DNA of 60,129 bases, taken from a bacterium. Its GTDB lineage: Bacteria; Patescibacteriota; Andersenbacteria; UBA10190. The notes under the pieces were generated by a model. The model saw nothing but the letters and a program-made list of their open reading frames with translations, ran no database searches and had not been told where the DNA came from. Each line of letters opens with the position of its first letter. Positions within the stretch are counted from its first letter, which is position 1. Made by a program: the position numbers and the translations under genes. The stretch is taken from NCBI GenBank assembly GCA_030698495.1, contig JAUYKA010000007.1, positions 1 through 60,129 of the forward strand, given 5' to 3'. Below, piece by piece: positions 1 through 60,129 of the stretch.

Positions 1-102
1 TTGATACGGCTGTAGTGGTCGGCCTGGCGGCAGAAGTTCTTCTTAATAAGAAGTACAAAAAGCCGGCTTGCCGGCCGTAGCTCCGCCAGAGGCGGAGCGG
101 AG

Positions 103-186
103 GCCGGGGTGGTGAAATTGGCAGACACGTACGGTTTAGGACCTTATGTCCGCAAGGACGTGCAGGTTCAAGTCCTGTCCCCGGCA
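103..186 (+). tRNA. tRNA-Leu (anticodon TAG), class II with long variable arm, CCA not encoded
   Basis: Acceptor GCCGGGG/CCCCGGC, anticodon loop TTTAGGA, variable hairpin GTCC-GCAA-GGAC and T-arm GCAGG-TTCAAGT-CCTGT. There is one C/U mismatch in the anticodon stem. Confidence 0.8.
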
Positions 187-189
187 CCC

Positions 190-218
190 TTGACAAAATC
201 TTGTTTTTAGTATATACA
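190..218 (+). promoter_or_regulatory. sigma70-like promoter, TTGACA-17 nt-TATACA
   Basis: TTGACA lies at 190-195 and TATACA at 213-218, about 50 nt upstream of the ORF that starts at 266. Confidence 0.4.
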
Positions 219-265
219 TAAGCAGATCGGTTCTGACTTTTTCTGGGTGCGCCCCGACGGCACTT

Positions 266-1636
266 TTGGCAATGAAATACGAGGAGATTGCGATGGAGAC
301 TATGCTTGTGACCGGGTTGGTATCAGTGTGTGTGGTGGCAGTCTTTTGGCTGCTGATCTTCATCATTTGGTATCCCCTGTTCTTTTCTTCGCCCTTGCTT
401 CTGCCTGATGACAAGGGAAAGAAGAAGAAGAAAAGGCACCTACGAGATGAGACGAGACTGAAAGATGACCTGGAGGGTACAAAAGCTACGGTGGGAGTGA
501 ATATCGTCAGGCTAATAACACCAGATTCATCCGGAAGGGAAGACCGGGAAATCCTGGTTAATCTTGGTGTGGCGGAAAACCGTCGCGCCGATAGGGAGGA
601 CAAACCCTTGGAGGGCGATCACTGGTTGTGCGACGGCCGGCCATTGTGGCTGGCTGCTTTCCAGTTGGTGCCAATGTTGGCTATTGCTATGCCATTGGCG
701 CTCATCTTCGATGCGTTCTTCACACCGCTGATCGTTTTTGTGGCGGTGACCTTGGCGTGGATCCCCTTTTCCTGGTGGTCAGTTGAGGAGAACACCCGTT
801 TCGGTGTCCGGCGATTCGGCCGGCAGCTGAACGGGTATCTTAGACCGGGGTTAGTCTTTCTTGTCCCTTGGTTTGAGGTCGGCTATGTTGTGACCCTGCA
901 GAATTTCGTGTGGGGTCCGCGTGGGGGCGAGGATCCGAACGACGCATTTCACATCGGCGGAGCCATGGGTGACGGGCAAGGAAACCCGGAACCTGGCGTC
1001 TTCAATGTGATGCTCTTAGGCCGGTGGTCAATAAAGGTGGTGATAGCAATCACCGCCAGAGTCCGCCGGGCCAGAAAGCTGGCGTGGTATCGCTGGCTCA
1101 ACGACTATTCCAGTCCGGAAGACCTCGGCGAGCAGTTCGCAGCCGTGGTGGGCTCAATTACGAGCACCAAGGCCAGGGAGGTAGACTCGGAAGGTAGTGG
1201 CGACAAGGATGATCCTCGGCAAGCGTTTGAAGCTTTTCTGCGCTTCCTCAATAGAACACCGGAGATTTCCGGCTCAAGTCTATTGGCTCTGCAAGAGCTG
1301 GGCAGGGAGAGACTGGGCGGCGTTTTGCCGGTCAGCGTGGCGTTTGCCAATGTGATTCCGGGACCGGAGCTGGCCGGATTGCTTCAGCGTGTGGACGAGT
1401 CCAGTGTCGGCCGTCTGCAGGATCAAATGGCCGGCAAAGGAGTTGCCTTGTTACTCGACGAGATCGATGAGGCGATTCGTCGCGTGACGGGCGGACCAAA
1501 TCCGGAATTGGTGGCGGAGGCTTATCGGTTGTATATCCAACAACAGTTTGCTGGACAACCGAGCGGCCTCGAAGCGGTTATTTCCAGTCTGGCTGCGCAA
1601 TGGAGCCGGGCTACAACACGAGGAGATACGACATGA
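266..1636 (+). CDS. Multi-TM membrane protein with a divergent SPFH/band-7-like segment (start codon uncertain)
   Basis: 456-aa ORF with hydrophobic N-terminal helices and a KKKKKR linker. The stretch VRRFGRQLNGYLRPGLVFLVPWFE resembles the start of SPFH/HflK-C domains. The region is GC-richer than its surroundings. Confidence 0.5.
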   Translation: MAMKYEEIAMETMLVTGLVSVCVVAVFWLLIFIIWYPLFFSSPLLLPDDKGKKKKKRHLRDETRLKDDLEGTKATVGVNIVRLITPDSSGREDREILVNLGVAENRRADREDKPLEGDHWLCDGRPLWLAAFQLVPMLAIAMPLALIFDAFFTPLIVFVAVTLAWIPFSWWSVEENTRFGVRRFGRQLNGYLRPGLVFLVPWFEVGYVVTLQNFVWGPRGGEDPNDAFHIGGAMGDGQGNPEPGVFNVMLLGRWSIKVVIAITARVRRARKLAWYRWLNDYSSPEDLGEQFAAVVGSITSTKAREVDSEGSGDKDDPRQAFEAFLRFLNRTPEISGSSLLALQELGRERLGGVLPVSVAFANVIPGPELAGLLQRVDESSVGRLQDQMAGKGVALLLDEIDEAIRRVTGGPNPELVAEAYRLYIQQQFAGQPSGLEAVISSLAAQWSRATTRGDTT

Positions 1637-2694
1637 TAAGACCAGGGCCTGCCGGAAAAGGACGAAGCGGGGGCAAGACGCCCTCGCAGCGGAAACCGTC
1701 ACCGGGTAATGCCGGTAGCGGTACGATGCCTCCGGCTGCGACGACGTCGACGTCCAAGAAGGTCTCGGTTGGCCAGGTGGCTATCTGGATCATGCTTTGT
1801 CCGTTGGTGCTGCTTGTGTCTGTGTTTTGTATGTGGGTTTTGTGGTTGTTTGTCCGCTGGATTTTTACGCCAGCGGCGGCTCCCACCAACCAACCGCAGC
1901 AAACGCAAGCGGCGGAGCAGCCGACGGCATCGGCGGTTCCCGCCAAGAAGGCGGATCCGGCGAAGTGCGTCGAGGAGGTTTGGCAGAAGCTGCGCTATGT
2001 CAGCAACTGCCGCCTGACGCGACTTCAGGAGGAAGTCACGGTGACGTACAATCCCAAGCGGGACGGTCAGATGAAGGCCGTCGACTTGGGAAGCTGCCTG
2101 AAGGCGACGGAGCAGATCGTGTCCGGCCGAAAGGGCAGCCACCTGGCAACGTTCTGCGAGCCGTATCCGCCGGCACAGTTGGAGTTGTGCAATCGGACCG
2201 GCGAAGGAGCGGTGTCACTTAAAGACAACTGGCGCTATGGGCTGACTGGCTGTGGGGAGCTGGTAGCGCTGCAATGGAATAGCAGTGCGCCATCTCCGGA
2301 CGTTACGTATCGTGTAAACATTTTGCACGTGATCTTGGATGATCATAGAGATGTTGTGCACGATAAAGCCGGTGGAGTGCCGGTGCTGCAGGTTATCTGC
2401 CACAATTTGCCGGCGGAGCGCATTTTCCATGTGCCGCTGCCGGCGAAAGTGGGTGACACCGCGGTCAGTTATGACATGGAAGTCAGGCTGATTGACCGCC
2501 ACGGCAGACACATTCCGCAGGAAGCGGGACACAGCCTTTTCGTGGCAGCGGGAAACAGTGTGGAGCTGGCTAACGGTCCACATTGGCGTGGTCACGTAGC
2601 GCCGGGTGACGGGATTTTTGTGGCAAAGATTGCCCACAACTACCCCGACGGCGTTGACGTGCTTCTGGCTGTCAGGCCAGAAATTGTACCTTGA
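1633..2694 (+). CDS. Hypothetical membrane-anchored, Cys-containing extracytoplasmic protein
   Basis: ATG at 1633 is preceded by AGGAGA (1621-1626) and overlaps the upstream stop as ATGA. The protein has a basic N-terminus, one TM helix and a Pro/Gln/Ala linker. I recognised no family motif. Confidence 0.55.
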   Translation: MIRPGPAGKGRSGGKTPSQRKPSPGNAGSGTMPPAATTSTSKKVSVGQVAIWIMLCPLVLLVSVFCMWVLWLFVRWIFTPAAAPTNQPQQTQAAEQPTASAVPAKKADPAKCVEEVWQKLRYVSNCRLTRLQEEVTVTYNPKRDGQMKAVDLGSCLKATEQIVSGRKGSHLATFCEPYPPAQLELCNRTGEGAVSLKDNWRYGLTGCGELVALQWNSSAPSPDVTYRVNILHVILDDHRDVVHDKAGGVPVLQVICHNLPAERIFHVPLPAKVGDTAVSYDMEVRLIDRHGRHIPQEAGHSLFVAAGNSVELANGPHWRGHVAPGDGIFVAKIAHNYPDGVDVLLAVRPEIVP

Positions 2695-2700
2695 GAGTTC

Positions 2701-2755
2701 AAGCCCCTTTTCTTTTTTGCAGCTTGCTGCGAAAGAGAGAGGGGCTTGTTTTTTA
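2701..2755. terminator. Long GC-clamped hairpin with T-run, positioned between convergent genes
   Basis: AAGCCCC...GCAGC-TT-GCTGC...GGGGCTT followed by TTTTTT. It sits between the + gene ending at 2694 and the - gene ending at 2753. Confidence 0.65.
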
Positions 2756-2980
2756 TCCGGTGAAGTATGGGGCGACAATGTTGAAGATGGAGGCGACCAG
2801 ACCGATGAAGACCAGGGCAACAAGTAAGCGCAACATGATCCATTGGAGACGGTCACGTACGGGCGTGTCGCCATAGTTATAGGCGTATTTGGCTCCGGCC
2901 TGCATCATCCAGATAACGATTATAAAAGAGAGAAGAAGCAGAATGGCGTTGACGATGATGTTTATGGATTCGAAGGACAT
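2753..2980 (-). CDS. Small two-TM protein, short relative of the pilin-like family (no signal peptide)
   Basis: 75 aa with two hydrophobic helices separated by the loop AGAKYAYNYGD. It lies at the distal end of the pilin-like array. Confidence 0.4.
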   Translation of the reverse strand: MSFESINIIVNAILLLLSFIIVIWMMQAGAKYAYNYGDTPVRDRLQWIMLRLLVALVFIGLVASIFNIVAPYFTG

Positions 2981-3307
2981 TTATTTAGTAGAAAGTAGAA
3001 AGTAGCAGGTAGTAAGCAGTAAGAATATTATGATTTTAGTATACTGGATTTTAGGTATTTTGACTGCGGGTAAAATAAGTGGCGATGCAAAAAATGATTT
3101 ATTATTTATCGAAGTCGTTGTAAGTTAATCTAGCGGCATACTTTATAGAGCTATGAATATTAGGAAGTTTGTGTACACATATGTCATGCCGGGCTCCGTA
3201 TCAAGTACGGGACAGGCCCGATCCGGCATCCAGTGCATACGTTCTGGATTCCGGATATTTTGCCACAAGCAAAATTCCGGAATGACGAAACTTAATATAA
3301 GTTCATC

Positions 3308-3338
3308 AAAAAAACTCCCGGAATTTGGGAGCTTTTTT
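3308..3338. terminator. Bidirectional intrinsic terminator
   Basis: AAAAAAA-CTCCC-GGAATTT-GGGAG-C-TTTTTT, immediately downstream of the minus-strand gene 3357-3704. Confidence 0.6.
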
Positions 3339-3356
3339 GATAATAATTCAATTCGA

Positions 3357-3704
3357 TTAAGCTCCTTGAATGGCGCCAACAACGAAGTTGACGACCGCAG
3401 CGGCCAAGCCGATAACGATTAAGCCGAGAACGGCATACAGAATGGTGTTTTTAGCTTGAGATGATTGATCTTCGTCACCTTGGGAAAAGATATAACGGAA
3501 GCCGCCAAGAATGAGGAACACGACCGCGGCTAAAGCTGCCAATATAAGTAAACCATTGAGCAGGAAGGTGACGGCGTTGACTAACGAGTTTTGCGCCGTG
3601 CCTTGCGGAGCGGGAACTGTGGTAAGACCTTGCGCCAGGACAATGCCCGGAAGGGCTAACAGAGAAACCGGCGATAAGTGTTTAATGGTTGAGCGGATGT
3701 TCAT
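3357..3704 (-). CDS. VirB2/TrbC-like (T4SS-pilin-like) small membrane protein
   Basis: 115 aa with a signal-like N-terminus, a TM helix, the loop GGFRYIFSQGDEDQ, a Lys-rich turn and a second TM helix. The 3' 75 nt are near-identical to 3828-3902. Confidence 0.7.
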   Translation of the reverse strand: MNIRSTIKHLSPVSLLALPGIVLAQGLTTVPAPQGTAQNSLVNAVTFLLNGLLILAALAAVVFLILGGFRYIFSQGDEDQSSQAKNTILYAVLGLIVIGLAAAVVNFVVGAIQGA

Positions 3705-3785
3705 GTGCTCCTCACCTCCTTTGAAGTTAGATTATTAAGTTTTACTTGTTTTATTATAAACGAAGTAGGAAATTTAGTCACTTAC

Positions 3786-4880
3786 TTATCCGTAAGGCAG
3801 ATTATTGCGAACAATCGCCCAGAGGACGAAGTTGACGACCGCGGCGGCCAAGCCGATAACGATTAAGCCGAGAACGGCATACAAAATGGTGTTTTTAGCT
3901 TGGGCGGAAGCCTGTTCATCGCCTTGAGAAGCGATGTAACGGGCGCCGCCGATTATAATAAAGACGATAGCCCCCAGGCCGACTAGAACCATCAGAACAT
4001 TAAGGGTTGTCCAGATGAGGCCGGGCAGATTGGTAACTCTACCGACTACAGCTTCGTTAACAAAGGCAACGATAGCGGCGGCAAAACCGGTAACGAGCAA
4101 ACCGAGCACGGCGTACAAAATGGTGCGTTTGGCGGTGGCGCTTTTCTGTTCATCGCCCTCGGATGTAATGTACTGGACGCCGCCGTAGATAATAGCTATC
4201 AGAGCAGCCAAGCTGACCAAAACCAAGAAGACGTTGATGATGGTTAGAATCATGTCGGGTAAGGCCATCGTTTCGCCTCGAATAGCGCCGGCGGTAAAGA
4301 CAACGATGGCGAAGGCCAGGCCGACAATGATAAGGCCGGCGACGGCATAGAGGACCGTGCGCTTCCCCTTGGCGGCTTGTTGTTCATCGCCGCCGGATAT
4401 CATATATTGCACGCCGCCATAGATAATGGCGGCGAGATCAATAACAGCAATGAGGGCCAAAAAGACTTTGATAATAGTGAATATCATGTCGGGGAGTTTT
4501 GTGGTTCTGCCTTTCAGGGCACCGCCGGTGAACTGAACAATAGCGGCAGCCAAACCAACGATAAGCAAGCCGACAACAGCAAATAAAACAGTACGTTTTC
4601 CCTTGGCGGCTTGTTGTTCATCGCCGCCGGATATCATATATTGCACGCCGCCATAGATAATGGCGGCGACAGCTATAACGGCTATTAAGGCTAGAAAAAC
4701 ATTAATAATAGTTTGCAGGATATTGGCGAGTGAGCTCGGTTGGCCGTCACCGCATTGCAGTCCCAGGGTGCCGCAGTCGGCATCAGGAAGAAGATCAAGT
4801 TGAGCGGCGGCGGGGAAAACAGTTATTGCTAGTGCGGTTACAGCCAGAGTGAAGATGGTGGATTTGACTATGAATTTCAT
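3786..4880 (-). CDS. Four tandem pilin-like modules fused in one 364-aa polypeptide
   Basis: Signal peptide plus four units of (TM - GGVQY[MI][IT]S[GE]GDEQ - KxKRT[VI]L - TM). The period is 234 nt, and a 69-nt block is identical at 4367-4435 and 4601-4669. Confidence 0.7.
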   Translation of the reverse strand: MKFIVKSTIFTLAVTALAITVFPAAAQLDLLPDADCGTLGLQCGDGQPSSLANILQTIINVFLALIAVIAVAAIIYGGVQYMISGGDEQQAAKGKRTVLFAVVGLLIVGLAAAIVQFTGGALKGRTTKLPDMIFTIIKVFLALIAVIDLAAIIYGGVQYMISGGDEQQAAKGKRTVLYAVAGLIIVGLAFAIVVFTAGAIRGETMALPDMILTIINVFLVLVSLAALIAIIYGGVQYITSEGDEQKSATAKRTILYAVLGLLVTGFAAAIVAFVNEAVVGRVTNLPGLIWTTLNVLMVLVGLGAIVFIIIGGARYIASQGDEQASAQAKNTILYAVLGLIVIGLAAAVVNFVLWAIVRNNLPYG

Positions 4881-4950
4881 GTTTGTGGTTAGGACTATAA
4901 TAAGATATTTTACACCCTTGCGCCTAAACGAGCGACACTACTTGATATAA

Positions 4951-5376
4951 TTATGGTGCTTCAAAGAAAATACCCAAGACAACGTTAACTACTATAGCAG
5001 AGATACCGATAATAATAATACCGGCAACGGCGTACATGATAATTTTTTTGGCGGTGGCGCTTTTTTGTTCATCGCCGAGAGATGTGACATACATCACGCC
5101 GCCCCAGATAACAGCGATGACAGCAACAAAGGCTATAACCGCCAACACAACTTTTATAATTTCTACGGCTAATTCGGAAAAACTGTTGAATTTTTTGACT
5201 TGCGCGTCCTGGGTTTGAAAAGTATCGACTTTGTCGAAGCCGGTACCGAAATCCACCGACAATTTTACCGGTGCGGTTGGTGCGGATAAAACTGGCTGGA
5301 CATTAAATACGCTGAATAAGAGAATAGTAATAATTATTTTGGCAAAAGCAACGTATGGTATAGTGGCGGCTTTCAT
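4951..5376 (-). CDS. VirB2/TrbC-like pilin-family protein
   Basis: 141 aa with a signal peptide, a divergent N-terminal part and the core WGGVMYVTSLGDEQKSATAKKIIMYA followed by a TM helix. Confidence 0.7.
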   Translation of the reverse strand: MKAATIPYVAFAKIIITILLFSVFNVQPVLSAPTAPVKLSVDFGTGFDKVDTFQTQDAQVKKFNSFSELAVEIIKVVLAVIAFVAVIAVIWGGVMYVTSLGDEQKSATAKKIIMYAVAGIIIIGISAIVVNVVLGIFFEAP

Positions 5377-5422
5377 GGAGTTTTATAAACCTAGCTAAGC
5401 ACGGTAAGAAGGATAACTATGA

Positions 5423-6001
5423 CTACTTGAGCGTTGGAAAGTCTTTGGTGGGGTCATAGTTTTTAAGCGGGTCGTTGTCATTGTTGATAGGAATATCTGG
5501 ATTGGCAACTTCTTCGGGACTGTATGGTTTAACAGAAGGCGATGGCGTAGAAGATGCAGCCGGCGTATTGCCGCTGCCAAGGAATATGGTAATCAACACA
5601 TTTACGGCAACGGCTGATATGCCGATGACAAGCAATCCTATGATTGCGTAAAATATAACTTTTTTGGCCGTCCCGCTTTTCTGGTCGTCGCCTAGCGATG
5701 TGATATACATGACTCCGCCCCAAACCAGAGCTCCGGTAGCAATAATGGCGACTACGGCCAAAGCGATTTTCAAGATAGCCACGGCCAGTTCGGCAAAATT
5801 GTTGTATTTTTTTATACCAGAAGAGGGTTGAAGATTACTGACGTTGTCGAATATTGAATTATAGGCAGATGATTGTTGTGCCGGTGCTGCAGCTTGTGCA
5901 GTAAAAGCCGGCAAAATTCTACTGACACAAAACACATCGGGAAATATTATAGCAGCTGTAATCGCAATAGAGATTAAAGTTGTGCGGCTGTAACCATTCA
6001 T
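5423..6001 (-). CDS. VirB2/TrbC-like pilin-family protein with a Pro/Ser-rich C-terminal tail
   Basis: 192 aa with the core WGGVMYITSLGDDQKSGTAKKVIFYA and an extra ~50-aa C-terminal extension. Confidence 0.65.
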   Translation of the reverse strand: MNGYSRTTLISIAITAAIIFPDVFCVSRILPAFTAQAAAPAQQSSAYNSIFDNVSNLQPSSGIKKYNNFAELAVAILKIALAVVAIIATGALVWGGVMYITSLGDDQKSGTAKKVIFYAIIGLLVIGISAVAVNVLITIFLGSGNTPAASSTPSPSVKPYSPEEVANPDIPINNDNDPLKNYDPTKDFPTLK

Positions 6002-6006
6002 AAGAA

Positions 6007-6369
6007 TTATGGATTAGCCAGAAGAGTTTTTAGGGTAGAGATTATCAAGAAGGACACCCCGACGACGACAACACCGATAATGGCATAAAAAATAATTTTT
6101 TTAGCCTTGGCGGCTTTGTTTTCGTCACCCAGAGAAGCAATATACATGATGCCGCCCCAGATTAGCGCGGCCAGGGCGATAATGGCGACTAGGGACAACA
6201 GCCAGTTGATGGCATTGCCGATAACGGTGATGGCGTCCAGTTCCGGTAACCCGAAGTTTAATTTATCGATACCCAGATTAGTTTGCGCAAAAACATCGCC
6301 GGCGGCAGATTCCAGAAGCGCAAGTACTGTAGTGGGGATGATGAATTTTTTAATTTTGGAAAAAGACAT
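6007..6369 (-). CDS. VirB2/TrbC-like pilin-family protein
   Basis: 120 aa with a signal peptide and the core WGGIMYIASLGDENKAAKAKKIIFYA plus a TM helix. Confidence 0.7.
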   Translation of the reverse strand: MSFSKIKKFIIPTTVLALLESAAGDVFAQTNLGIDKLNFGLPELDAITVIGNAINWLLSLVAIIALAALIWGGIMYIASLGDENKAAKAKKIIFYAIIGVVVVGVSFLIISTLKTLLANP

Positions 6370-6380
6370 AACTTATGAAT

Positions 6381-6767
6381 TTAGGGAGTGAAAATTTGTA
6401 ACATTTCGGTCAGTTCAATAATTATCGTGTAAGACAATGCGATGACAATAAGACCAACAATAGCCCAAAATATTATTTTTTTAGCGTGCTGGACGCGATT
6501 ATCGTCGCCTAGTGAAACAACATACATTATTCCTCCCCAAATCAGAGCCAGGAGTGCCAGAAGGCCGACCAGGCCGAGAAGCCAGTTAATAATGTTCTGC
6601 AAAAATAGCTCGATTTTAGTGACACTACCTAATGGATTAGTAAAGCCACTAGAAGATCCTGGCCCGCCTGGATCAACTACTGGTCCTGCCAAAACTATAT
6701 TTGAAGTCGTAATAAGGAAAAAAAACAAAGAAAAAAAGATGATACTGACAATACGTGTAGGTTTCAT
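6381..6767 (-). CDS. VirB2/TrbC-like pilin-family protein
   Basis: 128 aa with the core WGGIMYVVSLGDDNRVQHAKKIIFWA. Its start overlaps the stop of the upstream SBP gene as ATGA. Confidence 0.7.
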   Translation of the reverse strand: MKPTRIVSIIFFSLFFFLITTSNIVLAGPVVDPGGPGSSSGFTNPLGSVTKIELFLQNIINWLLGLVGLLALLALIWGGIMYVVSLGDDNRVQHAKKIIFWAIVGLIVIALSYTIIIELTEMLQIFTP

Positions 6768-8047
6768 TGGGCTGGGGTTAGGTTATTAATCTGCTCCTCG
6801 GCTTGGCGTAGGGCGTCTTCGCTAGTTGCGGCGCCGGTGACAACGTTGTCGATGGCGGCATTCAGGATGGTGTCAACAGCAGCGCTGTCGAAGCGCGGCC
6901 AGCTTTGGGCGGTGATAGCCTGTTCGGCGAAAACGCCGATACTAGCATCACGTTGTAATTCTACCACACTATCGCGGCGGGCGGGCGGAGTCAGAGCAGC
7001 GCGATTGATAGAATCGGACGGATTCTTGCTGGTCAAAAAGCGGACGAAATTCCAGGCCATGTTCGGTGAGCGCGAAGAGTTGGAAACAGCGAAAGGCCAG
7101 TAGGAGGCGAAATTCACGCGGTTGGAATCGGAGCTGCCGGCGATTTGGGGAATTTCGGCGACACCAAAATTAAGGCGGGGGTTTTTGGCTTTGATGGTGG
7201 GGACGCTGTAAGAGTAATTAAACATGACGGCGGTTTTGCCGGCGGCAAAGGCGTCGATGGAGTAATCTTGCTGGAGGTTCCAGGTGTAGACTTTCTTGGA
7301 CTTGTTAGCGAAGTCGGTATAAAAAGTCAGAGCGCGAGCGCCGATATCGTTATTGATGCTCACTTTGTTATTTTGGGCGTCAAAAATAGACAGCCCGCTT
7401 TGCATCATTAACAGCTGGAATATATCGGAGGCGCGATTAATATTGCCGGCGGTGCCAAGAGCGGCGGCGCTTTGTTGGATAGTGCCGAGGCGATTGACTT
7501 TGGTGACACGCTCAATCATTTGTTGAAAATCCGTCCAGGTGCGCGGGGGGCGGGCAATGCCGGCGGCGTTGAGCAGGTCTTTATTGTAATACATGGCCAA
7601 GGTGTCGACGGACGAAGGCAGGGCGTAAACTTGCCCGCCGCGAACCAAGTCGGCAGCGGCAACATCAACAAACTCATCGCGGACGGCGCGTTCGTCAATG
7701 ATGTTAGCGGGCGCCGGAGTCATAAGGCGCTGTTTGTCATTGACCCAGTTGTGATGAATAACAAAAACATCGGGACCGCGGCCTTCGGCTAAAGCGGATA
7801 GTAAGTCGCGTTCGTAGGTGGCGACGGAAGCGATTTTTTTATAGGTGACTTTAGTGCCGTATTGTTCGGCAAAGGCTTTAAGGACGGGTTCCATATCGGC
7901 GCTTTCCTGCCACAACCCCCACACAACCAGTTCTCCGGTGGATTGGTCGACAGCGGTGTTTTGACGGCAGCCAAAGCCGGATAAGGCAAAAACGCCGGTT
8001 AAAAGCAGGACAAGGGCGGGCAACTTAGATGATAATGCCTTGAACAT
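6764..8047 (-). CDS. Extracellular solute-binding protein (ABC-type, sugar-family like)
   Basis: 427 aa with an N-terminal signal/lipobox-like LSGFGC. The overall pattern (VWGLW..., YNKDL, FANKSKKVYTWN) is typical of family-1 SBPs. No permease or ATPase gene is adjacent. Confidence 0.75.
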   Translation of the reverse strand: MFKALSSKLPALVLLLTGVFALSGFGCRQNTAVDQSTGELVVWGLWQESADMEPVLKAFAEQYGTKVTYKKIASVATYERDLLSALAEGRGPDVFVIHHNWVNDKQRLMTPAPANIIDERAVRDEFVDVAAADLVRGGQVYALPSSVDTLAMYYNKDLLNAAGIARPPRTWTDFQQMIERVTKVNRLGTIQQSAAALGTAGNINRASDIFQLLMMQSGLSIFDAQNNKVSINNDIGARALTFYTDFANKSKKVYTWNLQQDYSIDAFAAGKTAVMFNYSYSVPTIKAKNPRLNFGVAEIPQIAGSSDSNRVNFASYWPFAVSNSSRSPNMAWNFVRFLTSKNPSDSINRAALTPPARRDSVVELQRDASIGVFAEQAITAQSWPRFDSAAVDTILNAAIDNVVTGAATSEDALRQAEEQINNLTPAQ

Positions 8048-8056
8048 AACAGAAGT

Positions 8057-8620
8057 TTATTCGGCTGATTTGCCGGTGACTTTAAGCACCAGGCTGTAGT
8101 GGTAGGGACTGGGAGCAAAGTCTTTGACTAAGCTCAAACCGACTGTTTGCGCGATCGACAACATGGTTTCTTTTGAAAAGCGCTGTCCCGCAGGCGGACC
8201 AAGCGGCGTGGCCACAACATCCCAAACAACCACTACCACACGGCCGTTCGGTTTTATCAAACGCTTGGCTTCGGTTAAGATTTTTGCCGGATCGGACTGG
8301 TGTAGTATGTTGGCAACTAACACCCAGTCGGCGTTGCCAGCAGGCAAGGTGCTGCCTTGGTTTTTTTCCAGGTCAGCGCGGACGGTATGAATGACACCGG
8401 CAACCTGTTCGCGCTGGGCGCGGTTTTCCGATTCGGATAATAGATGTGTCATGACATCGACACCAATAACGCTGCCGCTTTGGCCAACAATTTTGGCGGC
8501 GGGAATTAGATAAAATCCCGCCCCGGAGCCTAGATGAACCACACGCTGTCCGGCCTGCAAGCCAAGACGGCGCCAAAATTCTTCGGGACGAATGAAGGAA
8601 GAGGAGTTATTTACTGACAT
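8057..8620 (-). CDS. Class I SAM-dependent methyltransferase
   Basis: 187 aa with the motif I-like sequence VVHLGSGAGFY and an acidic post-I residue (IGVDV). Confidence 0.7.
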   Translation of the reverse strand: MSVNNSSSFIRPEEFWRRLGLQAGQRVVHLGSGAGFYLIPAAKIVGQSGSVIGVDVMTHLLSESENRAQREQVAGVIHTVRADLEKNQGSTLPAGNADWVLVANILHQSDPAKILTEAKRLIKPNGRVVVVVWDVVATPLGPPAGQRFSKETMLSIAQTVGLSLVKDFAPSPYHYSLVLKVTGKSAE

Positions 8621-8653
8621 ATTGGTTATCTGCTAATAGAATAGCATAAAAAA

Positions 8654-8786
8654 GCGAGAACAGTGAAGACAGTAAATACAGCGAGTACAGTAAATTAAGT
8701 AAATACAGTTACGACTACGACGACTATAAAATAGTAAATGCAGCTACTGTATTTACTGAATTTACTATTCTTGCTGTATTTACTGA
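8654..8786. repeat. Word-built intergenic palindrome, 'TAAATACAG' dialect
   Basis: The left arm is made of GTGAAGACAG / TAAATACAG / TAAATTAAG words and the right arm of their complements (CTGTATTTACTGAATTTAC...). Copies of the same dialect occur at 27247, 36079 and 57434. Confidence 0.7.
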
Positions 8787-11285
8787 CTACTCCCCTATCC
8801 AGCTGGTGAAGGCGGCGACTTTACCGCTTTGCGGTGTGGGGCGCATAACACGTACACCCTGGGTAGCACGACCGAGCGAGCTGACACCGGCGGCGTCAAT
8901 ACGAATGACTTGGCCTTTGCCGGAAATAATAAAGAGATCGGTGGTGCTTATCTTGTCGGAAGCCAATACGGAAGCGGTAACAATGGCACCGGTTTTGGCC
9001 GTTACTTTGGCGGTTTTTATGCCGGAGCCGCCGCGTTTTTGCCGGCGGTATTCGGTTAACTTAGTGCGTTTGCCGTAACCCTCTTCGGTAATCACTAGAA
9101 CTTCCTGGGCTTTAGCGACGTCGGCGGGAATAACATGCATAGATACAACGTTGTCATTTTTCTTTAAGTGGATGCCGCGTACACCGGCGGCGGTTCGCCC
9201 CATAGGACGAACGTCTTTTTCGGAAAACCGAACCGCTTGACCGGCGGCGGTAATCAGCAGGATTTCGTCTTTACCGGTGGAAATGGCGACCCATTCCAGC
9301 GTATCGTCGTTCTTGATGTTGATTGCTTTTAGACCGGAGCGGCGGATGTTAATAAAATTCTGCCGGGAAGTCTTTTTTACCAAACCTTGTTTGGTGGCCA
9401 TGAACAGGTATGCCCCCGATTCATCGGCACTGGGCAGAGCTTGAACGGCGGTGACTTTTTCGCTTGGTCCCAGCTCAAGAAAATTCTGCAGCGCCTGTCC
9501 TTTGGCGGTACGGGTGGTAGCGGGGATTTCATAAGCTTTGATAGAAAATACGCGTCCCTGATTGGTAAACAATAACAGCTCCTTATGAGTGGTAGTGGCC
9601 AAAAAAATCTCAACCACGTCTTCTTCTTTGGTGGTCATCCCCCTAACGCCTTTACCGCCGCGTCCTTGGACTTGGTAGGTGGAAGTAGACAGTCTCTTGA
9701 TGTAGCCGCCGCGGGTGACGGTAACGATAGTGGGGTCGTCGGGAACAAGATCTTCCTGGGAAAAGTCCCCGACTGGCTGACTAAAAACACGCGTGCGGCG
9801 ATCGTCGCCGTATTGAGCTGATAGGTCGGTATAGTCTTGCTTTATCATGCTTAGAACCTTTTTGGGGTCGCGCAAAATGCTTTCCAGTTCGTGAATAAGG
9901 CGGCGTTTTTCTTTCAGTTCGTCTTCTATTTTTTTCCTTTCCAAACCGGCCAATGTTTGCAGGCGCATTTCCAAAATAGCAGTCGCTTGAGCGTCGCTGA
10001 AACGAAATTGCTTGCGCAGGTTAATATGGGCGGTTTCTTTAGTGTGACTTTTCTTAATAGTGTCGATAACCCGATCGATATGATCAAGCGCCTTACTTAA
10101 GCCTTCCAATATATGCGCTCGGTCGCGCGCGCGGTCCAGTTCAAACTGGGTGCGGCGAGTGATGACAATTTGGCGATGATTGATGTGTTCCTGTAAAACT
10201 TCTTTAAGACTCAACACTTTGGGCTGCCGACCTTCATCCACGAGGGCAATCATATTGACGTGGAATGTTTTTTGCAGGTCGGTTATGGAAAATAGCCGGT
10301 TGAGAACTTTTTTGGGATAGGCTTCTTTTTTTAGCTCGATGACGACTCTAATACCATCTTTATCGGATTCATCGCGAATGTCTTTGATGCCTTCAATTTT
10401 TTTGTTTTTAACGGCGTCGGCGATTTTTATAATTAGCTGGGCCTTATTCACAAGATAAGGGATTTCCCGGACGATAATGCGATGCTGGCCGGTTTTGTAC
10501 TCTTCGATATCGGCTAAGGCACGCATTACTACACTGCCTTTGCCGGTAGCATAGGCTTGAAGGATCTCCTGTTTGTTATATATAGCCGCGCCAGTGGGAA
10601 AATCAGGACCCTTAATATATTGCATTAAGGTCTCAACAGTGGCATTCGGTTTGTCTATTAAATGAATGGCGGCGGCACAAACTTCGCGTAAATTGTGAGG
10701 GGGAACAGTGGTTGCCATGCCGACGGCAATACCCAGCGTGCCGTTAACGATGAATTGAGGGATAGCGGATGGCAACACCGCCGGTTCTTTTCTGGTGCCA
10801 TCGTAATTGTCGCGCATGTCTACCGTGTTTTTTTCAATGTCCAACATAATTTCGTCGGAAATTTTTGCCAGCTTAGCTTCTGTATAACGCATAGCCGCGG
10901 GTGAATCACCATCAATACTCCCCCAGTTGCCTTGGCCAGAAATGAGCTCGTAGCGCATGGAAAAATCTTGCGTTAAACGAGCCAGGGCATCATACACGGC
11001 AATGTCTCCGTGGGGGTGATATTTACCAAGAACGTCTCCGATAACGTGCGCTGATTTGCGGTACTTGGCTGTAGAACGAAGCCCTTGTTGCCACATAGAG
11101 TATAGGATACGTCGAGCGACTGGTTTCATACCGTCGCGTACATCCGGTAACGCGCGTTGGACAATGACGCTCATGGCATAGTCCAGGTAGCTTCGCTGTA
11201 TTTCAGCAGACAATCCTTGCTGAATTAATTTGCCAATATCAGAATGACTGCTGCGTTCCGGCGCCGGTTGAATCTTTTTAGGCAT
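8787..11285 (-). CDS. gyrA: DNA gyrase subunit A
   Basis: 832 aa. It has the N-terminal sequence ...AMSVIVQRALPDVRDGMKPVARRILY, the catalytic AAMRYTE motif and C-terminal beta-pinwheel repeats. Confidence 0.97.
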   Translation of the reverse strand: MPKKIQPAPERSSHSDIGKLIQQGLSAEIQRSYLDYAMSVIVQRALPDVRDGMKPVARRILYSMWQQGLRSTAKYRKSAHVIGDVLGKYHPHGDIAVYDALARLTQDFSMRYELISGQGNWGSIDGDSPAAMRYTEAKLAKISDEIMLDIEKNTVDMRDNYDGTRKEPAVLPSAIPQFIVNGTLGIAVGMATTVPPHNLREVCAAAIHLIDKPNATVETLMQYIKGPDFPTGAAIYNKQEILQAYATGKGSVVMRALADIEEYKTGQHRIIVREIPYLVNKAQLIIKIADAVKNKKIEGIKDIRDESDKDGIRVVIELKKEAYPKKVLNRLFSITDLQKTFHVNMIALVDEGRQPKVLSLKEVLQEHINHRQIVITRRTQFELDRARDRAHILEGLSKALDHIDRVIDTIKKSHTKETAHINLRKQFRFSDAQATAILEMRLQTLAGLERKKIEDELKEKRRLIHELESILRDPKKVLSMIKQDYTDLSAQYGDDRRTRVFSQPVGDFSQEDLVPDDPTIVTVTRGGYIKRLSTSTYQVQGRGGKGVRGMTTKEEDVVEIFLATTTHKELLLFTNQGRVFSIKAYEIPATTRTAKGQALQNFLELGPSEKVTAVQALPSADESGAYLFMATKQGLVKKTSRQNFINIRRSGLKAINIKNDDTLEWVAISTGKDEILLITAAGQAVRFSEKDVRPMGRTAAGVRGIHLKKNDNVVSMHVIPADVAKAQEVLVITEEGYGKRTKLTEYRRQKRGGSGIKTAKVTAKTGAIVTASVLASDKISTTDLFIISGKGQVIRIDAAGVSSLGRATQGVRVMRPTPQSGKVAAFTSWIGE

Positions 11286-11288
11286 ATT

Positions 11289-11696
11289 CTACTGATTACT
11301 ACTGGCTTCGTTAGAAGGCAATAGGTTATATAAGGAGTCGACAGAAAGTGTTGGCGTAACACTTGGTAGTAGCGGTGAAGCGGTTGGTATCATAAAGTAG
11401 TCATTATTAGGCGCGTTATTATTTGGATTCGCAATTGGAGAGGAAATAATACCGCCTACTTGCTCGTTATTATTTGAATTTTGATTCGTCGCGCTATTGC
11501 TTAACTCTCTGGTGGTCTGTTGACTATTCGATGAGGGATTATTCAGCTTAAGCTGAAAAGGCAGTAGCACGGTCAGCCAAATTACGGCGATAATCCCACC
11601 GGTTATCGCGGTTAACAATGTGACCGCGCGATATTTTACATGGTCCGGCTGACGGCGCAGATGCTTAATTTTATTTTTTACGGCTGTGATTATCAT
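11289..11696 (-). CDS. Hypothetical membrane-anchored Asn/Ser-rich protein
   Basis: 135 aa with one TM helix and a low-complexity tail. It is packed 3 nt upstream of gyrA. Confidence 0.45.
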   Translation of the reverse strand: MIITAVKNKIKHLRRQPDHVKYRAVTLLTAITGGIIAVIWLTVLLPFQLKLNNPSSNSQQTTRELSNSATNQNSNNNEQVGGIISSPIANPNNNAPNNDYFMIPTASPLLPSVTPTLSVDSLYNLLPSNEASSNQ

Positions 11697-11717
11697 TTAG
11701 ATATTATACTCCAATTA

Positions 11718-12344
11718 TTACGGCGTTAGAATGACGGTTGTCGTGTCCAACGGGAGCTTGTTGGCTTTGACAATTAATTTGGGTTGTTTATTTTTGGCGT
11801 TTATGCCCATTTCAGAAGCAAAGCTGTTAACGTTATCCAGTTTTTCTTTCAGACCGGGCAGAGCGAAATGAACGGGTATGGTAATACGCGGTTCAATAGT
11901 GGTAAGTAGGTGAATAGCTTTGGCTGGAGTTAAGCCATCATGCCCGCCGATAGGTAGAAACAGTATGTCGATATCCTTGCGTTCCAAAACTTGAAGTTCA
12001 GCATCAGTTAGATCGCGGTTTAACGCTCCAAGGTGGAGTAAAGTAATTTTTTCTATTTCCCATAGATGCAGTGAGTGCTCCGCTTTATCCTGATCGGTCC
12101 AGCCAAGCGCGTGCAGCATCATTCCCTTAATGGAATATTCCCCCGGGGTATTGATTAACTGGTATTCCCCTTGGATGCCGGCCAAGTGTGACATGCTACT
12201 GTCGCCGGGGCTTGAGAGCGCGACAACATCGGCTTTCGCTCGAAATGGATTTAACCCGCCATCGGGAGCGTAGGGGTCTATTACTAACGTAGTGGAGTCC
12301 GAAACTATCTTTATGGTGTATTGGCCATGCCAGGTTATATGCAT
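11718..12344 (-). CDS. Metallo-beta-lactamase-fold hydrolase (UPF0173-like)
   Basis: 208 aa. The pattern ITWHGQ...DPY...GGHDG... is typical of small MBL-fold hydrolases. Confidence 0.7.
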   Translation of the reverse strand: MHITWHGQYTIKIVSDSTTLVIDPYAPDGGLNPFRAKADVVALSSPGDSSMSHLAGIQGEYQLINTPGEYSIKGMMLHALGWTDQDKAEHSLHLWEIEKITLLHLGALNRDLTDAELQVLERKDIDILFLPIGGHDGLTPAKAIHLLTTIEPRITIPVHFALPGLKEKLDNVNSFASEMGINAKNKQPKLIVKANKLPLDTTTVILTP

Positions 12345-12532
12345 AATGTTATTTACTGGAAGAAATTATGTTAATGACAGTATAGGCTTTTTATCTGATT
12401 TGGAAAAGTGGGGATTTGATTGTCATGGCTTCGCCAGATCTTGCTTAGCTGTGATTAAATTGCTATATCGCCAAATTTTTGCCTTGGAATTCACTTGCAA
12501 TTGATGGGGTGTTATGTCATTATCTTGATTAT

Positions 12533-13828
12533 ATGAAAACAGATCTAACTGAAAAACCACAATCAGAAAAAATGGATGCTTTATTAAAGGAGCACGAGGA
12601 TTTAATAAATGTCCCGAACGAAGGTGATATCATAAACGGTCATATATTGGATAAGGGGCATAATATAATGTATGTAGATTTGGACATGCTTGGTTTGGGT
12701 GTGATATACAGCCGGGAACTTTTTGACGATTTGGATACGTATAAGAATGCGAAGATCGGTGATGTGGTACAAGCAACAATACAAGATTTAGAAAATGACG
12801 AGGGGTATGTGGAATTATCTTTGCGCAGCGCGTCACGCGAGAGAAGCTGGGAAGAATTGCAAAGAAAACTAGAACAGGGCGACATATTTAACGGTGAGAT
12901 ATTGGATGCAAATAAGGGAGGTTTGATTGTCCGCGTAAATGGAATTATGGGGTTTTTACCGGTGTCACAACTGGCACCTGATCATTATCCCAGAGTGGAG
13001 GGCGGAGATAAAAACCAAATTTTTGAACGACTAAAAAGCTACGTCGGCGATAAATTCAAAATTAAAGTAATTGCGGCGGCTAAGAACGAAGAGAAGCTGA
13101 TTGTTTCAGAAAAAGCGGCGGTGGGAGATGAGCTGAGTGAGACTTTGAGTAAGCTAGAGGCAGGAACAGTCATTAGCGGAATCGTAAGCGGAGTGGCCGA
13201 CTTCGGGGCGTTTGTAAAATTCAATGTTGACGATAAGGAGTTGGAAGGATTGGTTCATATTTCTGAGTTAGCATGGCAGAGAATTGATAACCCATCAGAT
13301 ATTGTAAAAGTAAATGAAAAGGTTGATGCAAAAGTAATTGGTGTGGACGGCTTGAGAATTTCACTTTCTATTCGTCAACTGCGAGATGATCCGTGGAAAA
13401 ATGTGGCGGATAAATATAAGGTTGGTGACGCTATCGAAGGAGAAATTTTGAAGGTTACACCGTTCGGAGGATTCATCAAACTTGATAATGATATTCATGG
13501 TTTAGTGCATATTTCCGAGCTGCCGCCTGGAACACAGTCCACTCCGGAAAGTGTGCTTAAGGTCGGTGAGATTATGAAGTTTAAAATCATTTCGCTTGAT
13601 CCGAAAGATCATAGATTGGGTTTGAGTTTAAACGCGTTAAAGACTAAGGACGATAAAAGGGGAGAAAAGAAAGTAGAAAAAGATAAGAAGATTACCAAAA
13701 ATAAAGAAGACAAAAAAGAGGAAAGCGATCCGGTAAAGAAAACTAAAGCAGCTGCGGAAAAAGACGCAAAAGAGAAGGAAAAGAAAGTAAAAACAAAGAA
13801 AAAGACCAAAGACGAAAAAAAGGAGTAG
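12533..13828 (+). CDS. rpsA: 30S ribosomal protein S1 with a Lys-rich C-terminal tail
   Basis: Repeated S1/OB modules (G.I..G.V......G..V.L...G..G.VHISEL) and a KKEKK-type tail. ATG at 12533 is preferred over the longer ORF that starts at 12479. Confidence 0.85.
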   Translation: MKTDLTEKPQSEKMDALLKEHEDLINVPNEGDIINGHILDKGHNIMYVDLDMLGLGVIYSRELFDDLDTYKNAKIGDVVQATIQDLENDEGYVELSLRSASRERSWEELQRKLEQGDIFNGEILDANKGGLIVRVNGIMGFLPVSQLAPDHYPRVEGGDKNQIFERLKSYVGDKFKIKVIAAAKNEEKLIVSEKAAVGDELSETLSKLEAGTVISGIVSGVADFGAFVKFNVDDKELEGLVHISELAWQRIDNPSDIVKVNEKVDAKVIGVDGLRISLSIRQLRDDPWKNVADKYKVGDAIEGEILKVTPFGGFIKLDNDIHGLVHISELPPGTQSTPESVLKVGEIMKFKIISLDPKDHRLGLSLNALKTKDDKRGEKKVEKDKKITKNKEDKKEESDPVKKTKAAAEKDAKEKEKKVKTKKKTKDEKKE

Positions 13829-13850
13829 TATAGTTTTTAGATAGAATCTT

Positions 13851-13883
13851 TAATAATGCCGGCAACTAATGCCGGCATTATTA
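13851..13883 (+). terminator. Perfect 14-bp hairpin after rpsA
   Basis: TAATAATGCCGGCA-ACTAA-TGCCGGCATTATTA. The downstream T-tract is weak. Confidence 0.55.
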
Positions 13884-13910
13884 GTGGTTGATTATGTTAT
13901 CATGTTTTAC

Positions 13911-13975
13911 TGGGTCGGAGCGGCGGGATTTGAACCCACGATCCCACTGCGCTAAAGCTACGCGGGACGAGAATA
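13911..13975 (-). pseudogene. Truncated tRNA-Pro-like copy (T-arm, 3' acceptor strand and part of the D region; no anticodon arm)
   Basis: 29 nt (GGTCGGAGCGGCGGGATTTGAACCCACGA) are identical to the 3' part of the tRNA-Pro gene 103 bp away. No 5' acceptor strand is present. Confidence 0.55.
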
Positions 13976-14013
13976 GCATCAACTATTTTTGAGTTATATA
14001 AAAAGTTTTTCTA

Positions 14014-14088
14014 TGGTCGGAGCGGCGGGATTTGAACCCACGACCTCATCGTCCCGAACGATGCGCGCTACCGCTGCGCTACGCTCCG
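14014..14088 (-). tRNA. tRNA-Pro (anticodon CGG), CCA encoded
   Basis: The reverse complement reads CGGAGCG-TA-GCGCAGCGGTAGCGC-G-CATCG-TTCGGGA-CGATG-AGGTC-GTGGG-TTCAAAT-CCCGC-CGCTCCG-A-CCA. Confidence 0.9.
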
Positions 14089-14159
14089 ATGTTATGTCTT
14101 GTATGATACATGTTTTTTGGTGGGAGTCTATAGATAGTGAATAAGTAATATCAAATTTT

Positions 14160-14396
14160 AAGGAAACGGATATTAGAAAGGTCGCTTACGCGACCGTTCA
14201 GTAGCCCTTCGAACCGACTCGCTGTTGCGAGTCTCTCTCAGGGTTCTTTGAAACAAGGAAACGGATATTAGAAAGGTCGCTTACGCGACCGTTCAAAGTA
14301 GCTCTTCGACTCCATGGCCTGTTGGCCATGTCGCTCAGAGTTCTTTGAATCAAGGAAACGGATATTAGAAAGGTCGCTTACGCGACCGTTCAAAGA
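14160..14396 (-). repeat. About 96-bp tandem repeat (2.5 units) of a structured element between tRNA-Ala and tRNA-Pro
   Basis: The block AAGGAAACGGATATTAGAAAGGTCGCTTACGCGACCGTTCA starts at 14160, 14255 and 14352. The intervening segments are homologous and their hairpin stems differ by compensatory changes. Confidence 0.85.
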
Positions 14397-14399
14397 GTG

Positions 14400-14470
14400 T
14401 GGACTCACCGGGAATCGAACCCGGGCCTCGGCAATGCGAATGCCGTGTAATACCACTTTACTATGAGCCC
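14400..14470 (-). tRNA. tRNA-Ala (anticodon CGC)
   Basis: Acceptor GGGCTCA/TGAGTCC with G3:U70, anticodon stem-loop CGGCA-TTCGCAT-TGCCG and T-arm CCGGG-TTCGATT-CCCGG. Confidence 0.85.
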
Positions 14471-14583
14471 TTAAAAATCTTTATGTATTCAACTATATAT
14501 CACCCAAGCAATGAACTGCAACGCGTACTTGTAGTGAACCTATTTGTTTTATGAGCGCGCTTAGGCTTTTAGGGTAGGGTGTT

Positions 14584-14820
14584 TTATGTTAACCGCTTTC
14601 GACGAAACGCAAAGCGGGAGGAGGATTTCAGATATCTTTCGAAAGATGTGGCTTTTTCTTCCGTTTTGAAAGCAGCATAGAAAATAAGATCGAATGGAAG
14701 TTTATTCTTTGTGGTAGCCACGTTGCCGCGTTTATCCTCAGCCACCCTCTTTTTTAAATCCTTGGCTGATCCTATGTATATCAGACCGGTTCGTAATTTA
14801 AGTATGTAAGTATAAAACAT
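14584..14820 (-). CDS. Small GIY-YIG nuclease-family protein
   Basis: 78 aa starting MFYTYIL...GLIYIGSAKDLKKR... (GIY...YIG, Arg, later Glu). It lies 172 nt downstream of tRNA-Ala(GGC) on the same strand. Confidence 0.75.
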   Translation of the reverse strand: MFYTYILKLRTGLIYIGSAKDLKKRVAEDKRGNVATTKNKLPFDLIFYAAFKTEEKATSFERYLKSSSRFAFRRKRLT

Positions 14821-14992
14821 ATTTCTTTATTGTAGCCGCACGCCGCTACACAACAAGTTGCGTAGCTATGCGGGGCATGCCACTTCGTTAAAACTACGCG
14901 GCACTCTGCACTTCGCTTCTGATGCAGTATTTTATCTACATCCCAAGGTGACCTGCCACGCGAAGCTCCTCGTGAAAACGAGGAGCGAAGTG

Positions 14993-15065
14993 TGGACCTG
15001 AGGAGGTTCGAACTCCTTGCCTCTTCCATGCCATGGAAGCGCTCTGCCAATTGAGCTACAGGCCC
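14993..15065 (-). tRNA. tRNA-Ala (anticodon GGC)
   Basis: Acceptor GGGCCTG/CAGGTCC with G3:U70, anticodon stem-loop CTTCC-ATGGCAT-GGAAG and T-arm GGAGT-TCGAACC-type. Confidence 0.85.
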
Positions 15066-15203
15066 TAGATATATATTTAAACAGCTTTGTCTCTCTTGGT
15101 AAAGTTCTTTTTACCCAATTTGTATCCTACAATATTAACACTTCTATGAATTTTGGTGAACGGTTAATAACGCACCACTTTTTATTATTTATGACAAGTC
15201 ATT

Positions 15204-16523
15204 TTGCGTGTTAGCAGTGAAAAATCAGGATGGATTATTTCTTTTTTTGCCGTGGCGCTATGTCTTTTAGCGTTGCGGAGATATTGTGTTTTTCTCCCTT
15301 TTAATGGCTTTTTTGGCAGTGAACCATGGAACTTTTTTGCTTTAGTTTCATCCGTCGTTCTCTTTTTCTTGTATGTATCTTATGTTGTACAAGCTTTGTG
15401 TCCGTTGAATAAACAGGTTTTATCGATCGTTGAACTTTTTAGTTTAATTTTGTTGATATGGTATTTTGCATCAGGCGAAAGAGATGATTTCATTATGATA
15501 TTTGGCTGGATAACTTTGCTTTGGAGTATCCCCTGGTTGGTGTATATACGCGGTCTTTTAGGGCGCAGGTATTTCATAGTTCTATTTGTTTTTATTGTTT
15601 TACTGCAAGGGTTGTGGGGAATAACGCAATTTATCGTGCAAAGGAACTTAAGTTTAAGTGAAATCGGAGAATCTGTACTGGCACCTAGTGTTGCCGGTGT
15701 GGCGAAGTTTAATTACCGGGACATAGGTTTCATCTCCCCGACTGAATCCGGTGAAAATTTTAGCAAGATTATTCGAGCATATGGTCCCTATCCGCATAGT
15801 AATAGTTTGGCGGGATCACTGATTTTGGCTCTTGGTGCTTTATTTTTATTAGCACGAGAACATCGTTCTCGGTTATGGAGTTATGCGGGATATTTTTTAA
15901 TGCTAGCGTTATTGGTGACTTTTTCGCGTACGGCTTGGGCGATGCTGGCGGGGCTGATAATTTGCTGTTGGTTAGTGGCGTATTACCAGCATAGGCGGTC
16001 TTGGCATGGTTTCATTAATGGTTTCATGGCCTTAACGTTAATAACACTATTGTTGTTCACTCCTTTGATCTGGTTGAGAGTAACCGATTCACAGGACAGG
16101 GGTGTTACCGATAGGTTATCAGGTTGGCAGACGGCGGTGGAGATTATTGGGCAACATAACTGGTGGGAAGGATCCGGACTGGGAAGATACGATGATTCTC
16201 TGCGAAACTTACTGCAGTCTGAACACTATATATACGAGCCTTGGCAGATAGAGCCGGTGCACTCGACGGGGCTGCTTATTATCGCCGAACAAGGAGTTTT
16301 GGCTTTTGTCTTCTGGCTGGTATTGGTTGGCTGGCTACTGAATAGATACTATCGAAAAACCTGGCCATGGCTGTTGCCGCTATTAGGCCTATTGGCGTTT
16401 GATCATTATTTTATAACGCAAGGTGGATCAGCGTTTATGCTGGTTGCCTGGTTAGTGGGGTTAGCTAATTACCCTCGGCGGGAGTTGACGACGAAGCGGG
16501 TAAGACCACAAAACGCTCTATAA
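15204..16523 (+). CDS. O-antigen ligase/Wzy-like polytopic membrane protein (TTG start, uncertain)
   Basis: 439 aa with about 10 TM helices. The FSRTAWAMLAG segment and a large external loop resemble the Wzy_C/O-antigen ligase family. Confidence 0.6.
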   Translation: MRVSSEKSGWIISFFAVALCLLALRRYCVFLPFNGFFGSEPWNFFALVSSVVLFFLYVSYVVQALCPLNKQVLSIVELFSLILLIWYFASGERDDFIMIFGWITLLWSIPWLVYIRGLLGRRYFIVLFVFIVLLQGLWGITQFIVQRNLSLSEIGESVLAPSVAGVAKFNYRDIGFISPTESGENFSKIIRAYGPYPHSNSLAGSLILALGALFLLAREHRSRLWSYAGYFLMLALLVTFSRTAWAMLAGLIICCWLVAYYQHRRSWHGFINGFMALTLITLLLFTPLIWLRVTDSQDRGVTDRLSGWQTAVEIIGQHNWWEGSGLGRYDDSLRNLLQSEHYIYEPWQIEPVHSTGLLIIAEQGVLAFVFWLVLVGWLLNRYYRKTWPWLLPLLGLLAFDHYFITQGGSAFMLVAWLVGLANYPRRELTTKRVRPQNAL

Positions 16524-16713
16524 TTTGATAGCGGCTCTCTATAAAAATAATGGCAGAAAGAAAAAGCGCAACTATGATAATCGTCACGGCCAGTCTGCTA
16601 AGGTCGGGGGTGATGCGGTAAACGTATTCGTGGTTATTTTGCTTGGCCATGATAAGATGAAGCATAGATTATTTGGTGAAATTTGCAAAATTGAACAGTA
16701 GGTTTTTAAAGTT

Positions 16714-19473
16714 ATGATTACACGGGAGGGTAAGGTGCAATCTAATAGTTTGGTAGACGGATATGTATTGCCGAAAGCGATGAGCGCGGCTTATTTAGAG
16801 CGTCAAGAAATGATAGCGCGGCAATTACGGGTACGCTTGGGGGAAGGATTGTCGGCGCGGGAGGCGAGGCGAAGGCTGATGTTAGGAGGTAATAACGAGA
16901 TACTGGAAAAGAAACGCTGGGTAGCGATGGAGATATTGTTTGATCGTCTGCGGGATCCATTGGTGCTTTTTTTGATGGCAGCCGTGCTTCTGTCGCTGTT
17001 GTTGCGGCACACGGGAGACGCGGTGGTAATAGCGGCGGCGATATTTGTTGATTTTATTTTAAGCTGGGTGCAGATTTGGCAAACGCAAAGGACATTGGCG
17101 CGATTAAACCAGCACACGCAGCAAACGGTGCGAGTATTGAGGGGTACTGTCATGAAAAAGGTGTACGCGCGTGACTTGGTCATAGGCGACGTGATTGAAT
17201 TAACGGATGGAGACCGGGTGCCGGCCGATGCGCGCGTAATCGCGTCCAGCGGTCTGCGCGTACGCGAAGCGGCATTAACGGGTGAAGCCGATGATGTTTT
17301 GAAGCAACCTCAATCGCTGAAAAGCCGAACGCCGTTAGGTAATCGAACGAATATGCTTTACTTGGGCACAACGGTGATGGCGGGCAGCGGCCGAGCTGTA
17401 GTTACGGCTACGGGAACGCGAACAGAGTTTGGGAAAATCGCCCAAATGCTTAAAACGCAGGAAGCGCCACCTTCTCCTTTGCGACGAAAATTGAGAACCA
17501 GCGGCTTAAAAATCGCCGGTTTAATTTTTATTAGCGTAGCGGCCATGGTGCTGCTGGATTTATGGCAGGGAGAATCTTTATTTAATAGTTTAAGAACGGC
17601 GGTGGCATTGATCGTAAGCGCTATTCCGGAAGATTTGACCATCATATTGACCATCGCTTTGACGGTGGGAGTAAACCGAATTTTGCGCAAAGGAGGACTA
17701 GTCAGGAACATGCAGGCTGGCGAGGCATTAGGAGCGGCAACCGTAATTTGCACCGATAAGACGGGGACACTGACAAGAGGAGACATGCGGGCGGAGGCTT
17801 TTTATATGCCGCAGGGAGAGCAAGTGACTTTAAATCAGCCGCCGCGCGGACCGGTGCAAGCACTGGCTTTAATCGGTTTGGCGTTGGCTTCGGACGCACA
17901 TCGGGCGCGACCGGATGCACTGAAGTATCTCGGTTCGGCTACCGAGAGGAGCGCGCTGGAATTCGTGGAGAAGTTTGGTTTTAATCAACAAAAATTACGG
18001 GAGAAATGGCGGCGGCGGGATTCCATTACGTTTAGCTCGGTATGGAAATACAGGGCATCTTTGCATGACCATCCGACTAACGAAACCAGAACTCTCTTTG
18101 TCAGCGGAGCGCCGGACGTGCTTTTAGCCAGAAGCAGTCAGACGATAAACGATAGGGATGAAATAGTCGGTATATCGGGTAAGTGCCGGCAGGAGTTGGA
18201 GGCGGAAATCAAAAAAATGGCGGCCGCGGGTACACGGATTTTGGCGGTGGCGTTGCGCAGCAACATGCGCAAAGACAACATTACACACCGGGATGTGAAT
18301 AATTTAACATTCGCGGGAGTACTCACTATTACCGACCCGATACGCGAGGAAGTCCGGCAGGCAGTGTGGGAAACCAAGTCGGCCGGCATAGCGGTTAAGC
18401 TGGTGACAGGTGATTATGAACCCACGGCAAGAGGAGTAGCACACCAGTTGGGCTTGGGAGCGACTGATGAAGAAGTACTGTCGGGAGAAATATTGGAATC
18501 TTTGAGCGACCAGGAGCTGGCGGAGGCGGTTGGTGCAGTAAATGTTTTCGCCCGGGTAAGCCCGCTTGATAAGAAGCGCATCGTCAGAGCATTGCAAAAA
18601 CAGGGGGAAGTAGTGGCAATGACGGGCGACGGCGTAAATGATGCCGTGGCTCTTAAAACGGCCGATATAGGGGTGGCAATGGGATCGGGTAAGGATGTTG
18701 CCAAGGACGCGGCCGATTTGGTGTTACTGGATGATAATTTCGCTACGATCGTGGCGGCAATAAAAGAGGGACGAGTGGTGCGGGACAACATTAGAAAAGT
18801 GATCGCTTTTTTGTTGTCCACCAATATGGCAGAGGTGGCTATATTCATCGCGAGCTTTTTAGCGCGAATGCCGCTGCCCCTGCTGCCGGCGCAAATTTTG
18901 TGGATTAATCTGGTGACGGACGGAACCAGCGACATGGCGCTGGCGCTGGAGAAACAGGAAAGCGACGTGATGAAGCGGGGGCCGGAACGTCCGGACGCGC
19001 CGCTGATCGACAGAGAGCTTTTTTTAAGAATCTTTTGGGCGGGTCTGGCTCTAACCGCGGCTACGATGGGTATTTATTGGTATCTATGGCACGTCATGCA
19101 AGCCGATTTGGCTTATGTGCGGACAATGACGTTTACTTTTCTGGCGGTGGCTTCCCTGCTTTCCACATGGAGCTATCGCTCTTTAAAAGGTTCTATGTTT
19201 AAGAAGGGATTGAGGCATAACTGGTGGCTGTTTGTCTCCGCCGGGTTTTCCATAAGCCTGCAGTTGGCGGCCATATACGTACCGGCGTTGCAGAAGTTTT
19301 TCGGCACGGTGCCGCTCTACAGAAATGATTGGCTGGTGGTGCTGGCTGTGGCTGTTATGACGGTAATTTTGATTGAATCGCGAAAATTGATAAAGGTTCC
19401 GGATAAACGACTGCCACGATTAAGACTTTGGCCAAGGATGCGACCGCATCGGACTAGTCATAATTATGACTAG
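16714..19473 (+). CDS. P-type cation-transporting ATPase (type II, Ca2+/Mg2+-like)
   Basis: 919 aa with the motifs TGE, the phosphorylation site CTDKTGTLT, TGDGVNDAVALK, and N- and C-terminal TM bundles. Confidence 0.92.
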   Translation: MITREGKVQSNSLVDGYVLPKAMSAAYLERQEMIARQLRVRLGEGLSAREARRRLMLGGNNEILEKKRWVAMEILFDRLRDPLVLFLMAAVLLSLLLRHTGDAVVIAAAIFVDFILSWVQIWQTQRTLARLNQHTQQTVRVLRGTVMKKVYARDLVIGDVIELTDGDRVPADARVIASSGLRVREAALTGEADDVLKQPQSLKSRTPLGNRTNMLYLGTTVMAGSGRAVVTATGTRTEFGKIAQMLKTQEAPPSPLRRKLRTSGLKIAGLIFISVAAMVLLDLWQGESLFNSLRTAVALIVSAIPEDLTIILTIALTVGVNRILRKGGLVRNMQAGEALGAATVICTDKTGTLTRGDMRAEAFYMPQGEQVTLNQPPRGPVQALALIGLALASDAHRARPDALKYLGSATERSALEFVEKFGFNQQKLREKWRRRDSITFSSVWKYRASLHDHPTNETRTLFVSGAPDVLLARSSQTINDRDEIVGISGKCRQELEAEIKKMAAAGTRILAVALRSNMRKDNITHRDVNNLTFAGVLTITDPIREEVRQAVWETKSAGIAVKLVTGDYEPTARGVAHQLGLGATDEEVLSGEILESLSDQELAEAVGAVNVFARVSPLDKKRIVRALQKQGEVVAMTGDGVNDAVALKTADIGVAMGSGKDVAKDAADLVLLDDNFATIVAAIKEGRVVRDNIRKVIAFLLSTNMAEVAIFIASFLARMPLPLLPAQILWINLVTDGTSDMALALEKQESDVMKRGPERPDAPLIDRELFLRIFWAGLALTAATMGIYWYLWHVMQADLAYVRTMTFTFLAVASLLSTWSYRSLKGSMFKKGLRHNWWLFVSAGFSISLQLAAIYVPALQKFFGTVPLYRNDWLVVLAVAVMTVILIESRKLIKVPDKRLPRLRLWPRMRPHRTSHNYD

Positions 19474-19831
19474 TCCGGCCAAAAAACAGGGTGATTTAGG
19501 CGAAGCATTGGCGCGACGCCATCTGGAAAATAAGGGAATGAGGTTTGTGCAGGCCAACTGGGGATGCAAGACGGGCGAGATTGATTTGATTATGAAAGAT
19601 GGTTCCACCTTGGTGTTCGTGGAAGTGAGGTTGCGTGCCGAGACTAAATATGGCGAAGGAGACGAAACGGTAGCGTGGCAGAAAATACGTAAGCTGATTC
19701 GGACGGCGCAATTTTGGCAGCAGGTAAACGATTATTGGGGAGATATTAGATTTGATGTGGTTTCTATCGGTGTAAAGACCGACGGCGGTTATGGCTTAAA
19801 ACACATTGAAGCGGCGTTTATGGAGGAGTAA
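19466..19831 (+). CDS. YraN-family (UPF0102) endonuclease-like protein
   Basis: 121 aa with G..GE..A...L...G........C..GEIDLIM.D...LVFVEV. It overlaps the ATPase stop by 8 nt. Confidence 0.8.
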   Translation: MTSPAKKQGDLGEALARRHLENKGMRFVQANWGCKTGEIDLIMKDGSTLVFVEVRLRAETKYGEGDETVAWQKIRKLIRTAQFWQQVNDYWGDIRFDVVSIGVKTDGGYGLKHIEAAFMEE

Positions 19832-19965
19832 ATTTATTACAGCCCAAAGAAGACTTGACGGTGAGGGGGCAGATGTAATACGATAAGAGTATCAGATTCC
19901 GCGGCGAGACCGCGGAATTGTTGTAAGGGGACGGGTAAAGGAATATTTATTGATAAAACAAAATC

Positions 19966-21168
19966 ATGGAAGAAGAATTGAATTTCGGGACAGCGGTAGA
20001 GCAGTTAATTGCCGAGAAGGGAATTAGCAAGGAAAAAGTGCTGGAAACTATTGAAGCGGCTCTAGCGGCGGCTTACCGCAAAGATTACGGCGAACGCGGT
20101 CAGGATATCCGGGCCGAATTTAACGAAGATGACGGCTCCGCGCGAGTGTTTAAGGTAATGACAGTAACGGCCGATGAGGAGATAGAGAATTTGGCGGCGC
20201 AGGTGGCTTTATCCGAAGCGAAGAAAAATGATAAGGAAGCGGAGGTTGGAAAAGAATACGTGGAAGAGGTAACGCCGGATGATCCGCACTACGGACGGGT
20301 GGCGGCGCAAACGGCTAAGCAGGTGATTATCCAGCGCATCAGGGAAGCGGAGCGGGAAGCGGTATTTGAGGAGTACAAAGACAAAGAAGGAGAAATTATT
20401 TCCGGAATCGTACAGCGCATTGAAGGCGATATGGTTTTTGTTGATATCGGGCGAACGACCGGCATCCTATTTCCCAGCGAACAAGTGCGCGGCGAGCGTT
20501 ATCGTGTTAATCAGCGCATTAGAGTTTACGTGGTGAAGGTGGAATTGAGCAGTCGCGGACCGGAGATTTTGTTATCCCGCAGTCATCCGGGCATGCTGCG
20601 CCGGCTGTTTGAATTGGAGGTGCCGGAAATTTTTGCCGGCAGCGTGGAAATTAAAGGTATTGCCCGCGAAGCGGCAGAACGCTCTAAAGTGGCGGTTTGG
20701 GCCAAGGAAGAAGGTATTGATCCGGTAGGAGCGTGTATCGGCCAGCGAGGAACCCGTATTCAGACAATTATTGCGGAGTTGTCGGGAGAAAAAATTGACA
20801 TTATCCAGTGGGACGAGGATCCGGCCAGGTATGTAGCTAATTCTTTGTCGCCGGCGCGGGTGATTGCGGTTGATATTTTTGAGGGAGAAAAGCGAGCGGT
20901 GGCACACGTGGACGAGATGCAGTTGAGTTTGGCTATCGGCAAGCGTGGACAAAATGTGCGTTTGGCGGCGAAGCTGACCGGCTGGCGGATTGATATCGTC
21001 AAGGCGGGCAATGAGGAGGCCGTGGAAGCGGGAGCCAGCCCGGAGGAAGCAGATGCCCCAAAAACAGAGACCGAACAAGAGATTAAGAAAGAAGCAACAG
21101 TAACGGAAGAGAAGGCAGAAGAAGCTGTTGAGGAAGATGTTTCTGAAGATTCGGAGAAAAAGAGCTAG
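19966..21168 (+). CDS. nusA: Transcription termination/antitermination factor NusA with an acidic tail
   Basis: N-terminal domain, S1 domain (GEIISGIVQRIEGDMVFVDIG) and two KH domains (GACIGQRGTRIQ, AIGKRGQNVRLA). Confidence 0.92.
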   Translation: MEEELNFGTAVEQLIAEKGISKEKVLETIEAALAAAYRKDYGERGQDIRAEFNEDDGSARVFKVMTVTADEEIENLAAQVALSEAKKNDKEAEVGKEYVEEVTPDDPHYGRVAAQTAKQVIIQRIREAEREAVFEEYKDKEGEIISGIVQRIEGDMVFVDIGRTTGILFPSEQVRGERYRVNQRIRVYVVKVELSSRGPEILLSRSHPGMLRRLFELEVPEIFAGSVEIKGIAREAAERSKVAVWAKEEGIDPVGACIGQRGTRIQTIIAELSGEKIDIIQWDEDPARYVANSLSPARVIAVDIFEGEKRAVAHVDEMQLSLAIGKRGQNVRLAAKLTGWRIDIVKAGNEEAVEAGASPEEADAPKTETEQEIKKEATVTEEKAEEAVEEDVSEDSEKKS

Positions 21169-21270
21169 TCATAACCTTCCCTTTTGCGGAGTACATTGGC
21201 TTGCCTAAATATCATTTCTGGCTTACAAAATAGGAAATAATACTTTTCTTATTTTTTCATACTAAATATT

Positions 21271-23259
21271 ATGCAGTACGAATATTGGGTGATTGGCGCG
21301 GCTGTGCTGGCGCTGGCGTATGCGGCCTGGCAAGCGCGGTTAATTGCTGTCAAGCAAGTAACTGATAAAAAGGCCGGCGAAATTGCTCAAGCGATCAGAG
21401 AAGGGGCGATGGCTTTTCTGGCGCGCGAATATCGAGTGCTGGCGATTGTGGTGGTGATTGTGGCTTTTTTGATGTGGCTGACACGCTTTGTTGGATCAAC
21501 CGAGCAAACTATCGCGCCGCAGACAATTATGGCGTTTATAATCGGTGCAGTGCTGTCGGTGGCGGCCGGTAATATGGGAATGAGGATAGCTACGCTGGCT
21601 AATGTTAGAACAGCGGAAGCAGTTAAAAAGAGTATGGGCAACGGCTTGGCGGTGGCCTTTTCTTCGGGAGCCGTAATGGGGATGACAGTGGTTGGTCTGG
21701 GACTACTTGGCGTTACGCTGTTGTGGCTTTGGTTTGGTAATCCCACTTTAATTTACGGATTTGGTTTTGGCGCGTCAGCGGTTGCTCTGTTTGCCCGAGT
21801 AGGCGGCGGAATTTACACCAAGGCGGCTGACGTGGGCGCTGATTTGGTCGGAAAGATAGAACAGAACATACCGGAAGATGATCCTAGAAATCCGGCGGTA
21901 ATTGCTGATAACGTAGGTGATAATGTCGGCGACGTGGCCGGTATGGGCGCTGATCTGTTTGAAAGCTACGTGGATACGTTAATTGCCGCTATGGTACTGG
22001 GACTAGTGGCGTTGCCTACTTTTGGCAGTTACGGCGTTATCTATCCTTTGGGCTTGGCGGCAATCGGCATTATAGCCAGCTTGGTTGGTGTTAACGCGGT
22101 GCGTACCAATGATGAAAGTAAGATTAGCAGCAGTTTCAATCGCGGTATTTTTCTAGCCGGAGGCTTAATGGTTGTTGGTTCTTGGTTTTGGACAAATTAT
22201 TTGTTCCGGGCACTGCCTCTGTTTTGGACGGTAGTTACAGGATTAGTGGCGGGCATTATTATCGGATTAGTTACGGAATACTACACGAGTCACGATAAGG
22301 CGCCAACACGTCAAGTGGCGCACGCGGCTAAAACCGGAGCGGCTACGAACATTATCAGCGGCTTGTCGCTGGGAATGTTTTCTACGGCAGTGCCGGTTTT
22401 AGTAGTAGCGGCCGCGATATTAATCTCTTATTGGCTGGCGGGTATTTACGGTATTGCCATTGCGGCTGTGGGAATGTTATCGACGCTGGGAATTACACTG
22501 GCGAGCGATACTTACGGTCCGGTGGCCGATAACGCGGCAGGCATTGCGGAGATGGCCGGTATGGGGGAAGAAACCAGAAAGAGGGCGGAGTCTTTGGACG
22601 CAGTTGGAAACACCACGGCGGCTATCGGTAAAGGCTTCGCGATAGGATCGGCGGCACTGACAGCCTTGGCATTGTTAGTCAGTTATATAACAGTAGCGAA
22701 GATAGGCAGCGTTGATGTAATCCATCCTAAAGTGATGGTGGGGTTGTTTATCGGCGGCGCTTTACCTTTTTTGTTTTCCGCTTTCTCGATGCAAGCGGTC
22801 GGCAAGTCGGCAATGAAAATGGTTGAGGAAGTACGCCGACAATTTAAAGAAATTCCCGGATTGATGGCGGGTACGGCCAAGCCGGATTATAAGAGAAGCG
22901 TGGACATTGCCACGACAGCGGCTCTGCATGAGATGGTTCTTCCGGGAATATTGGTGATTGCCGTGCCGATTGTGGTTGGCTTTACGTTGGGAGCAGAAGC
23001 TTTGGGCGGACTTTTGGCCGGCAGTATTGTGACGGGGTTCCTGCTGGCAGTAATGATGGCAAATGCCGGCGGAGCCTGGGATAACGCGAAGAAATATATA
23101 GAAGCGGGTAATTTGGGCGGCAAGGGATCAGATACGCATAAGGCAGCGGTTATAGGCGATACGGTTGGCGATCCGTTTAAGGATACGTCGGGACCGAGCC
23201 TGAACATTCTGATTAAGTTAATGTCCATTGTGGCGTTGATTATAGCGCCGCTGTTGTAA
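21271..23259 (+). CDS. hppA: Membrane-bound proton/sodium-translocating pyrophosphatase
   Basis: 662 aa, polytopic, with the motifs [27 protein letters not shown] and [11 protein letters not shown]. Confidence 0.93.
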
Positions 23260-23377
23260 ATGCAAAATGCAAAAATCAAAAATCAAAATGATATTTTAAA
23301 ATTTGCATTGTCGTAAAAATAATATTTTTTATTTGTCATTTTGCGTTTTGCAGTTTACATTTTGAATTACTGTATTT

Positions 23378-24688
23378 ATGAACGTTGAAATTAAACCAAT
23401 TAAAGAGAAGTCGCAGGTGGAGCTTAAAATTAAGGCTTCGGCGGACGAGTTAAAGCCTTATTTGACGCGAGCGGCGAGTAAGCTGTCCCAGGATAAGCCT
23501 TTGAAGGGATTTCGGCCGGGCAAGGCGCCGCTAAAAGTAGTAATGGAGGTTATGGGTAAGGAGAGAGTGCTGTCAGAGGCGCTGGATAGGGCTCTACCAC
23601 GATTTTTTGTGGAAGCGCTGTTGGATCATGATATTGAGGCTTTGGGACGTCCGGCGACTACAATTGATGAGCTGGATATGGATAAGGGATTGGCTTTTAC
23701 GGCGATTGTGGACGTGATGCCCGAAGTCACGGCCGGGGATGTTAGTGTCATAAAAGCCCAGCGGCACAGGGTGGAAGTGACTGATGGGGCACTTGATAAA
23801 GAGTTGAAGTATTTAGCCAAAACGCGCAGTACTTTTTTGGAAGTAGCGCGGCCGGCGCAAGAGGGTGATACGGTGACGGTTGATTTTAAGGTTAGTATGG
23901 ACGGCCAGGCCATGAAGGGCGGCGAAAGTAAAAATCATCCCGTTCACATCGGTGAAGGGCATTTCGTACCCGGTTTCGAGGAGAAAATAAAGGGAATACA
24001 GGCCGGCGACGAACGAGAGTTTGATATTACTTTCCCGCCGGACTTTTCTAATAAAGAGTTGCAAGGTAAACAAGCGCACGTGTGGGTAAAAGCGCACGCG
24101 GTGCAAAAACGGGTTATACCGGCAATTAACGACGAGTTCGCGAAGAAAGTGGGGAAGTTTACCGGTTTGGATAATTTAAAAGAGGAGATGAAGAAGAACT
24201 TGTTAGCGGAGAAAGAGCGCAAGGAGCGAGAGAGGATTTGGGGTGAATTAATGCAGCAACTGGCGATGTCATCCAGCTTCGGCGCTATTCCGGAGAGTTT
24301 AATTGAAAGAGAGATAGACCATCGCCTGGAAGAGCTGGCGCAACTGTTGTCTTACCAAAATAAGACTGTCGCGGATTATTTGAGCGAGCAGAAAAAAGAT
24401 ATAAAGCAGGTAAGAGACGAGTTGCGCGAGGAGGCGGTCAAAAGCGTTAAAACCAGTTTGGCTCTGCGCGCTTTTGCCGACCAAGAAAAGATTGAGGCGA
24501 CGGATGAGGAGATAGAACGCGAAGTGCAAAATTATCTGAACAGATACCCGTCGGCGGAAGAGGCGAAGAAGCAAGTAAACGAGGAGCGTCTGCGGCAGGA
24601 AGTTAAAAGCTTACTGCGCAATCAAAAGACCTTGCAACTGTTAGAAGAGAAGGCGGAGATTACGGATATAAATAAAGTCTCTGAATAA
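23378..24688 (+). CDS. tig: Trigger factor
   Basis: 436 aa with an N-terminal ribosome-binding motif (GFRPGKAP), a central FKBP-like PPIase segment and a C-terminal helical arm. Confidence 0.9.
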   Translation: MNVEIKPIKEKSQVELKIKASADELKPYLTRAASKLSQDKPLKGFRPGKAPLKVVMEVMGKERVLSEALDRALPRFFVEALLDHDIEALGRPATTIDELDMDKGLAFTAIVDVMPEVTAGDVSVIKAQRHRVEVTDGALDKELKYLAKTRSTFLEVARPAQEGDTVTVDFKVSMDGQAMKGGESKNHPVHIGEGHFVPGFEEKIKGIQAGDEREFDITFPPDFSNKELQGKQAHVWVKAHAVQKRVIPAINDEFAKKVGKFTGLDNLKEEMKKNLLAEKERKERERIWGELMQQLAMSSSFGAIPESLIEREIDHRLEELAQLLSYQNKTVADYLSEQKKDIKQVRDELREEAVKSVKTSLALRAFADQEKIEATDEEIEREVQNYLNRYPSAEEAKKQVNEERLRQEVKSLLRNQKTLQLLEEKAEITDINKVSE

Positions 24689-24737
24689 AATTTTGAAGTT
24701 GTGAATTGGATAAGGTTGGGCTATGGGCAAGGTTAAT

Positions 24738-24796
24738 AATTTTCAATTATCCAGCCGTCGCTTAGGAGCTATGGCCGGCGCGGCAATTTCCAATTT
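24738..24796. repeat. 59-nt hairpin repeat (intergenic copy) with the CGTCGCT-N-GCTATGG core
   Basis: AATTTTCAAT..TCCAGCCGTCGCTTAGGAGCTATGGCCGGCGCGGCAATTTCCAATTT. A near-identical copy lies at 27733-27791 inside nfo. Confidence 0.85.
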
Positions 24797-25007
24797 TCAT
24801 TGAAATTTCAATGATTCAATTGGCAAACATTACAACCGATGTTATGAGGCTTATGGCATGTATTAGTTAATATTTGATTATTGAAAATTGGTAATTAAAT
24901 GGAAATTGAAAATTGTAAATTGGAAATTTTGTCAGCTGATTACTCTCCACTTCAAGTGATTTTGCGGTATATTAATATAAGAAGATTGTTTATCTATAAT
25001 TTTTATT

Positions 25008-25592
25008 ATGAGTTATCTAATACCCACGGTTTTGGAAAAATCGCAATACGGCGAGCGGGCTTATGATATTTATTCCCGTTTGCTGAAAGAGAGAATTATT
25101 TTCATCGGCGGAGCGATTAATGATGAGGTGGCCAATGTTATTATCGCCCAGCTGATCTTTTTGGAACATGAGGATCCTAAAAAAGACATTAGGCTTTATA
25201 TCAACTCCCCCGGTGGCGTAGTGACGGCCGGATTGGCAATTTACGATACGATGCAATTTATTCAACCGGCCGTATCGACAATTTGCGTGGGTATGGCGGC
25301 CAGTATGGGAGCGGTTTTACTGGCCGGCGGCGCGAAGGGCAAACGCTTGATTTTACCGAATGCGGAAGTAATGGTGCATCAGGTTATGGGCGGTGCCGAG
25401 GGGCAGGCTTCGGATATAGAAATAAGCGCCCGCCATATTTTGCAAATGAAAGACCGACTGAACAAGATTTTAGCCGCACATACCGGACAGCCACTAAAAA
25501 AAGTGGAAAAAGATACGGATCGGGATTATTATATGTCTGCAGAGGAAGCGAAAGAATACAAGATTATTGATGATATTGTTAAAAAGGCTTAA
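25008..25592 (+). CDS. clpP: ATP-dependent Clp protease proteolytic subunit
   Basis: 194 aa with [14 protein letters not shown], the Ser-His-Asp context GMAASMG and MVHQ. Confidence 0.96.
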
Positions 25593-25715
25593 GTAGAGCT
25601 ATTTCTTAGCTGACTCGGGGCAAAATCTGTTTGGGTTTTGCCTGGAAGTTTAATTGATAATACCCTTTCTAAAGCATGGTAAGAACAGCTTGGGGGGAAC
25701 AAAGGAATATGAGAT

Positions 25716-27245
25716 ATGTCAGTAGTGTTTATAATTTTGGCCGCAGTAGCTGCGGCCGTACTTGGCGCGGTAGGCGGATACGCTTTTCGGCGACAGTATG
25801 GCGCCAGGCAAGCACAGTCGCTTGAACAAAAAATTGAGCACAAGCTCAAAGCGGCTAAGGAAAAATTAACGGAATTACGCCAACAGGCCGAGAAGGAAAC
25901 GGCTAAATTCCGTGCGGACAGCGAACAAGAGTTGGACAGGCGCCGTAAGCAAATTATAGAGCTGGAGCAAAGAGTGGCGGATCGCGAGGAACAGCTGTCG
26001 GCCAAGCTGGAGCAAATAGAGAAAGAAGACCGCGAGATTAAAGAACATACCCAGAACCTAAAAACCAAGGAAGAAAAACTGGATAGCTTGCGAGCGGAAG
26101 AGGAGAAAAAAATGGCGGAGATTTCAGGGCTAACCAGCGATCAGGCGGCTGCCAGAGTGATGGAGTTGGCTGAACAGCGTACTAAAGAGGAGATTGTGCG
26201 GCGGGTGCGTAAAATGGAACAGGAAGGCGAAAAGCAACTGGAAGAAAAAGCTAAGGGGATTTTGGCTACCATTATTCAGCGCTATGCTTCTTCCCATGTG
26301 GCGGAAACAAGCACGTCGCACGTGACGGTTAACGACGAAAGTATGATTGGTCGGGTTATAGGAAAAGAAGGGCGTAATATTCAGCACCTGGAACGCCTAA
26401 CGGGCTGTGAAATAATTATCGACGAGGCGCCGAATTCGATTACTATTTCCTGTTTTTCGCCGATAAGGCGGCAGGTGGCAAAGAACGCCCTGGAACAGCT
26501 GTTGCGTGATGGGCGCATTCATCCGGGCCGGATTGAAGAAGTGGTAGAGGAAGCTAAAAAACATATTAACGAGGATATTCGTGAAGCCGGCGAAGCGGTG
26601 GTTTATGATCTTGGTATTATCGATTTCCCGGAGAAGCTGGTACAGCTTTTGGGGCGATTAAAATACCGCACCAGCTACAGGCAAAATATGCTCAAGCACA
26701 GCTGGGAAGCGGCGCACATTGCCACTATGCTGGCGGAAGAGCTGGGAGCGGATCCGATGATTGCTAAGAAGGCGACATTGCTGCACGATATCGGCAAAGC
26801 GATTGACCATGACGTGGAAGGCACCCATGTGGAAATAGGCGAGAAAGTAATGCGCAAATTCGGCATTGATGAGAAGATAATAAGAGCGGCATCGGCACAC
26901 CATGGCGACTACCCGTTTGATACAGCCGAGGCTATTATCGTACAAGTGGCAGACGCGGTGTCGGCGGCGCGGCCGGGAGCCAGGCGGGAGAGTTTGGAAC
27001 AATATGTTAAACGAATGGAAGATTTGGAAAATATCGCGACGGCTCAACCGGGGGTGGAAAAGGCGTATGCCATTCACGCCGGCAGAGAAATTCGGGTTTT
27101 TGTGACGCCAACAGAGATAGATGATTTGGCAGCGATAAAGATGGCGCAGGAAATAGCCCGGCAGATTGAGGCGGAAATGACTTATCCGGGGGATATAAAG
27201 GTTAATGTTATTAGGGAGACACGAGCGGAAGCGAAAGCGCGCTAA
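25716..27245 (+). CDS. rny: Ribonuclease Y
   Basis: N-terminal TM helix, a long coiled coil, a KH domain (GRVIGKEGRNIQ) and an HD domain (LLHDIGKA...). Confidence 0.92.
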   Translation: MSVVFIILAAVAAAVLGAVGGYAFRRQYGARQAQSLEQKIEHKLKAAKEKLTELRQQAEKETAKFRADSEQELDRRRKQIIELEQRVADREEQLSAKLEQIEKEDREIKEHTQNLKTKEEKLDSLRAEEEKKMAEISGLTSDQAAARVMELAEQRTKEEIVRRVRKMEQEGEKQLEEKAKGILATIIQRYASSHVAETSTSHVTVNDESMIGRVIGKEGRNIQHLERLTGCEIIIDEAPNSITISCFSPIRRQVAKNALEQLLRDGRIHPGRIEEVVEEAKKHINEDIREAGEAVVYDLGIIDFPEKLVQLLGRLKYRTSYRQNMLKHSWEAAHIATMLAEELGADPMIAKKATLLHDIGKAIDHDVEGTHVEIGEKVMRKFGIDEKIIRAASAHHGDYPFDTAEAIIVQVADAVSAARPGARRESLEQYVKRMEDLENIATAQPGVEKAYAIHAGREIRVFVTPTEIDDLAAIKMAQEIARQIEAEMTYPGDIKVNVIRETRAEAKAR

Positions 27246-27246
27246 T

Positions 27247-27364
27247 CAGCGAGGACAGTGAATACAGTAAATACAGCAAGGTCAGCCCATTAATATATTG
27301 AGGGGCGAGGAAAGTGAATACAGTGACTGTATTTACTGAATTTACTGTATTTACTGTTCTCGCT
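27247..27364. repeat. Word-built intergenic palindrome, 'TAAATACAG' dialect
   Basis: CAGCGAGGACAGTGAATACAGTAAATACAG ... CTGTATTTACTGAATTTACTGTATTTACTGTTCTCGCT, between rny and nfo. Confidence 0.7.
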
Positions 27365-27375
27365 ATTATTTAGAT

Positions 27376-28332
27376 ATGGCAAAGTATCAGAGAATAGGGT
27401 TGCATGTGTCGGCAGCGGGAGGGGTAGAGAACGCGCCAGAGCGCGCAAAAGAGCTGGGCGCAGAGTGCTTTCAGTTTTTCTCGCGCAGTCCGCGGGGCGG
27501 CAAGGCACCGGAGATCGGCGATGAACAAGCACGGCAATTTCAAGAACGATGCGAGAAATACGGTATGGCCAGCTATATTCATACACCCTATTACATAAAT
27601 TTCGCGTCGAAAAAAAACAGCTTGGCCAAGGCGGCGCCGCGGATTGTGCGGGAGGAATTGGAGCGTGGCAGTAAGTTGGGGGTTAAGTACGTGATGACGC
27701 ATTTGGGAAGCGCGCGAGACTGGGACAAAGACAATTTTCAATCTTCCAGCCGTCGCTTAGGAGCTATGGCCGGCGCGGCAATTTCCAATTTCCAAAAACC
27801 GCGGAATGCTTTGAATCAGGTTATTGCTGGTTTGAAGGAAATATATAGTGATTGGCCCCCCGCCGCTTCGCCTACGGCGAAGACTATGGGGGGCGATAAG
27901 AAGTTCTTTACAGAACTTCTTATCGAGATATCGGCGGGGGCCGGGGCGGTTATCGGCGATTCTTTCGAGGAACTCGGATATATCCTGAAAGAGCTGGGTC
28001 GAAGCGATGTGCATGTTTGTTTGGATACCTGCCATATGTTTGCTTCCGGGTATGATATTCGTACGGTTGGAGCGATAGATGAAACCATGCGGCAATTTCA
28101 TAAACACATTGGCATAAACCGATTAAAGCTAGTGCATGTTAATGATTCCAAGGCCGATTTGGGAGAGCATAAGGACAGGCATGAACATATCGGCAAAGGA
28201 AAAATAGGTGAGGCGGGATTTAAGGTGTTGCTGGCACATAAGGATTGGCAAAAGGTTAATTTTATTTTGGAGACAAAACACGATAGTTTGATAAAACATG
28301 ATATGCAGTTTTTGAAGGAGAATAGGAGATAA
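27376..28332 (+). CDS. nfo: Endonuclease IV (AP endonuclease) carrying two in-frame repeat insertions
   Basis: 318 aa with GLHVSAAGG, THLGS, EISAGAG, CLDTCHMFASGYD, VHVNDSK and ILET. The HLGS-to-EISAG spacer is roughly 35 aa longer than in E. coli Nfo as I recall it. Confidence 0.88.
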   Translation: MAKYQRIGLHVSAAGGVENAPERAKELGAECFQFFSRSPRGGKAPEIGDEQARQFQERCEKYGMASYIHTPYYINFASKKNSLAKAAPRIVREELERGSKLGVKYVMTHLGSARDWDKDNFQSSSRRLGAMAGAAISNFQKPRNALNQVIAGLKEIYSDWPPAASPTAKTMGGDKKFFTELLIEISAGAGAVIGDSFEELGYILKELGRSDVHVCLDTCHMFASGYDIRTVGAIDETMRQFHKHIGINRLKLVHVNDSKADLGEHKDRHEHIGKGKIGEAGFKVLLAHKDWQKVNFILETKHDSLIKHDMQFLKENRR

Positions 28333-28411
28333 ATCAAAATGCAAAAATCAAAATGCAAAATGACAAATTAAAATTCAAAAAGATTACTCCGACATATCAG
28401 GTAATTCAAAT

Positions 28412-29044
28412 ATGAATAAGCAAGAAAAAGAGATGGCTTTAGTCAAGCTAAACGATGAATGGGGCAGAAAAGACCTTCCGCTTAAAAGTGTCGCTACTCA
28501 TGCTGTGCCGGGGGAGGGAAATCCGGATACGGATATTTTGTTTATCGGCGAGGCGCCGGGGAAAAACGAGGATGAGCAAGGACGGCCGTTTGTAGGGGCG
28601 GCAGGAAAGTTTTTGGACCAATTAATAGCAGGGATAGGCTATAAACGCGAAGACGTATTTATTGCCAATGTAATCAAGCACCGTCCGCCGGGCAATCGCG
28701 ATCCGCTGCCGGAGGAGATAGAAGCGTATCGGCCGTGGTTGGAGGGACAAATAGAGATTATCAAGGCACACTTGATAATTACGTTAGGGCGCTTTTCCAT
28801 GGAGTTTTTGCTGGGACCAGGTTTTTCCATTACCAAAATACACGGGCAGCCGAAACGTCGTAATGGACGGGTGATAATACCGATGTATCATCCGGCGGCG
28901 GCGCTTTACCGGGGAGATTTAAGGCCGGTGCTGGCGGCGGATTTTGCCAAGATACCAAAGGTGTTGAAATTGATTCGGGAGGGCGAGGCGGTAAGCGAGG
29001 AAAAGAAGAAAGAAGAACAGAAATCACAGAAGTCATTGTTTTAG
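28412..29044 (+). CDS. Uracil-DNA glycosylase, family 4-like
   Basis: 210 aa with the motifs GEAPGKNEDEQGRPFVGAAGKFL and HP(A/S)A near the C-terminus. Confidence 0.85.
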   Translation: MNKQEKEMALVKLNDEWGRKDLPLKSVATHAVPGEGNPDTDILFIGEAPGKNEDEQGRPFVGAAGKFLDQLIAGIGYKREDVFIANVIKHRPPGNRDPLPEEIEAYRPWLEGQIEIIKAHLIITLGRFSMEFLLGPGFSITKIHGQPKRRNGRVIIPMYHPAAALYRGDLRPVLAADFAKIPKVLKLIREGEAVSEEKKKEEQKSQKSLF

Positions 29045-29100
29045 AATTAGAACAAAAGTAGTACAATAATGTTGATATTATACTACTAGTAATATAGATA

Positions 29101-29814
29101 ATGGGTAGGAGATGGCCAAGACTAAAGAGAGCAGAAAATCAGAAGTGGACGGTGGATTTGGCTTATGCTTGCGGTCTTCTGGCTACGGACGGTTCTTTAT
29201 CCAAAGATGGCCGACATATAAACTTGACCTCAAAAGATATCGAACAATTAGAAACATTCAAGCGCTGTCTTGGGCTAACAAATAAGATTGGCTGGAAAAT
29301 AAGCGGGTATACCGGAAAGATGAATTCGCAAGTTCAATTTGGAAATGTTGTTTTATACAGATGGTTGGTTTCGATAGGTATTGGCCCTCATAAAACAAAA
29401 AGTATTGGCGTTGTGAGGATTCCTGATGAATATTTTTTTGATTTTCTGCGGGGTGAATTTGATGGAGATGGATCCTCTCATGCTTATTGGGATACGCGTT
29501 GGCATAGTAGTGTTTCGTTATATATTCAGTTTGTCTGTGCTAGTAAGTGCCATTTAGAGTGGCTACGTACCACCGTTTTTCGTTTAATTGGGTCACGTGG
29601 CGTAATGGGCAAAAGCCGTAGTATTTTTCAATTAAAATTTGCGAAGACACAAGCGCTTCCTTTGTTTGAATCTATGTATTACAGCGGAGATATCCCATAT
29701 TTATCTCGAAAGAAAGAAAAATTAGATCGTCAATGGACGGCATTAAAACAGTCCAAATTGGGAATACTCCCCGAAGGATTTAATCGTAATGGTTCAATTA
29801 TCAAGATAGCTTGA
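29101..29814 (+). CDS. LAGLIDADG homing endonuclease (double-motif)
   Basis: 237 aa with the motifs LAYACGLLATDGS and FLRGEFDGDGS. It ends 35 nt before tRNA-Leu(GAG). Confidence 0.8.
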   Translation: MGRRWPRLKRAENQKWTVDLAYACGLLATDGSLSKDGRHINLTSKDIEQLETFKRCLGLTNKIGWKISGYTGKMNSQVQFGNVVLYRWLVSIGIGPHKTKSIGVVRIPDEYFFDFLRGEFDGDGSSHAYWDTRWHSSVSLYIQFVCASKCHLEWLRTTVFRLIGSRGVMGKSRSIFQLKFAKTQALPLFESMYYSGDIPYLSRKKEKLDRQWTALKQSKLGILPEGFNRNGSIIKIA

Positions 29815-29848
29815 TTTGTACTTGCTATACATATATGCTCCCTAAAGA

Positions 29849-29933
29849 GCGGACGTGCGGAAACCGGTAGACCGGCATGCTTGAGGGGCATGTGAGCTTA
29901 TTGCTCGTGTGGGTTCGAGTCCCACCGTCCGCA
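29849..29933 (+). tRNA. tRNA-Leu (anticodon GAG), class II
   Basis: Acceptor GCGGACG/CGTCCGC, anticodon stem-loop CATGC-TTGAGGG-GCATG, a long variable arm and T-arm GTGGG-TTCGAGT-CCCAC. Confidence 0.88.
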
Positions 29934-29952
29934 CTGAAAGGGCGGTTAGCTT

Positions 29953-29977
29953 CCCCCGTCGCTAAATCTATGGGGGA
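29953..29977. repeat. Short hairpin repeat CCCCC-GTCGCTAAATCTAT-GGGGG
   Basis: It shares the loop core with 55027-55051 (inside rnhB). Related cores lie at 24751, 27746 and 27856. Confidence 0.7.
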
Positions 29978-30006
29978 CACGGCAGTGGTAGGGTTTATTA
30001 AAATAG

Positions 30007-30078
30007 GGGTGAGTAGCTTAGTGGTAGAGCATTCGGCTTACATCCGAAAGGTCGCAGGTTCGATCCCTGCCTCACCCA
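30007..30078 (+). tRNA. tRNA-Val (anticodon TAC)
   Basis: Acceptor GGGTGAG/CTCACCC, anticodon stem-loop TTCGG-CTTACAT-CCGAA and T-arm GCAGG-TTCGATC-CCTGC. Confidence 0.9.
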
Positions 30079-30199
30079 CAAAGTAACTAACTTATGTAGT
30101 ATTGGGTTCGCCCGCCATCACGGCGGGCGGCCGCTGTGTTAGCGGCCGAGTCCCTCACCGCCCACTCTTAGAAATTTGGTTAACTATGAAGTTTGTCTG

Positions 30200-30997
30200 C
30201 TAGTTTTTCTTTTTCGCAACGGCCGCGATGATTTCGGGAGGAGTGAAGTTAATAGGCTTAGTTTTTAGTTGTTCAATGAGTTCCGCGATAGATTGAGCTA
30301 ATTTTTCGTCCTTGAGCATGTTTAGCGCGGCCGAATGAAAACCGGGTAAAACTTGCAGTAATTCGTTGGAATTTGTTTTATTTTCGCTGCGCTGGAAATG
30401 GCGGATTGTATATCGAAGGGGCGTTGGAGACTGATTTAATAGAGTGGGTAATTTTTGCCCCATGTAAGGATCGGTGGAGAAGCGTGAAAAGATGGTAAAG
30501 GCTATTTGCCGAAAACGCTCGATAGTTTCCGGATCGTTGGTACTGTGGAGGGTTTCCCAGTTGTATTCAAGCAACAGCATGTCTTCTTTAGTAACCCTAG
30601 TCAGTTCGGCAAGAATGGGGGCGTGTTTTTCGGACGCGACATTCATAAAAACAAAACGCTGATGAGTAATATCAAAAGCATTATCACTAAAGGGAAGCTG
30701 ACTGGCGTCGGCTTGGACGCCAAGAAAAGGCAGGTTTTGTTCTTGGAGTGATGCTCTCATGTTTTTTAAAACATCTCCTCTGATATCGGCAGGTATATAG
30801 GTGCCTCCCTTTTTGGTAATAAAGGCAGCCAGTTTGTCATTGGGGCCGGCGCCGGCATCAAGTACTTTTCTGTCTTTTAAATCGTAGTCGGTCAGTAATG
30901 CTTCCGAGGCGTGATTGGGATAGTCGATTTGTTTTAGGCGCTTGATTTCTTCCTCGGAAATGGCGGTTTGACGATAGAATTCTTTGTTTTCTGACAT
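30200..30997 (-). CDS. Class I SAM-dependent methyltransferase
   Basis: 265 aa with the motif I-like sequence VLDAGAGPND, an acidic post-I residue (PADI) and QADASQLPF. Confidence 0.7.
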   Translation of the reverse strand: MSENKEFYRQTAISEEEIKRLKQIDYPNHASEALLTDYDLKDRKVLDAGAGPNDKLAAFITKKGGTYIPADIRGDVLKNMRASLQEQNLPFLGVQADASQLPFSDNAFDITHQRFVFMNVASEKHAPILAELTRVTKEDMLLLEYNWETLHSTNDPETIERFRQIAFTIFSRFSTDPYMGQKLPTLLNQSPTPLRYTIRHFQRSENKTNSNELLQVLPGFHSAALNMLKDEKLAQSIAELIEQLKTKPINFTPPEIIAAVAKKKN

Positions 30998-31100
30998 AAG
31001 GTCTACTTAAATATTCTCATTAATATTTGAATCAGACAATACCTAGCGTTGATTTATCTAGTGATATACATCAAGCGAACAAAAATGATATAATAATTTT

Positions 31101-31790
31101 GTGAGTCCCAAAAAACTAATTAACGTGATTAATACTAAATGGTCTCCTCGTCTAGCTTATGGGGTTGGCCTTATTGCTTCAGATGGCTGTTTATCAAAAA
31201 CAACTAAGTTAATAAGTTTTGTTTCAAAAGACTTGGAGCTTGTTTTGTTATTTCAGCGGGCGTTAGATGTTGATAAAAATATAAGAAAAGGACGTAACGG
31301 TAGCTCAAAAGTAAAACGTTATTTTGTAACAGGTTTTAAAAGCAGGTAGTTTCATGATTATTTAATTAGTATTGGAATAACGCCAGCTAAATCAAAAACG
31401 ATCCATTCAGTAAATGTTCCTGATTTTTGTTTTAGCCATTTTTTACGCGGTCTTTTTGATGGGGATGGTACTTTTTGGACAACTTGGGATAAAAGGTGGC
31501 CAAATAGTTTTGTTTATTATCTAGGATATAGTTCTGCCAGTCTGATGTTTACAAAATGGCTGAAAAATGAGTTAACTAGGCTGTATAGCGTAAAGGGTTA
31601 TATTCATGAAGGAAAGGGAGCTTATACAATTAGGTATGTAAAAGGTGATACAAGAAAGTTGTATAGGGTAATGTATTCTGATGCCAAGGATCTTTATTTG
31701 GCCCGCAAGCACGATAAAATTAAACAAGCACTTGATTTTGATTGGCAATTGCACCACAGTAAACCACAAGCCACGGTAGCTCAGTGGTAG
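31101..31790 (+). pseudogene. LAGLIDADG homing endonuclease interrupted by a single in-frame TAG (31347-31349)
   Basis: ORFs 31101-31349 and 31545-31790 share one frame and are read-through-contiguous. The motifs are LAYGVGLIASDGC and FLRGLFDGDGT. The 3' end overlaps tRNA-Phe by 21 nt. Confidence 0.7.
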
Positions 31791-31842
31791 TAGCGCGGCC
31801 CTGAAGAGGCCGGCGTCGTCGGTTCGATTCCGACCCGTGGCA
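31770..31842 (+). tRNA. tRNA-Phe (anticodon GAA)
   Basis: Acceptor GCCACGG/CCGTGGC, anticodon stem-loop CGGCC-CTGAAGA-GGCCG and T-arm GTCGG-TTCGATT-CCGAC. Confidence 0.9.
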
Positions 31843-32026
31843 CAACCTAAATTCAAAGTGCAAAACGAAAAAGGCAAAATAATAGTGTCGCCTAGCGGCG
31901 AAATTTTCTTGCCCTTTGGGACAAAATTGGCTACAAATAATTTACACGACTTAACGCTGAAGCGGGCTTGCCCGCCGACTGTGTCCCTCCGTAGCCTTGT
32001 GCGAAGGGGGAAGCTTAAAAGCGTAG

Positions 32027-32098
32027 GCGGGTATCGTATAGTGGCTTTTACACCTCGTTGCCAACGAGGAAACACGGGTTCGACTCCCGTTACCCGCT
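32027..32098 (+). tRNA. tRNA-Gly (anticodon GCC), discriminator U
   Basis: Acceptor GCGGGTA/TACCCGC, anticodon stem-loop CCTCG-TTGCCAA-CGAGG and T-arm ACGGG-TTCGACT-CCCGT. Confidence 0.88.
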
Positions 32099-32202
32099 CA
32101 CCTAAAAAGTTGCTACATTGAGCGATTGGAAATTCTAAATTGACTACCACTAAATGGAAAGTCGAACTTTCTTTCTAGTTCCTAGAATGAGACAATAAAT
32201 CC

Positions 32203-33096
32203 ATGGATAAAGAAGTCATTAATCACTATTTGGAGTTTGGCATCTATACAAACCCTGGCTTTTACAGGGAAGCCCTTGAAGCACTATCTGATGACATTAA
32301 AGCAACCGGCAATCTTGTTAGAAGTAGCTTTATTCACCGCACGACTCTAGCAATTGGAAATACTGGCACGAATGAAGATTTGAGATTTGGTGATATGAAC
32401 CAGATGCCTTGGTATCGCCAGCCCGAAGACGATGTATTGGTTACTACTCCTGCAATGCTTGCTGAGCTGTATAGACGAGACTCCCGAGGTTTTATAGAAG
32501 ATAGAGCGCCTGAAAATAAACTAGTACTAACTTGTAGGTATGTGGCTGTACTGATGGCATCTATCCTTAAATCAAAAGGTATACCGACTCGTGTGCGTGC
32601 TGGTCATGCTCCATATTTTGATATGGGAGAATTGGGAAAAGTAAGTACCGACCATTGGATTAACCAGTATTGGGATAGCGAGAAAAACCACTGGATTACA
32701 ATTGATGTAGACGGAAGCTGGAGCCTGAATGAAAAGTTTAACCCTTACGATATTCCAGATAATGCTTTTGACTTTGCTGCTGATGCTTGGATAAAGGTTC
32801 GCAGCGGAGATGTTGACCCGGATTATTTCTACAACGCGAAACCAGAGAGAGGAACTATTGTCGTACTATGGTCACTGTTTTATGACTTTCATTGCCTCAT
32901 GAACAATGAGATTCCCTACATACATATTCCTAAATATGGAAGATACGATACCTTTAAGACGCTAGGTGATACAGAATACGCAAAAATTGATAGGCTCGCT
33001 GAATTAATGGTGAAGCCAGATGATAACCTTCAAGAACTAAAGCAGGTTTGGGAGGCTGACAGAGATTTTCGCCTCCTTACAGGTGGGTTGCTTTAA
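32203..33096 (+). CDS. Transglutaminase-like cysteine protease-fold protein
   Basis: 297 aa with a candidate Cys-His-Asp triad (CRYVAVLMASILKSKGIPTR, DHWINQYW, ITIDVD). Confidence 0.65.
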   Translation: MDKEVINHYLEFGIYTNPGFYREALEALSDDIKATGNLVRSSFIHRTTLAIGNTGTNEDLRFGDMNQMPWYRQPEDDVLVTTPAMLAELYRRDSRGFIEDRAPENKLVLTCRYVAVLMASILKSKGIPTRVRAGHAPYFDMGELGKVSTDHWINQYWDSEKNHWITIDVDGSWSLNEKFNPYDIPDNAFDFAADAWIKVRSGDVDPDYFYNAKPERGTIVVLWSLFYDFHCLMNNEIPYIHIPKYGRYDTFKTLGDTEYAKIDRLAELMVKPDDNLQELKQVWEADRDFRLLTGGLL

Positions 33097-33309
33097 GAAT
33101 AGTTGGCAATAACTAACCTGTTTTCCGATACAAAAAAGGTTCGAATGCGGTCCACAAAGAAGCTCTAATTAAGTAATCGCAGACGCGATTATTTATATAG
33201 AAGCCTCCTTGTCTTGATTATAACTTTGAGGTATCCCCGCCCGAGGCGGGGCTAAGCCGTAGCGCAAACTCTAAGCGCACGAAGAGTGGACCGAAGAGCT
33301 ACCAAGATG

Positions 33310-34062
33310 TTAATTTTCTCCCAGAGCCTGGTTATATTGCTCTTGGGCCTGATTGACTTGAGCGCGGGTATTATTGAGATTGTTGTTTAGTCTTTCGCTG
33401 CGCAGTTTGATTAGTTGGTCGCGATTTTGCTCGCGCCGGGTTTGAATATTGTTTAGGGTTTCTTGGCGCCTTTGAATCGCTTCGGCGCGGTTTTCTTCCC
33501 GCTGGCGCAGTCTTTCTTCTGAATTAGCCGTATTCGTTGCTTTGTTGTTACGAAATTGCTGCAGGAGTTCTGTGCGATGTTGGCGCCAGGCTTGGATTCG
33601 TTCCAGCGCAGCTTGTCCCAATTCTTGCTGCTTGGCGATGTAAGCCTCGGTACGCTGCTGCAGCTGTTTTTGCGCGGCTTGGATTTTGTCGACGCATTTT
33701 TCATCGCCAAGATCGGCGCAAGCGGCCATTTTCCGGTCCAGTTCGTGCAGGCGGAAGCGGTAGAAGGCGGCTTTTTTCTCGGCGTTGAAAGTGAAAACAC
33801 TAATAACATTATTGCGTAAGTTCTCCCACCAGTAAGCGATGGGGTTGGCGGTAGGGAGCGCTTCCGCTTCCAGGTCAGTGGCGAGATCTTCATCGGTTAA
33901 ACCTTCGCTGTCAAAAACAGATGCCGCTGTCTGTTCGTCTGATGCTGTGTTTTCCGTGGCGTCATCAGTGGAGGACGGAGTAGACGTAACAACGGCGCCA
34001 GCGGAAGCGGACGGCAGCAAAAGGACAGCTAAAAGCAAGGAGAAGGCCAAAATTGAGCGCAT
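33310..34062 (-). CDS. Secreted acidic and coiled-coil protein, function unknown
   Basis: 250 aa with a signal peptide, an Asp/Glu/Thr-rich segment and a Gln/Arg-rich helical C-terminal half. Confidence 0.55.
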   Translation of the reverse strand: MRSILAFSLLLAVLLLPSASAGAVVTSTPSSTDDATENTASDEQTAASVFDSEGLTDEDLATDLEAEALPTANPIAYWWENLRNNVISVFTFNAEKKAAFYRFRLHELDRKMAACADLGDEKCVDKIQAAQKQLQQRTEAYIAKQQELGQAALERIQAWRQHRTELLQQFRNNKATNTANSEERLRQREENRAEAIQRRQETLNNIQTRREQNRDQLIKLRSERLNNNLNNTRAQVNQAQEQYNQALGEN

Positions 34063-34181
34063 AGATGAAGATTGAAGGATAATTTATTTAATTATATCAC
34101 TGAAGGATGTAAGCTCATAATATGTATTTTATAGCTATTTATAGCCATTATTATCTATTGACAAGAGGTCGGAAATGGTGC

Positions 34182-34210
34182 TTGACATAATATAGCCCCT
34201 GTGCTATAGT
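34182..34210 (+). promoter_or_regulatory. Strong sigma70-like promoter, TTGACA-17 nt-TATAGT
   Basis: TTGACA lies at 34182-34187 and TATAGT at 34205-34210. A second TTGACA lies at 34158. Confidence 0.6.
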
Positions 34211-34221
34211 GTTCGGTTTTA

Positions 34222-34255
34222 AGCCTGACAGCGTAATAACCTGCCAGGCTTTTTT
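34222..34255 (+). promoter_or_regulatory. 5'-proximal stem-loop plus U-run directly after the predicted transcription start
   Basis: AGCCTGACAG-CGTAATAAC-CTGCCAGGCT-TTTTT starts about 5 nt after the expected +1 and lies 60 nt before the ATG at 34314. Confidence 0.45.
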
Positions 34256-34313
34256 GTTGGCCGCAAAAGGTCAATTCCGGTTGATTAGCCGGGTTTACAA
34301 GTGATCACCTTCT

Positions 34314-35006
34314 ATGATTTCAGGCATTTTAGCCCGAAACCAACATAACAATGTGAAATTAGTGTGGCTGGCGGCTCTGATTGTTTTCGTAGTCAGCACA
34401 TTAATGCCGAATAACGTTTTGGCCTTTGAGGCAAAGCTGCCCTTGGCTGTGACGCCTAAATTTGTAGCCCAGACACATCTGGCTGGTACCGCAAGGACTA
34501 AGCTGGATCCGTATTTGGCAAAAGCGATTAACGGCTTACCTGATTATCAATATATGCAAAGCGGCAGTGCGTTGGGCGCCAGTTCCCCCATTACTGAAAA
34601 GGGTAATTGGCCGGCAGCGCCGGTTAAGGTTAAAAAGGTGGCCTACAATGTCCCCAAAGGACCCTTGCCTACTTCCGGGAATCTATTAGTTATGGAAGGC
34701 CAGGCCAGCTTTTACAGTCGGGAAGGGTGCTTGGGTTGCAACCCCTTGCGCATTATGGCCAACGGACAGCCTTTGAACGATAACGCTCTAACTATGGCAA
34801 TTGGCGCTGATAAAGTGCATCTGGTGGGCCATAGGGCGCGTGTAACCAGTTTGGCCACGGGTAAGTCGGTTGAGGTGTTGATTACGGACACGGGCGGGTT
34901 TTACCGAGATAAGTACGGTAACCGCGTGGCCGATCTTACTATTGCTACCAAACAGGCTATTGGCATGAACGGAGGGTTGGGCCAGGTGAGAGTGGAAGTG
35001 TTTTAA
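34314..35006 (+). CDS. RlpA-like double-psi beta-barrel (lytic transglycosylase-like) secreted protein
   Basis: 230 aa with a signal/TM segment. The C-terminal sequence GQASFYS...ANGQPLNDNALTMA...VTSLATGKSVEVLITDTGGF...VADLT matches the RlpA/DPBB pattern. Confidence 0.72.
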   Translation: MISGILARNQHNNVKLVWLAALIVFVVSTLMPNNVLAFEAKLPLAVTPKFVAQTHLAGTARTKLDPYLAKAINGLPDYQYMQSGSALGASSPITEKGNWPAAPVKVKKVAYNVPKGPLPTSGNLLVMEGQASFYSREGCLGCNPLRIMANGQPLNDNALTMAIGADKVHLVGHRARVTSLATGKSVEVLITDTGGFYRDKYGNRVADLTIATKQAIGMNGGLGQVRVEVF

Positions 35007-35012
35007 GGAAAA

Positions 35013-35038
35013 CAGCCCCTTAATCAGGGGCTGTTTTT
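35013..35038. terminator. Intrinsic terminator
   Basis: CAGCCCCT-TAATC-AGGGGCTG-TTTTT, 7 nt after the stop at 35006. An A-run on the other side allows bidirectional use. Confidence 0.7.
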
Positions 35039-35045
35039 AAGTAAT

Positions 35046-35235
35046 GTTTTTCTCGCCGGGTGATGCTTCTCGCGATACCTACTCTTGGCGGCATACTTGT
35101 CCAGCCCAGCGGCTGGACTGCGCTCGACTAAAAGCCTGCCGCTCCGCCCTCTAGGCGGAGACCATGCCGGCAGGCTTTTAGACGACCGCCGAGAGTAGGC
35201 ACCGCGAGCATCACCCGACGCCCCGTTCTGTCTCA
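35046..35235. ncRNA. Candidate structured RNA/element 'L1' (three-way junction; homolog at 53731-53920), strand unresolved
   Basis: A long closing helix pairs 35056-35091 with 35186-35220. It encloses hairpin A (TCCAGCC-CAGC-GGCTGGA), the conserved single-stranded GCGCTCGACT and a 50-nt hairpin B. The stems covary with the second copy. Confidence 0.45.
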
Positions 35236-35336
35236 AAAAACAATACCGATAATTAGGTTAGATAGGTGAAGTTGTTATTAATTTCATAACACTCTCACGC
35301 TGGCAGAGAAGAGAGAAGGGGAGAGAGGAGTGGGTA

Positions 35337-35365
35337 TTGACGGATTTTGATATGTGTGATACAAT
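35337..35365 (+). promoter_or_regulatory. Strong sigma70-like promoter with extended -10, TTGACG-17 nt-(TGA)TACAAT
   Basis: TTGACG lies at 35337-35342 and TG-A-TACAAT at 35357-35365. Confidence 0.6.
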
Positions 35366-35373
35366 GAAGATGT

Positions 35374-35401
35374 AGCTTGATTCATCCCAATCAAGCTTTT
35401 T
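35374..35401 (+). promoter_or_regulatory. 5'-proximal stem-loop plus U-run directly after the predicted transcription start
   Basis: AGCTTGATT-CATCCC-AATCAAGCT-TTTT begins about 2-3 nt after the expected +1. The layout matches 34222-34255. Confidence 0.45.
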
Positions 35402-35464
35402 AGTACCTGGGGTTGACCGCATTAGGGCGGCGCCTTAAAGGGAAATGTTCTTCTTCGTGACTAT

Positions 35465-36082
35465 ATGAATAACCACCCGTCGGGGGTTAAACGAATAGGA
35501 GATTATCTGGCTGCCTTCTGGAAGGCGGTGCGCGAGATGTCTTGGGACACGTTGCATCTTATTCCTGTGGCGGCTTTTTTGTTTGTCAGTAGTGTGCCGA
35601 GTGAGTCTCTGGCTTTCGCGGAACAAGTGGAGTTAGCCCAGAAGCCTTTGATTTTTGAGCGCGATCCCAGCCTGGCCAGTACGGCGATTGTCGGGATTGA
35701 GGCTTGGCCGAAACAGCGTACGGCAGGAGGAGTGCTGGGATCCGGTGTTTCCCGCATACCCGACGCGGCTAAGGAGATTAAAGAAGGCACGGCAATTCGG
35801 GTGTTGTCCACGGCGTATTCTTCTACTTACGATCAAACCGATGCTAATCCTTGGGGGACAGCTTCCGGGACACGCGTACATATGGGCACAATGGCAGCCA
35901 ATTTTCTGCCGTTTGGCACCAAGGTGAGAATCGGCAACACGGTCTATACGGTGGAGGATCGCCTGAACGCGCGCTATAACGGGAAATATATCATTGATAT
36001 CTGGCAGCCTAGTCGGGAAGCGGCGTTGAGGTATGGCGTGCGTGTGGTGGAGATAGAAGTTGTATCGGTGCCATCAGAGTAA
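35465..36082 (+). CDS. 3D-domain (MltA/YabE-like) cell-wall-active protein
   Basis: 205 aa. The C-terminal sequence STAYSS...DANPWGTASGTRV..GT.AAN.LPFGTKVRIGN.VYTVEDR...IDIW is typical of 3D domains. An alternative start lies at 35537. Confidence 0.72.
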   Translation: MNNHPSGVKRIGDYLAAFWKAVREMSWDTLHLIPVAAFLFVSSVPSESLAFAEQVELAQKPLIFERDPSLASTAIVGIEAWPKQRTAGGVLGSGVSRIPDAAKEIKEGTAIRVLSTAYSSTYDQTDANPWGTASGTRVHMGTMAANFLPFGTKVRIGNTVYTVEDRLNARYNGKYIIDIWQPSREAALRYGVRVVEIEVVSVPSE

Positions 36083-36156
36083 ATACAGTAAATTAAGTAA
36101 ATACAGTGAATACAGTTGCTGTACTCGCTGAATTTACTGTATTAACTGTACTCGCT
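36079..36156. repeat. Word-built palindrome, 'TAAATACAG' dialect, overlapping the stop codon of the 3D-domain gene
   Basis: G-TAA-ATACAGTAAATTAAGTAAATACAGTGAATACAG ... CTGAATTTACTGTATTAACTGTACTCGCT. The TAA stop at 36080-36082 is part of the first word. Confidence 0.7.
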
Positions 36157-36224
36157 GGTATGGCCTTGCTATTTTCGTGATATTCGCTATACTTGCTTTT
36201 ACCTTTAGCTAATAGTGCTCTGAT

Positions 36225-36743
36225 ATGGACCTGATCAGATATTTTGAAAAAAAGCAGATTGATAATATTGATCGTCCGCGTTTGCGAGCGGGTGATGTGG
36301 TGCGCGTGGAAACAAAGATACAGGAAGGCGAAAAAGCGCGGTTGCAGACGTTCGAAGGCACCGTATTGGGGGTACGCGGCAGTGGACCTTCGCGGACATT
36401 TACAGTCAGGCGGGAGATCGGCAAGTTTGGTGTGGAGCGTATATTCCCGCTTTTTAGCCCGTTGATTACCAATATCGAAATTACCAGACGACAGAAAGTG
36501 CGTCGGGCTAAGTTGAATTACTTGCGGGAAGTCGGCAAGCGGCGCGTTAAAGAAGACGAGCTGTCCATGCAAAGATACGTGAAGGAAGAAGGGGATAAGA
36601 AGCGGCTGGCGGAGGAGGCTGTCCGACGGGAAGAGGAAGAGAAAATAAAAGCGGAAGCGGAAGTAAAGAAGCAAGTGGAAGCGGTAAAAGAGCAGCCAGA
36701 AAACGAAACTCAAATCGAAAAAGACGCGCCTCCTAAAGAATAA
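36225..36743 (+). CDS. rplS: 50S ribosomal protein L19 with a Glu/Lys-rich C-terminal extension
   Basis: The sequence ...RPRLRAGDVVRVETKIQEGEKARLQTFEGTVLGVRGSG..RTFTVRR...GVERIFPLFSP is followed by about 55 extra residues. Confidence 0.92.
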   Translation: MDLIRYFEKKQIDNIDRPRLRAGDVVRVETKIQEGEKARLQTFEGTVLGVRGSGPSRTFTVRREIGKFGVERIFPLFSPLITNIEITRRQKVRRAKLNYLREVGKRRVKEDELSMQRYVKEEGDKKRLAEEAVRREEEEKIKAEAEVKKQVEAVKEQPENETQIEKDAPPKE

Positions 36744-36776
36744 TTGTCGAACTTATAAATTGATAAATGTTATGTA

Positions 36777-36805
36777 AGCGCCGGTTGTAGATACCGGCGC
36801 TTTCT
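36777..36805 (+). terminator. Intrinsic terminator after rplS
   Basis: AGCGCCGGT-TGTAGAT-ACCGGCGCT-TTCT. Confidence 0.6.
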
Positions 36806-36823
36806 GGTATTACATGAAGACAA

Positions 36824-36898
36824 GGCGCGGTGGCGATGTAGCTAACGCGACGGTTTGTCTCGCTACGCGGGATCTGGCGTAACCATGACAAAACCTTA
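36824..36898 (+). other. 5' portion of a tRNA-like gene (copy A of a duplicated segment)
   Basis: GGCGCGG at 36824-36830 can pair with CTGCGCC at 37304-37310. Positions 36856-36895 repeat at 37240-37279 with 39 of 40 nt identical. Confidence 0.4.
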
Positions 36899-36910
36899 AT
36901 CTTTGTAGAT

Positions 36911-37153
36911 ATGCCCTATTATGTGTATATTCTTAAAAGTCTAAAGAATAATGATTTATATGTAGGTAGTACGGAGAATGTTGAGCAACGTCTATTCTTA
37001 AAGGGTAGTGTAAAATCAACAAAAGGATATCGTCCATGGGTACTTCTTGAATGCTATACTTACTACACTAGAAGTGACGCCGTGAAGCAAGAGAGGCACT
37101 TTAAACAACATCAACAAAAAGAATTGTTGAGAGCAAAACATAAGGCCGAGTAG
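36911..37153 (+). CDS. Small GIY-YIG nuclease-family protein
   Basis: 80 aa starting MPYYVYILKS..NDLYVGSTENVEQR... The stop codon lies 10 nt inside tRNA-Cys. Confidence 0.75.
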   Translation: MPYYVYILKSLKNNDLYVGSTENVEQRLFLKGSVKSTKGYRPWVLLECYTYYTRSDAVKQERHFKQHQQKELLRAKHKAE

Positions 37154-37215
37154 CCAAGTAGTAAGGCAGAGGTCTGCAAAACCTCTATACGCGAGTGCAA
37201 TTCTCGCCTCGGCCT
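37144..37215 (+). tRNA. tRNA-Cys (anticodon GCA), discriminator U73, unusual T-loop TGCAATT
   Basis: Acceptor GGCCGAG/CTCGGCC, anticodon stem-loop GAGGT-CTGCAAA-ACCTC and T-arm GCGAG-TGCAATT-CTCGC. Confidence 0.8.
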
Positions 37216-37217
37216 CA

Positions 37218-37313
37218 AGGTGATGGTAAGGCGGGGGTCTGTCTCGCTACGCGGGATCTGGCGTAGCCATGACAAAACCCTTATACATGGGTGCAAATCC
37301 CATCTGCGCCCCA
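37218..37313 (+). other. 3' portion of a tRNA-like gene (copy B of the duplicated segment plus T-arm and acceptor 3' strand)
   Basis: The repeat copy lies at 37240-37279, followed by ATGGG-TGCAAAT-CCCAT and CTGCGCC-C-CA. I could not fold a convincing anticodon arm. Confidence 0.4.
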
Positions 37314-37368
37314 ATAAAACTTATAGGGTATACGTTTAGGATTATGAATAATGTACTATTACCTTTTA

Positions 37369-37377
37369 TGGTATAAT
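37369..37377 (+). promoter_or_regulatory. Extended -10 element TGG-TATAAT, 7 nt upstream of the HNH gene's ATG
   Basis: TG lies at 37369-37370, TATAAT at 37372-37377 and ATG at 37384. This implies a leaderless transcript. Confidence 0.45.
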
Positions 37378-37383
37378 TTAAAG

Positions 37384-37863
37384 ATGGGTAGTCGAAGATC
37401 TTGGACAGCTAGCCAACTTAAAAGCGCTGTAAAAACATCATTGAGTTACCGTCAAGTAATAGAAAAACTTGGTCTTCGCCCAGCGGGTGGTAATTATTAT
37501 CAACTTCAAAAGTATGTTAAGGAATATGGACTTGATACTTCTCACTTTAAGGGTAGCGCTTGGAATAAGGGGTTGAAAGGAATTGGGAAGCCGCGTATAA
37601 AGATTAAAGATATCTTAGTTAAGGGAAGTACTTTCCAAAGCTATAAGCTAAAACAAAGGCTATTTAAAGAAAATCTTAAGCCTCAAAAATGTGAAATTTG
37701 TGGCTGGTCAGAACGAACATCTACTGGTCATTTGCCACTTGAAGTTGATCATATTAATGGTGATAGAACAGATCACAGGCTTAAAAACCTGAGAATTCTT
37801 TGCCCTAATTGTCACAGTTTGACTCCTAACTATAGATATCGTAGAGGTAAGAGTAAAAAATAA
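37384..37863 (+). CDS. HNH homing-type endonuclease
   Basis: CEICGW...LEVDHINGDRTDHRLKNLRILCPNCH (an HNH/zinc motif). The ORF could extend to 37351, but the -10 box lies inside that extension. It ends 3 nt before tRNA-Leu(TAA). Confidence 0.8.
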   Translation: MGSRRSWTASQLKSAVKTSLSYRQVIEKLGLRPAGGNYYQLQKYVKEYGLDTSHFKGSAWNKGLKGIGKPRIKIKDILVKGSTFQSYKLKQRLFKENLKPQKCEICGWSERTSTGHLPLEVDHINGDRTDHRLKNLRILCPNCHSLTPNYRYRRGKSKK

Positions 37864-37866
37864 CTT

Positions 37867-37948
37867 GCCCGGGTGGTGGAACTGGTTTACACGCACGACT
37901 TAAGATCGTGTGCCGCAAGGCATGTGGGTTCGAATCCCACTCCGGGCA
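37867..37948 (+). tRNA. tRNA-Leu (anticodon TAA), class II
   Basis: Acceptor GCCCGGG/TCCGGGC, anticodon stem-loop CACGA-CTTAAGA-TCGTG, variable arm GCC-GCAA-GGC and T-arm GTGGG-TTCGAAT-CCCAC. Confidence 0.88.
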
Positions 37949-38157
37949 CAGTGATCCGTACCCCATAAAGTAGACACGGAGGTACAATGTCCATGATTTC
38001 TTTTGTTAGAATTAATCATTAACAAAAGAACATGAGAACAATATTTTCAAATAAACAAATCGCGCGGTTAAAAAAGAATCCGTGCGTATGGCACGTTAGC
38101 GAACGCTCGATTACATCAATCGCAACCGCGCGGCGTAAGAAAACGCAAAAGGTAAAA

Positions 38158-38463
38158 CTAAAAATGCAAAACTATGGCATCGCCTTTGGCGATCTCTTGA
38201 AAATTAGATAATTTAGCGCTTTGGTTGGTTAAGAGTTGCTTGGCTGTTTTGGCACGAGGTAAGCGGTATAGCTTAAGTGTTTTGGTGTTGAAGGGCAGTT
38301 TTACGCGCAGGAGATAAATTGATTTATCGTCCCATTTTTCCCATAGTTCTACGCCTTTTTCACGGGTTTCGGTTGAAAAAATATCAAGCAGACGATCGTC
38401 TTTTTCGACGCGCACATAATCGTTGATGAAAAGTGATTTTAACAGACTGATGTAAGTGGTCAT
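38158..38463 (-). CDS. Hypothetical protein
   Basis: 101-aa ORF with no recognisable motif. It is followed upstream by a palindromic spacer. Confidence 0.4.
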   Translation of the reverse strand: MTTYISLLKSLFINDYVRVEKDDRLLDIFSTETREKGVELWEKWDDKSIYLLRVKLPFNTKTLKLYRLPRAKTAKQLLTNQSAKLSNFQEIAKGDAIVLHF

Positions 38464-38480
38464 GGGTTTGTAAATATTAT

Positions 38481-38553
38481 AGTAGTAAGCAGCAAGTAGT
38501 AAGTAGTCAGGGGATATTCGGCGTAGTTTCTTGCTACGTGCTACTTGCTACTA
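38481..38553. repeat. Word-built palindrome, 'GTAGTAAGCAG' dialect, overlapping the 3' end of the pseudouridine synthase gene
   Basis: AGTAGTAAGCAGCAAGTAGTAAGTAG ... CTACGTGCTACTTGCTACTA. Related copies lie at 2987-3035 and 50935-51030. Confidence 0.65.
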
Positions 38554-39493
38554 ATGTATCGAGTATATACTCAAAATCAGCGGGCAGTGGTGCTGCTACG
38601 GTTTTCTTTTTGCCTGTCGGCAGGGCAAAGGTTATTTTTTCGGCATGGAGAAGTTGATGCGTTACACCGGCAGGCGGGCGCTGACGCTTGAAAACGTAGA
38701 GAGCATCACCGACAATAGGAAAGCCCAGAAAGTGCAGGTGAGCGCGGATCTGGTGGGTGCGTCCGGTAAGAGGATAAACACGCAAAAGAGCAAATTTACC
38801 GAACTTTTTTTCCAGACGCCATTCGGTAACGGCGGGTTTACCTTGCTCGTCTATAGTACGACGTAAGGGATTGCGCTTACTGCGTATTAAGGGGCGGGTA
38901 ATGCGTCCGTCGGTACCACCGGGAACGCCGAATACCAGCGCCAGATATTCTTTTTTAACTCGTCTTTTTTTGAATTGCTCTTTGAGATCAAGAAAGGCTT
39001 TTTGGGTTTTGGCAATGATTAAAGCACCGCTGGTGTCTTTATCAAGACGGTGAACGATGCCGGGTCGAGCGGGGTCGTCACCGACTGACGCGGCGGCGGG
39101 ATAGCGCGCGGCAAACCAGGAGGAGATGGTTGACTTTTGTTCATTGCCCGCGCCGGGATGGACGGAAATTCCGGCGGGCTTGTTAATAACAACCACATCA
39201 GAGTCTTCAAAAAGTATGGACGGGTTGATGGCGGGCAGGGGAGAAAGGGGGTGTTTAGCCGGCGGATTTATGTTGATACTGACGCTGTCTCCGGTTTTGA
39301 TAATTTGACGGGGTTTGACGATTTTACCGTTTAACAGAACATCTCCGACTTTAACGGCGCGTTGAATGACGGCTCTGGATAAATTGGGGGTGAGGCTGAC
39401 ACAAAAAAGATCAAGACGCTGGCCGGCTTGAGTGTCCGCCACAATAATCGGTGCTACTTTTCCACTGTCCGGCTCTTGACTTGTCGGTGACAT
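38534..39493 (-). CDS. RluA-family (RluD-like) 23S rRNA pseudouridine synthase
   Basis: An S4-like N-terminus and the catalytic motifs GIVHRLDKDTSG and HQIRAHL. Confidence 0.88.
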   Translation of the reverse strand: MSPTSQEPDSGKVAPIIVADTQAGQRLDLFCVSLTPNLSRAVIQRAVKVGDVLLNGKIVKPRQIIKTGDSVSININPPAKHPLSPLPAINPSILFEDSDVVVINKPAGISVHPGAGNEQKSTISSWFAARYPAAASVGDDPARPGIVHRLDKDTSGALIIAKTQKAFLDLKEQFKKRRVKKEYLALVFGVPGGTDGRITRPLIRSKRNPLRRTIDEQGKPAVTEWRLEKKFGKFALLRVYPLTGRTHQIRAHLHFLGFPIVGDALYVFKRQRPPAGVTHQLLHAEKITFALPTGKKKTVAAPLPADFEYILDTLVASST

Positions 39494-39527
39494 AGAGAGA
39501 AGCTAATTAAAATGTCTAAAGAATTTC

Positions 39528-39765
39528 ACCCAGTAATACAACCCCGCCAAGCCTTGCCTTGTTGGGGGCAAGCGTGGGGTAAGTTTGCAAGAAGTTGTTT
39601 ATATCAATTGAGCTTATTCTTAAGTAAAACCTTGGCGGCAAGCCATAAGTTTGACCGGGCGGGGTTGATATACTGGGTTATAACACCTTGTTAGCAGAAA
39701 CACCAATTTTATTGCTCTATCTCGACCTCTGGAGAAAACGACCAGCGTAAGCTGGTCGTTTTTTT
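39528..39765 (+). ncRNA. Candidate structured leader or small RNA ending in a GNRA-capped intrinsic terminator
   Basis: A 21-bp closing helix pairs 39528-39548 with 39658-39678. An alternative pairing joins CCGCCAAG (39544) to CTTGGCGG (39631). The terminator is CGACCAGC-GTAA-GCTGGTCG-TTTTTTT at 39739-39765. Confidence 0.35.
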
Positions 39766-39818
39766 GAGAGGTGAAAAGAGAGTAGTTGTACTTTACAACC
39801 AAATCAGGGGGTGGCTAA

Positions 39819-40373
39819 ATGAGCGCTTCGCTTGCGTGTTCCATGGTCGGACATTGGGAGGCAAAACAAGTGGTCGCGGTAGCAACCAGAAACCGCGGCG
39901 GTGATGACTGTAACGGCTTTGGGCTGTTACCGGTCTGGATGACATTCCCCGAGGCTTTTGCCATGGTAAGCAGCCTGCTGCCACTCTTGAAGCAGGAAGA
40001 GGCCTTGGGCATGATCATGCGGGTGGAAGAGGTGGCCTTTCGTTTGGTCAATCAAAAAGTTTTCGATCGTGACGGCTTGCCCAAGATGATTGCCCGGGCT
40101 TTTAATTGGCGGGTGATGGAGGCGGCTTACCTGGTCATGCGGAGAAAGCAAGGCGAAGATTTTACGTTCCGCGTCTGGGTAATACGGTCTGACGGCCGGA
40201 CAAGAATCAGGCGTGTTCATAGCAGCTGGTTGCTGGGACACGGCGCCGACCAACACATCAAAACGGTTGAGAAGGCCGAGGAGATGCTGCAAGAGCGTTT
40301 TGCTTACTTTGCCCTGAATGACTGCGGAGAGCCGGTGCTGGAGAACAAGCAAGGGGTTTCCTGCTTGGTTTAG
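39819..40373 (+). CDS. Hypothetical protein
   Basis: 184 aa. The ATG is preceded by AGGGGGTGG. I recognised no family. Confidence 0.5.
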   Translation: MSASLACSMVGHWEAKQVVAVATRNRGGDDCNGFGLLPVWMTFPEAFAMVSSLLPLLKQEEALGMIMRVEEVAFRLVNQKVFDRDGLPKMIARAFNWRVMEAAYLVMRRKQGEDFTFRVWVIRSDGRTRIRRVHSSWLLGHGADQHIKTVEKAEEMLQERFAYFALNDCGEPVLENKQGVSCLV

Positions 40374-40381
40374 GCATACAC

Positions 40382-40416
40382 GAGGTTGCGTTACAATACG
40401 CAACCTCATTTCTTTT
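40382..40416 (+). terminator. Intrinsic terminator
   Basis: GAGGTTGCG-TTACAATA-CGCAACCTC-ATTTCTTTT. Confidence 0.65.
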
Positions 40417-40426
40417 GTGTGATGTG

Positions 40427-40498
40427 TGGGCCCGGCAGGGGTCGAACCTGCGACCACGCGCTTATAAGACGCGCGCTCTACCACTGAGCTACGGACCC
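40427..40498 (-). tRNA. tRNA-Ile (anticodon TAT)
   Basis: The reverse complement reads GGGTCCG...GAGC-G-CGCGT-CTTATAA-GCGCG-TGGTC-GCAGG-TTCGACC-CCTGC-CGGGCCC-A. Confidence 0.82.
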
Positions 40499-40559
40499 AA
40501 TTCTCGTATACTCTTTATTGCACCTTTTAATTATTTTGGCTATAGTTTTTTTGTTTCCA

Positions 40560-40632
40560 GCGCGTGTAGCTCAGTGGTTAGAGCGCCACATTGACATTGT
40601 GGAGGCCGGTGGTTCGATCCCACCCTCGCGCA
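40560..40632 (+). tRNA. tRNA-Val (anticodon GAC)
   Basis: Acceptor GCGCGTG/CTCGCGC (one U-U mismatch), anticodon stem-loop CCACA-TTGACAT-TGTGG and T-arm GGTGG-TTCGATC-CCACC. Confidence 0.85.
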
Positions 40633-40639
40633 CAGATAG

Positions 40640-40758
40640 AGTCAGGGCAACAGAGGATTGATGTGGTGGAGCTTCAAAAGTTTGCGAAGATGTATGAGAA
40701 AGATGTCAGTTATTTTTTAAACAGATTCAACTATAATTTCAATAACCGGCGTTTATGA
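40640..40758 (+). pseudogene. Start-less 3' remnant of an XRE/HTH-type gene abutting tRNA-Val
   Basis: The frame reads ...GQQRIDVVELQKFAKMYEKDVSYFLNRFNYNFNNRRL*. It has no start codon because the frame runs back into the tRNA. Its stop overlaps the ATG at 40755 as ATGA. Confidence 0.3.
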
Positions 40759-41333
40759 TTACAGATTCGCAAATTTTCATAGTGGTTGATATCGAGGCAG
40801 ACGGACCGGCAGTTGGCCTTAATTCGATGCTCAGTCTTGCGGCGGTAGCCACGACTACCGACAAGGAAGTGTCTCATTTTTATCGAAAAATCACACCGCT
40901 ACCCGGCGCATCCGCTGACCCCGGTACGACTCTGTGGTGGAAGGAACATCCAGATGCATGGAAAGAAGCGACTTCTGACTCTGAGGAACCTGAACGCGTT
41001 ATGGTCGACTTCTTTCGTTGGGTAATAGAGCTAGGACGCGAGCCGATATTCGTTTCAAATCCCACGAGTCTCGACTACACTTTTGTCAGTTGGTATTTAT
41101 TCCGCTTCGCGCAGGGCAATCCTTTCAAGAATGAAAAAAACAGTATTCGCGCCCTCGATCTTAAATCCTACGTGGCCGGAAAATATAGTTTAACGTTCGA
41201 CAAGGCAAGGCGTGTATATTGGCCCGAAGAATTAATCAAGGGCATGCCGAATCATACGCATAATGCGCTTGACGACGCAAAAGGATATGCTGTAGTATTG
41301 CGCAACCTTATCGCTATGCGCGATAAGTCTTGA
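40755..41333 (+). CDS. DEDDh (DnaQ-like) 3'-5' exonuclease domain protein
   Basis: 192 aa with Exo I VVDIEADGP and Exo III HNALDDAKGYA. Confidence 0.68.
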   Translation: MITDSQIFIVVDIEADGPAVGLNSMLSLAAVATTTDKEVSHFYRKITPLPGASADPGTTLWWKEHPDAWKEATSDSEEPERVMVDFFRWVIELGREPIFVSNPTSLDYTFVSWYLFRFAQGNPFKNEKNSIRALDLKSYVAGKYSLTFDKARRVYWPEELIKGMPNHTHNALDDAKGYAVVLRNLIAMRDKS

Positions 41334-41354
41334 TCTTTGAAAAAGGAGCGCCAG

Positions 41355-42059
41355 ATGCGAAAGACAATTGTCACTGCGGCCGGGCCTAATATGGCTCCGG
41401 TTCTTACTACGTTCGCCCTTCCGTTATTCGCTTCGTTTGCGGACCGTCACAGCTATAGGATGCAGGTGACGTATGTGACGGAAGATGACGCAGACCGATG
41501 GAGCGCAACCGCAAAAAGCGTCCGATGGCAAAAACTGCGTCTGATTAGGTCGGCCCTAGAACAAAGCGATGTCGTCGTATGGTTCGACGCGGATGTGCTG
41601 ATTTGTCGATCTGATACGGATATCGTTGATTTACTCGGCACGACCGACTACCAAGGCCTCGTACTCCACTCGGTACCATCCGAAAACCGAATTAATCCCA
41701 ACACTGGAGTATGGGTGATCAGAAATACCGAGAAAGCTTTTCGGTTTCTGGATACTGCCATGGAAATCGGTATACCGGCAGGCCGTTGGGCTGATCAAGG
41801 GGCAGTATTACGAGCACTCGGGTGGGTTCTCGGTAACGAGCACTATGACGGTGCGCGAATGCCCGATAAACCGACCGAATTTATGCACGGCACCACGTGG
41901 CTACCGATCGGCTGGAATCAGCCGTACTTGGAAAAGTATCTTTGCCGGCCAATGGATCCGAATCCGTTTGCCGTCCACTTCATGGGAATGTCTATTGCCG
42001 ATCGCATGAAATACATGCGGGAGGTCGCAGACCGTTATGCAAACCAGAGACCCGAATAG
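41355..42059 (+). CDS. Nucleotide-diphospho-sugar (GT-A, GMA12/MNN10- or DUF273-like) glycosyltransferase
   Basis: ATG at 41355 follows AAGGAG. The motifs are a DxD in VVWFDADVLI and NTGVWVIRN. The assignment rests on resemblance only. Confidence 0.55.
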   Translation: MRKTIVTAAGPNMAPVLTTFALPLFASFADRHSYRMQVTYVTEDDADRWSATAKSVRWQKLRLIRSALEQSDVVVWFDADVLICRSDTDIVDLLGTTDYQGLVLHSVPSENRINPNTGVWVIRNTEKAFRFLDTAMEIGIPAGRWADQGAVLRALGWVLGNEHYDGARMPDKPTEFMHGTTWLPIGWNQPYLEKYLCRPMDPNPFAVHFMGMSIADRMKYMREVADRYANQRPE

Positions 42060-42068
42060 GAGGGCAAG

Positions 42069-42851
42069 ATGTCAAACCAATCCGCAAAACGTCTCGTGCT
42101 TGGATTTAAGGTTCTCAAGAAAGTTCCAGCGGTTCTTCGTCCGCTGACAGATCATGTTGTGGCATGTTATCGTCGCCACCACGCTGACCTGCAATCAGTC
42201 TTCGTCATAGGTAGTGTTGCTGTAGGAGAATGGACGGAAGGAGTGAGTGACGTGGATGTCGTCGGCGTGGTGGATCACGCGTTCACAACCGAAGATGAGG
42301 ATCCACGACGGCACGAATTGACAGAGCTTGGAAAATCTTTTCCTCAGGTGTCGTTCATCAACAATTCGACACTCAGTCTAGAAGCGCTGCAGGAGAAAAA
42401 TCCCGACGCGATGTCAATCGATCGAGCGAGAATTATAGCAGTGACAGGGCTGCTCGTATCGGGCCAGAAACTGGACTTCCACGATTACCTTCCGACGGTC
42501 GAAGCAATGGCCTACGGACGCGCAGCTCGCGCTAAGATACTGATGGGGAGATATCGACTCGGTATCATCAACGAACCGTTTCGAAGCAACCCTAAGTTAC
42601 TCGCGCGTTCGTGCGCAAAAGCGGCTATTCGCGTGCTGTCAGGCATAACCATTCTTCGTGGCGCGATATTTTATGCTTCTCCCCATAAAACAGCCGCAAT
42701 GGTCACGAGATATGCACCAGAGGCAGTGCCTCTCGCATACAGAGCTCTCGCAATCGTGGATGGTGCCGTGTCAGAACCGAACGAGGCGATGGGTATTGCC
42801 GAGCAAGCCGTAGAGATGTTCTACGAGCTGTACCCTGAACCTTTGGCTTGA
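42069..42851 (+). CDS. Nucleotidyltransferase-fold protein (AadA/ANT-like architecture)
   Basis: 260 aa with AGGAGG 6 nt upstream, the NTase motif VFVIGSVAVGEWTEGVSDVDVVGVVD and a helical C-terminal domain. Confidence 0.6.
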   Translation: MSNQSAKRLVLGFKVLKKVPAVLRPLTDHVVACYRRHHADLQSVFVIGSVAVGEWTEGVSDVDVVGVVDHAFTTEDEDPRRHELTELGKSFPQVSFINNSTLSLEALQEKNPDAMSIDRARIIAVTGLLVSGQKLDFHDYLPTVEAMAYGRAARAKILMGRYRLGIINEPFRSNPKLLARSCAKAAIRVLSGITILRGAIFYASPHKTAAMVTRYAPEAVPLAYRALAIVDGAVSEPNEAMGIAEQAVEMFYELYPEPLA

Positions 42852-42855
42852 ACAA

Positions 42856-42889
42856 CCTCCGCGCACACAATTGTGCGGAGGCCTTTTTT
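42856..42889 (+). terminator. Intrinsic terminator of the three-gene operon
   Basis: CCTCCGCGCACA-CAAT-TGTGCGGAGG-CCTTTTTT. Confidence 0.72.
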
Positions 42890-43429
42890 ATATTTGTTCA
42901 AACGCCGAGATCACTGAGCGAACACGAAGTCCGCACCGGAGAGGCTCGCGAACGAATGCGAGCGGCCCATGCGAGATGTGGGCGTAGTGTGAGCGGATGT
43001 TAAAATTACCACGCACTCTCGCTACGGGAGCGCCTCGGGCCGCCACGAGGACGGAGAAAGCGGAGATTGGGAATGAAGCAATGCTGAATGACCTTTCGAC
43101 TCTTTTGGAGGACGAAGTGGCGGCAGCAGACCGCGCCGTTTCCTTTGCATTTTTGTGCGGCTCCTCCTCCCATCCCCCTCCACCGCAAAAATTGAAAGGA
43201 AAAGGAAACGGCGCGGGATGCGGCGCGCGAGTCCGCGAGCGCGCACCGAGGCGCATTGGTTCGCGTTGGCAGGAAATCGGAGCGTACGCTTCAGTCCCGA
43301 GCCACCACGCACGCGGAGCGTGCGTCAGTCCTTCTCGCGGCTTCGCCGCTCGAAAAAGGTTCGCGCAAAGGTTAGAATGTCAGCACTGAATATAAAGTTC
43401 TAAAGGATGATTTTTTATGTGCGCTCTAG

Positions 43430-43855
43430 TTACAGATCGTCTCGCTTGATTAGGTTCTGGCGCATAATTGTTTTGATCGCATCAACGGTCTGGTCTTTTA
43501 CTTTGGGGTTGCTGGCGGCTACCCAGGTCGCGAAGTTGTATAGTTCTTGATTATCAATGCGCAGCCACTTGCCATTTTTATACAGGAAGTAGAAGAGAGT
43601 CATGATGGCCACTCGCTTGTTGCCGTTTTGAAAAGGGTGATTTTTAATCATCACATATAACAGCATTGAAGCTTGTGCTACCAAACCGGGATATAAAGAT
43701 TTTTTGTCATAGCGGGCGGTAGGTACAGCCAGACATTGCTCAAGTACACCGGGGAAGCGAGTGTTAAAAGAAGGGATTGGCTCGTTCCAGCGCATTAATT
43801 CCCTGGCTAGTTGGTGGGCGACGTATTCTACTTCTTGGATGCTAAGATAGTACAT
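43430..43855 (-). CDS. doc: Doc/Fic-family toxin
   Basis: 141 aa with the motif HPFQNGNKRVA (Doc-type HxFx[DN]GNKR). Confidence 0.8.
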   Translation of the reverse strand: MYYLSIQEVEYVAHQLARELMRWNEPIPSFNTRFPGVLEQCLAVPTARYDKKSLYPGLVAQASMLLYVMIKNHPFQNGNKRVAIMTLFYFLYKNGKWLRIDNQELYNFATWVAASNPKVKDQTVDAIKTIMRQNLIKRDDL

Positions 43856-43858
43856 AAA

Positions 43859-44140
43859 TTACTCTTGAGCTAATTTTTCAAACACTTCACGATATTCTTT
43901 AATGGCTTGGTGCACAGCGGTTTCCACCTCCCGTTTCTGTGCCTCGGATATCTTGCCGCCGGTCAGTTTTTGTAGATCTTGCTTAGTTATGACGTAATTA
44001 CGCCCCGCTTTCTCGGCAGGTAGAATACCGGCTTTAATCTTTTTAAAGACAGCCGTACGACTGATGCCCAAGATTTCGGCTACTTCAGTGGTAGAATAGT
44101 GTTGTTTATTTATGTTAACCATATGTACATATGTTAACAC
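43859..44140 (-). CDS. Excisionase/MerR-like HTH protein, putative antitoxin and autorepressor (start at 44140 GTG or 44122 ATG)
   Basis: YSTTEVAEILGISRTAVFKKIKAGILPAEKAGRNYVITKQDL. It ends 3 nt before the doc start. Confidence 0.68.
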   Translation of the reverse strand: MLTYVHMVNINKQHYSTTEVAEILGISRTAVFKKIKAGILPAEKAGRNYVITKQDLQKLTGGKISEAQKREVETAVHQAIKEYREVFEKLAQE

Positions 44141-44168
44141 TTGTTAACCCATTATGCAAGTGGTTAAC
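44112..44168. promoter_or_regulatory. Operator-like array of four GTTAAC hexamers including a 29-nt near-palindrome
   Basis: GTTAAC lies at 44114, 44133, 44143 and 44163. ATGTTAACCATATGTACATATGTTAACA spans the putative start codons of the HTH gene. Confidence 0.5.
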
Positions 44169-44336
44169 GTGGTGAGACTGATCTGGTACATGTTAGCGTC
44201 AATCATCGGGACGGGCGCTTTTTTGTATGAAAAAACCGCGGATGGCGGCGGTTTTCTTTTGGGCTTGGATTCCCAATTGGTTTAGTTGGGTTATTATAAT
44301 GTGTGGAAAAGCGCCTCGGGGGGCGCTTGGGGGTTG

Positions 44337-44762
44337 TTACAGGATTCGGCCGGCGGCGCGGAGTTCTGCTTCCAGCTTTAGGTATTCTATCGCGCTTATT
44401 GCCCGGGCATATTGCCTGGGAGGAACGGGTGCGGGCGGTTTGACTTTGCCGGCGGCCAAGGATTTTTTGTATTGTCTGATGTTTGGTCTCTTTCGACGGG
44501 GAAGCGGCGGTCTGGGCGTGGAGACTTCCGGCGGTATTTCTGCCTTTTTCTTTTCGGCCTTTTCTTCGGCTTCGATCAGAGACAGAGCCTCATCGTCAGG
44601 CTCTTCTTCAACCTTTCCGTGAAAGATATGAATGTCGCCGGGATAGTCCATCGGCTGGCGCTTGCGTATCCGCGCCGCGATAATGGCTAATTTCCGGCGA
44701 GAGCCCGGTTCCGCCGTGGTGGGACACGAGATGAAATCTTCTGGCTTTTTGCGCTTACTCAT
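44337..44762 (-). CDS. Hypothetical Lys/Pro/Glu-rich protein
   Basis: 141 aa with AGGAGG 6 nt upstream of the ATG. A GC hairpin (AAGCGCC-CCCCGA-GGCGCTT) lies just downstream. Confidence 0.5.
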   Translation of the reverse strand: MSKRKKPEDFISCPTTAEPGSRRKLAIIAARIRKRQPMDYPGDIHIFHGKVEEEPDDEALSLIEAEEKAEKKKAEIPPEVSTPRPPLPRRKRPNIRQYKKSLAAGKVKPPAPVPPRQYARAISAIEYLKLEAELRAAGRIL

Positions 44763-44870
44763 GTTTTTCCTCCTGAAAAGAACGGTCCGTTAGACTCCTG
44801 CCTTTAATTTATCTAAAAACTAGGATTGTCTACAAGGTGCATCTTATGGAAAATTTTTTGCGGCGATCAA

Positions 44871-46379
44871 CTATCCGGTTATTACGGCAAAAAAGCGCTG
44901 AATTGCTACTGCCCATAAAAAAAGAACGACGACTGAAACGGTACCATATTCAAAAAATAAGTTACGATCCGGCACAAGACGGTGATAGTGGTTTTTTATT
45001 AAATAATCGTACTTAACCTTAAACCAGTAAAAATGGGCGATAAAACGGCACAGGCATTTAAACAGGCCATATAAGGGCATAAGCAAAATCAGAAAAAATG
45101 ACGTTGCGTGGCGGCTGGCGCGCCAGGCAATTGTGTTAAGTAGAAGATAAAATAAGTAAAAAGTTAGAAGATGAAGCGGGTTAAGAAGAATCAACCACCA
45201 AAGCAAGATGCGCAGGGGGTCGGTGAAAAAAATAAATAATTGGAGGGATTTTTCCAACTTGAGCAGGAAGGGCGTATGACGACTGGCTATAATTGACCAG
45301 CATAAAAAGAAATTCTCTTGGATTGAGCGACTCCATTTGAATGAGCGCTGGCGCCATAGAGCACGCCAAGTATTGGGCACGAGAGTATAGGCGGAAGATT
45401 CAATATAAGTAACTCCGCGTCCGAATGAATGTAAATATGTAAATAGCGTACGTTGCTGATCCTCACCGCCATGCTGGCCGCTATGCCGGCGCGCTTGCAA
45501 TTTTAATAAATCGGTACGATATAAACCAATGGCGCCAGAGATGTTGCTGACTGCTCCTATGGATTTTCGAGATGCCTTGCCAAAAAAAATGGTTTTGCCA
45601 TATTCAAATTGCTGCAGTTTGTTTACCAATGAAGGATAGGGCAATGGCATTATCCGAAAAGCAACTGCCGACCAGCCATCGTCAAGTAGACTGGTGGGAA
45701 TAAATGTTTGGCCTATTCTGGTGTCATCGTCAAGCACCAGTACGTATGGCGTAAAGACCCGATTAATAACCTGGTTAATACTTAACCCTTTGTTGATGTT
45801 TCGACTATTGATAAAAACACGTACTCCAAAAGATTTGGCAATGGTTTCGGTTTTATCGACCGAAGCATCGGAAACAAGAATAAGCTGCTTTGGCGGAACA
45901 TGATGAAGCGCCTGACGTAATGTTTTTTGTAAAACATGCTCGCCGTTGTGACAGATAATAACAATGGTCAACTTCGCAGGATCAAACCTAAGGTTAGTGT
46001 GTTTTGTGCGCGGCTGTATGAGATTCAAAAAAAGAATTAGGCCGTCAGTAGTGATGGACAACATAAGCCCGCTTAAAATAATAGGCTGATGCCAAACATC
46101 ATTAATGTAGGCATAGCAATAAAAACCGGCGCTTAATATGACTATCAAATAAGTCAGTGGCGACAATATGCCTATTATCACCTTATGCAAAAACGCGTTA
46201 TTGATGCTAGAAATGGCCGAGGAAGACCATGATGAGGGGGGCTTTGAAAGCGCCTTACGAGGCGGGTGAATATCATCAATTACAGTAATGGGCGATTGAT
46301 AAGTAATTTGTTCAATATCATTATTGAAGTGCGTCATAATGGCAGTGTCCTCACCATTACAAAAACAAACCCCTCCCAC
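44871..46379 (-). CDS. Family-2 processive glycosyltransferase, polytopic membrane protein (start 46379 GTG or 46337 ATG)
   Basis: A GT-A core (IVIICHNGE..., VSDASVDKT, VLVLDDDT, GAIGLYR), a Q-x-x-R/K-W-like motif (RQRSFKWSRS), and N- and C-terminal TM helices. Confidence 0.78.
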   Translation of the reverse strand: MGGVCFCNGEDTAIMTHFNNDIEQITYQSPITVIDDIHPPRKALSKPPSSWSSSAISSINNAFLHKVIIGILSPLTYLIVILSAGFYCYAYINDVWHQPIILSGLMLSITTDGLILFLNLIQPRTKHTNLRFDPAKLTIVIICHNGEHVLQKTLRQALHHVPPKQLILVSDASVDKTETIAKSFGVRVFINSRNINKGLSINQVINRVFTPYVLVLDDDTRIGQTFIPTSLLDDGWSAVAFRIMPLPYPSLVNKLQQFEYGKTIFFGKASRKSIGAVSNISGAIGLYRTDLLKLQARRHSGQHGGEDQQRTLFTYLHSFGRGVTYIESSAYTLVPNTWRALWRQRSFKWSRSIQENFFLCWSIIASRHTPFLLKLEKSLQLFIFFTDPLRILLWWLILLNPLHLLTFYLFYLLLNTIAWRASRHATSFFLILLMPLYGLFKCLCRFIAHFYWFKVKYDYLIKNHYHRLVPDRNLFFEYGTVSVVVLFLWAVAIQRFFAVITG

Positions 46380-46404
46380 AAGATAAGAATATAGGGGTTT
46401 AGCC

Positions 46405-47517
46405 TTACTTGTATTTACTGCCTACAACCTCCGATATGTTATTAAAACCGTCTTTTTTGAGCAGTTTGGCCAAGTCTTGATTTATTTGAGCTACCAGTTG
46501 GGGGCCTTCAAAAATAAGGCCGGTAATGAGTTGGACAAGTGAGGCACCACATTTAATCTTTTCATAAGCGTCGGCAGCGGAGAAAATACCGCCGACACCG
46601 ATGATAGTAAGTTTATCGCCAAACGCTTGGTATGTTTGGCTGATTAAGTTGTTGCTTAAATCCCAAGTGGGCTTGCCGCTAAAGTGGCCGGGACCAGCTT
46701 TTTTTACTTCGGCGGGATTAAGTTTTGGATTTTGGCGGTCGGTAGCTAGGTTGCCGATAGTAACGGCCGCGACACGGTGCTGGATGATTATATCCAGAAG
46801 TTGTTTTGTCTGTGTCCAATCGGTGTCAATGGGCATTTTGACCACTAACGGTTTTTGGAGAGACAGTTGGTCAAGTTGGCTTAAGAGTGTTTCCAGGCTG
46901 TCGGGACGGGCGAGAGTGCCGGCGCCGAGGACATTAGGGCAACTAACGTTTAATTCAAAATAAGTGAAGCGCCGATCCTGATTGATTATTTGAAAAGATT
47001 TAATAATGTCGGCAATTTGGGCGGTGGCGGCGGAGGTAGCGGGAGAGTTGGTGGCGCCGATACTGATGCCGGTAGGGAAGCCGGTGTTAAATACTATGCG
47101 GTCGAGAACTGTTTTGAGGCCGTCGTTTTTAAATCCTTTATTTACCAGAATGGAACGGGATTTAATGAGGCGCGACAGACGCGGTTTGGGATTACCGGCA
47201 TAGGAAGAGTGGGTGACGGTGCCGACAGATTCAAAACCAAAACCGAGATAAGGGATAATACCGGTGAGATAGCCGTTGTAGTCGAAACCGGCGGAGAGGC
47301 CGACGGGAGAAGCGAAGTTTGTATTGAAATGACGGCTGGCGAGAGCGGGATCGCGGCGATTAAAGACGGCGGAGAATATTTTTTTAATTAAGCGTGAGCG
47401 AGTGCAAACGGCCCCTATTTTAGTGACGGCGTCATGGATATATTCGGAGTCGAAACGAAAAAGAATCGGGCGGAGAAGGCGATAAAAAAGTTTTAATAGT
47501 TTTAACTGAATGGACAT
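46405..47517 (-). CDS. pyrD: Dihydroorotate dehydrogenase (quinone-type, class 2)
   Basis: An N-terminal membrane-association helix, GLSAGFD, IGVGGI and the overall PyrD pattern. The ATG at 47517 is preferred over the longer ORF. Confidence 0.86.
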   Translation of the reverse strand: MSIQLKLLKLFYRLLRPILFRFDSEYIHDAVTKIGAVCTRSRLIKKIFSAVFNRRDPALASRHFNTNFASPVGLSAGFDYNGYLTGIIPYLGFGFESVGTVTHSSYAGNPKPRLSRLIKSRSILVNKGFKNDGLKTVLDRIVFNTGFPTGISIGATNSPATSAATAQIADIIKSFQIINQDRRFTYFELNVSCPNVLGAGTLARPDSLETLLSQLDQLSLQKPLVVKMPIDTDWTQTKQLLDIIIQHRVAAVTIGNLATDRQNPKLNPAEVKKAGPGHFSGKPTWDLSNNLISQTYQAFGDKLTIIGVGGIFSAADAYEKIKCGASLVQLITGLIFEGPQLVAQINQDLAKLLKKDGFNNISEVVGSKYK

Positions 47518-47528
47518 GGGCACATTAT

Positions 47529-47644
47529 AAACGCAAAACGTAAAACGAAAAATGCAAAGGAACAATATAAAACCCAAAAGAACGACGGCGTTATTTTATT
47601 TTTTCTTGTTGTTTTTAGTTTTGCGTTTTAAGTTTTTCGTTTTC
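47529..47644. repeat. About 115-bp palindromic element, 'AAAACGCAAAA' dialect
   Basis: AAACGCAAAACGTAAAACGAAAAATGCAAA...AAAACCCAAAAGAACGAC...TTTGCGTTTTAAGTTTTTCGTTTT. Homologous copies lie at 56041-56152 and 56636-56757. Confidence 0.75.
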
Positions 47645-48889
47645 CTATTCGTGTCTTAAGGCGTCAATGGGGTCCTTTTTGGCGGCCTGGCGGGCGGGAT
47701 AGAGTCCAAAGAGCAAGCCTACACTAACAGCCATACCAACGCCAAGAGCGATAGCCCCGAGGGGGATCGTCAATGGCCAGTCCAGGTTGTATTGCGTACG
47801 GATGACGACGACTATCAGCAAGGAAATACTTATGGCGATAATCGTGCCAATCAGTCCGCCGGAGAAGGTGAGAAAAACGGCTTCGAGCAGAAACTGCTGC
47901 ATAATATCGCGTTGGCTGGCGCCGACGGCTTTGCGTAAGCCGATTTCCTTTATTCTTTCCGTGACGGAGACCAACATAATATTCATAATACCCACACCGC
48001 CGACCAGTAGGGAAATGGCGGCGATGGAAACCAGAAAAATAGTCAGAACTTGAGTGACGGTGCTGATGCGATCAACAATGTCCTGCTGGGTTAAAACAAA
48101 GAAGTCATCTTTGGCGGGGTCGGTAATGTTGTGCATCTCGCGCAGCGTGGCTTTGACGTCGGCGGCTACTTGATTGATGTCGGCGCCGGGTTTGGCTTTG
48201 GCAATAACTTCCTGAAAGTAATCGATGCCGAGAATTTCTTTTTGAGCGGTGGTGTAGGGCAGAATGACGATATCGTCCACGTTAAATCCGGACAATTGTC
48301 CGGTTTTGGGCAAAACGGCCACTACCCGCATTTTTTGCTGATGAACGGTGACCAGCTGATTAATAGCGGGGGATTCGCCGAATAATTGGTCTTTGACGTG
48401 CCAGCCGATGATGGCTACTTTGGCGTTTTGCTTGATGTCATCGTTAGTAAAATAGCTGCCGGTAGCAGGATAGATATTAAATATTTCCGCCATGGCATCG
48501 GCGGTCCAACCAAAAATGAGGGGGCGGAATATGTTGTTTTGGTAAGAAACGTTACCGGGAACAATAACGGCCGGATCAATAGAGGCAAGCCCGGGGACAT
48601 TATTGGGGTTAGAGAGAGCTATTATGTCTTTGTCTTTCAAACTATCGGAGTAAACGGTATTGGCGATGTCGGCGGCCCCGGTGGGCTGACGGCCGGGGCG
48701 AATCACCAGAGCGTTGCCGCCAATACTTTCCACCTGGCTTAAGATAAGACTCTGCGCTCCCTGACCGATGGCGACAACAAGAACAATGGCGACAATACCA
48801 ATGACAATGCCAAGGATTGTCAGCAGAGAGCGCCCCAGGTTTCCCCGGAGGGCAGCTAGAGCGGTTTTGGCGGCAATAGATAGTCTCAT
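47645..48889 (-). CDS. ABC transporter permease, MacB/FtsX family
   Basis: 414 aa with an N-terminal TM helix, a large extracytoplasmic domain and a C-terminal FtsX-like 3-TM bundle. Confidence 0.88.
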   Translation of the reverse strand: MRLSIAAKTALAALRGNLGRSLLTILGIVIGIVAIVLVVAIGQGAQSLILSQVESIGGNALVIRPGRQPTGAADIANTVYSDSLKDKDIIALSNPNNVPGLASIDPAVIVPGNVSYQNNIFRPLIFGWTADAMAEIFNIYPATGSYFTNDDIKQNAKVAIIGWHVKDQLFGESPAINQLVTVHQQKMRVVAVLPKTGQLSGFNVDDIVILPYTTAQKEILGIDYFQEVIAKAKPGADINQVAADVKATLREMHNITDPAKDDFFVLTQQDIVDRISTVTQVLTIFLVSIAAISLLVGGVGIMNIMLVSVTERIKEIGLRKAVGASQRDIMQQFLLEAVFLTFSGGLIGTIIAISISLLIVVVIRTQYNLDWPLTIPLGAIALGVGMAVSVGLLFGLYPARQAAKKDPIDALRHE

Positions 48890-49600
48890 TTATTTAGTGT
48901 AATGCTGGTGAGTGTGTTCGGCCGGTGCGTCGGAAACGATGCGGCCGTCATAAAGCTTGATAATGCGTCCGGCATATTCGGCGGTGGGGGTTTCATGGGT
49001 AATAACAATGACGGTGTGGCCTTGTTCGTGCAGCTCGTCGATTAAATCCATAACCATCTTGCCGTTTTGGGAATCAAGATTGCCGGTAGGTTCGTCGGCC
49101 AGGACAAGACTGGGTTCGTTAATAAGGGCACGGGCGATAGCGACACGCTGTCTTTCGCCGCCGGAGAGCTGGTAGGGAAGGTGACGCAAACGGTGAGACA
49201 TACCAATCTGCTCCAGAACCGCTTGAGCGCGGTGGTGATATTCACGGGGGGAAACCGAGGAGTAGTAGAGAGGCAGCATGACGTTTTCCATGACGGTGGC
49301 GCGGGGCAGTAAGTGAAAAGCCTGAAAGATAAAGCCTATTTTTTGATTACGCAAGCGGGTCAGTTCTTGATCGGAGAAATCAGCAACGTCTTCACCGCCG
49401 AAAAAATATTGTCCACTGGTGGGGCGATCAAGCAGGCCGATCAGATTAAGCAGGGTTGATTTACCGGAGCCGGAGGGACCCATAATGGAAACAAATTCAC
49501 CCGGTTGGATAGTAAAGTTCGCCTCGATCAGAGCATTGGTGGCGACTCCTTCCACATTATAAATCTTGGTTAGGCGGCGGGCATCAATGAGAGAGCTCAT
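48890..49600 (-). CDS. ABC transporter ATP-binding protein, MacB/LolD-like
   Basis: Walker [10 protein letters not shown], signature [15 protein letters not shown] and Walker [13 protein letters not shown]. Confidence 0.94.
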
Positions 49601-50886
49601 GAATTTTCCGACAAGGTTTCGGTGATTACTTTTTCGCCTTCGTTTATACCACTGGTGACTTCGGTGGTGCCGTCCGATCCGTCCAGGCCGGTAGTAATGG
49701 CTTGCTCGGTAATGGAGCCGTCATCATGCAAAATACGGACATATTGTTTGTCGTCGCGGGTAATGATAGCACGGCGCGGCACGGCGATAACATTATCACG
49801 CCGGCCGGAATGAACGGTGACGTTGGCGGTAAGTCCGGGTTTTAATCGGGTCGGATCAGTAATAGAAAGAGTGACTTCGTAGGTAGGAACACCTTCAATA
49901 ACCACGGCGGCGGGAGCTATTTTGCTGACTTTGGTATCAATAGAAAAAGTGCCCGGAATAGCGTCAAAAGTGATTGAGGCCGGCTGACTGACAGCCAGTT
50001 TCAGAGCGTCGGTTTCCGAAACCTGGGCGGTAATTTTGAGACTGTCAACGGTGGCAATGGAGAATACGGACGCGCCGGCCACTGCCAGCTCACCTGTTTT
50101 TACCTGACGCGCGGTAACAACGCCGTCAAAAGGGGCGGTGAGGCGGCTTTTGGCGAGTTTGACTTGAGACAGGCCGGTAAGAGCCTGGAGAGAAGATAGA
50201 CCGGATTGAGTGGGTGATTTTTGCACCTTGTTCTGGTATTGGGCGTAAGCGAGATCGGCGGCAGAACGAGCAGTGTCATTGCTTTTCTCGGTTGTCTTTA
50301 TATTCTCACTTAGGGTTGTTTGGGCTAAGTTATAAGCCGTCTCGGCGGCTACAACGGCCGAGTAGGCGGTTTGAGAAGTGGAGGAGTCGTCATCATATTC
50401 CCGTACAGTTTGTTCCCAGACGTCTTTTTTTTGGTCATAAGCAGCCTTGGCGTCTCGGACAGCTTGTTTAAGCCGTTCAATAGTTTTCTGATTGACGGCA
50501 ATAGTGTTAGTGTAGTCGGCTTGGGCTTTTTGCCAGGAGATTTTGGCTTCGGCGGCGCCAGCGGCTTCATCGGCCTGGGACTTGGCCAACTCGAGTTCAA
50601 TACTGCGGGGATCCATTTCGGCCAGAAGCTGGCCGGCCGTAACGTGGTCGCCGACATCGACCAGGGTGTTGCTAATAGCGCCGGTGAACTCAAAGCCGAG
50701 GTTAACAGAATCAACAGCGTTAACATTGCCGGTGAAAGTAACCTCCTGGATAATCGTGCCGAGCGCGGTGGTGATAGTGCGGGGTGGGACAGGGCGGCCG
50801 GATTTATTGATCAGAAATATCCCAAGAGCCGCTAAGATTATCACGCAAATAATGACTATTACGATGATTATCAGGCGTTTACTCAT
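49597..50886 (-). CDS. HlyD/MacA-family membrane-fusion (periplasmic adaptor-like) protein
   Basis: An N-terminal TM helix, a lipoyl-like sequence (GDHVTAGQLLAEMD), a coiled-coil hairpin and a beta-barrel C-terminus. It has a 4-nt overlap with the ATPase gene. Confidence 0.8.
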   Translation of the reverse strand: MSKRLIIIVIVIICVIILAALGIFLINKSGRPVPPRTITTALGTIIQEVTFTGNVNAVDSVNLGFEFTGAISNTLVDVGDHVTAGQLLAEMDPRSIELELAKSQADEAAGAAEAKISWQKAQADYTNTIAVNQKTIERLKQAVRDAKAAYDQKKDVWEQTVREYDDDSSTSQTAYSAVVAAETAYNLAQTTLSENIKTTEKSNDTARSAADLAYAQYQNKVQKSPTQSGLSSLQALTGLSQVKLAKSRLTAPFDGVVTARQVKTGELAVAGASVFSIATVDSLKITAQVSETDALKLAVSQPASITFDAIPGTFSIDTKVSKIAPAAVVIEGVPTYEVTLSITDPTRLKPGLTANVTVHSGRRDNVIAVPRRAIITRDDKQYVRILHDDGSITEQAITTGLDGSDGTTEVTSGINEGEKVITETLSENS

Positions 50887-50934
50887 GTTGTTATATTATG
50901 GCAGAGGCGACAGAAATGGAAACAGTTTTCCCGA

Positions 50935-51030
50935 GTAGCAAGTAGTAAGTAGTAAGCAGCAAGGACGTTTACAAATTAAGTTATAACGTGTGTTGTCGTC
51001 CCTTACTACATATTACTTACTGCCTGCTGC
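50935..51030. repeat. Word-built palindrome, 'GTAGTAAGCAG' dialect
   Basis: GTAGCAAGTAGTAAGTAGTAAGCAGCAAGGACG ... CGTCCCTTACTACATATTACTTACTGCCTGCTGC. Confidence 0.7.
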
Positions 51031-51078
51031 TTTGTAACCAGTGACACTATTGTTATTTCCATTTATAATTCAAGTGAG

Positions 51079-51666
51079 ATGATTGGTGCTTTTAAAAAAA
51101 TAAATCAGCGGGGTGCGATGGAAATGTCGGCAACCATTTGGACCGCGGTGGGATTGGGTATAGTCGTGATCGCGATAATAGTTTTCTTTTCCTGGGTAGG
51201 TTCGCAGTTATCCGCTTCTTTAATCAGTCAGGATAATACAAGTTTGTACGTGCCGCTGGTGCGGCATGAATTGGATAACGGCAGGCATTGCTACGACAAT
51301 GGTAATGGCTTTTGTCAGGATTATTTTCAGCCGACGCGTGATTTTCAGCTGACTATCGGGTATTTGCCCGCGATAGCCGAGTCGGACAAGAACAGCGTAT
51401 CTTTGTATGAATGCGCTAATAAGAATAGCGAGGGATTATCCCAACAAATTACTTTTAACGCGAGCGATTGCCGTCAATGGGGGCGTCACACCGAGAAGCT
51501 GGGCGAAGTTTTACAATTGCCGGATACGAGTGCCCCGGCAATTCTGTATGGTTGCCGCAACACCAACACGCAAGACGTTTTGCTAACCGTTAATAGCGGT
51601 GAGTGCGCCCGGGGAGAATACGGCAACGCTGATAAATTAGGCTATATTGCCACCGTGGGCAATTAA
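51079..51666 (+). CDS. Hypothetical membrane-anchored Cys-rich secreted protein (start 51079 or 51118)
   Basis: 195 aa with one TM helix and six Cys in the extracytoplasmic part. No motif recognised. Confidence 0.5.
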   Translation: MIGAFKKINQRGAMEMSATIWTAVGLGIVVIAIIVFFSWVGSQLSASLISQDNTSLYVPLVRHELDNGRHCYDNGNGFCQDYFQPTRDFQLTIGYLPAIAESDKNSVSLYECANKNSEGLSQQITFNASDCRQWGRHTEKLGEVLQLPDTSAPAILYGCRNTNTQDVLLTVNSGECARGEYGNADKLGYIATVGN

Positions 51667-53612
51667 GCGGCGGCGCCGGATGGTTGGGTGGATACCGCCG
51701 GCGAGGCGGTTTTTTCGCCGGGAGGCGATTGGTTGCTGTCGTCGGAAACAGGGGAGACGGCAGGTTGTCCGGACATCAACTCGGCAAATTCAACTTGCTC
51801 GATTGTTTCCTGTTTGATAAGAGTTTGAGCGATAAGCTCCAGTTTCTCGCTATATTTGTTGAGAATTTCTGCCGCTTGGTCGCACGCTTGGCTGATAAAC
51901 TTGGAGATAGCGGCGTCAATTTTAGTGGCGGTATCTTCAGAATAGTTGCGTGATTCGTGCAGATCTCTACCCAGAAAAACGAACTCATCTTTATGGCCGA
52001 AAGTTATAGGACCAAGATCGGACATACCCCATTCGGTAACAATGCGGCGCGCCAGGGCGGTAGCTTTGCTAAGGTCGTTACTGGCGCCGGTGGTAATGTC
52101 TTGGAATGTTTTCTGCTCGGCAGTGAAGCCGCCCATTAACGTAGCCAGCTCACCAATGAATTCGGTTTTAGTGTGCAGGTGACGATCCTGTTCGGGCAGT
52201 TTGAGGGTATAGCCGCCGGCATGGCCGCGAGAGATGATGGATATTTTGCGTACCGGATCGGTGTGAGGCATGTAATAGGCAACCACGGCGTGGCCGGCCT
52301 CGTGATAGGCGGTAACTTTCTTCTCGTGGTCGGAGAACACGCGACTGCGCCGTTCGGGGCCAAGCATGACTTTTTCAATACTTTCGGTCATGTCGCTCTG
52401 TAACACTTGGTTGCGGTTATGGCGGGCGGCAAAAATAGCCGCTTCGTTGATGAGGTTGGCCAGATCAGCGCCGGAAAATCCGGGGGTGCGTTCGGCGATA
52501 TTGCGCAGGTTGGAATCATCAGCCAGAGGAACATGGCGCGAATGAATTTTCATGATTTCCTCACGCTCGCGAATATCGGGTAATTCCATGGTCACCTGAC
52601 GGTCGAAGCGTCCCGGGCGCAACAGAGCGGGATCAAGAACGTCCGGACGATTGGTGGCGGCCAATACGATAACATTGTCGTTTTGTTCAAAGCCGTCCAT
52701 TTCGACGAGGATCTGGTTGAGAGTTTGCTCACGTTCGTCGTGGCCACCGCCTAGTCCTGTGCCACGTTGGCGGCCGACGGCGTCGAGCTCGTCAATAAAT
52801 AGAATAGCGGGCGAGCGATGTTTAACTTTACGGAAAAGGTCGCGCACGCGGGAAGCGCCGACGCCGACAAACATTTCGACGAAGTCGGAACCGGAGATAC
52901 TAAAGAAAGGCACGCCCGTTTCGCCGGCCACGGCGCGGGCAATTAAAGTTTTGCCGGTGCCGGGAGGCCCGATTAAGAGGACGCCTTTGGGAATGCGCGC
53001 GCCCAGACGCAGGAATTTCTTTGGCGTTTTCAAAAACTCAACCACTTCTTCCAGTTCATGTTTGGCTTCCAGATTGCCGGCAACATCTTTGAAGGTGACT
53101 CGTTTCTTGCCGTCTTTTTGTTCAACTGGCCGTTGGGTTGTTTGTCCGAAAGTCATAGCGCGATTAGAAGCAGATTGGGCGCTGCGCATCATGAACCAGA
53201 GGAAACCGCCCAGCAGTAGGAAGGGAAGCAGAATAGGCAGAAGAGAATTCATCCAATACGAAAGGCCGGAGGGCCTTTCAAAAGTTAAGTTGAGATTCTT
53301 AAGCTGGTTATCGGTTATGCCGAGGTTATGAAGAGTATCGGTGATGGAGGCATCGGTTTCTTTTTGGGTGATGAGTTCGGTGTCGGAGTTTTTGATTTTA
53401 ACGTCAACTTCGTCCTGCTTGACGGTGATACTGTCAACGTTGTTAGCTTGAATTTCATCAACGATGCGCGTTATAGAGACGTCTTCGGTTGTTTGTAAAG
53501 GGCGGCCGTAAATGCCGACAATGGAAAGCACTACTAACAGAATCAGCAGGGCGATACCGATGTTTTTGAGGAAGCCGTCGCGACGAAAGGAGGGGAGAGT
53601 GGGTTTGGGCAT
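51663..53612 (-). CDS. ftsH: ATP-dependent zinc metalloprotease FtsH
   Basis: Two TM helices, an AAA+ domain ([16 protein letters not shown]), the SRH and the zinc motif HEAGH. Confidence 0.97.
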
Positions 53613-53730
53613 AGAATATTTTAAGCGTTAGTTTAGCCTACCTTAAATGATAGCGTATGGGTAGGATGTGCGTCGAGAATGCCCCAAAGTGAGGATAAAA
53701 TCAAGGGGATTTGTGTTCTGGGCTAGCATA

Positions 53731-53920
53731 GTTTTTCTCCGGCGGGGAAATTCTGCCCTCTATCATTTTTTACTTCTGGCGGCACACTTGCTCGCCCCAG
53801 CGGCGAGCCGCGCTCGACTCACGGCCTTGCCACTTTGCCCATAAGGCAAAGACCAGGCTGGCAAGGCCGTGAGACGGCCGCCAAGAGCAAATACAGCTAA
53901 CACCACCCGCCGTGTTAGTC
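53731..53920. ncRNA. Candidate structured RNA/element 'L2' (homolog of 35046-35235), strand unresolved
   Basis: It has the same three-way junction as L1: GGCGGC/GCCGCC closing helix, hairpin A CTCGCC-CCAGC-GGCGAG, the conserved GCGCTCGACT and hairpin B CACGGCCTTGCCA...TGGCAAGGCCGTG with a conserved ACCAGGC bulge. Confidence 0.45.
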
Positions 53921-53984
53921 CATAATTAACCTAGAGAATTTGTTCCCTTAGATTTTATTGGGAGGAGAAGAGGGGAGAAACGGC

Positions 53985-54620
53985 TCAGGCGACGCTTGAG
54001 CCGTTTGTAGGGGCTTTTTTGGGGGTGGCGGCTGTGTTGGTCGGGGTAAGGGATTTAATGGTGCCGTCGGGGTTTAGGTTGGTTTCGATAATGACTATTT
54101 CACCTTTATCTTGGCCGGGGAGGGTTAGGTCTTGGCCGGCCAGTTTGGCGAGTTGTTGGAGCCAGCCGGAGTGGGTGACGCAGGCTACGGTCATATTGGG
54201 GTAGCGGTTAGCCAGTTCTTTTAGGGTTTGCTTAACGCGCCGGACGACGTCTTCATCAGACTCGCCGCCGAGCGGACGGTAGTCGTATTCGGTTTGATGT
54301 CTGGTTTTTTGAAAATCGGCCGGCGTGGCTGACCAGCGCATGCCTTCGTAGAAACCCAGGTTTTTTTCGCGCAGGAGAGGTTGATTGGCTTCTTTTATAC
54401 CGGACGGAAAAAATTTGGCTAATATGTGACTGGTTTCTTGAGCGCGGGCTAAATCGGAAGAGAGTAATAGTTGAACTTTTTGGGCGCGCAGCAGGGGCGC
54501 CACGGCGGCGGCGTAGCGTTCGGTTTGGGGCGGGAGAATAGTGCCGTGGTGTTGGCCAAGCAGGCGTCCTTCCTGGGATTCGAGCGTGGGACCGTGGCGA
54601 AGGAAAAATACATTAGTCAT
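53985..54620 (-). CDS. Histidine phosphatase (phosphoglycerate mutase-like) family protein
   Basis: The sequence starts FFLRHGPT (the RHG motif) and has a downstream His in VTHSGW. Confidence 0.78.
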   Translation of the reverse strand: MTNVFFLRHGPTLESQEGRLLGQHHGTILPPQTERYAAAVAPLLRAQKVQLLLSSDLARAQETSHILAKFFPSGIKEANQPLLREKNLGFYEGMRWSATPADFQKTRHQTEYDYRPLGGESDEDVVRRVKQTLKELANRYPNMTVACVTHSGWLQQLAKLAGQDLTLPGQDKGEIVIIETNLNPDGTIKSLTPTNTAATPKKAPTNGSSVA

Positions 54621-54791
54621 ATTGATAGTATATAGTATTTAGTGTGTAGTATTTAGTATATTACATTAGCTTTTTGCCCTCGTAGCTCCCCACTTCGCTC
54701 AATCCATGATTGAGCTTCGCGGGGCAAGCATCTAAATTTGAAAAGTATGCTTGTCTAGCGTAGCTTTGTCAGAATAACAAAGCTGGATCCA

Positions 54792-54866
54792 GCCCTCGTA
54801 GCTCAGCGGATTAGAGCACCACCGTCCTAAGGTGGGTTGTCGCAGGTTCGATTCCTGCCGAGGGCA
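54792..54866 (+). tRNA. tRNA-Arg (anticodon CCT)
   Basis: Acceptor GCCCTCG/CGAGGGC, anticodon stem-loop CCACC-GTCCTAA-GGTGG and T-arm GCAGG-TTCGATT-CCTGC. Confidence 0.86.
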
Positions 54867-54869
54867 CTA

Positions 54870-55625
54870 ATGAAGACACAGACACCTACGTTTAAATATG
54901 AGCAGCAGTATTGGCAACAGGGGATTGATTTGATTGCCGGGGTTGATGAGGTGGGGATGGGGGCGCTGGCGGGACCTGTTTGTGCTGCCGCCGTAATATT
55001 TGGCAGCGGCAAAACGCAAAACGCATCCCCCGTCGCTAAAGCTATGGGGGACAAGGAAATCAAAAGGCAAAATATTGGTATCCCGCTTACGCGGGACAAG
55101 ATTTTCATTAGAGATAGCAAAACTTTGTCGGCTAAACAGCGAGAGATGGCGGAGAAGTGGATTCGTGAAAATGCTTTGGCTTGGGCGGTGGGGGAGGCTT
55201 CGGTGGAGGAGATTACGGTTTTGAATATTCGCCGGGCGTCGCATTTGGCGATGCGGCGGGCGGTTGACGCGCTGTCTCAAAAGCCGGAGATGTTGTTGGT
55301 TGACGGCAATCCGGCACAGCCGCATGAGACAGTACCGAGCGTTAATATTCTGGACGGAGATGCTTTGTCTTTTTCAATAGCGGCGGCGAGTATTGTGGCG
55401 AAAGTCTATCGGGATAATCTAATGGTTGAGCTGGATAAGAAATATCCGGCGTATGGGTTCGCGGCACATAAGGGTTACGGCAGTCAGTTTCATTTGGGGG
55501 CGTTGAAAGAACACGGCGCGTGCGCAATTCACCGGCCGACTTACGCGCCCATAGCAAAACTTAAAAGGCAAAACGAATCCCACTTCGCCCCGCCCAAGGC
55601 TGGGCTACGCGGGACAAGAAACTAA
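54870..55625 (+). CDS. rnhB: Ribonuclease HII carrying in-frame repeat insertions
   Basis: GVDEVGMGALAGPV, DSKTLS, SIVAKVYRD, GYGS..H and HRPTYAP. The ATG at 54870 is 4 nt after tRNA-Arg. About 27 extra aa sit between the AAVIF and DSK motifs. Confidence 0.88.
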   Translation: MKTQTPTFKYEQQYWQQGIDLIAGVDEVGMGALAGPVCAAAVIFGSGKTQNASPVAKAMGDKEIKRQNIGIPLTRDKIFIRDSKTLSAKQREMAEKWIRENALAWAVGEASVEEITVLNIRRASHLAMRRAVDALSQKPEMLLVDGNPAQPHETVPSVNILDGDALSFSIAAASIVAKVYRDNLMVELDKKYPAYGFAAHKGYGSQFHLGALKEHGACAIHRPTYAPIAKLKRQNESHFAPPKAGLRGTRN

Positions 55626-55782
55626 AAACAACAAGATAAAACTTAAAAGAGACTGCTGTGACGCGGTTTTTTCTTGCCTAGGGTTGACGAAATTGCTTGG
55701 TTGTTATAGTTTCTATAAATCGTCCTGCGATAGCAGGACTCCAATATTTTGCATTTTGATTTTTGAATTTTAAATTTGTTTT

Positions 55783-56040
55783 ATGGCCGTTCCCAAGAAG
55801 AAAACCTCAAGAACCAAGCGCAACATGCGGCGCAGCCATCACGGCCGAAGCCGGTTGCAGTTGTCGACTTGTCCGCGCTGTCATTATACTGTGCCGGCGC
55901 ATACGGCTTGTCCAAATTGCGGCACTTATCATGGCCGGGAAGTTATTGACGTACTGAAGAAGCTGGAGAAGAAGGAGCGCAAGGCTAAGGAGAAGGAATT
56001 GGAAGAGCAGGAGCACGAACACGAGCACAACGAAACGTAG
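55783..56040 (+). CDS. rpmF: 50S ribosomal protein L32 with a Glu/Lys/His-rich tail
   Basis: MAVPKKKTSRTKRNMRRSH... with a C-x2-C...C-x2-C zinc ribbon. Confidence 0.9.
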   Translation: MAVPKKKTSRTKRNMRRSHHGRSRLQLSTCPRCHYTVPAHTACPNCGTYHGREVIDVLKKLEKKERKAKEKELEEQEHEHEHNET

Positions 56041-56152
56041 AACTAAAAACTAAAAGTGAAAAACTATAACCTAAAACCCAAAAGAACGACCACGACATTG
56101 TTTTGAGTTTTTAGTTGTTCTTTTGCATTTTTCGTTTTGCCTTTTACGTTTA
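56041..56152. repeat. About 115-bp palindromic element, 'AAAACGCAAAA' dialect
   Basis: It shares the central AAAACCCAAAAGAACGAC block and the right arm TTTTGCATTTTTCGTTTTGCCTTTTACGTTT with 47529-47644. Confidence 0.75.
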
Positions 56153-56197
56153 AAAGGGTTATAACTGTATCAAGATTATTTACTGTACTTTACCGTT

Positions 56198-56635
56198 ATG
56201 GCCAATCGTCACTTAAGCCGTTCTGTAGCGTTGCAGGCCCTGTTTGAATGGGACTTTAAGGGCAAGGCTAAAGGCCAGCTTAAAGAAGTGGCAAAACGTG
56301 TCGTGGTGGATTTCGCGCCGGGCATGGACGGTACCGACTTTTTGTACGATCTGCTGTTCGGGGTGGAAAAAAACCTGAAGAGTATTGACGGACTGATTAC
56401 TAAGTCAGCGCCGGATTGGCCGCTGGAGCAAATAACCAATGTCGATCGCAATGTGTTGCGCATCGGTATTTATGAGCTGAAGTTCGGCGGCAGCGATGAC
56501 GTGCCGCCGAAGGTGGCGATAAACGAAGCGATTGAGCTGGCGAAAACATTCGGCGGCGCCAGTTCGGGAAAGTTCGTTAACGGCGTGCTGGGAACGATCT
56601 ATAAGGAGATGGGAGAGCCACGTAAAAATGAATAG
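56198..56635 (+). CDS. nusB: Transcription antitermination factor NusB
   Basis: 145 aa with R..A.QALF..DF... and LRIGIYEL...[17 protein letters not shown]. Confidence 0.88.
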
Positions 56636-56757
56636 AAAAACGTAAAAGGTAAAACGAAAAATGCAAAAGAACAACATAAAAATCAAAAGTTTTACGACGG
56701 TAATGTTTTAGGTTTTGAGTTGTTATTTTTCGTTTTTCGCTTTAAGTTTTTAGTTTT
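56636..56757. repeat. About 120-bp palindromic element, 'AAAACGCAAAA' dialect
   Basis: AAAAACGTAAAAGGTAAAACGAAAAATGCAAAAGAACAAC...GTTGTTATTTTTCGTTTTTCGCTTTAAGTTTTT. Confidence 0.75.
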
Positions 56758-56758
56758 T

Positions 56759-57442
56759 ATGCCAGATTTATCGGAATTAGAAAAAACACTGGGGGTTGAA
56801 TTCAAGAACAAGGATTTAGTGGAAACGGCGCTGACGCATCGTTCTTATTTAAATGAGAATCCGAGGTTTAACCTGCCGCATAACGAGCGGCTGGAGTTTT
56901 TGGGCGACGCGGTGCTGGAATTGATTGTGACGGATCACCTTTATCATCACTACAATTTACCGGAAGGAGAGTTAACTAATTTGCGGGCGGCGGTGGTACG
57001 CGGAGAAATGTTATCGGTGGTGGCGGAGGAGCTGGGCCTTGACGATTTTCTGCTTCTTTCGCGCGGGGAAAAGAAAGATACGGGTAAGGCCAGACAATAT
57101 ATTTGGGCTAATGCAGTGGAAGCGGTGATTGGCGCGATATATTTGGATGCGGGATATGAGGCGGCCGCCGGGTTCATAGAAAGAAATATTATTAAGAGGC
57201 TGCCGGAAGTAATAGAGCAGGGATTGCATATTGACAGCAAAAGCAAGTTTCAGGAATTGGCACAGGAAAAATATCGCGCAACGCCTTCTTATAAGGTTTT
57301 GAGTGAAGAGGGTCTGGATCACGCCAAACAGTTTGTGGTTGGTGTTTTTGTCGGTAAGGAACAGATGGGAGAGGGTAAGGGGACCAGTAAACAAGAGGCA
57401 CAGCAGAATGCGGCGAAAGAAGCGTTGGAGAAGATACAGTGA
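56759..57442 (+). CDS. rnc: Ribonuclease III
   Basis: The signature NERLEFLGDAVL and a C-terminal dsRBD (GKGTSKQEAQQNAAKEAL). The ATG at 56759 is preferred over the longer ORF. Confidence 0.92.
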   Translation: MPDLSELEKTLGVEFKNKDLVETALTHRSYLNENPRFNLPHNERLEFLGDAVLELIVTDHLYHHYNLPEGELTNLRAAVVRGEMLSVVAEELGLDDFLLLSRGEKKDTGKARQYIWANAVEAVIGAIYLDAGYEAAAGFIERNIIKRLPEVIEQGLHIDSKSKFQELAQEKYRATPSYKVLSEEGLDHAKQFVVGVFVGKEQMGEGKGTSKQEAQQNAAKEALEKIQ

Positions 57443-57506
57443 ATTCAGTAAATACAGTAAATTAAGTAAATACAGCCGCTGAATTTACTGTTTTTACTGT
57501 ATTCAC
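57434..57506. repeat. Word-built palindrome, 'TAAATACAG' dialect, overlapping the rnc stop codon
   Basis: ATACAG-TGA-ATTCAGTAAATACAGTAAATTAAGTAAATACAG...CTGAATTTACTGTTTTTACTGTATTCAC. Confidence 0.7.
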
Positions 57507-57519
57507 TTAAAATAAGGCA

Positions 57520-59823
57520 ATGCAGTTACTGGAACTTGAAGTAGTTGGTTTCAAATCCTTCGCAACAAGAGCGCGGCTGAAATTTGGTCCCGGCATTACG
57601 GCGGTTATCGGACCGAACGGCAGCGGCAAAAGCAATCTGGCGGAAGCGGTGCGTTGGGTGCTGGGAGAGCAGTCGTTGAAGTCATTGCGCGGGCGTAAAA
57701 CAGAGGACGTTATTTTTTCCGGCAACGATAAACGGCGCGGCAGCGGCCAGGCCAGAGTGTCTTTGCTATTAAGTAATGAAGTAAAAAGAATGACGGTGGA
57801 GGCGGAGGAAGTTGATTTGACCCGCTTGGTTACCCGGTCGGGGGACAGCGAATATTTATTGAACGGCGATCCGATGCGACTGGTTGATATTCAACAAATG
57901 CTGGCGGAGGCCGGGTTAGGCACAAAGAGTTATTCAGTGATATCACAAGGCACGGTTGATCAATATTTAACAGCATCGCCGACGGCGAGGCGGGAATTGT
58001 TTGATGAGGCGTGCGGCATTAAAAGCTTACAGATAAAAATGCGCCGGGCCGAGCAGAAGCTGGCGCAGGCTGATTTGCGTATTCACGATTTACAAACGGT
58101 TTTGCAAGAGCTGGAGCCAAAATTGAAAGTGTTGAGACGGCAGGCCAAGCGGCTGGAGCAAAGAGAGGATACAGCTAAGCGATACGAACGAGCGCAGGCG
58201 GGCTGGTATCGGCAAGCGTGGCACGAAATGGCGGCGGCGGTACAGAGAGTGCAAAGCCAGGCGGAAGAAGATGAGCAAAAACTGGCCGTGGCCAGGCAGG
58301 AGCGCAAAAAAGCGGAAGCGGCGTTATTCGCAGCTTTGACAGCGGGGGAAGAGAACAAAGAAGCTTCGTTATGGCAGAGGCGGCAGACACTGGAACAGGA
58401 GTTATTGCAAGCAGAGCAAGAATACGAGAGAAATACACGACTGTATGAACAAAACAAAGAGCAGAAGCGTGAGTTGACGGCATCGTTGGAGCAAGTGCGA
58501 CAAGCTTTAAGGAGCGCGCAGCAAAAACTGGCACGAGCGCGGGAGGAGGTACGGCAGGATGACATTATGTCCTTTATCGGCCAGCTGCTGCGCCGTTGTC
58601 ACAGTGCCTTGGCGTCCTGGCTGGCCGGTAATCAGCCGGACAGCGATGATATCAGACAATTGAACAACCAACTGGCACAAGCAATGGAGCAGTTGAACAG
58701 TGAGGGAACTAGCGTGGCAGCGGCACAGACATTAATGCGAAAATTGGAAGAGCCGTTGCAGGCGGTAGCGCGTTTGCAGGCAGTGGAACACGAGAGGCAA
58801 GCGCAGTTAAAAAAAATACCGCAGCTAATGCCGCCGGATCATGGAAGGCTAGTGCAATTGCGACGAGTGTATGAATCCGCCGACACAGGCCAGGATGGCT
58901 GGGAAGCCAAGAAGCTGGAAAAACTATTAGCACAGTCTAGAGACGAGGAGTTGTTGGCCGAAAGGAACAACAGTGCCGGCGCGGCGGCTATGAGCCAGGC
59001 ACGCGGGGAGCTGGCGGCGCTGGAGAGCGAAATCAGGCGAGAGCGAGGCACACAGTTTTTAGTTGAAACACAGCACAGCATACCCGACAAAGAAGATTTG
59101 GCAACCAGTCAGGAATTGGTGCGGCGTTTGTCGGCTAGGTTGGCGGCGCTAGGCGAGCCGGATCCGTTAATCGCACGGGAATATCAAGAGACAGCGGCCC
59201 GTTTTGCCGGACTGGAGAAACAGCGTGATGATATTTTGGCGGCAAGGCACAATACCGACAAACTTATTAAGTCGCTAAAGAGGGAGACGGAGCATAAATT
59301 CCGTCAGCAGTTTGCCGCTATCCAAAAAGCTTTTCAGGATAATTTTACCAGGCTGTTTGGCGGCGGAGCGGCTCAACTTGAGATTGTCGATTGCACTGTT
59401 GACGAGCTCGAAGAAGGGCAGACAGAGGAGGCGGAAAGCAGACCGGTGCAGGGCATAGAGATAATGGCACATCCGCCCGGTAAGCGCCCCCGACATATTA
59501 ATTTGCTATCCGGCGGAGAGAAAGCGCTGACTTCTTTGGCTCTGCTGTTAGCGATACTGCAGGTGCAAAAACCGCCGTTTTTGGTGCTGGATGAAGTTGA
59601 TGCCGCGCTGGATGAGGCAAATTCGGTGCGTTTCGGCGGGATGCTGAAATTGATGAGCGAGCACACACAATGCGTGGTTATTACCCATAACCGGGCAATT
59701 ATGGCGGAAGCGGACGTATTGTATGGGGTCACAATGGGGGGAGATGGGGTTTCTAAGGTTTATTCGGTGAAAATGGCGGATATAGAGGAGGCGGAAGAAT
59801 TTAGTGAGACAATGGAAGTTTAA
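57520..59823 (+). CDS. smc: SMC-family chromosome segregation ATPase, unusually short (767 aa), no recognisable hinge
   Basis: Walker [10 protein letters not shown], the C-terminal [16 protein letters not shown] signature, Walker [12 protein letters not shown] and ...LYGVTM. The middle part is continuous coiled-coil-like sequence. Confidence 0.85.
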
Positions 59824-59995
59824 ATATGAATTTCCAATCTTCAATTTCCAAAATTGTTTGTCATTGCGAACCCAGCACCTTTTTGCAAAAAGGGGGCTGG
59901 GTGCGGCAATCTTAACGTCGTGTTTGAAAATTGAAACATTGGGTCTTCAATGGAAATTGGAAATTGAGCATTGAAAATTGGCGCTTGCCAGTCTT
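59824..59995. repeat. Word-built palindromic spacer, 'GGAAATTGAAAATTG' dialect
   Basis: AATTTCCAATCTTCAATTTCCAAAATTG ... CAATGGAAATTGGAAATTGAGCATTGAAAATTGG with a central GC hairpin. The same dialect occurs at 24690-24960. Confidence 0.65.
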
Positions 59996-60129
59996 TTCTA
60001 ATCCGAAAACCGGCCTGAACGAGCGTCCGTAACAGTAGGAATATTAACGAGAATTAATGGTAGAAAAGAGCTTCCTTTTAGCTAAGTTCATCTGAGTGGC
60101 AAACTCAGTGTCACTTTGAGCATAGGCCA

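Follow-up and report, generated by a model that had tools for sequence, protein, structure and literature searches.

Why do nuclease genes of three unrelated folds lie directly beside tRNA genes in the chromosome of an ultra-small groundwater bacterium of the Patescibacteria (CPR)? The DNA analysed here, hereafter the window, is 60,129 nt long and carries 13 tRNA genes, on which ARAGORN and Rfam agree. Among them is an array of conserved order, Leu(GAG)-Val(TAC)-Phe(GAA)-Gly(GCC)-Cys(GCA)-Leu(TAA). The initial annotation had described five homing-endonuclease-type ORFs, each closely joined to a tRNA gene on the same strand. The features concerned are the following (tRNA genes as found by both programs).

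14399-14470, minus strand: tRNA-Ala(CGC), 3' of GIY2
14584-14820, minus strand: GIY2, GIY-YIG protein of 78 aa (Pfam GIY-YIG, E 4e-13)
14992-15065, minus strand: tRNA-Ala(GGC), 5' of GIY2
29101-29814, plus strand: LAG1, apparently intact two-motif LAGLIDADG gene, 237 aa (Pfam LAGLIDADG_3, E 5e-6)
29811-29839, plus strand: predicted sigma-70-type promoter of tRNA-Leu(GAG)
29849-29934, plus strand: tRNA-Leu(GAG), partner of LAG1
30007-30079, plus strand: tRNA-Val(TAC), array member after tRNA-Leu(GAG)
31101-31790, plus strand: LAG2, LAGLIDADG paralogue with an in-frame TAG (Pfam LAGLIDADG_3, E 2e-7)
31770-31843, plus strand: tRNA-Phe(GAA), partner of LAG2
32027-32099, plus strand: tRNA-Gly(GCC), array member with no nuclease ahead of it in the window
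36843-36900, plus strand: 58-nt direct repeat, copy 1, ending 10 nt before the GIY1 start
36911-37153, plus strand: GIY1, GIY-YIG protein of 80 aa (Pfam GIY-YIG, E 1e-11)
37144-37216, plus strand: tRNA-Cys(GCA), partner of GIY1
37227-37284, plus strand: 58-nt direct repeat, copy 2, between tRNA-Cys, whose end is 11 nt away, and the HNH gene
37384-37863 (alternative start 37351), plus strand: HNH endonuclease gene, 159 aa (Pfam HNH, E 8e-6)
37867-37949, plus strand: tRNA-Leu(TAA), partner of the HNH gene

All the pairs are indeed co-oriented, and the distances first reported hold to within one base: 34 nt from the end of LAG1 to tRNA-Leu(GAG), a 21-nt overlap of LAG2 with tRNA-Phe, a 10-nt overlap of GIY1 with tRNA-Cys, and 3 nt between the HNH gene, wedged behind tRNA-Cys, and tRNA-Leu(TAA). 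GIY2 does lie 171 nt downstream of tRNA-Ala(GGC), as had been noted, but it is better placed as 113 nt upstream of tRNA-Ala(CGC), because the nuclease precedes its tRNA elsewhere. Neither tblastn nor Pfam/NCBIfam searches of the unassigned ORFs revealed further LAGLIDADG, GIY-YIG or HNH ORFs in the window. Pfam domains and adjacency thus bear out the five ORFs, but not all of them are complete nucleases.

Both LAGLIDADG motifs of LAG1 and their acidic residues are kept in an alignment of 16 homologues. The AlphaFold model of the protein has a pLDDT of 87; its top PDB match, by sequence and by structure, is I-Tsp061I (2DCH), and WhiA is also found among the structural matches. LAG2, 35% identical to LAG1, has its reading frame broken by a single TAG at 31347-31349, which is also present in the assembled population contigs; judged by its sequence, it is a pseudogene. 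The HNH protein consists of an N-terminal helical DNA-binding-like domain followed by a CxxC...DH.N...N...CxxCH nuclease domain, with the full motif and the zinc cysteines present. GIY1 and GIY2 (30% identity) are catalytic domains alone, and their closest solved relatives are UPF0213 proteins. In the alignment, the His-Asn conserved after the catalytic Arg is missing from both: GIY1 has a 2-aa deletion there, and GIY2 has Asp-Lys instead. Hence, the homing-endonuclease label does not suit the GIY-YIG ORFs, which have no DNA-binding domain and an architecture unlike I-TevI/Seg, nor the LAG2 pseudogene.

The placement, common to the three folds, is non-random. In 80 related loci, 7 of 10 nuclease ORFs, counting only those not used for locus selection, immediately precede a tRNA on their own strand, versus 44 of 656 (6.7%) other ORFs (Fisher p = 1e-6). 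Its recurrence across Patescibacteria, with one nuclease lineage per tRNA, is also supported: LAG1 is paired with tRNA-Leu(GAG), LAG2 with tRNA-Phe(GAA), GIY1 with tRNA-Cys(GCA) and the HNH gene with tRNA-Leu(TAA). LAG1 orthologues precede tRNA-Leu in 78/78 complete loci (anticodon GAG in 76, AAG in 1 and CAG in 1), at offsets of -36 to +46 nt; roughly 40% of LAG1 loci have the stop codon within the tRNA, and in the others the gap is a few nucleotides. LAG2 precedes tRNA-Phe in both available cases, the orthologue at 4137-4850 of L059 overlapping tRNA-Phe(GAA) by 10 nt. In 6/6 cases the HNH gene is followed by tRNA-Leu(TAA), with the same position in L008, L081, L083, L084 and L211, and GIY1 orthologues are directly 5' of tRNA-Cys(GCA) in L205-L212, from 6 genomes. 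Since rplS, udg, ftsH and rbfA likewise adjoin tRNAs at 1-30 nt in these compact genomes, tight geometry alone is not special.

The initial annotation had suggested looking for tRNA loci that differ by presence or absence of the nuclease, and such polymorphism was found at nfo-udg/tRNA-Leu(GAG) and at tRNA-Cys/tRNA-Leu(TAA), where the empty form can be as short as 1-21 nt. The order nfo-udg-tRNA-Leu(GAG) is occupied by a LAGLIDADG gene in the window, L001-L005 and L187, and is empty in L203, L149, L159 and L164. Spacing between tRNA-Cys and tRNA-Leu(TAA) is bimodal, with 1-145 nt in 18 loci versus 562-650 nt in the 5 loci that contain the HNH gene. The conserved tRNA array is compact and insert-free in L058, L041, L053, L111 and L178, and LAG1 was present in only 3/19 CPR-type arrays of an unselected metagenome sample. 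The sites can also host other nucleases: a GIY-YIG ORF stands instead of LAG1 ahead of tRNA-Leu(GAG) in L199 and L165, and another lies ahead of tRNA-Gly(GCC) in L050 and L006. Single nonsense codons arose independently in the window LAG2, L041 and L049, and L211 has a frameshifted GIY-YIG copy. Upstream of the insertion point, the sequence varies between lineages. No consistent tRNA sequence difference was observed between occupied and empty sites, so that self-immunity would have to stem from the insertion itself. The assembled contigs of the organism's own population showed no empty-site variant.

Upstream neighbours of LAG1 vary by lineage (udg, tRNA-Leu(CAG), tRNA-Val(GAC) and others). 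Its inheritance looks mainly vertical, because the LAG1 tree tracks synteny classes and holds no near-identical copies in differing contexts. LAG1 is conserved about as well as FtsH; a gene that is only selfish would not usually combine such conservation with vertical descent. Between genomes with 37-49% identity in IF-2 and 49% in NusA, the HNH proteins share 60-77%, and ranking by HNH identity gives the reverse of the IF-2 order; this excess and this reversal are signs of mobility.

Phage records with full-length HNH homologues (37-48% identity) number 275. Those of GodonK, EcSzw-2 and S-CRM01 have tRNAs on either side and either stop 1 nt short of the following tRNA or run 10 nt into it, a placement much like that of the window gene. 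Phage T5 has HNH nickases in its tRNA region. Unlike the phage genes, the CPR gene occupies a tRNA-Cys/tRNA-Leu(TAA) pair that is unique in the chromosome, always before the same tRNA, and is conserved at the above level across deep lineages. The tRNA arrays of phages, plasmids and mycobacteria have been reported to contain HNH endonuclease genes (PMC5966550, PMC6409571).

At the LAG1 locus, the predicted tRNA-Leu(GAG) promoter (TTGATT, 17 nt, TATGCT, then 9 nt to the mature 5' end) overlaps the end of the ORF, the LAG1 stop TGA (29812-29814) falling within the -35 box. The promoter is absent from the list of a generic promoter scan. TTGAnn-(16-17)-TAnnnT is found 9-11 nt from the tRNA in 9 occupied relatives. 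Two empty sites, L149 and L203, have the same arrangement 9 nt from the tRNA, and in L159 and L164 it is more distant, at 19-20 nt. In addition, candidate -10 boxes precede three of the other nuclease genes: an extended TGaTATAAT 6 nt ahead of the LAG2 GTG start, TGgTATAAT 6 nt ahead of the HNH ATG and TACAAT 8 nt ahead of the GIY2 ATG. Since the predicted tRNA promoter follows LAG1, hijacked tRNA transcription, one of the possibilities offered in the initial annotation, is not supported at this locus; nor, given this order and the separate -10 boxes, is it supported as the main logic of the placement.

We think it somewhat likely that these genes are long-lived, free-standing homing-endonuclease-type genes, each specialised for the region 5' of a given tRNA gene in Patescibacteria chromosomes. 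The nuclease would cut a nuclease-free allele at or beside the tRNA gene or a tRNA-tRNA junction, and an occupied allele that the cell has taken up would then serve as the repair template. The recognition sequence and one or more homology arms would both come from the highly conserved tRNA gene or genes; such a target could allow the nuclease gene to persist and, at times, to move between diverged genomes. Insertion immediately ahead of the tRNA promoter or mature 5' end would be harmless, because it leaves the tRNA intact, and an ORF end overlapping that promoter or 5' end would weld the pair through genome rearrangements. The life cycle would run from gain through long vertical retention to decay and loss. 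The window may display several of these stages, with LAG1 and the HNH gene looking intact, LAG2 bearing a nonsense codon and the GIY-YIG copies lacking the catalytic-site dipeptide.

The likeness to phage seg/mob genes proposed initially is apt, given the position of the phage HNH homologues within tRNA arrays and the precedent of T4 SegB. This GIY-YIG enzyme of the T4 tRNA cluster recognises tRNA genes by their conserved T-psi-C motif and promotes its own inheritance along with that of the tRNA region around it; like the window genes, it is free-standing among tRNA genes and missing from relatives (PMC2330249). SegB is a phage protein that includes a DNA-binding region and whose cleavage and homing are demonstrated. 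The window genes, in contrast, are cellular and their homing is putative, one nuclease lineage goes with one tRNA identity, and the GIY-YIG members are catalytic domains only. LAGLIDADG homing endonucleases are found in CPR rRNA insertions (PMC11270868), in the same host phylum as LAG1 and likewise associated with a highly conserved RNA gene. LAG1 shares its fold and two-motif monomeric architecture with I-Tsp061I, an archaeal rRNA-intron enzyme. Unlike both, it is free-standing just upstream of a tRNA gene or promoter, and lies neither in an intron nor in an RNA gene.

It is possible, though we consider it unlikely, that LAG1 and the HNH gene have been domesticated, being kept for a cell service at or near the tRNA, either as regulators that bind the tRNA promoter, like WhiA, or for repair or gene conversion of single-copy tRNA genes. 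Conservation at or above that of housekeeping proteins, a LAG1 tree that follows synteny and a stop codon embedded in the predicted -35 box would agree with such a role. WhiA, itself LAGLIDADG-derived and one of the structural matches of LAG1, is a precedent for long-term retention of the fold in bacterial chromosomes. In WhiA the catalytic acidic residues have been lost and an HTH domain is present. LAG1, in contrast, retains both acidic residues, although a regulator that only binds DNA could do without them, and many relatives have no LAG1. The absence of the genes from syntenic relatives, the low share of unselected CPR arrays with LAG1 and the tolerance of nonsense and frameshift copies argue against a cell service, and the three unrelated folds, with differing folds at one tRNA, better suit a parasite niche.

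Less probable still is a passive accumulation, in which tRNA flanks would be among the few permissive non-coding spots and linkage would be inherited vertically, without tRNA recognition. tRNA flanks are classic integration hot spots, ordinary genes adjoin tRNAs in these compact genomes and LAG1 probably descends mainly vertically, as expected from this explanation. However, it does not account for fidelity to one tRNA despite lineage-specific upstream neighbours, for the invariably 5', co-oriented position, for the same geometry of the HNH family in unrelated phage genomes, or for an HNH gene far more conserved than flanking genes, with discordant ranks.

Co-transcription of ORF and tRNA, with release by RNase P or RNase Z and the tRNA serving as promoter, processing site or 3' stabiliser, is improbable: a stop codon inside the tRNA does mean that both must share transcripts in that part of the LAG1 loci, and the HNH gene stands between two paired tRNAs and, in phages, within presumably polycistronic arrays, but the predicted tRNA promoter is 3' of the ORF stop in the window's clade, the -10 boxes described above would serve the other genes, and one-lineage-to-one-tRNA fidelity would be left unexplained.

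Other relatives of these genes have different settings. Phage relatives of LAG1 split DNA polymerase genes. We know of no tRNA linkage of the UPF0213 / YhbQ-type family. Its stand-alone proteins (PDB 1ZG2, 1YWL) resemble GIY1 and GIY2 in size and domain-only architecture, and differ from them by the conserved His-Asn. Finally, the two copies of the 58-nt repeat are 88% identical, and in L209, L211 and L212 the element likewise immediately precedes the GIY1 orthologue.

All five homing-endonuclease-type ORFs of the window lie beside tRNA genes on the same strand, and Pfam supports the nuclease assignment of each:

29101-29814, + strand: LAG1, before tRNA-Leu(GAG); Pfam LAGLIDADG_3
31101-31790, + strand: LAG2, overlapping tRNA-Phe(GAA); Pfam LAGLIDADG_3
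36911-37153, + strand: GIY1, overlapping tRNA-Cys(GCA); Pfam GIY-YIG, E 1e-11
14584-14820, - strand: GIY2, between two tRNA-Ala genes; Pfam GIY-YIG, E 4e-13
37384-37863, + strand: HNH, between tRNA-Cys and tRNA-Leu(TAA); Pfam HNH and HNH_3

The window is a normal stretch of chromosome that carries gyrA, rpsA, nusA, tig, clpP, rny, nfo, udg, rplS, rluD, ftsH, rnhB, rnc and smc, as well as 13 tRNA genes on which ARAGORN and Rfam agree. Its sequence is found in groundwater metagenomes and its relatives are Patescibacteria (CPR). The nuclease families, ORF-tRNA distances and strands given in the initial annotation hold, as does its statement that every nuclease ORF of the window adjoins a tRNA gene: no further LAGLIDADG, GIY-YIG or HNH ORF was found in the window. 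It had correctly recognized LAG2 as a LAGLIDADG gene and missed an in-frame TAG at 31347-31349; likewise, the distance of GIY2 to tRNA-Ala(GGC) was right, and the second tRNA-Ala gene, tRNA-Ala(CGC), 113 nt downstream of GIY2, was overlooked. The sequences are best read as free-standing homing-endonuclease-type genes that have specialised on the 5' flanks of tRNA genes.

In related loci outside the window (L numbers), each nuclease lineage is faithful to one tRNA. The LAG1 family comprises more than 1,444 database matches and at least 520 GTDB species representatives or loci. Among the 80 best-matching genome loci, a same-strand tRNA-Leu follows the LAG1 orthologue in 78, with anticodon GAG in 76 and AAG or CAG in one each; the remaining two loci are cut off by the contig edge. 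The gap between LAG1 stop and tRNA ranges from -36 to +46 nt, the stop lying within the tRNA in about 40% of loci. The HNH family (3,899 matches, 65-78% identity) sits directly 5' of tRNA-Leu(TAA) in all complete cases (window, L008, L081, L083, L084 and L211) and is preceded by tRNA-Cys in five of these six and by tRNA-Gly in L084. GIY1 orthologues are found directly 5' of tRNA-Cys(GCA) in five genomes besides the window, L211 reproducing the full order GIY, tRNA-Cys, HNH, tRNA-Leu(TAA), and a LAG2 orthologue adjoins tRNA-Phe(GAA) in L059. In addition, other GIY-YIG ORFs occur 5' of tRNA-Val(TAC), Gly(GCC), Leu(CAG), Leu(TAA) and Leu(GAG), and an HTH-LAGLIDADG ORF 5' of tRNA-Ser(GCT). With the ORFs used for locus selection excluded, a same-strand tRNA follows directly after 7 of 10 nuclease ORFs, as compared to 44 of 656 other ORFs (Fisher p = 1e-6). 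Two further clusters, an HNH-like one 5' of tRNA-Phe/tRNA-Arg and an HTH protein one 5' of tRNA-Gly/tRNA-Ile, have no Pfam nuclease domain and were left uncounted.

The presence/absence polymorphism expected of seg/mob-like free-standing homing endonuclease genes is seen at otherwise syntenic sites for LAG1, HNH, LAG2 and GIY. The window, L001-L005 and L187 have the gene order nfo-udg-LAG1-tRNA-Leu(GAG), and L203, L149, L159 and L164 have nfo-udg-tRNA-Leu(GAG) without LAG1; in other CPR-type arrays, rplS directly adjoins tRNA-Leu(GAG). For an unbiased sample, metagenomes were searched for a pattern taken from the 3' half of tRNA-Leu(GAG). This pattern is not CPR-specific, most of the 120 loci being from other bacteria, and LAG1 is present in only 3 of the 19 usable CPR-type arrays. 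Between tRNA-Cys and tRNA-Leu(TAA), the spacing is 1-21 nt in 14 loci and 63-145 nt in 4 loci without HNH, and 562-650 nt in 5 loci with HNH in between. LAG2 and GIY ORFs distinguish occupied from compact tRNA arrays in the same way. Comparison of occupied and empty sites revealed no immunising tRNA differences. In a search for a remnant of the LAG1 3' end, homology between empty site L149 and occupied L126 starts at ATTGCTTGA; an extra 12-mer match further upstream is not significant. When assembled contigs of three groundwater runs were compared with 28300-38100 to look for empty-site variants in the organism's own population, the joints turned out to be cross-matches between tRNAs of other organisms.

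LAG1 carries both LAGLIDADG motifs with their acidic residues (GLLATDGSL and FLRGEFDGDGS; among 16 homologues, D121-G124 are invariant and D30 is present in at least 90%), and LAG2 keeps both motifs. The AlphaFold model of LAG1 (pLDDT 87) shows the alpha-beta-beta-alpha-beta-beta-alpha pseudo-dimeric fold and resembles two-motif monomeric homing endonucleases; its best Foldseek match is I-Tsp061I (E 8e-12, TM 0.64/0.73), followed by E-DreI, I-AniI, I-DmoI and I-SceI, and the LAG1 profile matches 2DCH (E 8e-9). LAG1 is a free-standing ORF with an intact tRNA downstream, and not part of a self-splicing intron or intein. An origin from a group I intron or tRNA intron was rejected, the tRNAs being uninterrupted and Rfam returning only tRNAs and no group I intron. 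The phage relatives of LAG1 are endonucleases; in T5-like phages they split the DNA polymerase genes.

HNH contains the beta-beta-alpha-metal His...Asn...His motif and CxxC/CxxC zinc ligands, with C103, C106, D122, H123, N125, N135, C140, C143 and H144 invariant in 25 sequences, phage ones included. Its 100 N-terminal residues are conserved, predicted to be helical, and give only weak matches to winged-helix/HTH DNA-binding domains. Homologues spanning the full length are known from 275 phage records. The likeness to seg/mob genes drawn in the initial annotation is strengthened by homologues located inside the tRNA arrays of Gordonia phage GodonK, Escherichia phage EcSzw-2 and cyanophage S-CRM01, where the ORFs stop either 1 nt short of the next tRNA or 10 nt inside it. 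The GIY-YIG catalytic domain is recognizable in both window ORFs, as annotated; the alignment shows Y6, Y17, G19 and R27 without exception and E61 in at least 90% of sequences. What had escaped notice is that, at 78-80 aa, GIY1 and GIY2 consist of this domain only, unlike I-TevI/Seg-type enzymes, which have a linker and a C-terminal DNA-binding domain, and that neither carries the full conserved catalytic-site set: the His-Asn after R27 is lost through a 2-aa deletion in GIY1 and is Asp-Lys in GIY2, whereas nearly all other aligned GIY-YIG sequences keep the His. The nearest solved relatives of both are the domain-only UPF0213 proteins 1ZG2 and 1YWL.

Several copies are decayed. Single nonsense codons arose independently in the window's LAG2, in L041 and in L049; recoding was rejected as an explanation, as the stops are TAG, TGA and TAA at differing positions, each one base change away. 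A second, frameshifted GIY-YIG copy (L211 3536-3887, also L212 43-394), split over two frames, is found immediately 5' of the intact GIY1 orthologue, and the two GIY copies of the window have lost the His-Asn dipeptide. HNH identity is 60-77% between genomes whose IF-2 proteins share 37-49%, NusA 49% and trigger factor 35%, and among the few genomes compared the HNH ranking is the reverse of the IF-2 ranking, which suggests that HNH may have moved horizontally. The same holds for GIY1 on this small set: its conservation is far above that of IF-2, and its ranking, too, is reversed. LAG1 identity across deep lineages is 45-55%, close to that of FtsH, and the LAG1 tree tracks the synteny classes, so LAG1 looks mostly vertical and old. 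Domestication of the nucleases seems to us an unlikely explanation. Passive accumulation in permissive spots is one to which we give little credence, set beside the recurrence of the same nuclease at the same tRNA.

At the LAG1/tRNA junction of the window clade, the ORF ends with ...ATA GCT TGA, and its TTGA opens a conserved TTGAnn-17-TAnnnT element located 9 nt before the mature tRNA-Leu(GAG) 5' end. This element is also kept in empty sites, so the tRNA is probably still served by a promoter of its own that follows the ORF; the LAG1 stop codon would fall within the putative -35 box of tRNA-Leu(GAG). Other clades have an ORF that overlaps the tRNA, and there a tRNA promoter, if present, can only be located within the ORF end; some of these clades have a well-formed -35/-10 pair at 8-12 nt from the tRNA. 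Overall, a clear -10 box at 8-12 nt is visible in only about one quarter of the 78 LAG1 loci, and the arrangement varies by clade. On the nuclease side, TGnTATAAT precedes the start codons of LAG2 and HNH by 6 nt, and TACAAT that of GIY2 by 8 nt, suggesting leaderless transcripts from their own promoters. A generic promoter and terminator scan gave no matches above shuffled controls; hence, these promoter assignments rely on positions conserved across relatives and stay putative. The proposal that the nucleases hijack tRNA transcription signals is very improbable given a probable tRNA promoter downstream of LAG1 in the window clade and putative -10 boxes proper to LAG2, HNH and GIY2; it could be a secondary benefit in clades where ORF and tRNA overlap.

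Specialisation on tRNA flanks would operate as follows. The conserved tRNA gene (two of them for HNH) would serve both as recognition sequence and as homology arms usable across diverged genomes; cleavage of empty alleles would be followed by repair-mediated copying. Insertion just upstream of the promoter or of the 5' end would leave the tRNA intact, and an ORF end overlapping either would keep the pair linked. CPR cells naturally import DNA. A bolder scenario, which we consider rather unlikely, is an ancient tRNA-identity-specific nuclease set in CPR, with one lineage per tRNA gene, that drives gene conversion on imported DNA, maintains and spreads tRNA alleles and arrays, and swaps nuclease-tRNA modules with phage arrays. 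It would be a chromosomal gene-drive/tRNA-maintenance system and not decaying selfish DNA.

Homing endonuclease genes reside in introns, in inteins or free-standing in phages, including phage tRNA clusters. The GIY-YIG enzyme SegB, encoded in the T4 tRNA cluster, recognises tRNA genes by their T-psi-C motif and drives the region's inheritance (PMC2330249), and HNH genes are reportedly frequent in the tRNA arrays of phages, plasmids and mycobacteria (PMC5966550, PMC6409571). In CPR, LAGLIDADG genes have been described in rRNA insertions (PMC11270868, PMC7143001, PMC11809585); in a search of the openly accessible literature, we found no description of nuclease-tRNA welding in CPR chromosomes or of lineage-to-tRNA pairing. 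In the present case, genes for three nuclease folds are found just 5' of particular tRNA genes on the chromosomes of a huge, mostly uncultured phylum, with a conservation on a par with core translation genes. If tRNA genes are the targets, their flanks would be a fourth safe harbour for homing elements, very diverged small genomes would have a route of gene flow between them, and a large natural family of rare-cutting enzymes with predictable targets would be at hand. For annotation, such ORFs account for many odd CDS/tRNA overlaps in CPR genomes, and a tRNA promoter can fall inside an ORF end. The nuclease-tRNA pairing as a whole is relevant to those studying homing endonucleases and CPR genomes.

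GIY1 and tRNA-Cys are flanked by a 58-nt direct repeat (36843-36900 and 37227-37284, 88% identical). In L209, L211 and L212, the element likewise comes immediately before the GIY1 orthologue, and 21 nt of it match window 12420-12440 (-). It was rejected as a structured RNA, folding no better than shuffles. The T arm of tRNA-Cys(GCA) reads GTGCAAT or GTGCGAA instead of the usual GTTCGAAT in the window (37144-37216), L178, L046, L021, L180, L041 and L006. Loci L205 and L206 share an identical GIY1 protein and the same upstream genes and diverge downstream of tRNA-Leu(TAA); a serine recombinase gene is called at L205 4580-5872, and no gene at the matching place in L206. The tRNA-Leu genes with AAG and CAG anticodons after LAG1 orthologues (L073 4661-4745 and L079 3265-3349) belong to bins labelled Deltaproteobacteria and Chloroflexi, which could reflect binning error or transfer outside CPR.

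Between tRNA-Ala(CGC) and tRNA-Pro(CGG), a 97-bp tandem repeat (14160-14395; 2.5 copies, 88% matches) contains three terminator-like hairpins GGTCGCGTAAGCGACC followed by a T run (-), about 97 nt apart. GC skew is positive in all 2-kb bins of window 1-60129 (0.06-0.28), and the cumulative skew climbs with no turn. UBA1400 Microgenomates genomes are described as having a one-directional skew of this type (PMC7143001); unlike this precedent, the nuclease and housekeeping genes of the window are nearest to Andersenbacteria-like genomes. An accessory-looking gene run at 40426-44762, adjoining the divergent tRNA-Ile(TAT)/tRNA-Val(GAC), includes a DEDDh-type exonuclease, a sugar-nucleotide transferase-like gene, a nucleotidyltransferase, and a Doc toxin (43430-43855, -) with an HTH_17 partner (43859-44140, -), and may be an island beside tRNAs. 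At 3357-6767 (-), six consecutive genes encode small membrane proteins with the common motif GG..Y..S.GD...(A/S)..AK, one having four repeats; similar genes of L209 are recorded as T4SS_pilin. Finally, a 918-aa frame of L074 (3-2756), open from the contig start and 66% identical to the window FtsH, ends 3 nt before tRNA-Ile(TAT) and has, at residues 185-390, a LAGLIDADG domain suggestive of an ftsH intein.

Follow-up and report, generated by a model that had tools for sequence, protein, structure and literature searches.

The host and the gene neighbourhood of the two copies

The window, by which we mean the whole stretch of 60,129 nucleotides analysed here (GCA_030698495.1, JAUYKA010000007.1:1-60129), belongs to a Candidatus Andersenbacteria chromosome in which a lineage-restricted, non-coding structured element occurs twice. 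The assignment to this lineage of the CPR/Patescibacteria comes from FtsH homologues, the nearest non-self FtsH being 75% identical. The genes of the window are those of an ordinary chromosome (gyrA, nusA, clpP, RNase Y, L19, ftsH, RNase III and SMC), and 13 tRNAs, tRNA-Ile(UAU) among them, were found at the Rfam gathering thresholds. A Pfam search of about 50 window proteins gave no reverse transcriptase, transposase, HUH nuclease or integrase. The GC skew is uniformly and strongly positive over the whole 60 kb (+0.09 to +0.27).

Copy 1 is flanked by two co-directional plus-strand genes, in the order terminator, element, promoter. On its left lie a 230-aa gene and a terminator (35017-35030, followed by a T-run; whole terminator region 35010-35036), and on its right the promoter TTGACG-17-TACAAT (35337-35365) and then a gene encoding a 205-aa DPBB-like protein. 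Copy 2 is placed between two co-directional minus-strand genes, those of a histidine phosphatase and then ftsH, after the histidine-phosphatase terminator (53980-54008) and before a conserved block upstream of ftsH that ends at about 53708. Both copies have one absolute orientation, so that at one of the loci the element is reversed with respect to the genes beside it, and on neither strand do both copies have a gene after them. An earlier note on this DNA had placed a terminator before copy 1 and a promoter after it, and had concluded that the element is not simply a UTR of its neighbours. Both signals were found, and since the orientation relative to the flanking genes is opposite at the two loci the element does not serve these genes as a UTR or leader. 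A riboswitch or other cis-acting leader was likewise rejected: the orientation upstream of genes is not constant, P1 is 39 bp long in copy 1, and the promoters of ftsH and of the 205-aa gene, which are conserved in relatives, stand between the element and the genes. The promoter of the 205-aa gene, along with a 9-bp hairpin and then U5 (35337-35402), is also conserved in the relative L022 (18816-18915, reverse strand), which stands at 75% FtsH identity, and this arrangement may represent a conserved leader or attenuator of the DPBB-like gene.

Several other repeats are present in the window. Four long intergenic hairpins (8648-8795, 27228-27375, 36062-36170 and 57418-57527), with arms of 40-60 nt placed just past gene 3' ends, are built of 9-nt periodic units (AGTAAATAC / GTATTTACT) and have fold z-scores of -5 to -9.6; they are a second, AT-rich family of palindromic intergenic repeats. 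Phased A-tract arrays (AAAAYGCAAAA, with a period of about 10-11 nt), often followed by a complementary TTTTGCRTTTT array, are spread over many of the intergenic regions, where they may form long AT hairpins or bend the DNA. Between tRNA-Pro and tRNA-Ala (14160-14393) there is a 97-nt unit in about 2.5 tandem repeats, which have the flanks and a TGTT loop in common. One internal hairpin stem of this unit is completely swapped and still paired (GACTCGC/GCGAGTC versus CATGGCC/GGCCATG), being the second case of a compensated stem here.

Free-standing genes encoding LAGLIDADG-like and HNH endonucleases (29101-29814, 37351-37863) directly adjoin tRNA genes. A tRNA-like fragment was found at about 13908-13972, and a 34-nt hairpin repeat stands beside several tRNAs (13939, 14875, 29949, 55023). 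The tRNA-like fragment and the hairpin repeat suggest turnover around tRNA loci. Five consecutive genes of the T4SS pilin family (PF18895, TrbC/VirB2-like) are located at 3786-6767, the first with four tandem pilin domains, and this region carries DNA repeats of 140-234 nt.

Shared fold and extent of the repeat unit

The single architecture that the earlier note had described for 35046-35235 and 53731-53920 is present there. The two copies align block for block and have the same predicted fold, which comprises a closing helix, a short hairpin A and a hairpin B of about 50 nt. On the plus strand the order common to both is GTTTTTCTC, a long 5' arm ending in GGCGGC, AYACTTG, hairpin A, GCGCTCGACT, hairpin B, AGACGRCCGCC and a 3' arm ending in CACCCGMCG (Table 1). 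Hairpin A has 7-8 bp and the loop CAGC, and hairpin B (50-52 nt) has an outer stem and an inner stem-loop as well as the 7-nt bulge ACCAKGC, which is on the 3' side. The CAGC loop, the 7-nt bulge and the AGACG-CCGCC sequence, all described as conserved, were found in both copies, and the end motifs CG(C/G)CGGG and CACCCG(A/C)CG are also common to them. As for GCGCTCGACT, the earlier description of it as invariant is correct, but it is not wholly single-stranded. Half of it is paired, its CG and CT pairing with AGACG across an A.A mismatch (U.U on the minus strand) and forming the base of hairpin B.

Predicted minimum free energy folds gave the same three-way junction from either copy folded alone and on either strand. 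For copy 1 the energies are -110.2 kcal/mol on the plus strand and -124.2 kcal/mol on the minus strand (z = -9.6 and -10.7), and for copy 2 they are -87.6 and -100.7 kcal/mol (z = -6.0 and -6.3); none of 200 shuffles folded as well as the real sequence. In copy 2 the outer helix is paired only at its two ends, whereas the core is fully paired. No complementarity for a loop-bulge pseudoknot was found by eye. A coding element was rejected, as the copies have no reading frame in common and the indels between them shift the frame; a protein search with a spurious 70-aa ORF overlapping copy 1 gave nothing.

Pairs were counted on alignment A4, which covers a core of 120 columns in two sequences. The hairpin B stems had been called completely different between the copies, which proved wrong: 30 of the 42 core pairs are identical, as are 88 of the 120 columns. 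Eight of the 42 pairs are changed on both sides. In the three hairpin helices there is no one-sided change and no broken pair, and in hairpin B of copy 2 an additional T:A pair is inserted, with one base on either arm. Overall 98.8% of the cells are paired, against 34-45% when the partners are slid by 1-3 columns. "Wholesale stem replacement" was therefore an overstatement, although the compensated stem differences and the conserved junction and bulge nucleotides on which it was based are there.

The extent of about 180 nt first given for the element was too short. On the plus strand the similarity extends rightward over an ATAATTA box, a GAAnTTGTT stretch and a G-rich polypurine tract. The tracts of the two units align with each other, and elsewhere between the genes of the window no purine run reaches 16 nt. 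As the similarity runs to this tract, the unit is about 255-290 nt long. Identity between the copies is 74% in the core (52% in shuffled sequence, sd 2%), 57-62% in the outer arms (49-52% shuffled) and 50% in the right tail (42% shuffled, z about 4); in the outside flanks it falls to 43-51% against 46-48%, which is chance. Target-site duplications, by which the earlier note had proposed to recognise a MITE origin, were searched for at the candidate boundaries of either copy, which are uncertain by about 20 nt, and no convincing direct repeat was found. Moreover the full unit does not end in inverted repeats. Copy 1 contains a near-perfect inverted repeat of about 39 bp, made of the two arms of its closing helix, and the homology between the copies runs about 110 nt past one side of it.

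Table 1. Coordinates of the two copies, of their parts and of the A-tract arrays in the window
Feature	Position	Strand	Basis or remark
Copy 1, whole unit	35044-35333	- (assigned from G.U bias only)	extended alignment; left box, long outer helix, core, AT-rich tail, polypurine tract
Copy 1, closing helix, 5' arm (plus-strand sense)	35054-35092	-	pairs with 35185-35221; all paired in the minus-strand MFE fold but one mismatch and one 3-nt bulge
Copy 1, closing helix, 3' arm (plus-strand sense)	35185-35221	-	folds
Copy 1, core	35080-35197	-	inner 12-13 bp of closing helix, hairpins A and B, junction; basis of covariance model R1
Copy 1, hairpin A	35099-35118		loop CAGC
Copy 1, junction GCGCTCGACT	35120-35129		
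Copy 1, hairpin B	35125-35184		inner hairpin 35142-35160; bulge ACCATGC 35161-35167
Copy 1, polypurine tract AGAGAAGAGAGAAGGGGAGAGAGGAG	35305-35330	.	right end of unit
Copy 2, whole unit	53729-53984	-	between ftsH upstream block and histidine-phosphatase terminator
Copy 2, outermost helix remnant CGGCGGG	53741-53747	-	pairs with CCCGCCG inside 53904-53912; pairing lost between remnant and core
Copy 2, core	53771-53889	-	closing helix 53771-53783 / 53877-53889
Copy 2, hairpin A	53790-53808	-	
Copy 2, junction GCGCTCGACT	53810-53819	-	
Copy 2, hairpin B	53815-53876	-	inner hairpin 53833-53851; bulge ACCAGGC 53852-53858
Copy 2, polypurine tract GGGAGGAGAAGAGGGGAGAAA	53960-53980	.	alignment with copy 1 tract
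Invariant block GGCGGC	35087-35092 / 53778-53783	+	alignment
Invariant block AYACTTG	35093-35099 / 53784-53790	+	alignment
Invariant block CCCAGCGG	35105-35112 / 53796-53803	+	alignment
Invariant block GCGCTCGACT	35120-35129 / 53810-53819	+	alignment
Invariant block ACCAKGC	35161-35167 / 53852-53858	+	alignment
Invariant block AGACGRCCGCC	35180-35190 / 53872-53882	+	alignment
ATAATTA box	35249-35255 / 53922-53928	+	similarity to the right of the core
A-tract arrays	23257-23376, 28329-28381, 38136-38171, 47528-47657, 55542-55777, 56032-56152, 56626-56757		

Occurrence in databases, relatives and independent assemblies

That the element belongs to no known RNA family, as had been proposed from the hallmark motifs of common families, agrees with the search of Rfam 15 by cmscan. 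No relevant match was obtained, the whole window giving only its tRNAs at the gathering thresholds, and at E<=10 the two loci gave only terminator-like or miRNA-like noise far below threshold. SRP RNA (for ACCAGG) and the cobalamin riboswitch (for GAGACC.GCC) were rejected on this account, the bulge also being on the wrong strand and a tetraloop hairpin being absent. A covariance model of the two copies (R1), the construction of which had been suggested along with the first description, finds only these two in the window when run by cmsearch with filters off. Copy 1 scores 135.8 bits (E 2.8e-28) and copy 2 135.2 bits (E 3.8e-28), and the next-best score in the 60 kb is 18 bits.

Motif scans of larger collections gave chance matches only. 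The pattern GCGCTCGACT N40-65 AGACGNCCGCC had 4 matches in IMG/VR, the same pattern preceded by CAGC N6-11 had 15 in the GTDB species genomes, CAGCGG N4-9 GCGCTCGACT N22-40 AGACCA had 44 in the JGI metagenomes, and CAGCGG N4-9 GCGCTCGACT had more than 120 in IMG/VR. The matches are mostly GC-rich and none has hairpin B; those of the first three scans (4, 15 and 44) reach at most 20 bits with R1. No match to the unit was obtained by blastn against phage and plasmid collections, and nothing relevant was found in the literature on non-coding RNAs of CPR or Andersenbacteria.

Relatives have much shorter spacers at both sites. Between the histidine phosphatase gene and ftsH the spacer is 372 nt here and 0-180 nt in six relatives; a seventh, L022, has RNase HII upstream of ftsH in place of the histidine phosphatase. 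A block TTGATTTT...GGCAYYCTC beside ftsH is conserved in the relatives and abuts the unit. At the site of copy 1 in L022, 11 nt separate the end of the homologue of the 230-aa gene from the same promoter and leader hairpin, in a spacer of 100 nt versus 458 nt here. With filters off, R1 has no match in 97 kb around ftsH and rplS of the seven relatives. As the sites are much shorter or empty in relatives, the unit is an insertion or a lineage-specific gain at both. The two copies are not the attL and attR of an island, the 18.7 kb between them being housekeeping sequence that is syntenic with the relatives.

The same organism, element included, was also found in the MAG GCA_034372665.1 and in the Logan assemblies of two runs. 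The sequence of copy 2 is present in an independent NCBI MAG (L005, 880-998), where R1 scores 119.9 bits. Against the window this sequence has three differences, which all lie in the same arm of hairpin B and all break pairs. They are probably assembly errors at the palindrome, real polymorphism being the other possibility, and were left out of the evidence. Short-read assemblies break inside the element, either in the hairpin B loop or at 35182 (L005, the start of L006, and the starts of L196 and L197).

Readings of the element and likeness to known systems

The probability that 16 independent substitutions would land as eight still-paired pairs is about 6e-11, and the pair pattern is therefore not the product of independent neutral decay. 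With two sequences the shuffle control has a floor of about 1/256 (3/500 observed) and covariation statistics have almost no power. Moreover, compensation can have a mutational origin. Hairpin-templated template switching leads to perfect compensation without selection, and three of the changed pairs are adjacent (AAAA/UUUU versus CACG/CGUG), two being transversion pairs. Since clustered changes and a paired insertion fit template switching, compensation alone is no proof of selection. However, the 7-nt bulge is kept at six of its seven positions, and such "repair" of a palindrome would tend to erase it. Junction and bulge positions differ at about 15% (counted on alignment A4), stem positions at 26%. 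In copy 2 the core is preserved and paired while the outer helix is largely lost, and this helix and the tails of the units have drifted almost to randomness, which argues for selection after arrival at the site. The simplest reading of these sequences thus appears to be purifying selection on the core fold at both sites. Of the initial view that this is a functional RNA and not a decaying repeat, the exclusion of independent neutral decay stands; the designation as an RNA family rests on two sequences, and the empty sites fit a MITE-like origin as well.

The minus strand folds 13-14 kcal/mol better than the plus strand in both copies. In the closing helix of copy 1 there are four minus-strand G.U pairs (A.C on the plus strand) against one plus-strand G.U pair, and the overall count is about six against two, a difference that is not significant (sign test, roughly p = 0.14-0.19). 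Given the GC skew, a leading-strand bias of C-to-T changes would favour G.T wobbles on the plus strand, opposite to what is observed. Because most transition mismatches read as G.U there, the selected strand is most likely that of a minus-strand RNA; on sequence grounds minus-strand RNA or single-stranded DNA is favoured, though not significantly. Upstream of either copy on the minus strand there is no convincing sigma-70 promoter. A TAATTAT box is common to both, without a -35 in copy 2, and a minus-strand terminator is weak after copy 1 and absent for copy 2. Promoter and terminator signals are ambiguous on both strands.

The best reading, which we hold with somewhat less than even confidence, is that the element is a new structured RNA of small size, which probably has the minus-strand sequence and came in through a duplication or an insertion. 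For at least one of the two sites this seems to have involved the module as a whole. Speculatively, the unit would have its own transcript, a small RNA of about 120-170 nt, and RNase III, the gene of which is at 56720-57442, could trim the closing helix of copy 1, which is long and perfect. Those unpaired nucleotides that are invariant, reading AGUCGAGCGC, CAAGURU and, in the bulge, GCMUGGU on the minus strand, might then be a docking surface for protein, and the role might be that of a protein-binding scaffold or decoy RNA and not of a base-pairing sRNA or cis-regulator. Counting against the small RNA are the number of copies, which is two, the lack of a convincing minus-strand promoter, the weak or missing terminator, a G.U bias short of significance, a pattern of compensation that template switching would also yield, and the fact that no candidate partner protein was identified. 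The absence at the syntenic sites and in 97 kb of the relatives fits a mobile repeat equally, and the presence of other families of long intergenic hairpins in this genome counts against the small RNA as well.

A non-autonomous mobile element of the MITE, foldback or REP-like kind is the main alternative, albeit on the whole an unlikely one. Copy 1 would be the younger insertion, with its inverted-repeat stem of about 39 bp intact, and copy 2 an older one or a variant; the fold would either be needed for single-strand mobilisation, as in IS200/IS605 ends, REP/RAYT and attC, or have no function for the host and stay palindromic through hairpin-templated repair. This would agree with sites that are both empty in relatives and with a unit fitting exactly between conserved blocks, and also with its being small, non-coding and intergenic, in a neutral gap between terminator and promoter and in an orientation unrelated to the neighbours. 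The near-perfect long inverted repeat of copy 1, the clustered compensated changes with a compensated base-pair insertion, the richness of the genome in other palindromic intergenic repeats and the breaking of public short-read assemblies inside the element point the same way. Nevertheless plausible boundaries have no target-site duplication, no inverted repeats stand at either end of the full unit, and the window encodes no transposase, HUH nuclease, integrase or reverse transcriptase. The 60 kb of the window contain only two copies, and the 97 kb from relatives contain none. Moreover the core is about 26% diverged, yet all the hairpin pairs are intact and the 7-nt bulge is conserved, and in copy 2 it is the core that has been preserved while the supposed inverted-repeat stem decayed.

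The two copies could also be the founding pair of an undescribed CPR class, either a small structured RNA or a folded single-stranded DNA, in which a self-contained three-way-junction module under selection for its fold spreads among intergenic sites with neither terminal repeats nor target duplications nor a linked enzyme. This proposal is a doubtful one; if it were true the class would be a new ribonucleoprotein RNA or a new structure-dependent mobile element. CPR/Patescibacteria have tiny genomes, and a fold-selected element of about 170 nt with invariant unpaired nucleotides would in such a genome be a candidate for a lineage-specific ribonucleoprotein RNA or a structure-dependent mobile module. 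To our knowledge almost no CPR non-coding RNAs have been experimentally characterised beyond the universal ones. The value of the finding is limited by there being two copies, one uncultivated lineage and no linked protein or pathway, and the element is a candidate for a catalogue of RNA families.

It seems quite improbable that the element is a cis-acting intergenic insulator in the manner of REP/BIME, the stable fold of which would, on DNA or on read-through RNA, block read-through or exonucleases. At both loci one gene's terminator and the promoter of the next gene, read in the same direction, do enclose the element. Either strand gives the fold, and other long hairpins stand at gene 3' ends in this genome. 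For a roadblock, however, a three-way junction is far too specific a structure, the unpaired strands being invariant and the bulge conserved, and a separate terminator is already present beside each copy. In the relatives spacers of 0-180 nt suffice for the same gene pairs. With one copy inverted the read-through RNAs would be complementary, yet it is on a single absolute strand that the unpaired sequences are conserved.

A divergent 6S-type RNA binding RNA polymerase, in two paralogues like the 6S-1 and 6S-2 of Bacillus, is very unlikely. Two 6S paralogues per genome are known in Firmicutes, and the element resembles 6S RNA (RF00013 and related families) in its size of about 170 nt, in paired ends that form a long closing helix, in an interrupted terminal helix, in its two copies and in a small minus-strand hairpin on the 3' side of the central region. 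It differs in having no open central bubble, the 5' side having at most 1-4 unpaired nt and thus no single-stranded template for a product RNA. In addition, no covariance model of the Rfam 6S clan matched at E<=10, the closing helix is decayed in copy 2, and the element is not conserved at the same sites in relatives, where R1 finds nothing. Chance resemblance or an assembly artefact, which the breaks of short-read contigs in hairpin B and the three differences in one arm of L005 might have suggested, is judged excluded by R1 scores of 135 bits against 18 bits for the next best in the window, by the recovery of the same sequences both from an NCBI MAG and from Logan assemblies of two runs, and by the compensation probability of about 6e-11.

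Among known systems, the msr-msd non-coding RNA of retrons is likewise of about 170 nt, with an inverted-repeat closing helix that encloses a short and a long hairpin. Unlike in retrons, no reverse-transcriptase gene is found downstream on either strand, the neighbour being the 205-aa DPBB-like protein or a convergent gene. A retron RNA was therefore rejected, the neighbouring ORFs being DPBB-like, FtsH and histidine phosphatase and the window having no RT domain. The Correia/NEMIS elements of Neisseria, the ERIC/IRU of enterobacteria, the RUP and BOX of pneumococci and REP/BIME are, like the present element, small, non-coding, intergenic and patchy among relatives, and they too form long hairpins through inverted repeats in orientations independent of the neighbours. 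The long stems of transcribed Correia elements are substrates of RNase III, and compensatory changes occur among ERIC copies. In contrast to these repeats the element here has no target-site duplication, no inverted unit ends, two copies and no cognate transposase, and in place of a simple hairpin it has a three-way junction with invariant unpaired strands and a 7-nt bulge, with the pairs intact at about 26% divergence. The hairpins of REP and IS608 are smaller, the element being 3-5 times larger and having a three-way junction, and no TnpA or RAYT is encoded in the window. Unlike integron attC sites, neither copy has R''/R' core sites (RYYYAAC ... GTTRRRY) at its ends, and no integrase is encoded in the window. 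With the attC, IS200/IS605 and REP hairpins, which are handled by HUH enzymes, the element nonetheless has in common that structure is kept while stem sequence varies; in those systems the recognition marks are conserved bases, extrahelical or bulged, and specificity for one strand is expected, as it is here.

Follow-up and report, generated by a model that had tools for sequence, protein, structure and literature searches.

Probable inactivation of a native tRNA-Cys gene in a CPR bacterium by a small GIY-YIG nuclease cassette that brings a replacement tRNA

Genomic islands and prophages that encode an integrase insert into tRNA genes, each of which is made whole again by the copy of its end that the element carries. 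Small GIY-YIG nucleases have been described in other settings. Ssn nucleases are single-domain GIY-YIG proteins of approximately 94 amino acids (94 in SsnA) that bind single-stranded DNA (ssDNA) hairpin repeats, and their genes are flanked by repeats on both sides (Chenal et al. 2025, PMC11893778). Phage T4 SegB is a free-standing GIY-YIG homing endonuclease encoded in a tRNA gene cluster; it cleaves double-stranded DNA, recognises a conserved motif of tRNA genes (the T-psi-C stem-loop) and promotes the joint inheritance of its own gene and adjacent tRNA genes (PMC2330249). A further group of relevance is the REPs with a CGTC or TGTC tag, including Rickettsia RPEs and Neisseria dRS3, which Di Nocera et al. 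2013 (PMC3733652) present as high-copy elements with stems of 8-9 bp and loops of 4-5 nt. No paper describing the tRNA-gene cassettes considered here was found in a literature search.

In the window, which is the whole stretch of DNA that was analysed (60,129 nt), a native tRNA-Cys(GCA) gene has probably been inactivated by a small mobile cassette, similar to Ssn systems and homing endonucleases, that brings a replacement tRNA. The layout runs from native tRNA positions 1-34 through a double hairpin (H), positions 35 to ~47, the GIY-YIG ORF, a complete and apparently foreign tRNA-Cys, a truncated copy (positions ~12-34) and a second H, to positions 35-76. The features are as follows:

36225-36743: rplS ORF, in the upstream operon
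36778-36805, forward strand: rplS terminator hairpin (GCGCCGGT / ACCGGCGC), then TTTCT, read from the sequence
36805-36813, forward strand: putative extended -10 box TGgTATTAC, 10 nt 5' of the tRNA stump, from sequence inspection
36824-36857, forward strand: 5' stump, native tRNA-Cys(GCA) positions 1-34 (acceptor 5' strand and D arm, then the 5' strand of the anticodon stem and its loop as far as G34)
36858-36888, forward strand: H_A, 31-nt double hairpin (TCTCGC-TAC-GCGGGA, then TCTGGC-GTA-ACCaTGA), placed precisely between positions G34 and C35
36889-36901, forward strand: remnant of tRNA positions 35 to ~47 (CAAAACC TTAATC), with the remainder of the anticodon loop, the 3' strand of the stem and a variable loop that has decayed; aligns with the downstream repeat copy and tRNA-Cys orthologs
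36911-37153, forward strand: GIY-YIG nuclease gene, 80 aa, single domain (PF01541, E 1.3e-11)
37144-37216, forward strand: intact cassette-borne tRNA-Cys(GCA) with U73 (ARAGORN; Rfam, 63.3 bits)
37217-37241, forward strand: left part of the downstream repeat copy, a 5'-truncated degenerate tRNA-Cys D arm and anticodon-stem 5' strand, from the repeat and comparison with type-2 tRNA-Cys; sequence type of other lineages (GGTAAGGC..GGGTCTG)
37242-37272, forward strand: H_B, second 31-nt double hairpin, 30/31 identical to H_A and likewise placed between positions G34 and C35
37273-37313, forward strand: 3' remnant, positions 35-76, from alignment with the tRNA-Cys of a relative (G003)

Sequence comparison identifies the split host RNA as the native tRNA-Cys(GCA) of a conserved rplS / tRNA-Cys / tRNA-Leu(UAA) locus. 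The rplS terminator closes the upstream operon, and at the same place in G003 an uninterrupted tRNA-Cys(GCA) directly follows rplS and its terminator and lies 13 nt before tRNA-Leu(UAA), which tRNA-Cys adjoins at all loci of the family. The 5' stump has 88% identity with positions 1-34 of the G003 gene and the 3' remnant 92% identity with positions 35-72, in agreement with the original prediction that one gene had been split, with partial duplication, by a cassette; when relatives were checked for two independent, unrelated loci, one uninterrupted gene was found at the site. The predicted pairing of the outer pieces is also present, the acceptor 3' strand CTGCGCC matching GGCGCGG at 36824 by six Watson-Crick pairs and one G-U. 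This strand and the T arm (ATGGG-TGCAAAT-CCCAT) are of native type, whereas the anticodon 3' strand and variable loop of the 3' remnant are of foreign type, and a discriminator C, instead of U, is followed by CA.

The size and identity first proposed for the host RNA do require revision. It had been described as a tRNA-like gene of ~105 nt in which no normal anticodon arm could be folded, and the latter is explained by the double hairpin that sits between G34 and C35. Deletion of 31 nt (36858-36888 or 37242-37272) restores an anticodon loop (UUGCAAA / CUGCAAA), and the rebuilt gene is an ordinary tRNA-Cys(GCA) of ~74 nt with ~89% identity to the uninterrupted G003 gene in a global alignment. 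The discriminator C, once taken as a hint of tRNA-His, is instead a change of U73, which is present in all of the ~30 family orthologs. ARAGORN and Rfam, to which the original prediction had looked for the identity of the host, recognised no genuine tRNA in the split pieces, and no Rfam family covered them. On two reconstructed joins, ARAGORN found nothing in normal mode and, in intron mode, a spurious tRNA-Ala(GGC) with a poor arm and an 18-nt or 13-nt "intron", a call that was rejected because the G003 ortholog shows the true anticodon and the boundaries of the insert. With its halves apart, separated by 415 nt, and U73 changed to C, the split native gene is, to judge from its sequence, a dead pseudogene. 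No copy of this GIY-YIG gene lies within 1.5 kb at any of 20 further family loci; all 20 are empty, with an uninterrupted tRNA-Cys in each, and presence or absence of the cassette is polymorphic at a conserved site. An order-wide search (41 genomes) for another interrupted tRNA-Cys found none.

The insert carries a GIY-YIG ORF and a tRNA-Cys, as had been proposed, and this inner gene is the sole functional tRNA-Cys gene in the genome (ARAGORN, 43 tRNAs). Its UGCAA T-loop, correctly singled out earlier as atypical, is peculiar to tRNA-Cys among the 43. Comparison with tRNA-Cys of its own family gives at most 81% identity, compared with full-length identities of 90% (G229) and 88% (G297 and G372), and a partial match of 92%, in other CPR families. 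These figures provide moderate support for a foreign origin of the inner tRNA, and only moderate because tRNA sequences are short.

The PF01541 domain covers residues 3-70 of the nuclease, and intact homologs have ~83 amino acids (range 79-85). The TAG stop of the ORF coincides with positions 8-10 of the downstream inner tRNA-Cys, and in homologs from other phyla-level lineages the C-termini (..YGLVAK and similar) are translated tRNA-Cys sequence, so that the fusion of ORF and tRNA is conserved. The ORF has the domain and predicted fold of the GIY-YIG superfamily: the closest solved relatives by PDB sequence matches are UPF0213 BH0048 and SLX1, the top Foldseek matches are 1zg2, SLX1 and I-TevI, and the AlphaFold model has a pLDDT of 77.7, which is low (52) around a small deletion. 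The GIY-YIG tyrosines, Arg and Glu are conserved across the nuclease family, and alignment with homologs shows that Tyr6, Tyr17, Arg27 and Glu61 are kept in the window. An in-frame deletion of two residues after Arg27 has, in this copy only, removed His-Asn (His31-Asn32), which is kept in at least 90% of homologs and whose His we take to be equivalent to His31 of I-TevI; the window nuclease therefore does not have the complete set of conserved catalytic-core residues. The L154 protein, a close homolog, retains the pair. Because this conserved pair is deleted, the window copy of the cassette is probably past its active life and decaying, and its nuclease is predicted to be inactive or weak.

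The flanking repeats were described accurately by the original prediction. The 40-nt segment at 36856-36895 reappears at 37240-37279, differing at one position (A36882 vs G37266), and a repeat search extends it to 58 nt with 88% identity (36843-36900 vs 37227-37284), upstream of which weaker, gapped similarity goes on. The repeat is far beyond chance. Its copies stand 384 bp apart, with 344 bp between the 40-nt segments that hold the ORF and the tRNA-Cys(GCA), and a 20-nt core is also present in ~20 other CPR genomes. Within each copy lies H, which is absent from every uninterrupted tRNA-Cys ortholog and, at the H-bearing loci compared, is always preceded by TG, producing a TGTC tag. H_A ends 23 nt upstream of the nuclease start and H_B begins 88 nt downstream of its stop. 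As DNA, H_B folds at -8.7 kcal/mol (z -2.9), and hairpin 1 covaries, with eight double-change cells, a number reached in 0/500 shuffles; hairpin 2 was fixed by the search pattern and could not vary in this test. These sequence data support a model of two hairpins. A single long hairpin (TGTC..GCTACGC / GCGTAGC..GACA) is favoured by ViennaRNA and was set aside, its covariation support being not above shuffles. H as a high-copy repeat of this genome was likewise rejected, with only ~6 copies of its conserved core, and generic 15-nt hairpins of the form TC-N4-N3-N4-GA are not enriched genome-wide (117 vs 84-105 in shuffles).

The same arrangement is found well beyond this family. Homolog contexts were taken from contigs of the sampled genomes, metagenome contigs and genome-search loci, and the layout recurs in unrelated CPR lineages (L079, L077, L095/L114/L115 and L116); at L079, for example, the acceptor GGTGCAG of the 5' stump pairs with CTGCACC of the 3' remnant. 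The two closest nuclease homologs, both metagenomic (L154, 69% identity; L155, 63%), have this layout too, and in both H_A equals H_B, within direct repeats of 60 nt and 54 nt, respectively. Profile matches to the nuclease occur in 245/401 sampled genomes of the phylum (61%), at roughly 750 loci, and the gene mostly stands immediately upstream of a tRNA gene. In 23 of the 30 best loci a tRNA gene on the same strand starts between -118 and +35 nt from the ORF stop, the tRNA genes beside the best loci represent twelve amino-acid identities, and a 5' tRNA stump lies upstream of the ORF in most of these loci. At other loci the cassette brings the 5' part of a tRNA instead of a whole one. By these sequence comparisons, cassettes of this kind are frequent at the tRNA genes of CPR bacteria; the window copy is one decaying example.

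In the explanation that would best account for the locus, the cassette spreads horizontally. Invasion of tRNA genes would occur by nuclease-stimulated recombination, with the flanking tRNA debris acting as homology arms, and such use of the debris would account for the alternation of native and foreign segments in the remnants. The replacement tRNA carried by the cassette would spare the host from death. Transcription may start from a captured tRNA promoter: the TGgTATTAC box is likely to be the promoter of the native tRNA-Cys, from which the entire cassette would now be expressed in a primary transcript predicted to begin near 36820 and to extend through the stump, H and the ORF (RNase P cleavage at 37144 would deprive the mRNA of its stop codon), and comparable -10-like boxes precede the stumps at L154 and L118, although a consensus promoter scan did not call the box at 36805-36813. 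By analogy with the SRM hairpins of Ssn nucleases, the flanking double hairpins are probably the recognition sites of the cassette's own nuclease on ssDNA. Two simple routes to the present structure were discarded, since neither a single crossover with an H-free target nor plain insertion of a one-H unit at G34/C35 of such a target can by itself yield H on both sides.

A bolder version of this explanation is that the cassettes form a minimal class of mobile element with neither transposase nor integrase, in which a GIY-YIG protein of ~80 amino acids, guided on ssDNA by the double hairpins that flank its gene, excises or copies a unit of ~0.4 kb (hairpin, nuclease gene and tRNA), inserts it after TG in ssDNA hairpin loops of tRNA genes and replaces host tRNA genes across CPR. 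We regard this as doubtful, if worth stating. If it were true, essential tRNA genes would become horizontally exchanged cargo.

An unlikely alternative, which retains a mobile cassette, is that the 31-nt H are independent palindromic repeats, similar to RPEs and REPs and unrelated to the nuclease, that insert after TG in exposed loops and persist solely in the debris of dead tRNA genes, since to interrupt a live tRNA would be lethal. In many CPR genomes H-like units are indeed found at a distance from any GIY-YIG gene, in intergenic and other contexts, and remnants at L077 and L095/L114 carry, in the T-loop at UG^CAA, further H copies of different sequence. H does not fit the published SRM pattern; the SRM regex (PMC11893778) has 21 genomic matches, none of them in 36000-38500, and 11 of the 21 lie on another contig (C36) with a different, canonical GIY-YIG gene that is flanked by such hairpins. 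In hhalign the window nuclease matches the genome's own SRM-flanked GIY-YIG with 97.8% probability and 30% identity, which indicates homology and not clade membership. What ties H to the nuclease is its distribution. H stands on both flanks of the gene, as SRMs do at ssn genes (PMC11893778), not only in the window but also at L154, L155, L079, L077 and L114. In scans reaching 300 nt upstream of the ORF start and 400 nt past the stop, 15-nt hairpin modules formed a pair at 5/6 best-scoring nuclease loci and stood singly at the sixth (L116), whereas no pair was present at 24 more distant loci, three of which have one isolated module. In addition, H copies are identical or nearly so within a locus (window, L154, L155) yet different between loci, as expected of nuclease-specific sites. 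H_A differs from H_B at L079 and L077; this counts against the preferred reading and for independent repeats, in that the hairpins are not always a matched pair, and H copies could have landed in dead DNA independently. The scarcity of H-like copies in this genome, with no excess of generic hairpins, and the misfit to the SRM pattern also count against the preferred reading.

It is very improbable that no mobile element was involved and that tRNA-Cys was duplicated in tandem, after which one copy decayed, with a resident GIY-YIG gene of unrelated origin lying between the two by chance. Duplicated tRNA genes are common, and direct repeats at this spacing could in principle come from duplication, but the inner tRNA has only ~70% identity with the broken outer one (gapped alignment) and is of the type of other families, the nuclease stop codon inside the inner tRNA belongs to a fusion conserved in other phyla-level lineages, the five-part layout recurs in unrelated lineages and the site is empty in 20 family members. 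Least credible of all is a still functional interrupted gene, from which the 31-nt or 415-nt insert would be removed at the RNA level, as an intron or in a split tRNA, to give a second tRNA-Cys or another tRNA-like RNA: the anticodon loop that holds the insert is also where tRNA introns are found, pairing of the outer acceptor strands is preserved and ARAGORN in intron mode can force a tRNA from the joined sequence, but neither a group I intron (Intron_gpI) nor any other Rfam family has a match in the host pieces or in H down to a threshold of E = 10, the junctions G|TCTC... and ...ATGA|C are without the splice-site U and terminal G of group I introns, no tRNA-splicing endonuclease (PF01974, with matches in 4 archaea as a control for the search) is found in a genome estimated to be 100% complete, U73, a main identity element of tRNA-Cys, has become C, and every H-bearing locus with assembled flanks has, next to the pieces with H, an intact tRNA-Cys free of it (L084, where the contig ends just past the insert, being left out).

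If inactivation by a cassette with its own tRNA is the correct reading, many CPR tRNA genes would not be simply inherited but replaced time and again by minute selfish cassettes, each supplying a tRNA of its own. The stumps and hairpin-bearing remnants look like tRNA-like genes that are new or contain introns, and would mislead tRNA-based phylogenies and annotation, as happened with the original prediction. The locus also suggests what the small GIY-YIG nucleases of UPF0213/Ssn type and their hairpins, so far poorly understood, may do, namely invade genes while making good the loss. Such very small, possibly programmable, hairpin-guided putative ssDNA nucleases, with natural target pairs, are possible tools.

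As with tRNA-targeting islands, the cassette carries tRNA sequence, a functional tRNA survives and direct repeats of tRNA sequence flank the insert. However, it has no integrase or recombinase and measures only ~0.4 kb, what it delivers is an entire tRNA, or just the 5' part at other loci, and not the 3' end, and it leaves the original gene as two dead pieces. SegB is larger than the cassette nuclease and has extra DNA-binding parts. SegB shares with the cassette a GIY-YIG gene among tRNA genes and presence/absence polymorphism at a conserved locus, but it is a phage protein encoded between tRNA genes and not inside one, and is not known to come with tRNA stumps, flanking hairpins or overlap of ORF and tRNA. 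H resembles the tagged REPs, in the accessible portion of PMC3733652, in being a short tagged palindrome, often dimeric, whose tag can be TGTC, that can sit inside genes and for which no dedicated transposase is known; it differs in its 6-bp stems and ~6 genomic copies, GIY-YIG has 0 occurrences in PMC3733652, and that portion reports neither insertion into tRNA genes nor a link to a cassette. With IS200/IS605 and REP/RAYT elements (cited within PMC11893778 and PMC3733652) the cassette has in common subterminal hairpins in direct orientation at both ends, insertion after a short specific sequence, absence of a classical target duplication and a predicted ssDNA-acting enzyme inside, although that enzyme is GIY-YIG and not an HUH/Y1 transposase, of which there is none in the cassette (the GIY-YIG gene is its only ORF), no strand-transfer activity is known for GIY-YIG proteins, and the likeness is in possible working and not in family membership. 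The cassette differs from the Ssn systems in the 6-bp stems, 3-nt loops and tandem pairing of its hairpins compared with the SRM, in a nuclease whose nearest solved relatives are UPF0213 proteins and in its context, PMC11893778 being without any mention of tRNA, insertion into a gene or cargo tRNA. Shared with Ssn are a very small single-domain GIY-YIG protein that belongs to a family with conserved tyrosines, Arg and Glu, and, on either side of its gene, short hairpin repeats with covarying stems and a (C/T)GTC tag.

A native, essential tRNA-Cys gene is broken in the window, and the break is filled by a working, probably foreign, copy joined to a nuclease gene. In relatives nothing is inserted at this site, and the same arrangement is met again in other lineages. 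As originally predicted, the segment 36856-36895 occurs again at 37240-37279 with one mismatch, and a repeat search gives a full extent of 58 nt at 88% identity with a spacing of 384 nt. The 344 bp separating the copies (A and B) had been read as holding only a GIY-YIG ORF and a tRNA-Cys, and both were found. The T arm and the strand CTGCGCC-C that had been read after copy B are also present, CTGCGCC pairing with GGCGCGG at 36824.

Features of the split tRNA-Cys locus (window coordinates)
36858-36888 and 37242-37272: element H, two copies of a 31-nt double-hairpin insert, between G34 and C35 in each
36911-37153: GIY-YIG ORF, 80 codons (PF01541, E 1.3e-11)
37144-37216: inner tRNA-Cys(GCA) (tRNA gene search and Rfam)

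The original prediction left the identity of the host RNA open, having found no normal anticodon arm. The arm is indeed unfoldable, because in each of the two copies an insert of exactly 31 nt (H) separates G34 from C35, but the identity can now be resolved as tRNA-Cys. When related genomes were searched with the first copy, the uninterrupted allele that had been proposed as a check came up at the equivalent locus of the relative G003, where a 74-nt tRNA-Cys(GCA) lies directly 3' of rplS and its terminator, 13 nt before tRNA-Leu(UAA). Window 36824-36857 (the 5' stump) is 88% identical to positions 1-34 of this gene, 37273-37310 (in the 3' remnant) is 92% identical to positions 35-72, and the joined pieces reach ~89% overall with an anticodon loop of UUGCAAA. 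Since both pieces match and the anticodon loop is restored, the host is, by sequence comparison, the native tRNA-Cys gene. tRNA-Cys adjoins tRNA-Leu(UAA) at every family locus inspected, and the discriminator is U73 in all those genes and C73 in the broken copy. The atypical T-loop UGCAA pointed out earlier is real, a lineage feature of tRNA-Cys that occurs together with D-loop AGUAG instead of AGUGG and is seen in no other tRNA of the source genome.

Two forms of tRNA-Cys occur in the family with covariation of a tertiary pair (window 37144-37216 and 37285-37303; loci L023-L052): one combines AGUAG with UGCAA (A18 with G55), and the standard one AGUGG with UUCGA (G18 with U55). G55 is limited to tRNA-Cys in the source genome. 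In L077, L095 and L114 the UGCAA T-loop, a copy of the anticodon-loop sequence, serves H as an additional landing site.

The inner tRNA-Cys is the only tRNA-Cys among 43 tRNAs detected by ARAGORN in the 1.16-Mb source genome, and is therefore the working copy. A gapped alignment puts its identity to the broken native gene at only ~70%, and no tRNA-Cys of its own family exceeds 81%; identity is 90% with G229 and 88% with G297 and G372, all three genomes from other families of the phylum. On a Zambryskibacteria contig (L084), a broken tRNA-Cys is also closely similar over its 5' half. These comparisons of short sequences provide moderate evidence for a foreign origin.

The ORF encodes one GIY-YIG domain. 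Database homologs are 79-85 aa long and at most 70% identical, and the named ones are all from CPR bacteria. Tyr6, Tyr17, Arg27 and Glu61 are invariant in the homolog alignment. The window protein alone has an in-frame deletion of the His-Asn that follows Arg27 by four residues and is kept by at least 90% of homologs. Among solved structures, the UPF0213 proteins BH0048 and EF2693 are closest, followed by SLX1 and I-TevI; mean pLDDT of the AlphaFold model is 77.7, falling to 52 around the deletion. The window nuclease is probably crippled, as fixed selfish nuclease genes usually end up. The ORF and tRNA form a single unit, because the TAG stop forms positions 8-10 of the inner tRNA-Cys and the homolog C-termini (..YGLVAK, ..YGAVVK) are translated tRNA-Cys sequence.

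Two more small GIY-YIG genes (78 and 83 aa; window 14611-14820 (-) and source-genome contig C34:17607-17816 (-)) lie beside tRNA genes, one between tRNA-Ala(GGC) and tRNA-Ala(CGC) and the other just downstream of tRNA-Ser(CGA). The gap from the tRNA-Cys remnant to tRNA-Leu(UAA), only 13 nt in G003, is occupied in the window by a gene for an HNH endonuclease (PF01844; 37384-37863), which is therefore a second selfish nuclease gene in this tRNA spacer; homologs with 69% identity hold the same position in G023 (L038) and G014 (L028).

A scan with 20 nt of H across genomes, one for each species, produced 43 matches in ~20 CPR genomes of many classes, several of them within tRNA-Cys at the same site, CTG^CAAA, and adjoining a GIY-YIG ORF. 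The order at L079 is stump 1-34, H, CAAAA, ORF, intact tRNA-Cys, truncated copy, H and positions 35-76, the stump GGTGCAG pairing with the remnant CTGCACC as in the window. Layout variants are present at L077, L095/L114/L115 and L116, some with an additional H in the T-loop at UG^CAA, and L117 has the simplest form (stump with H, ORF and intact tRNA, without a 3' remnant). The two closest metagenomic homologs, L154 (69% identity) and L155 (63%), share the window architecture, with identical H copies within direct repeats of 60 nt and 54 nt, respectively. Closer to home, the nuclease gene is absent from all 20 other tRNA-Cys loci of the family, and no interrupted tRNA-Cys was found in other genomes of the order. 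A family profile searched in 401 sampled genomes of the phylum matched in 245 (~750 matches). Of the 30 best loci, 23 have a tRNA gene on the same strand whose start falls in the interval from 118 nt upstream to 35 nt downstream of the ORF stop (Cys six times, Gln four, Ser three, Leu two, and Glu, Gly, Ala, Lys, Val, Asn, Thr and Phe once each). Ahead of the ORF, most of these loci carry a partial copy of the tRNA 5' end that clearly outscores shuffled controls. Paired 15-nt hairpin modules lie near five of the six best-scoring loci, with a single module at the sixth and a pair at none of the 24 others.

The sequence of H varies by locus, and its two 6-bp hairpins are kept through compensatory changes (eight double-change cells, as many in 0/500 shuffles); a single-hairpin model lacked covariation support. 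Ssn nucleases are ~94-aa single-domain GIY-YIG proteins that bind SRM hairpin repeats as ssDNA only and cut a few nucleotides upstream, and ssn genes typically have their own repeats on both sides (PMC11893778). H is preceded by TG, making a TGTC tag, a variant of the CGTC tag in such repeats according to PMC3733652. On the basis of the Ssn precedent of flanking hairpins and this tag, H has perhaps an even chance of being the recognition site of the cassette nuclease. Two results count against a recognition site: H does not match the published SRM pattern, which instead picks another GIY-YIG/hairpin cluster, a canonical one, on contig C36 of the source genome, and at some loci the upstream and downstream copies of H (H_A and H_B) differ. 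An independent tiny repeat settling in dead DNA is the live alternative.

The C36 gene (95-aa GIY-YIG, C36:11039-11326 (-), L106) lies amid CGTC/TGTC-tagged hairpins (CGTCATTCCGGG..CCCGGAATC), with 11 of the genome's 21 SRM-pattern matches on that contig, and together with them has the look of a canonical Ssn/SRM pair, here in a CPR bacterium. Isolated H-like units, each a hairpin with TCTGGCGWAGCC and some followed by ATGACAA, are intergenic, away from tRNA and GIY-YIG genes, at window 12420-12449 (-) and source-genome C5:21402-21432 (-), C4:36086 and C8:24401; the first hairpin of the C5 copy is fully compensated (TCAAGC-TGC-GCTTGA). In some CPR genomes, Parcubacteria GW2011_GWC2_42_12 among them, the H core belongs to a longer palindromic repeat with TGTCATTGCGAG... 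and ...ATGACAATCTC at its ends (L064, L067, L071, L073, L080, L083, L085, L086, L089, L091, L097, L105), one genome having at least a dozen copies. A ~50-nt repeat (..CAGGGTTCTTTGAAACAAGGAAACGGATATTAGAAAGGTCGC..) is present in at least six copies in the source genome (window 14233-14281 and 14330-14378 (+); C4:29342, C12:21515, C17:79466 and 79561), several adjoining tRNA genes (tRNA-Ala, tRNA-Arg).

The locus is very unlikely to work as an intron-bearing or split tRNA gene, given C73, a missing group I signature, a search that found no splicing endonuclease gene, and an intact, H-free tRNA-Cys beside the H-bearing pieces wherever flanks are assembled (L084 ends too early to judge). A duplication confined to this locus conflicts with the foreign character of the inner tRNA, with the conserved fusion of ORF and tRNA and with the recurring layout.

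On the favoured reading, a selfish cassette would enter tRNA genes and offset the damage with its own tRNA, and its flanking tRNA debris would provide homology to any tRNA-Cys gene, so that transfer could follow DNA uptake or nuclease damage by recombination. The mosaic in the window fits such spread: native sequence makes up the acceptor and D arm on one side and the T arm and acceptor 3' strand on the other, and copy B has an anticodon stem and variable loop (GGGGT...ACCCT TATAC) of a type found in other lineages. Each stump keeps a -10-like box just upstream (putatively TGgTATTAC at 36805-36813), and the nuclease gene would thus use a captured tRNA promoter. RNase P, in maturing the inner tRNA, might then strip the transcript of the ORF stop codon, which may keep expression low. 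Candidate routes to H on both sides are staggered cuts at a palindromic site, integration of a circular unit and separate hairpin insertions.

A full-text literature search returned no paper connecting GIY-YIG genes with tRNA-Cys or tRNA genes in Patescibacteria, and tRNA is unmentioned in the Ssn paper (PMC11893778). The cassette is classed with known kinds, namely homing-type GIY-YIG genes and Ssn nucleases with their hairpins, rather than as a new category.
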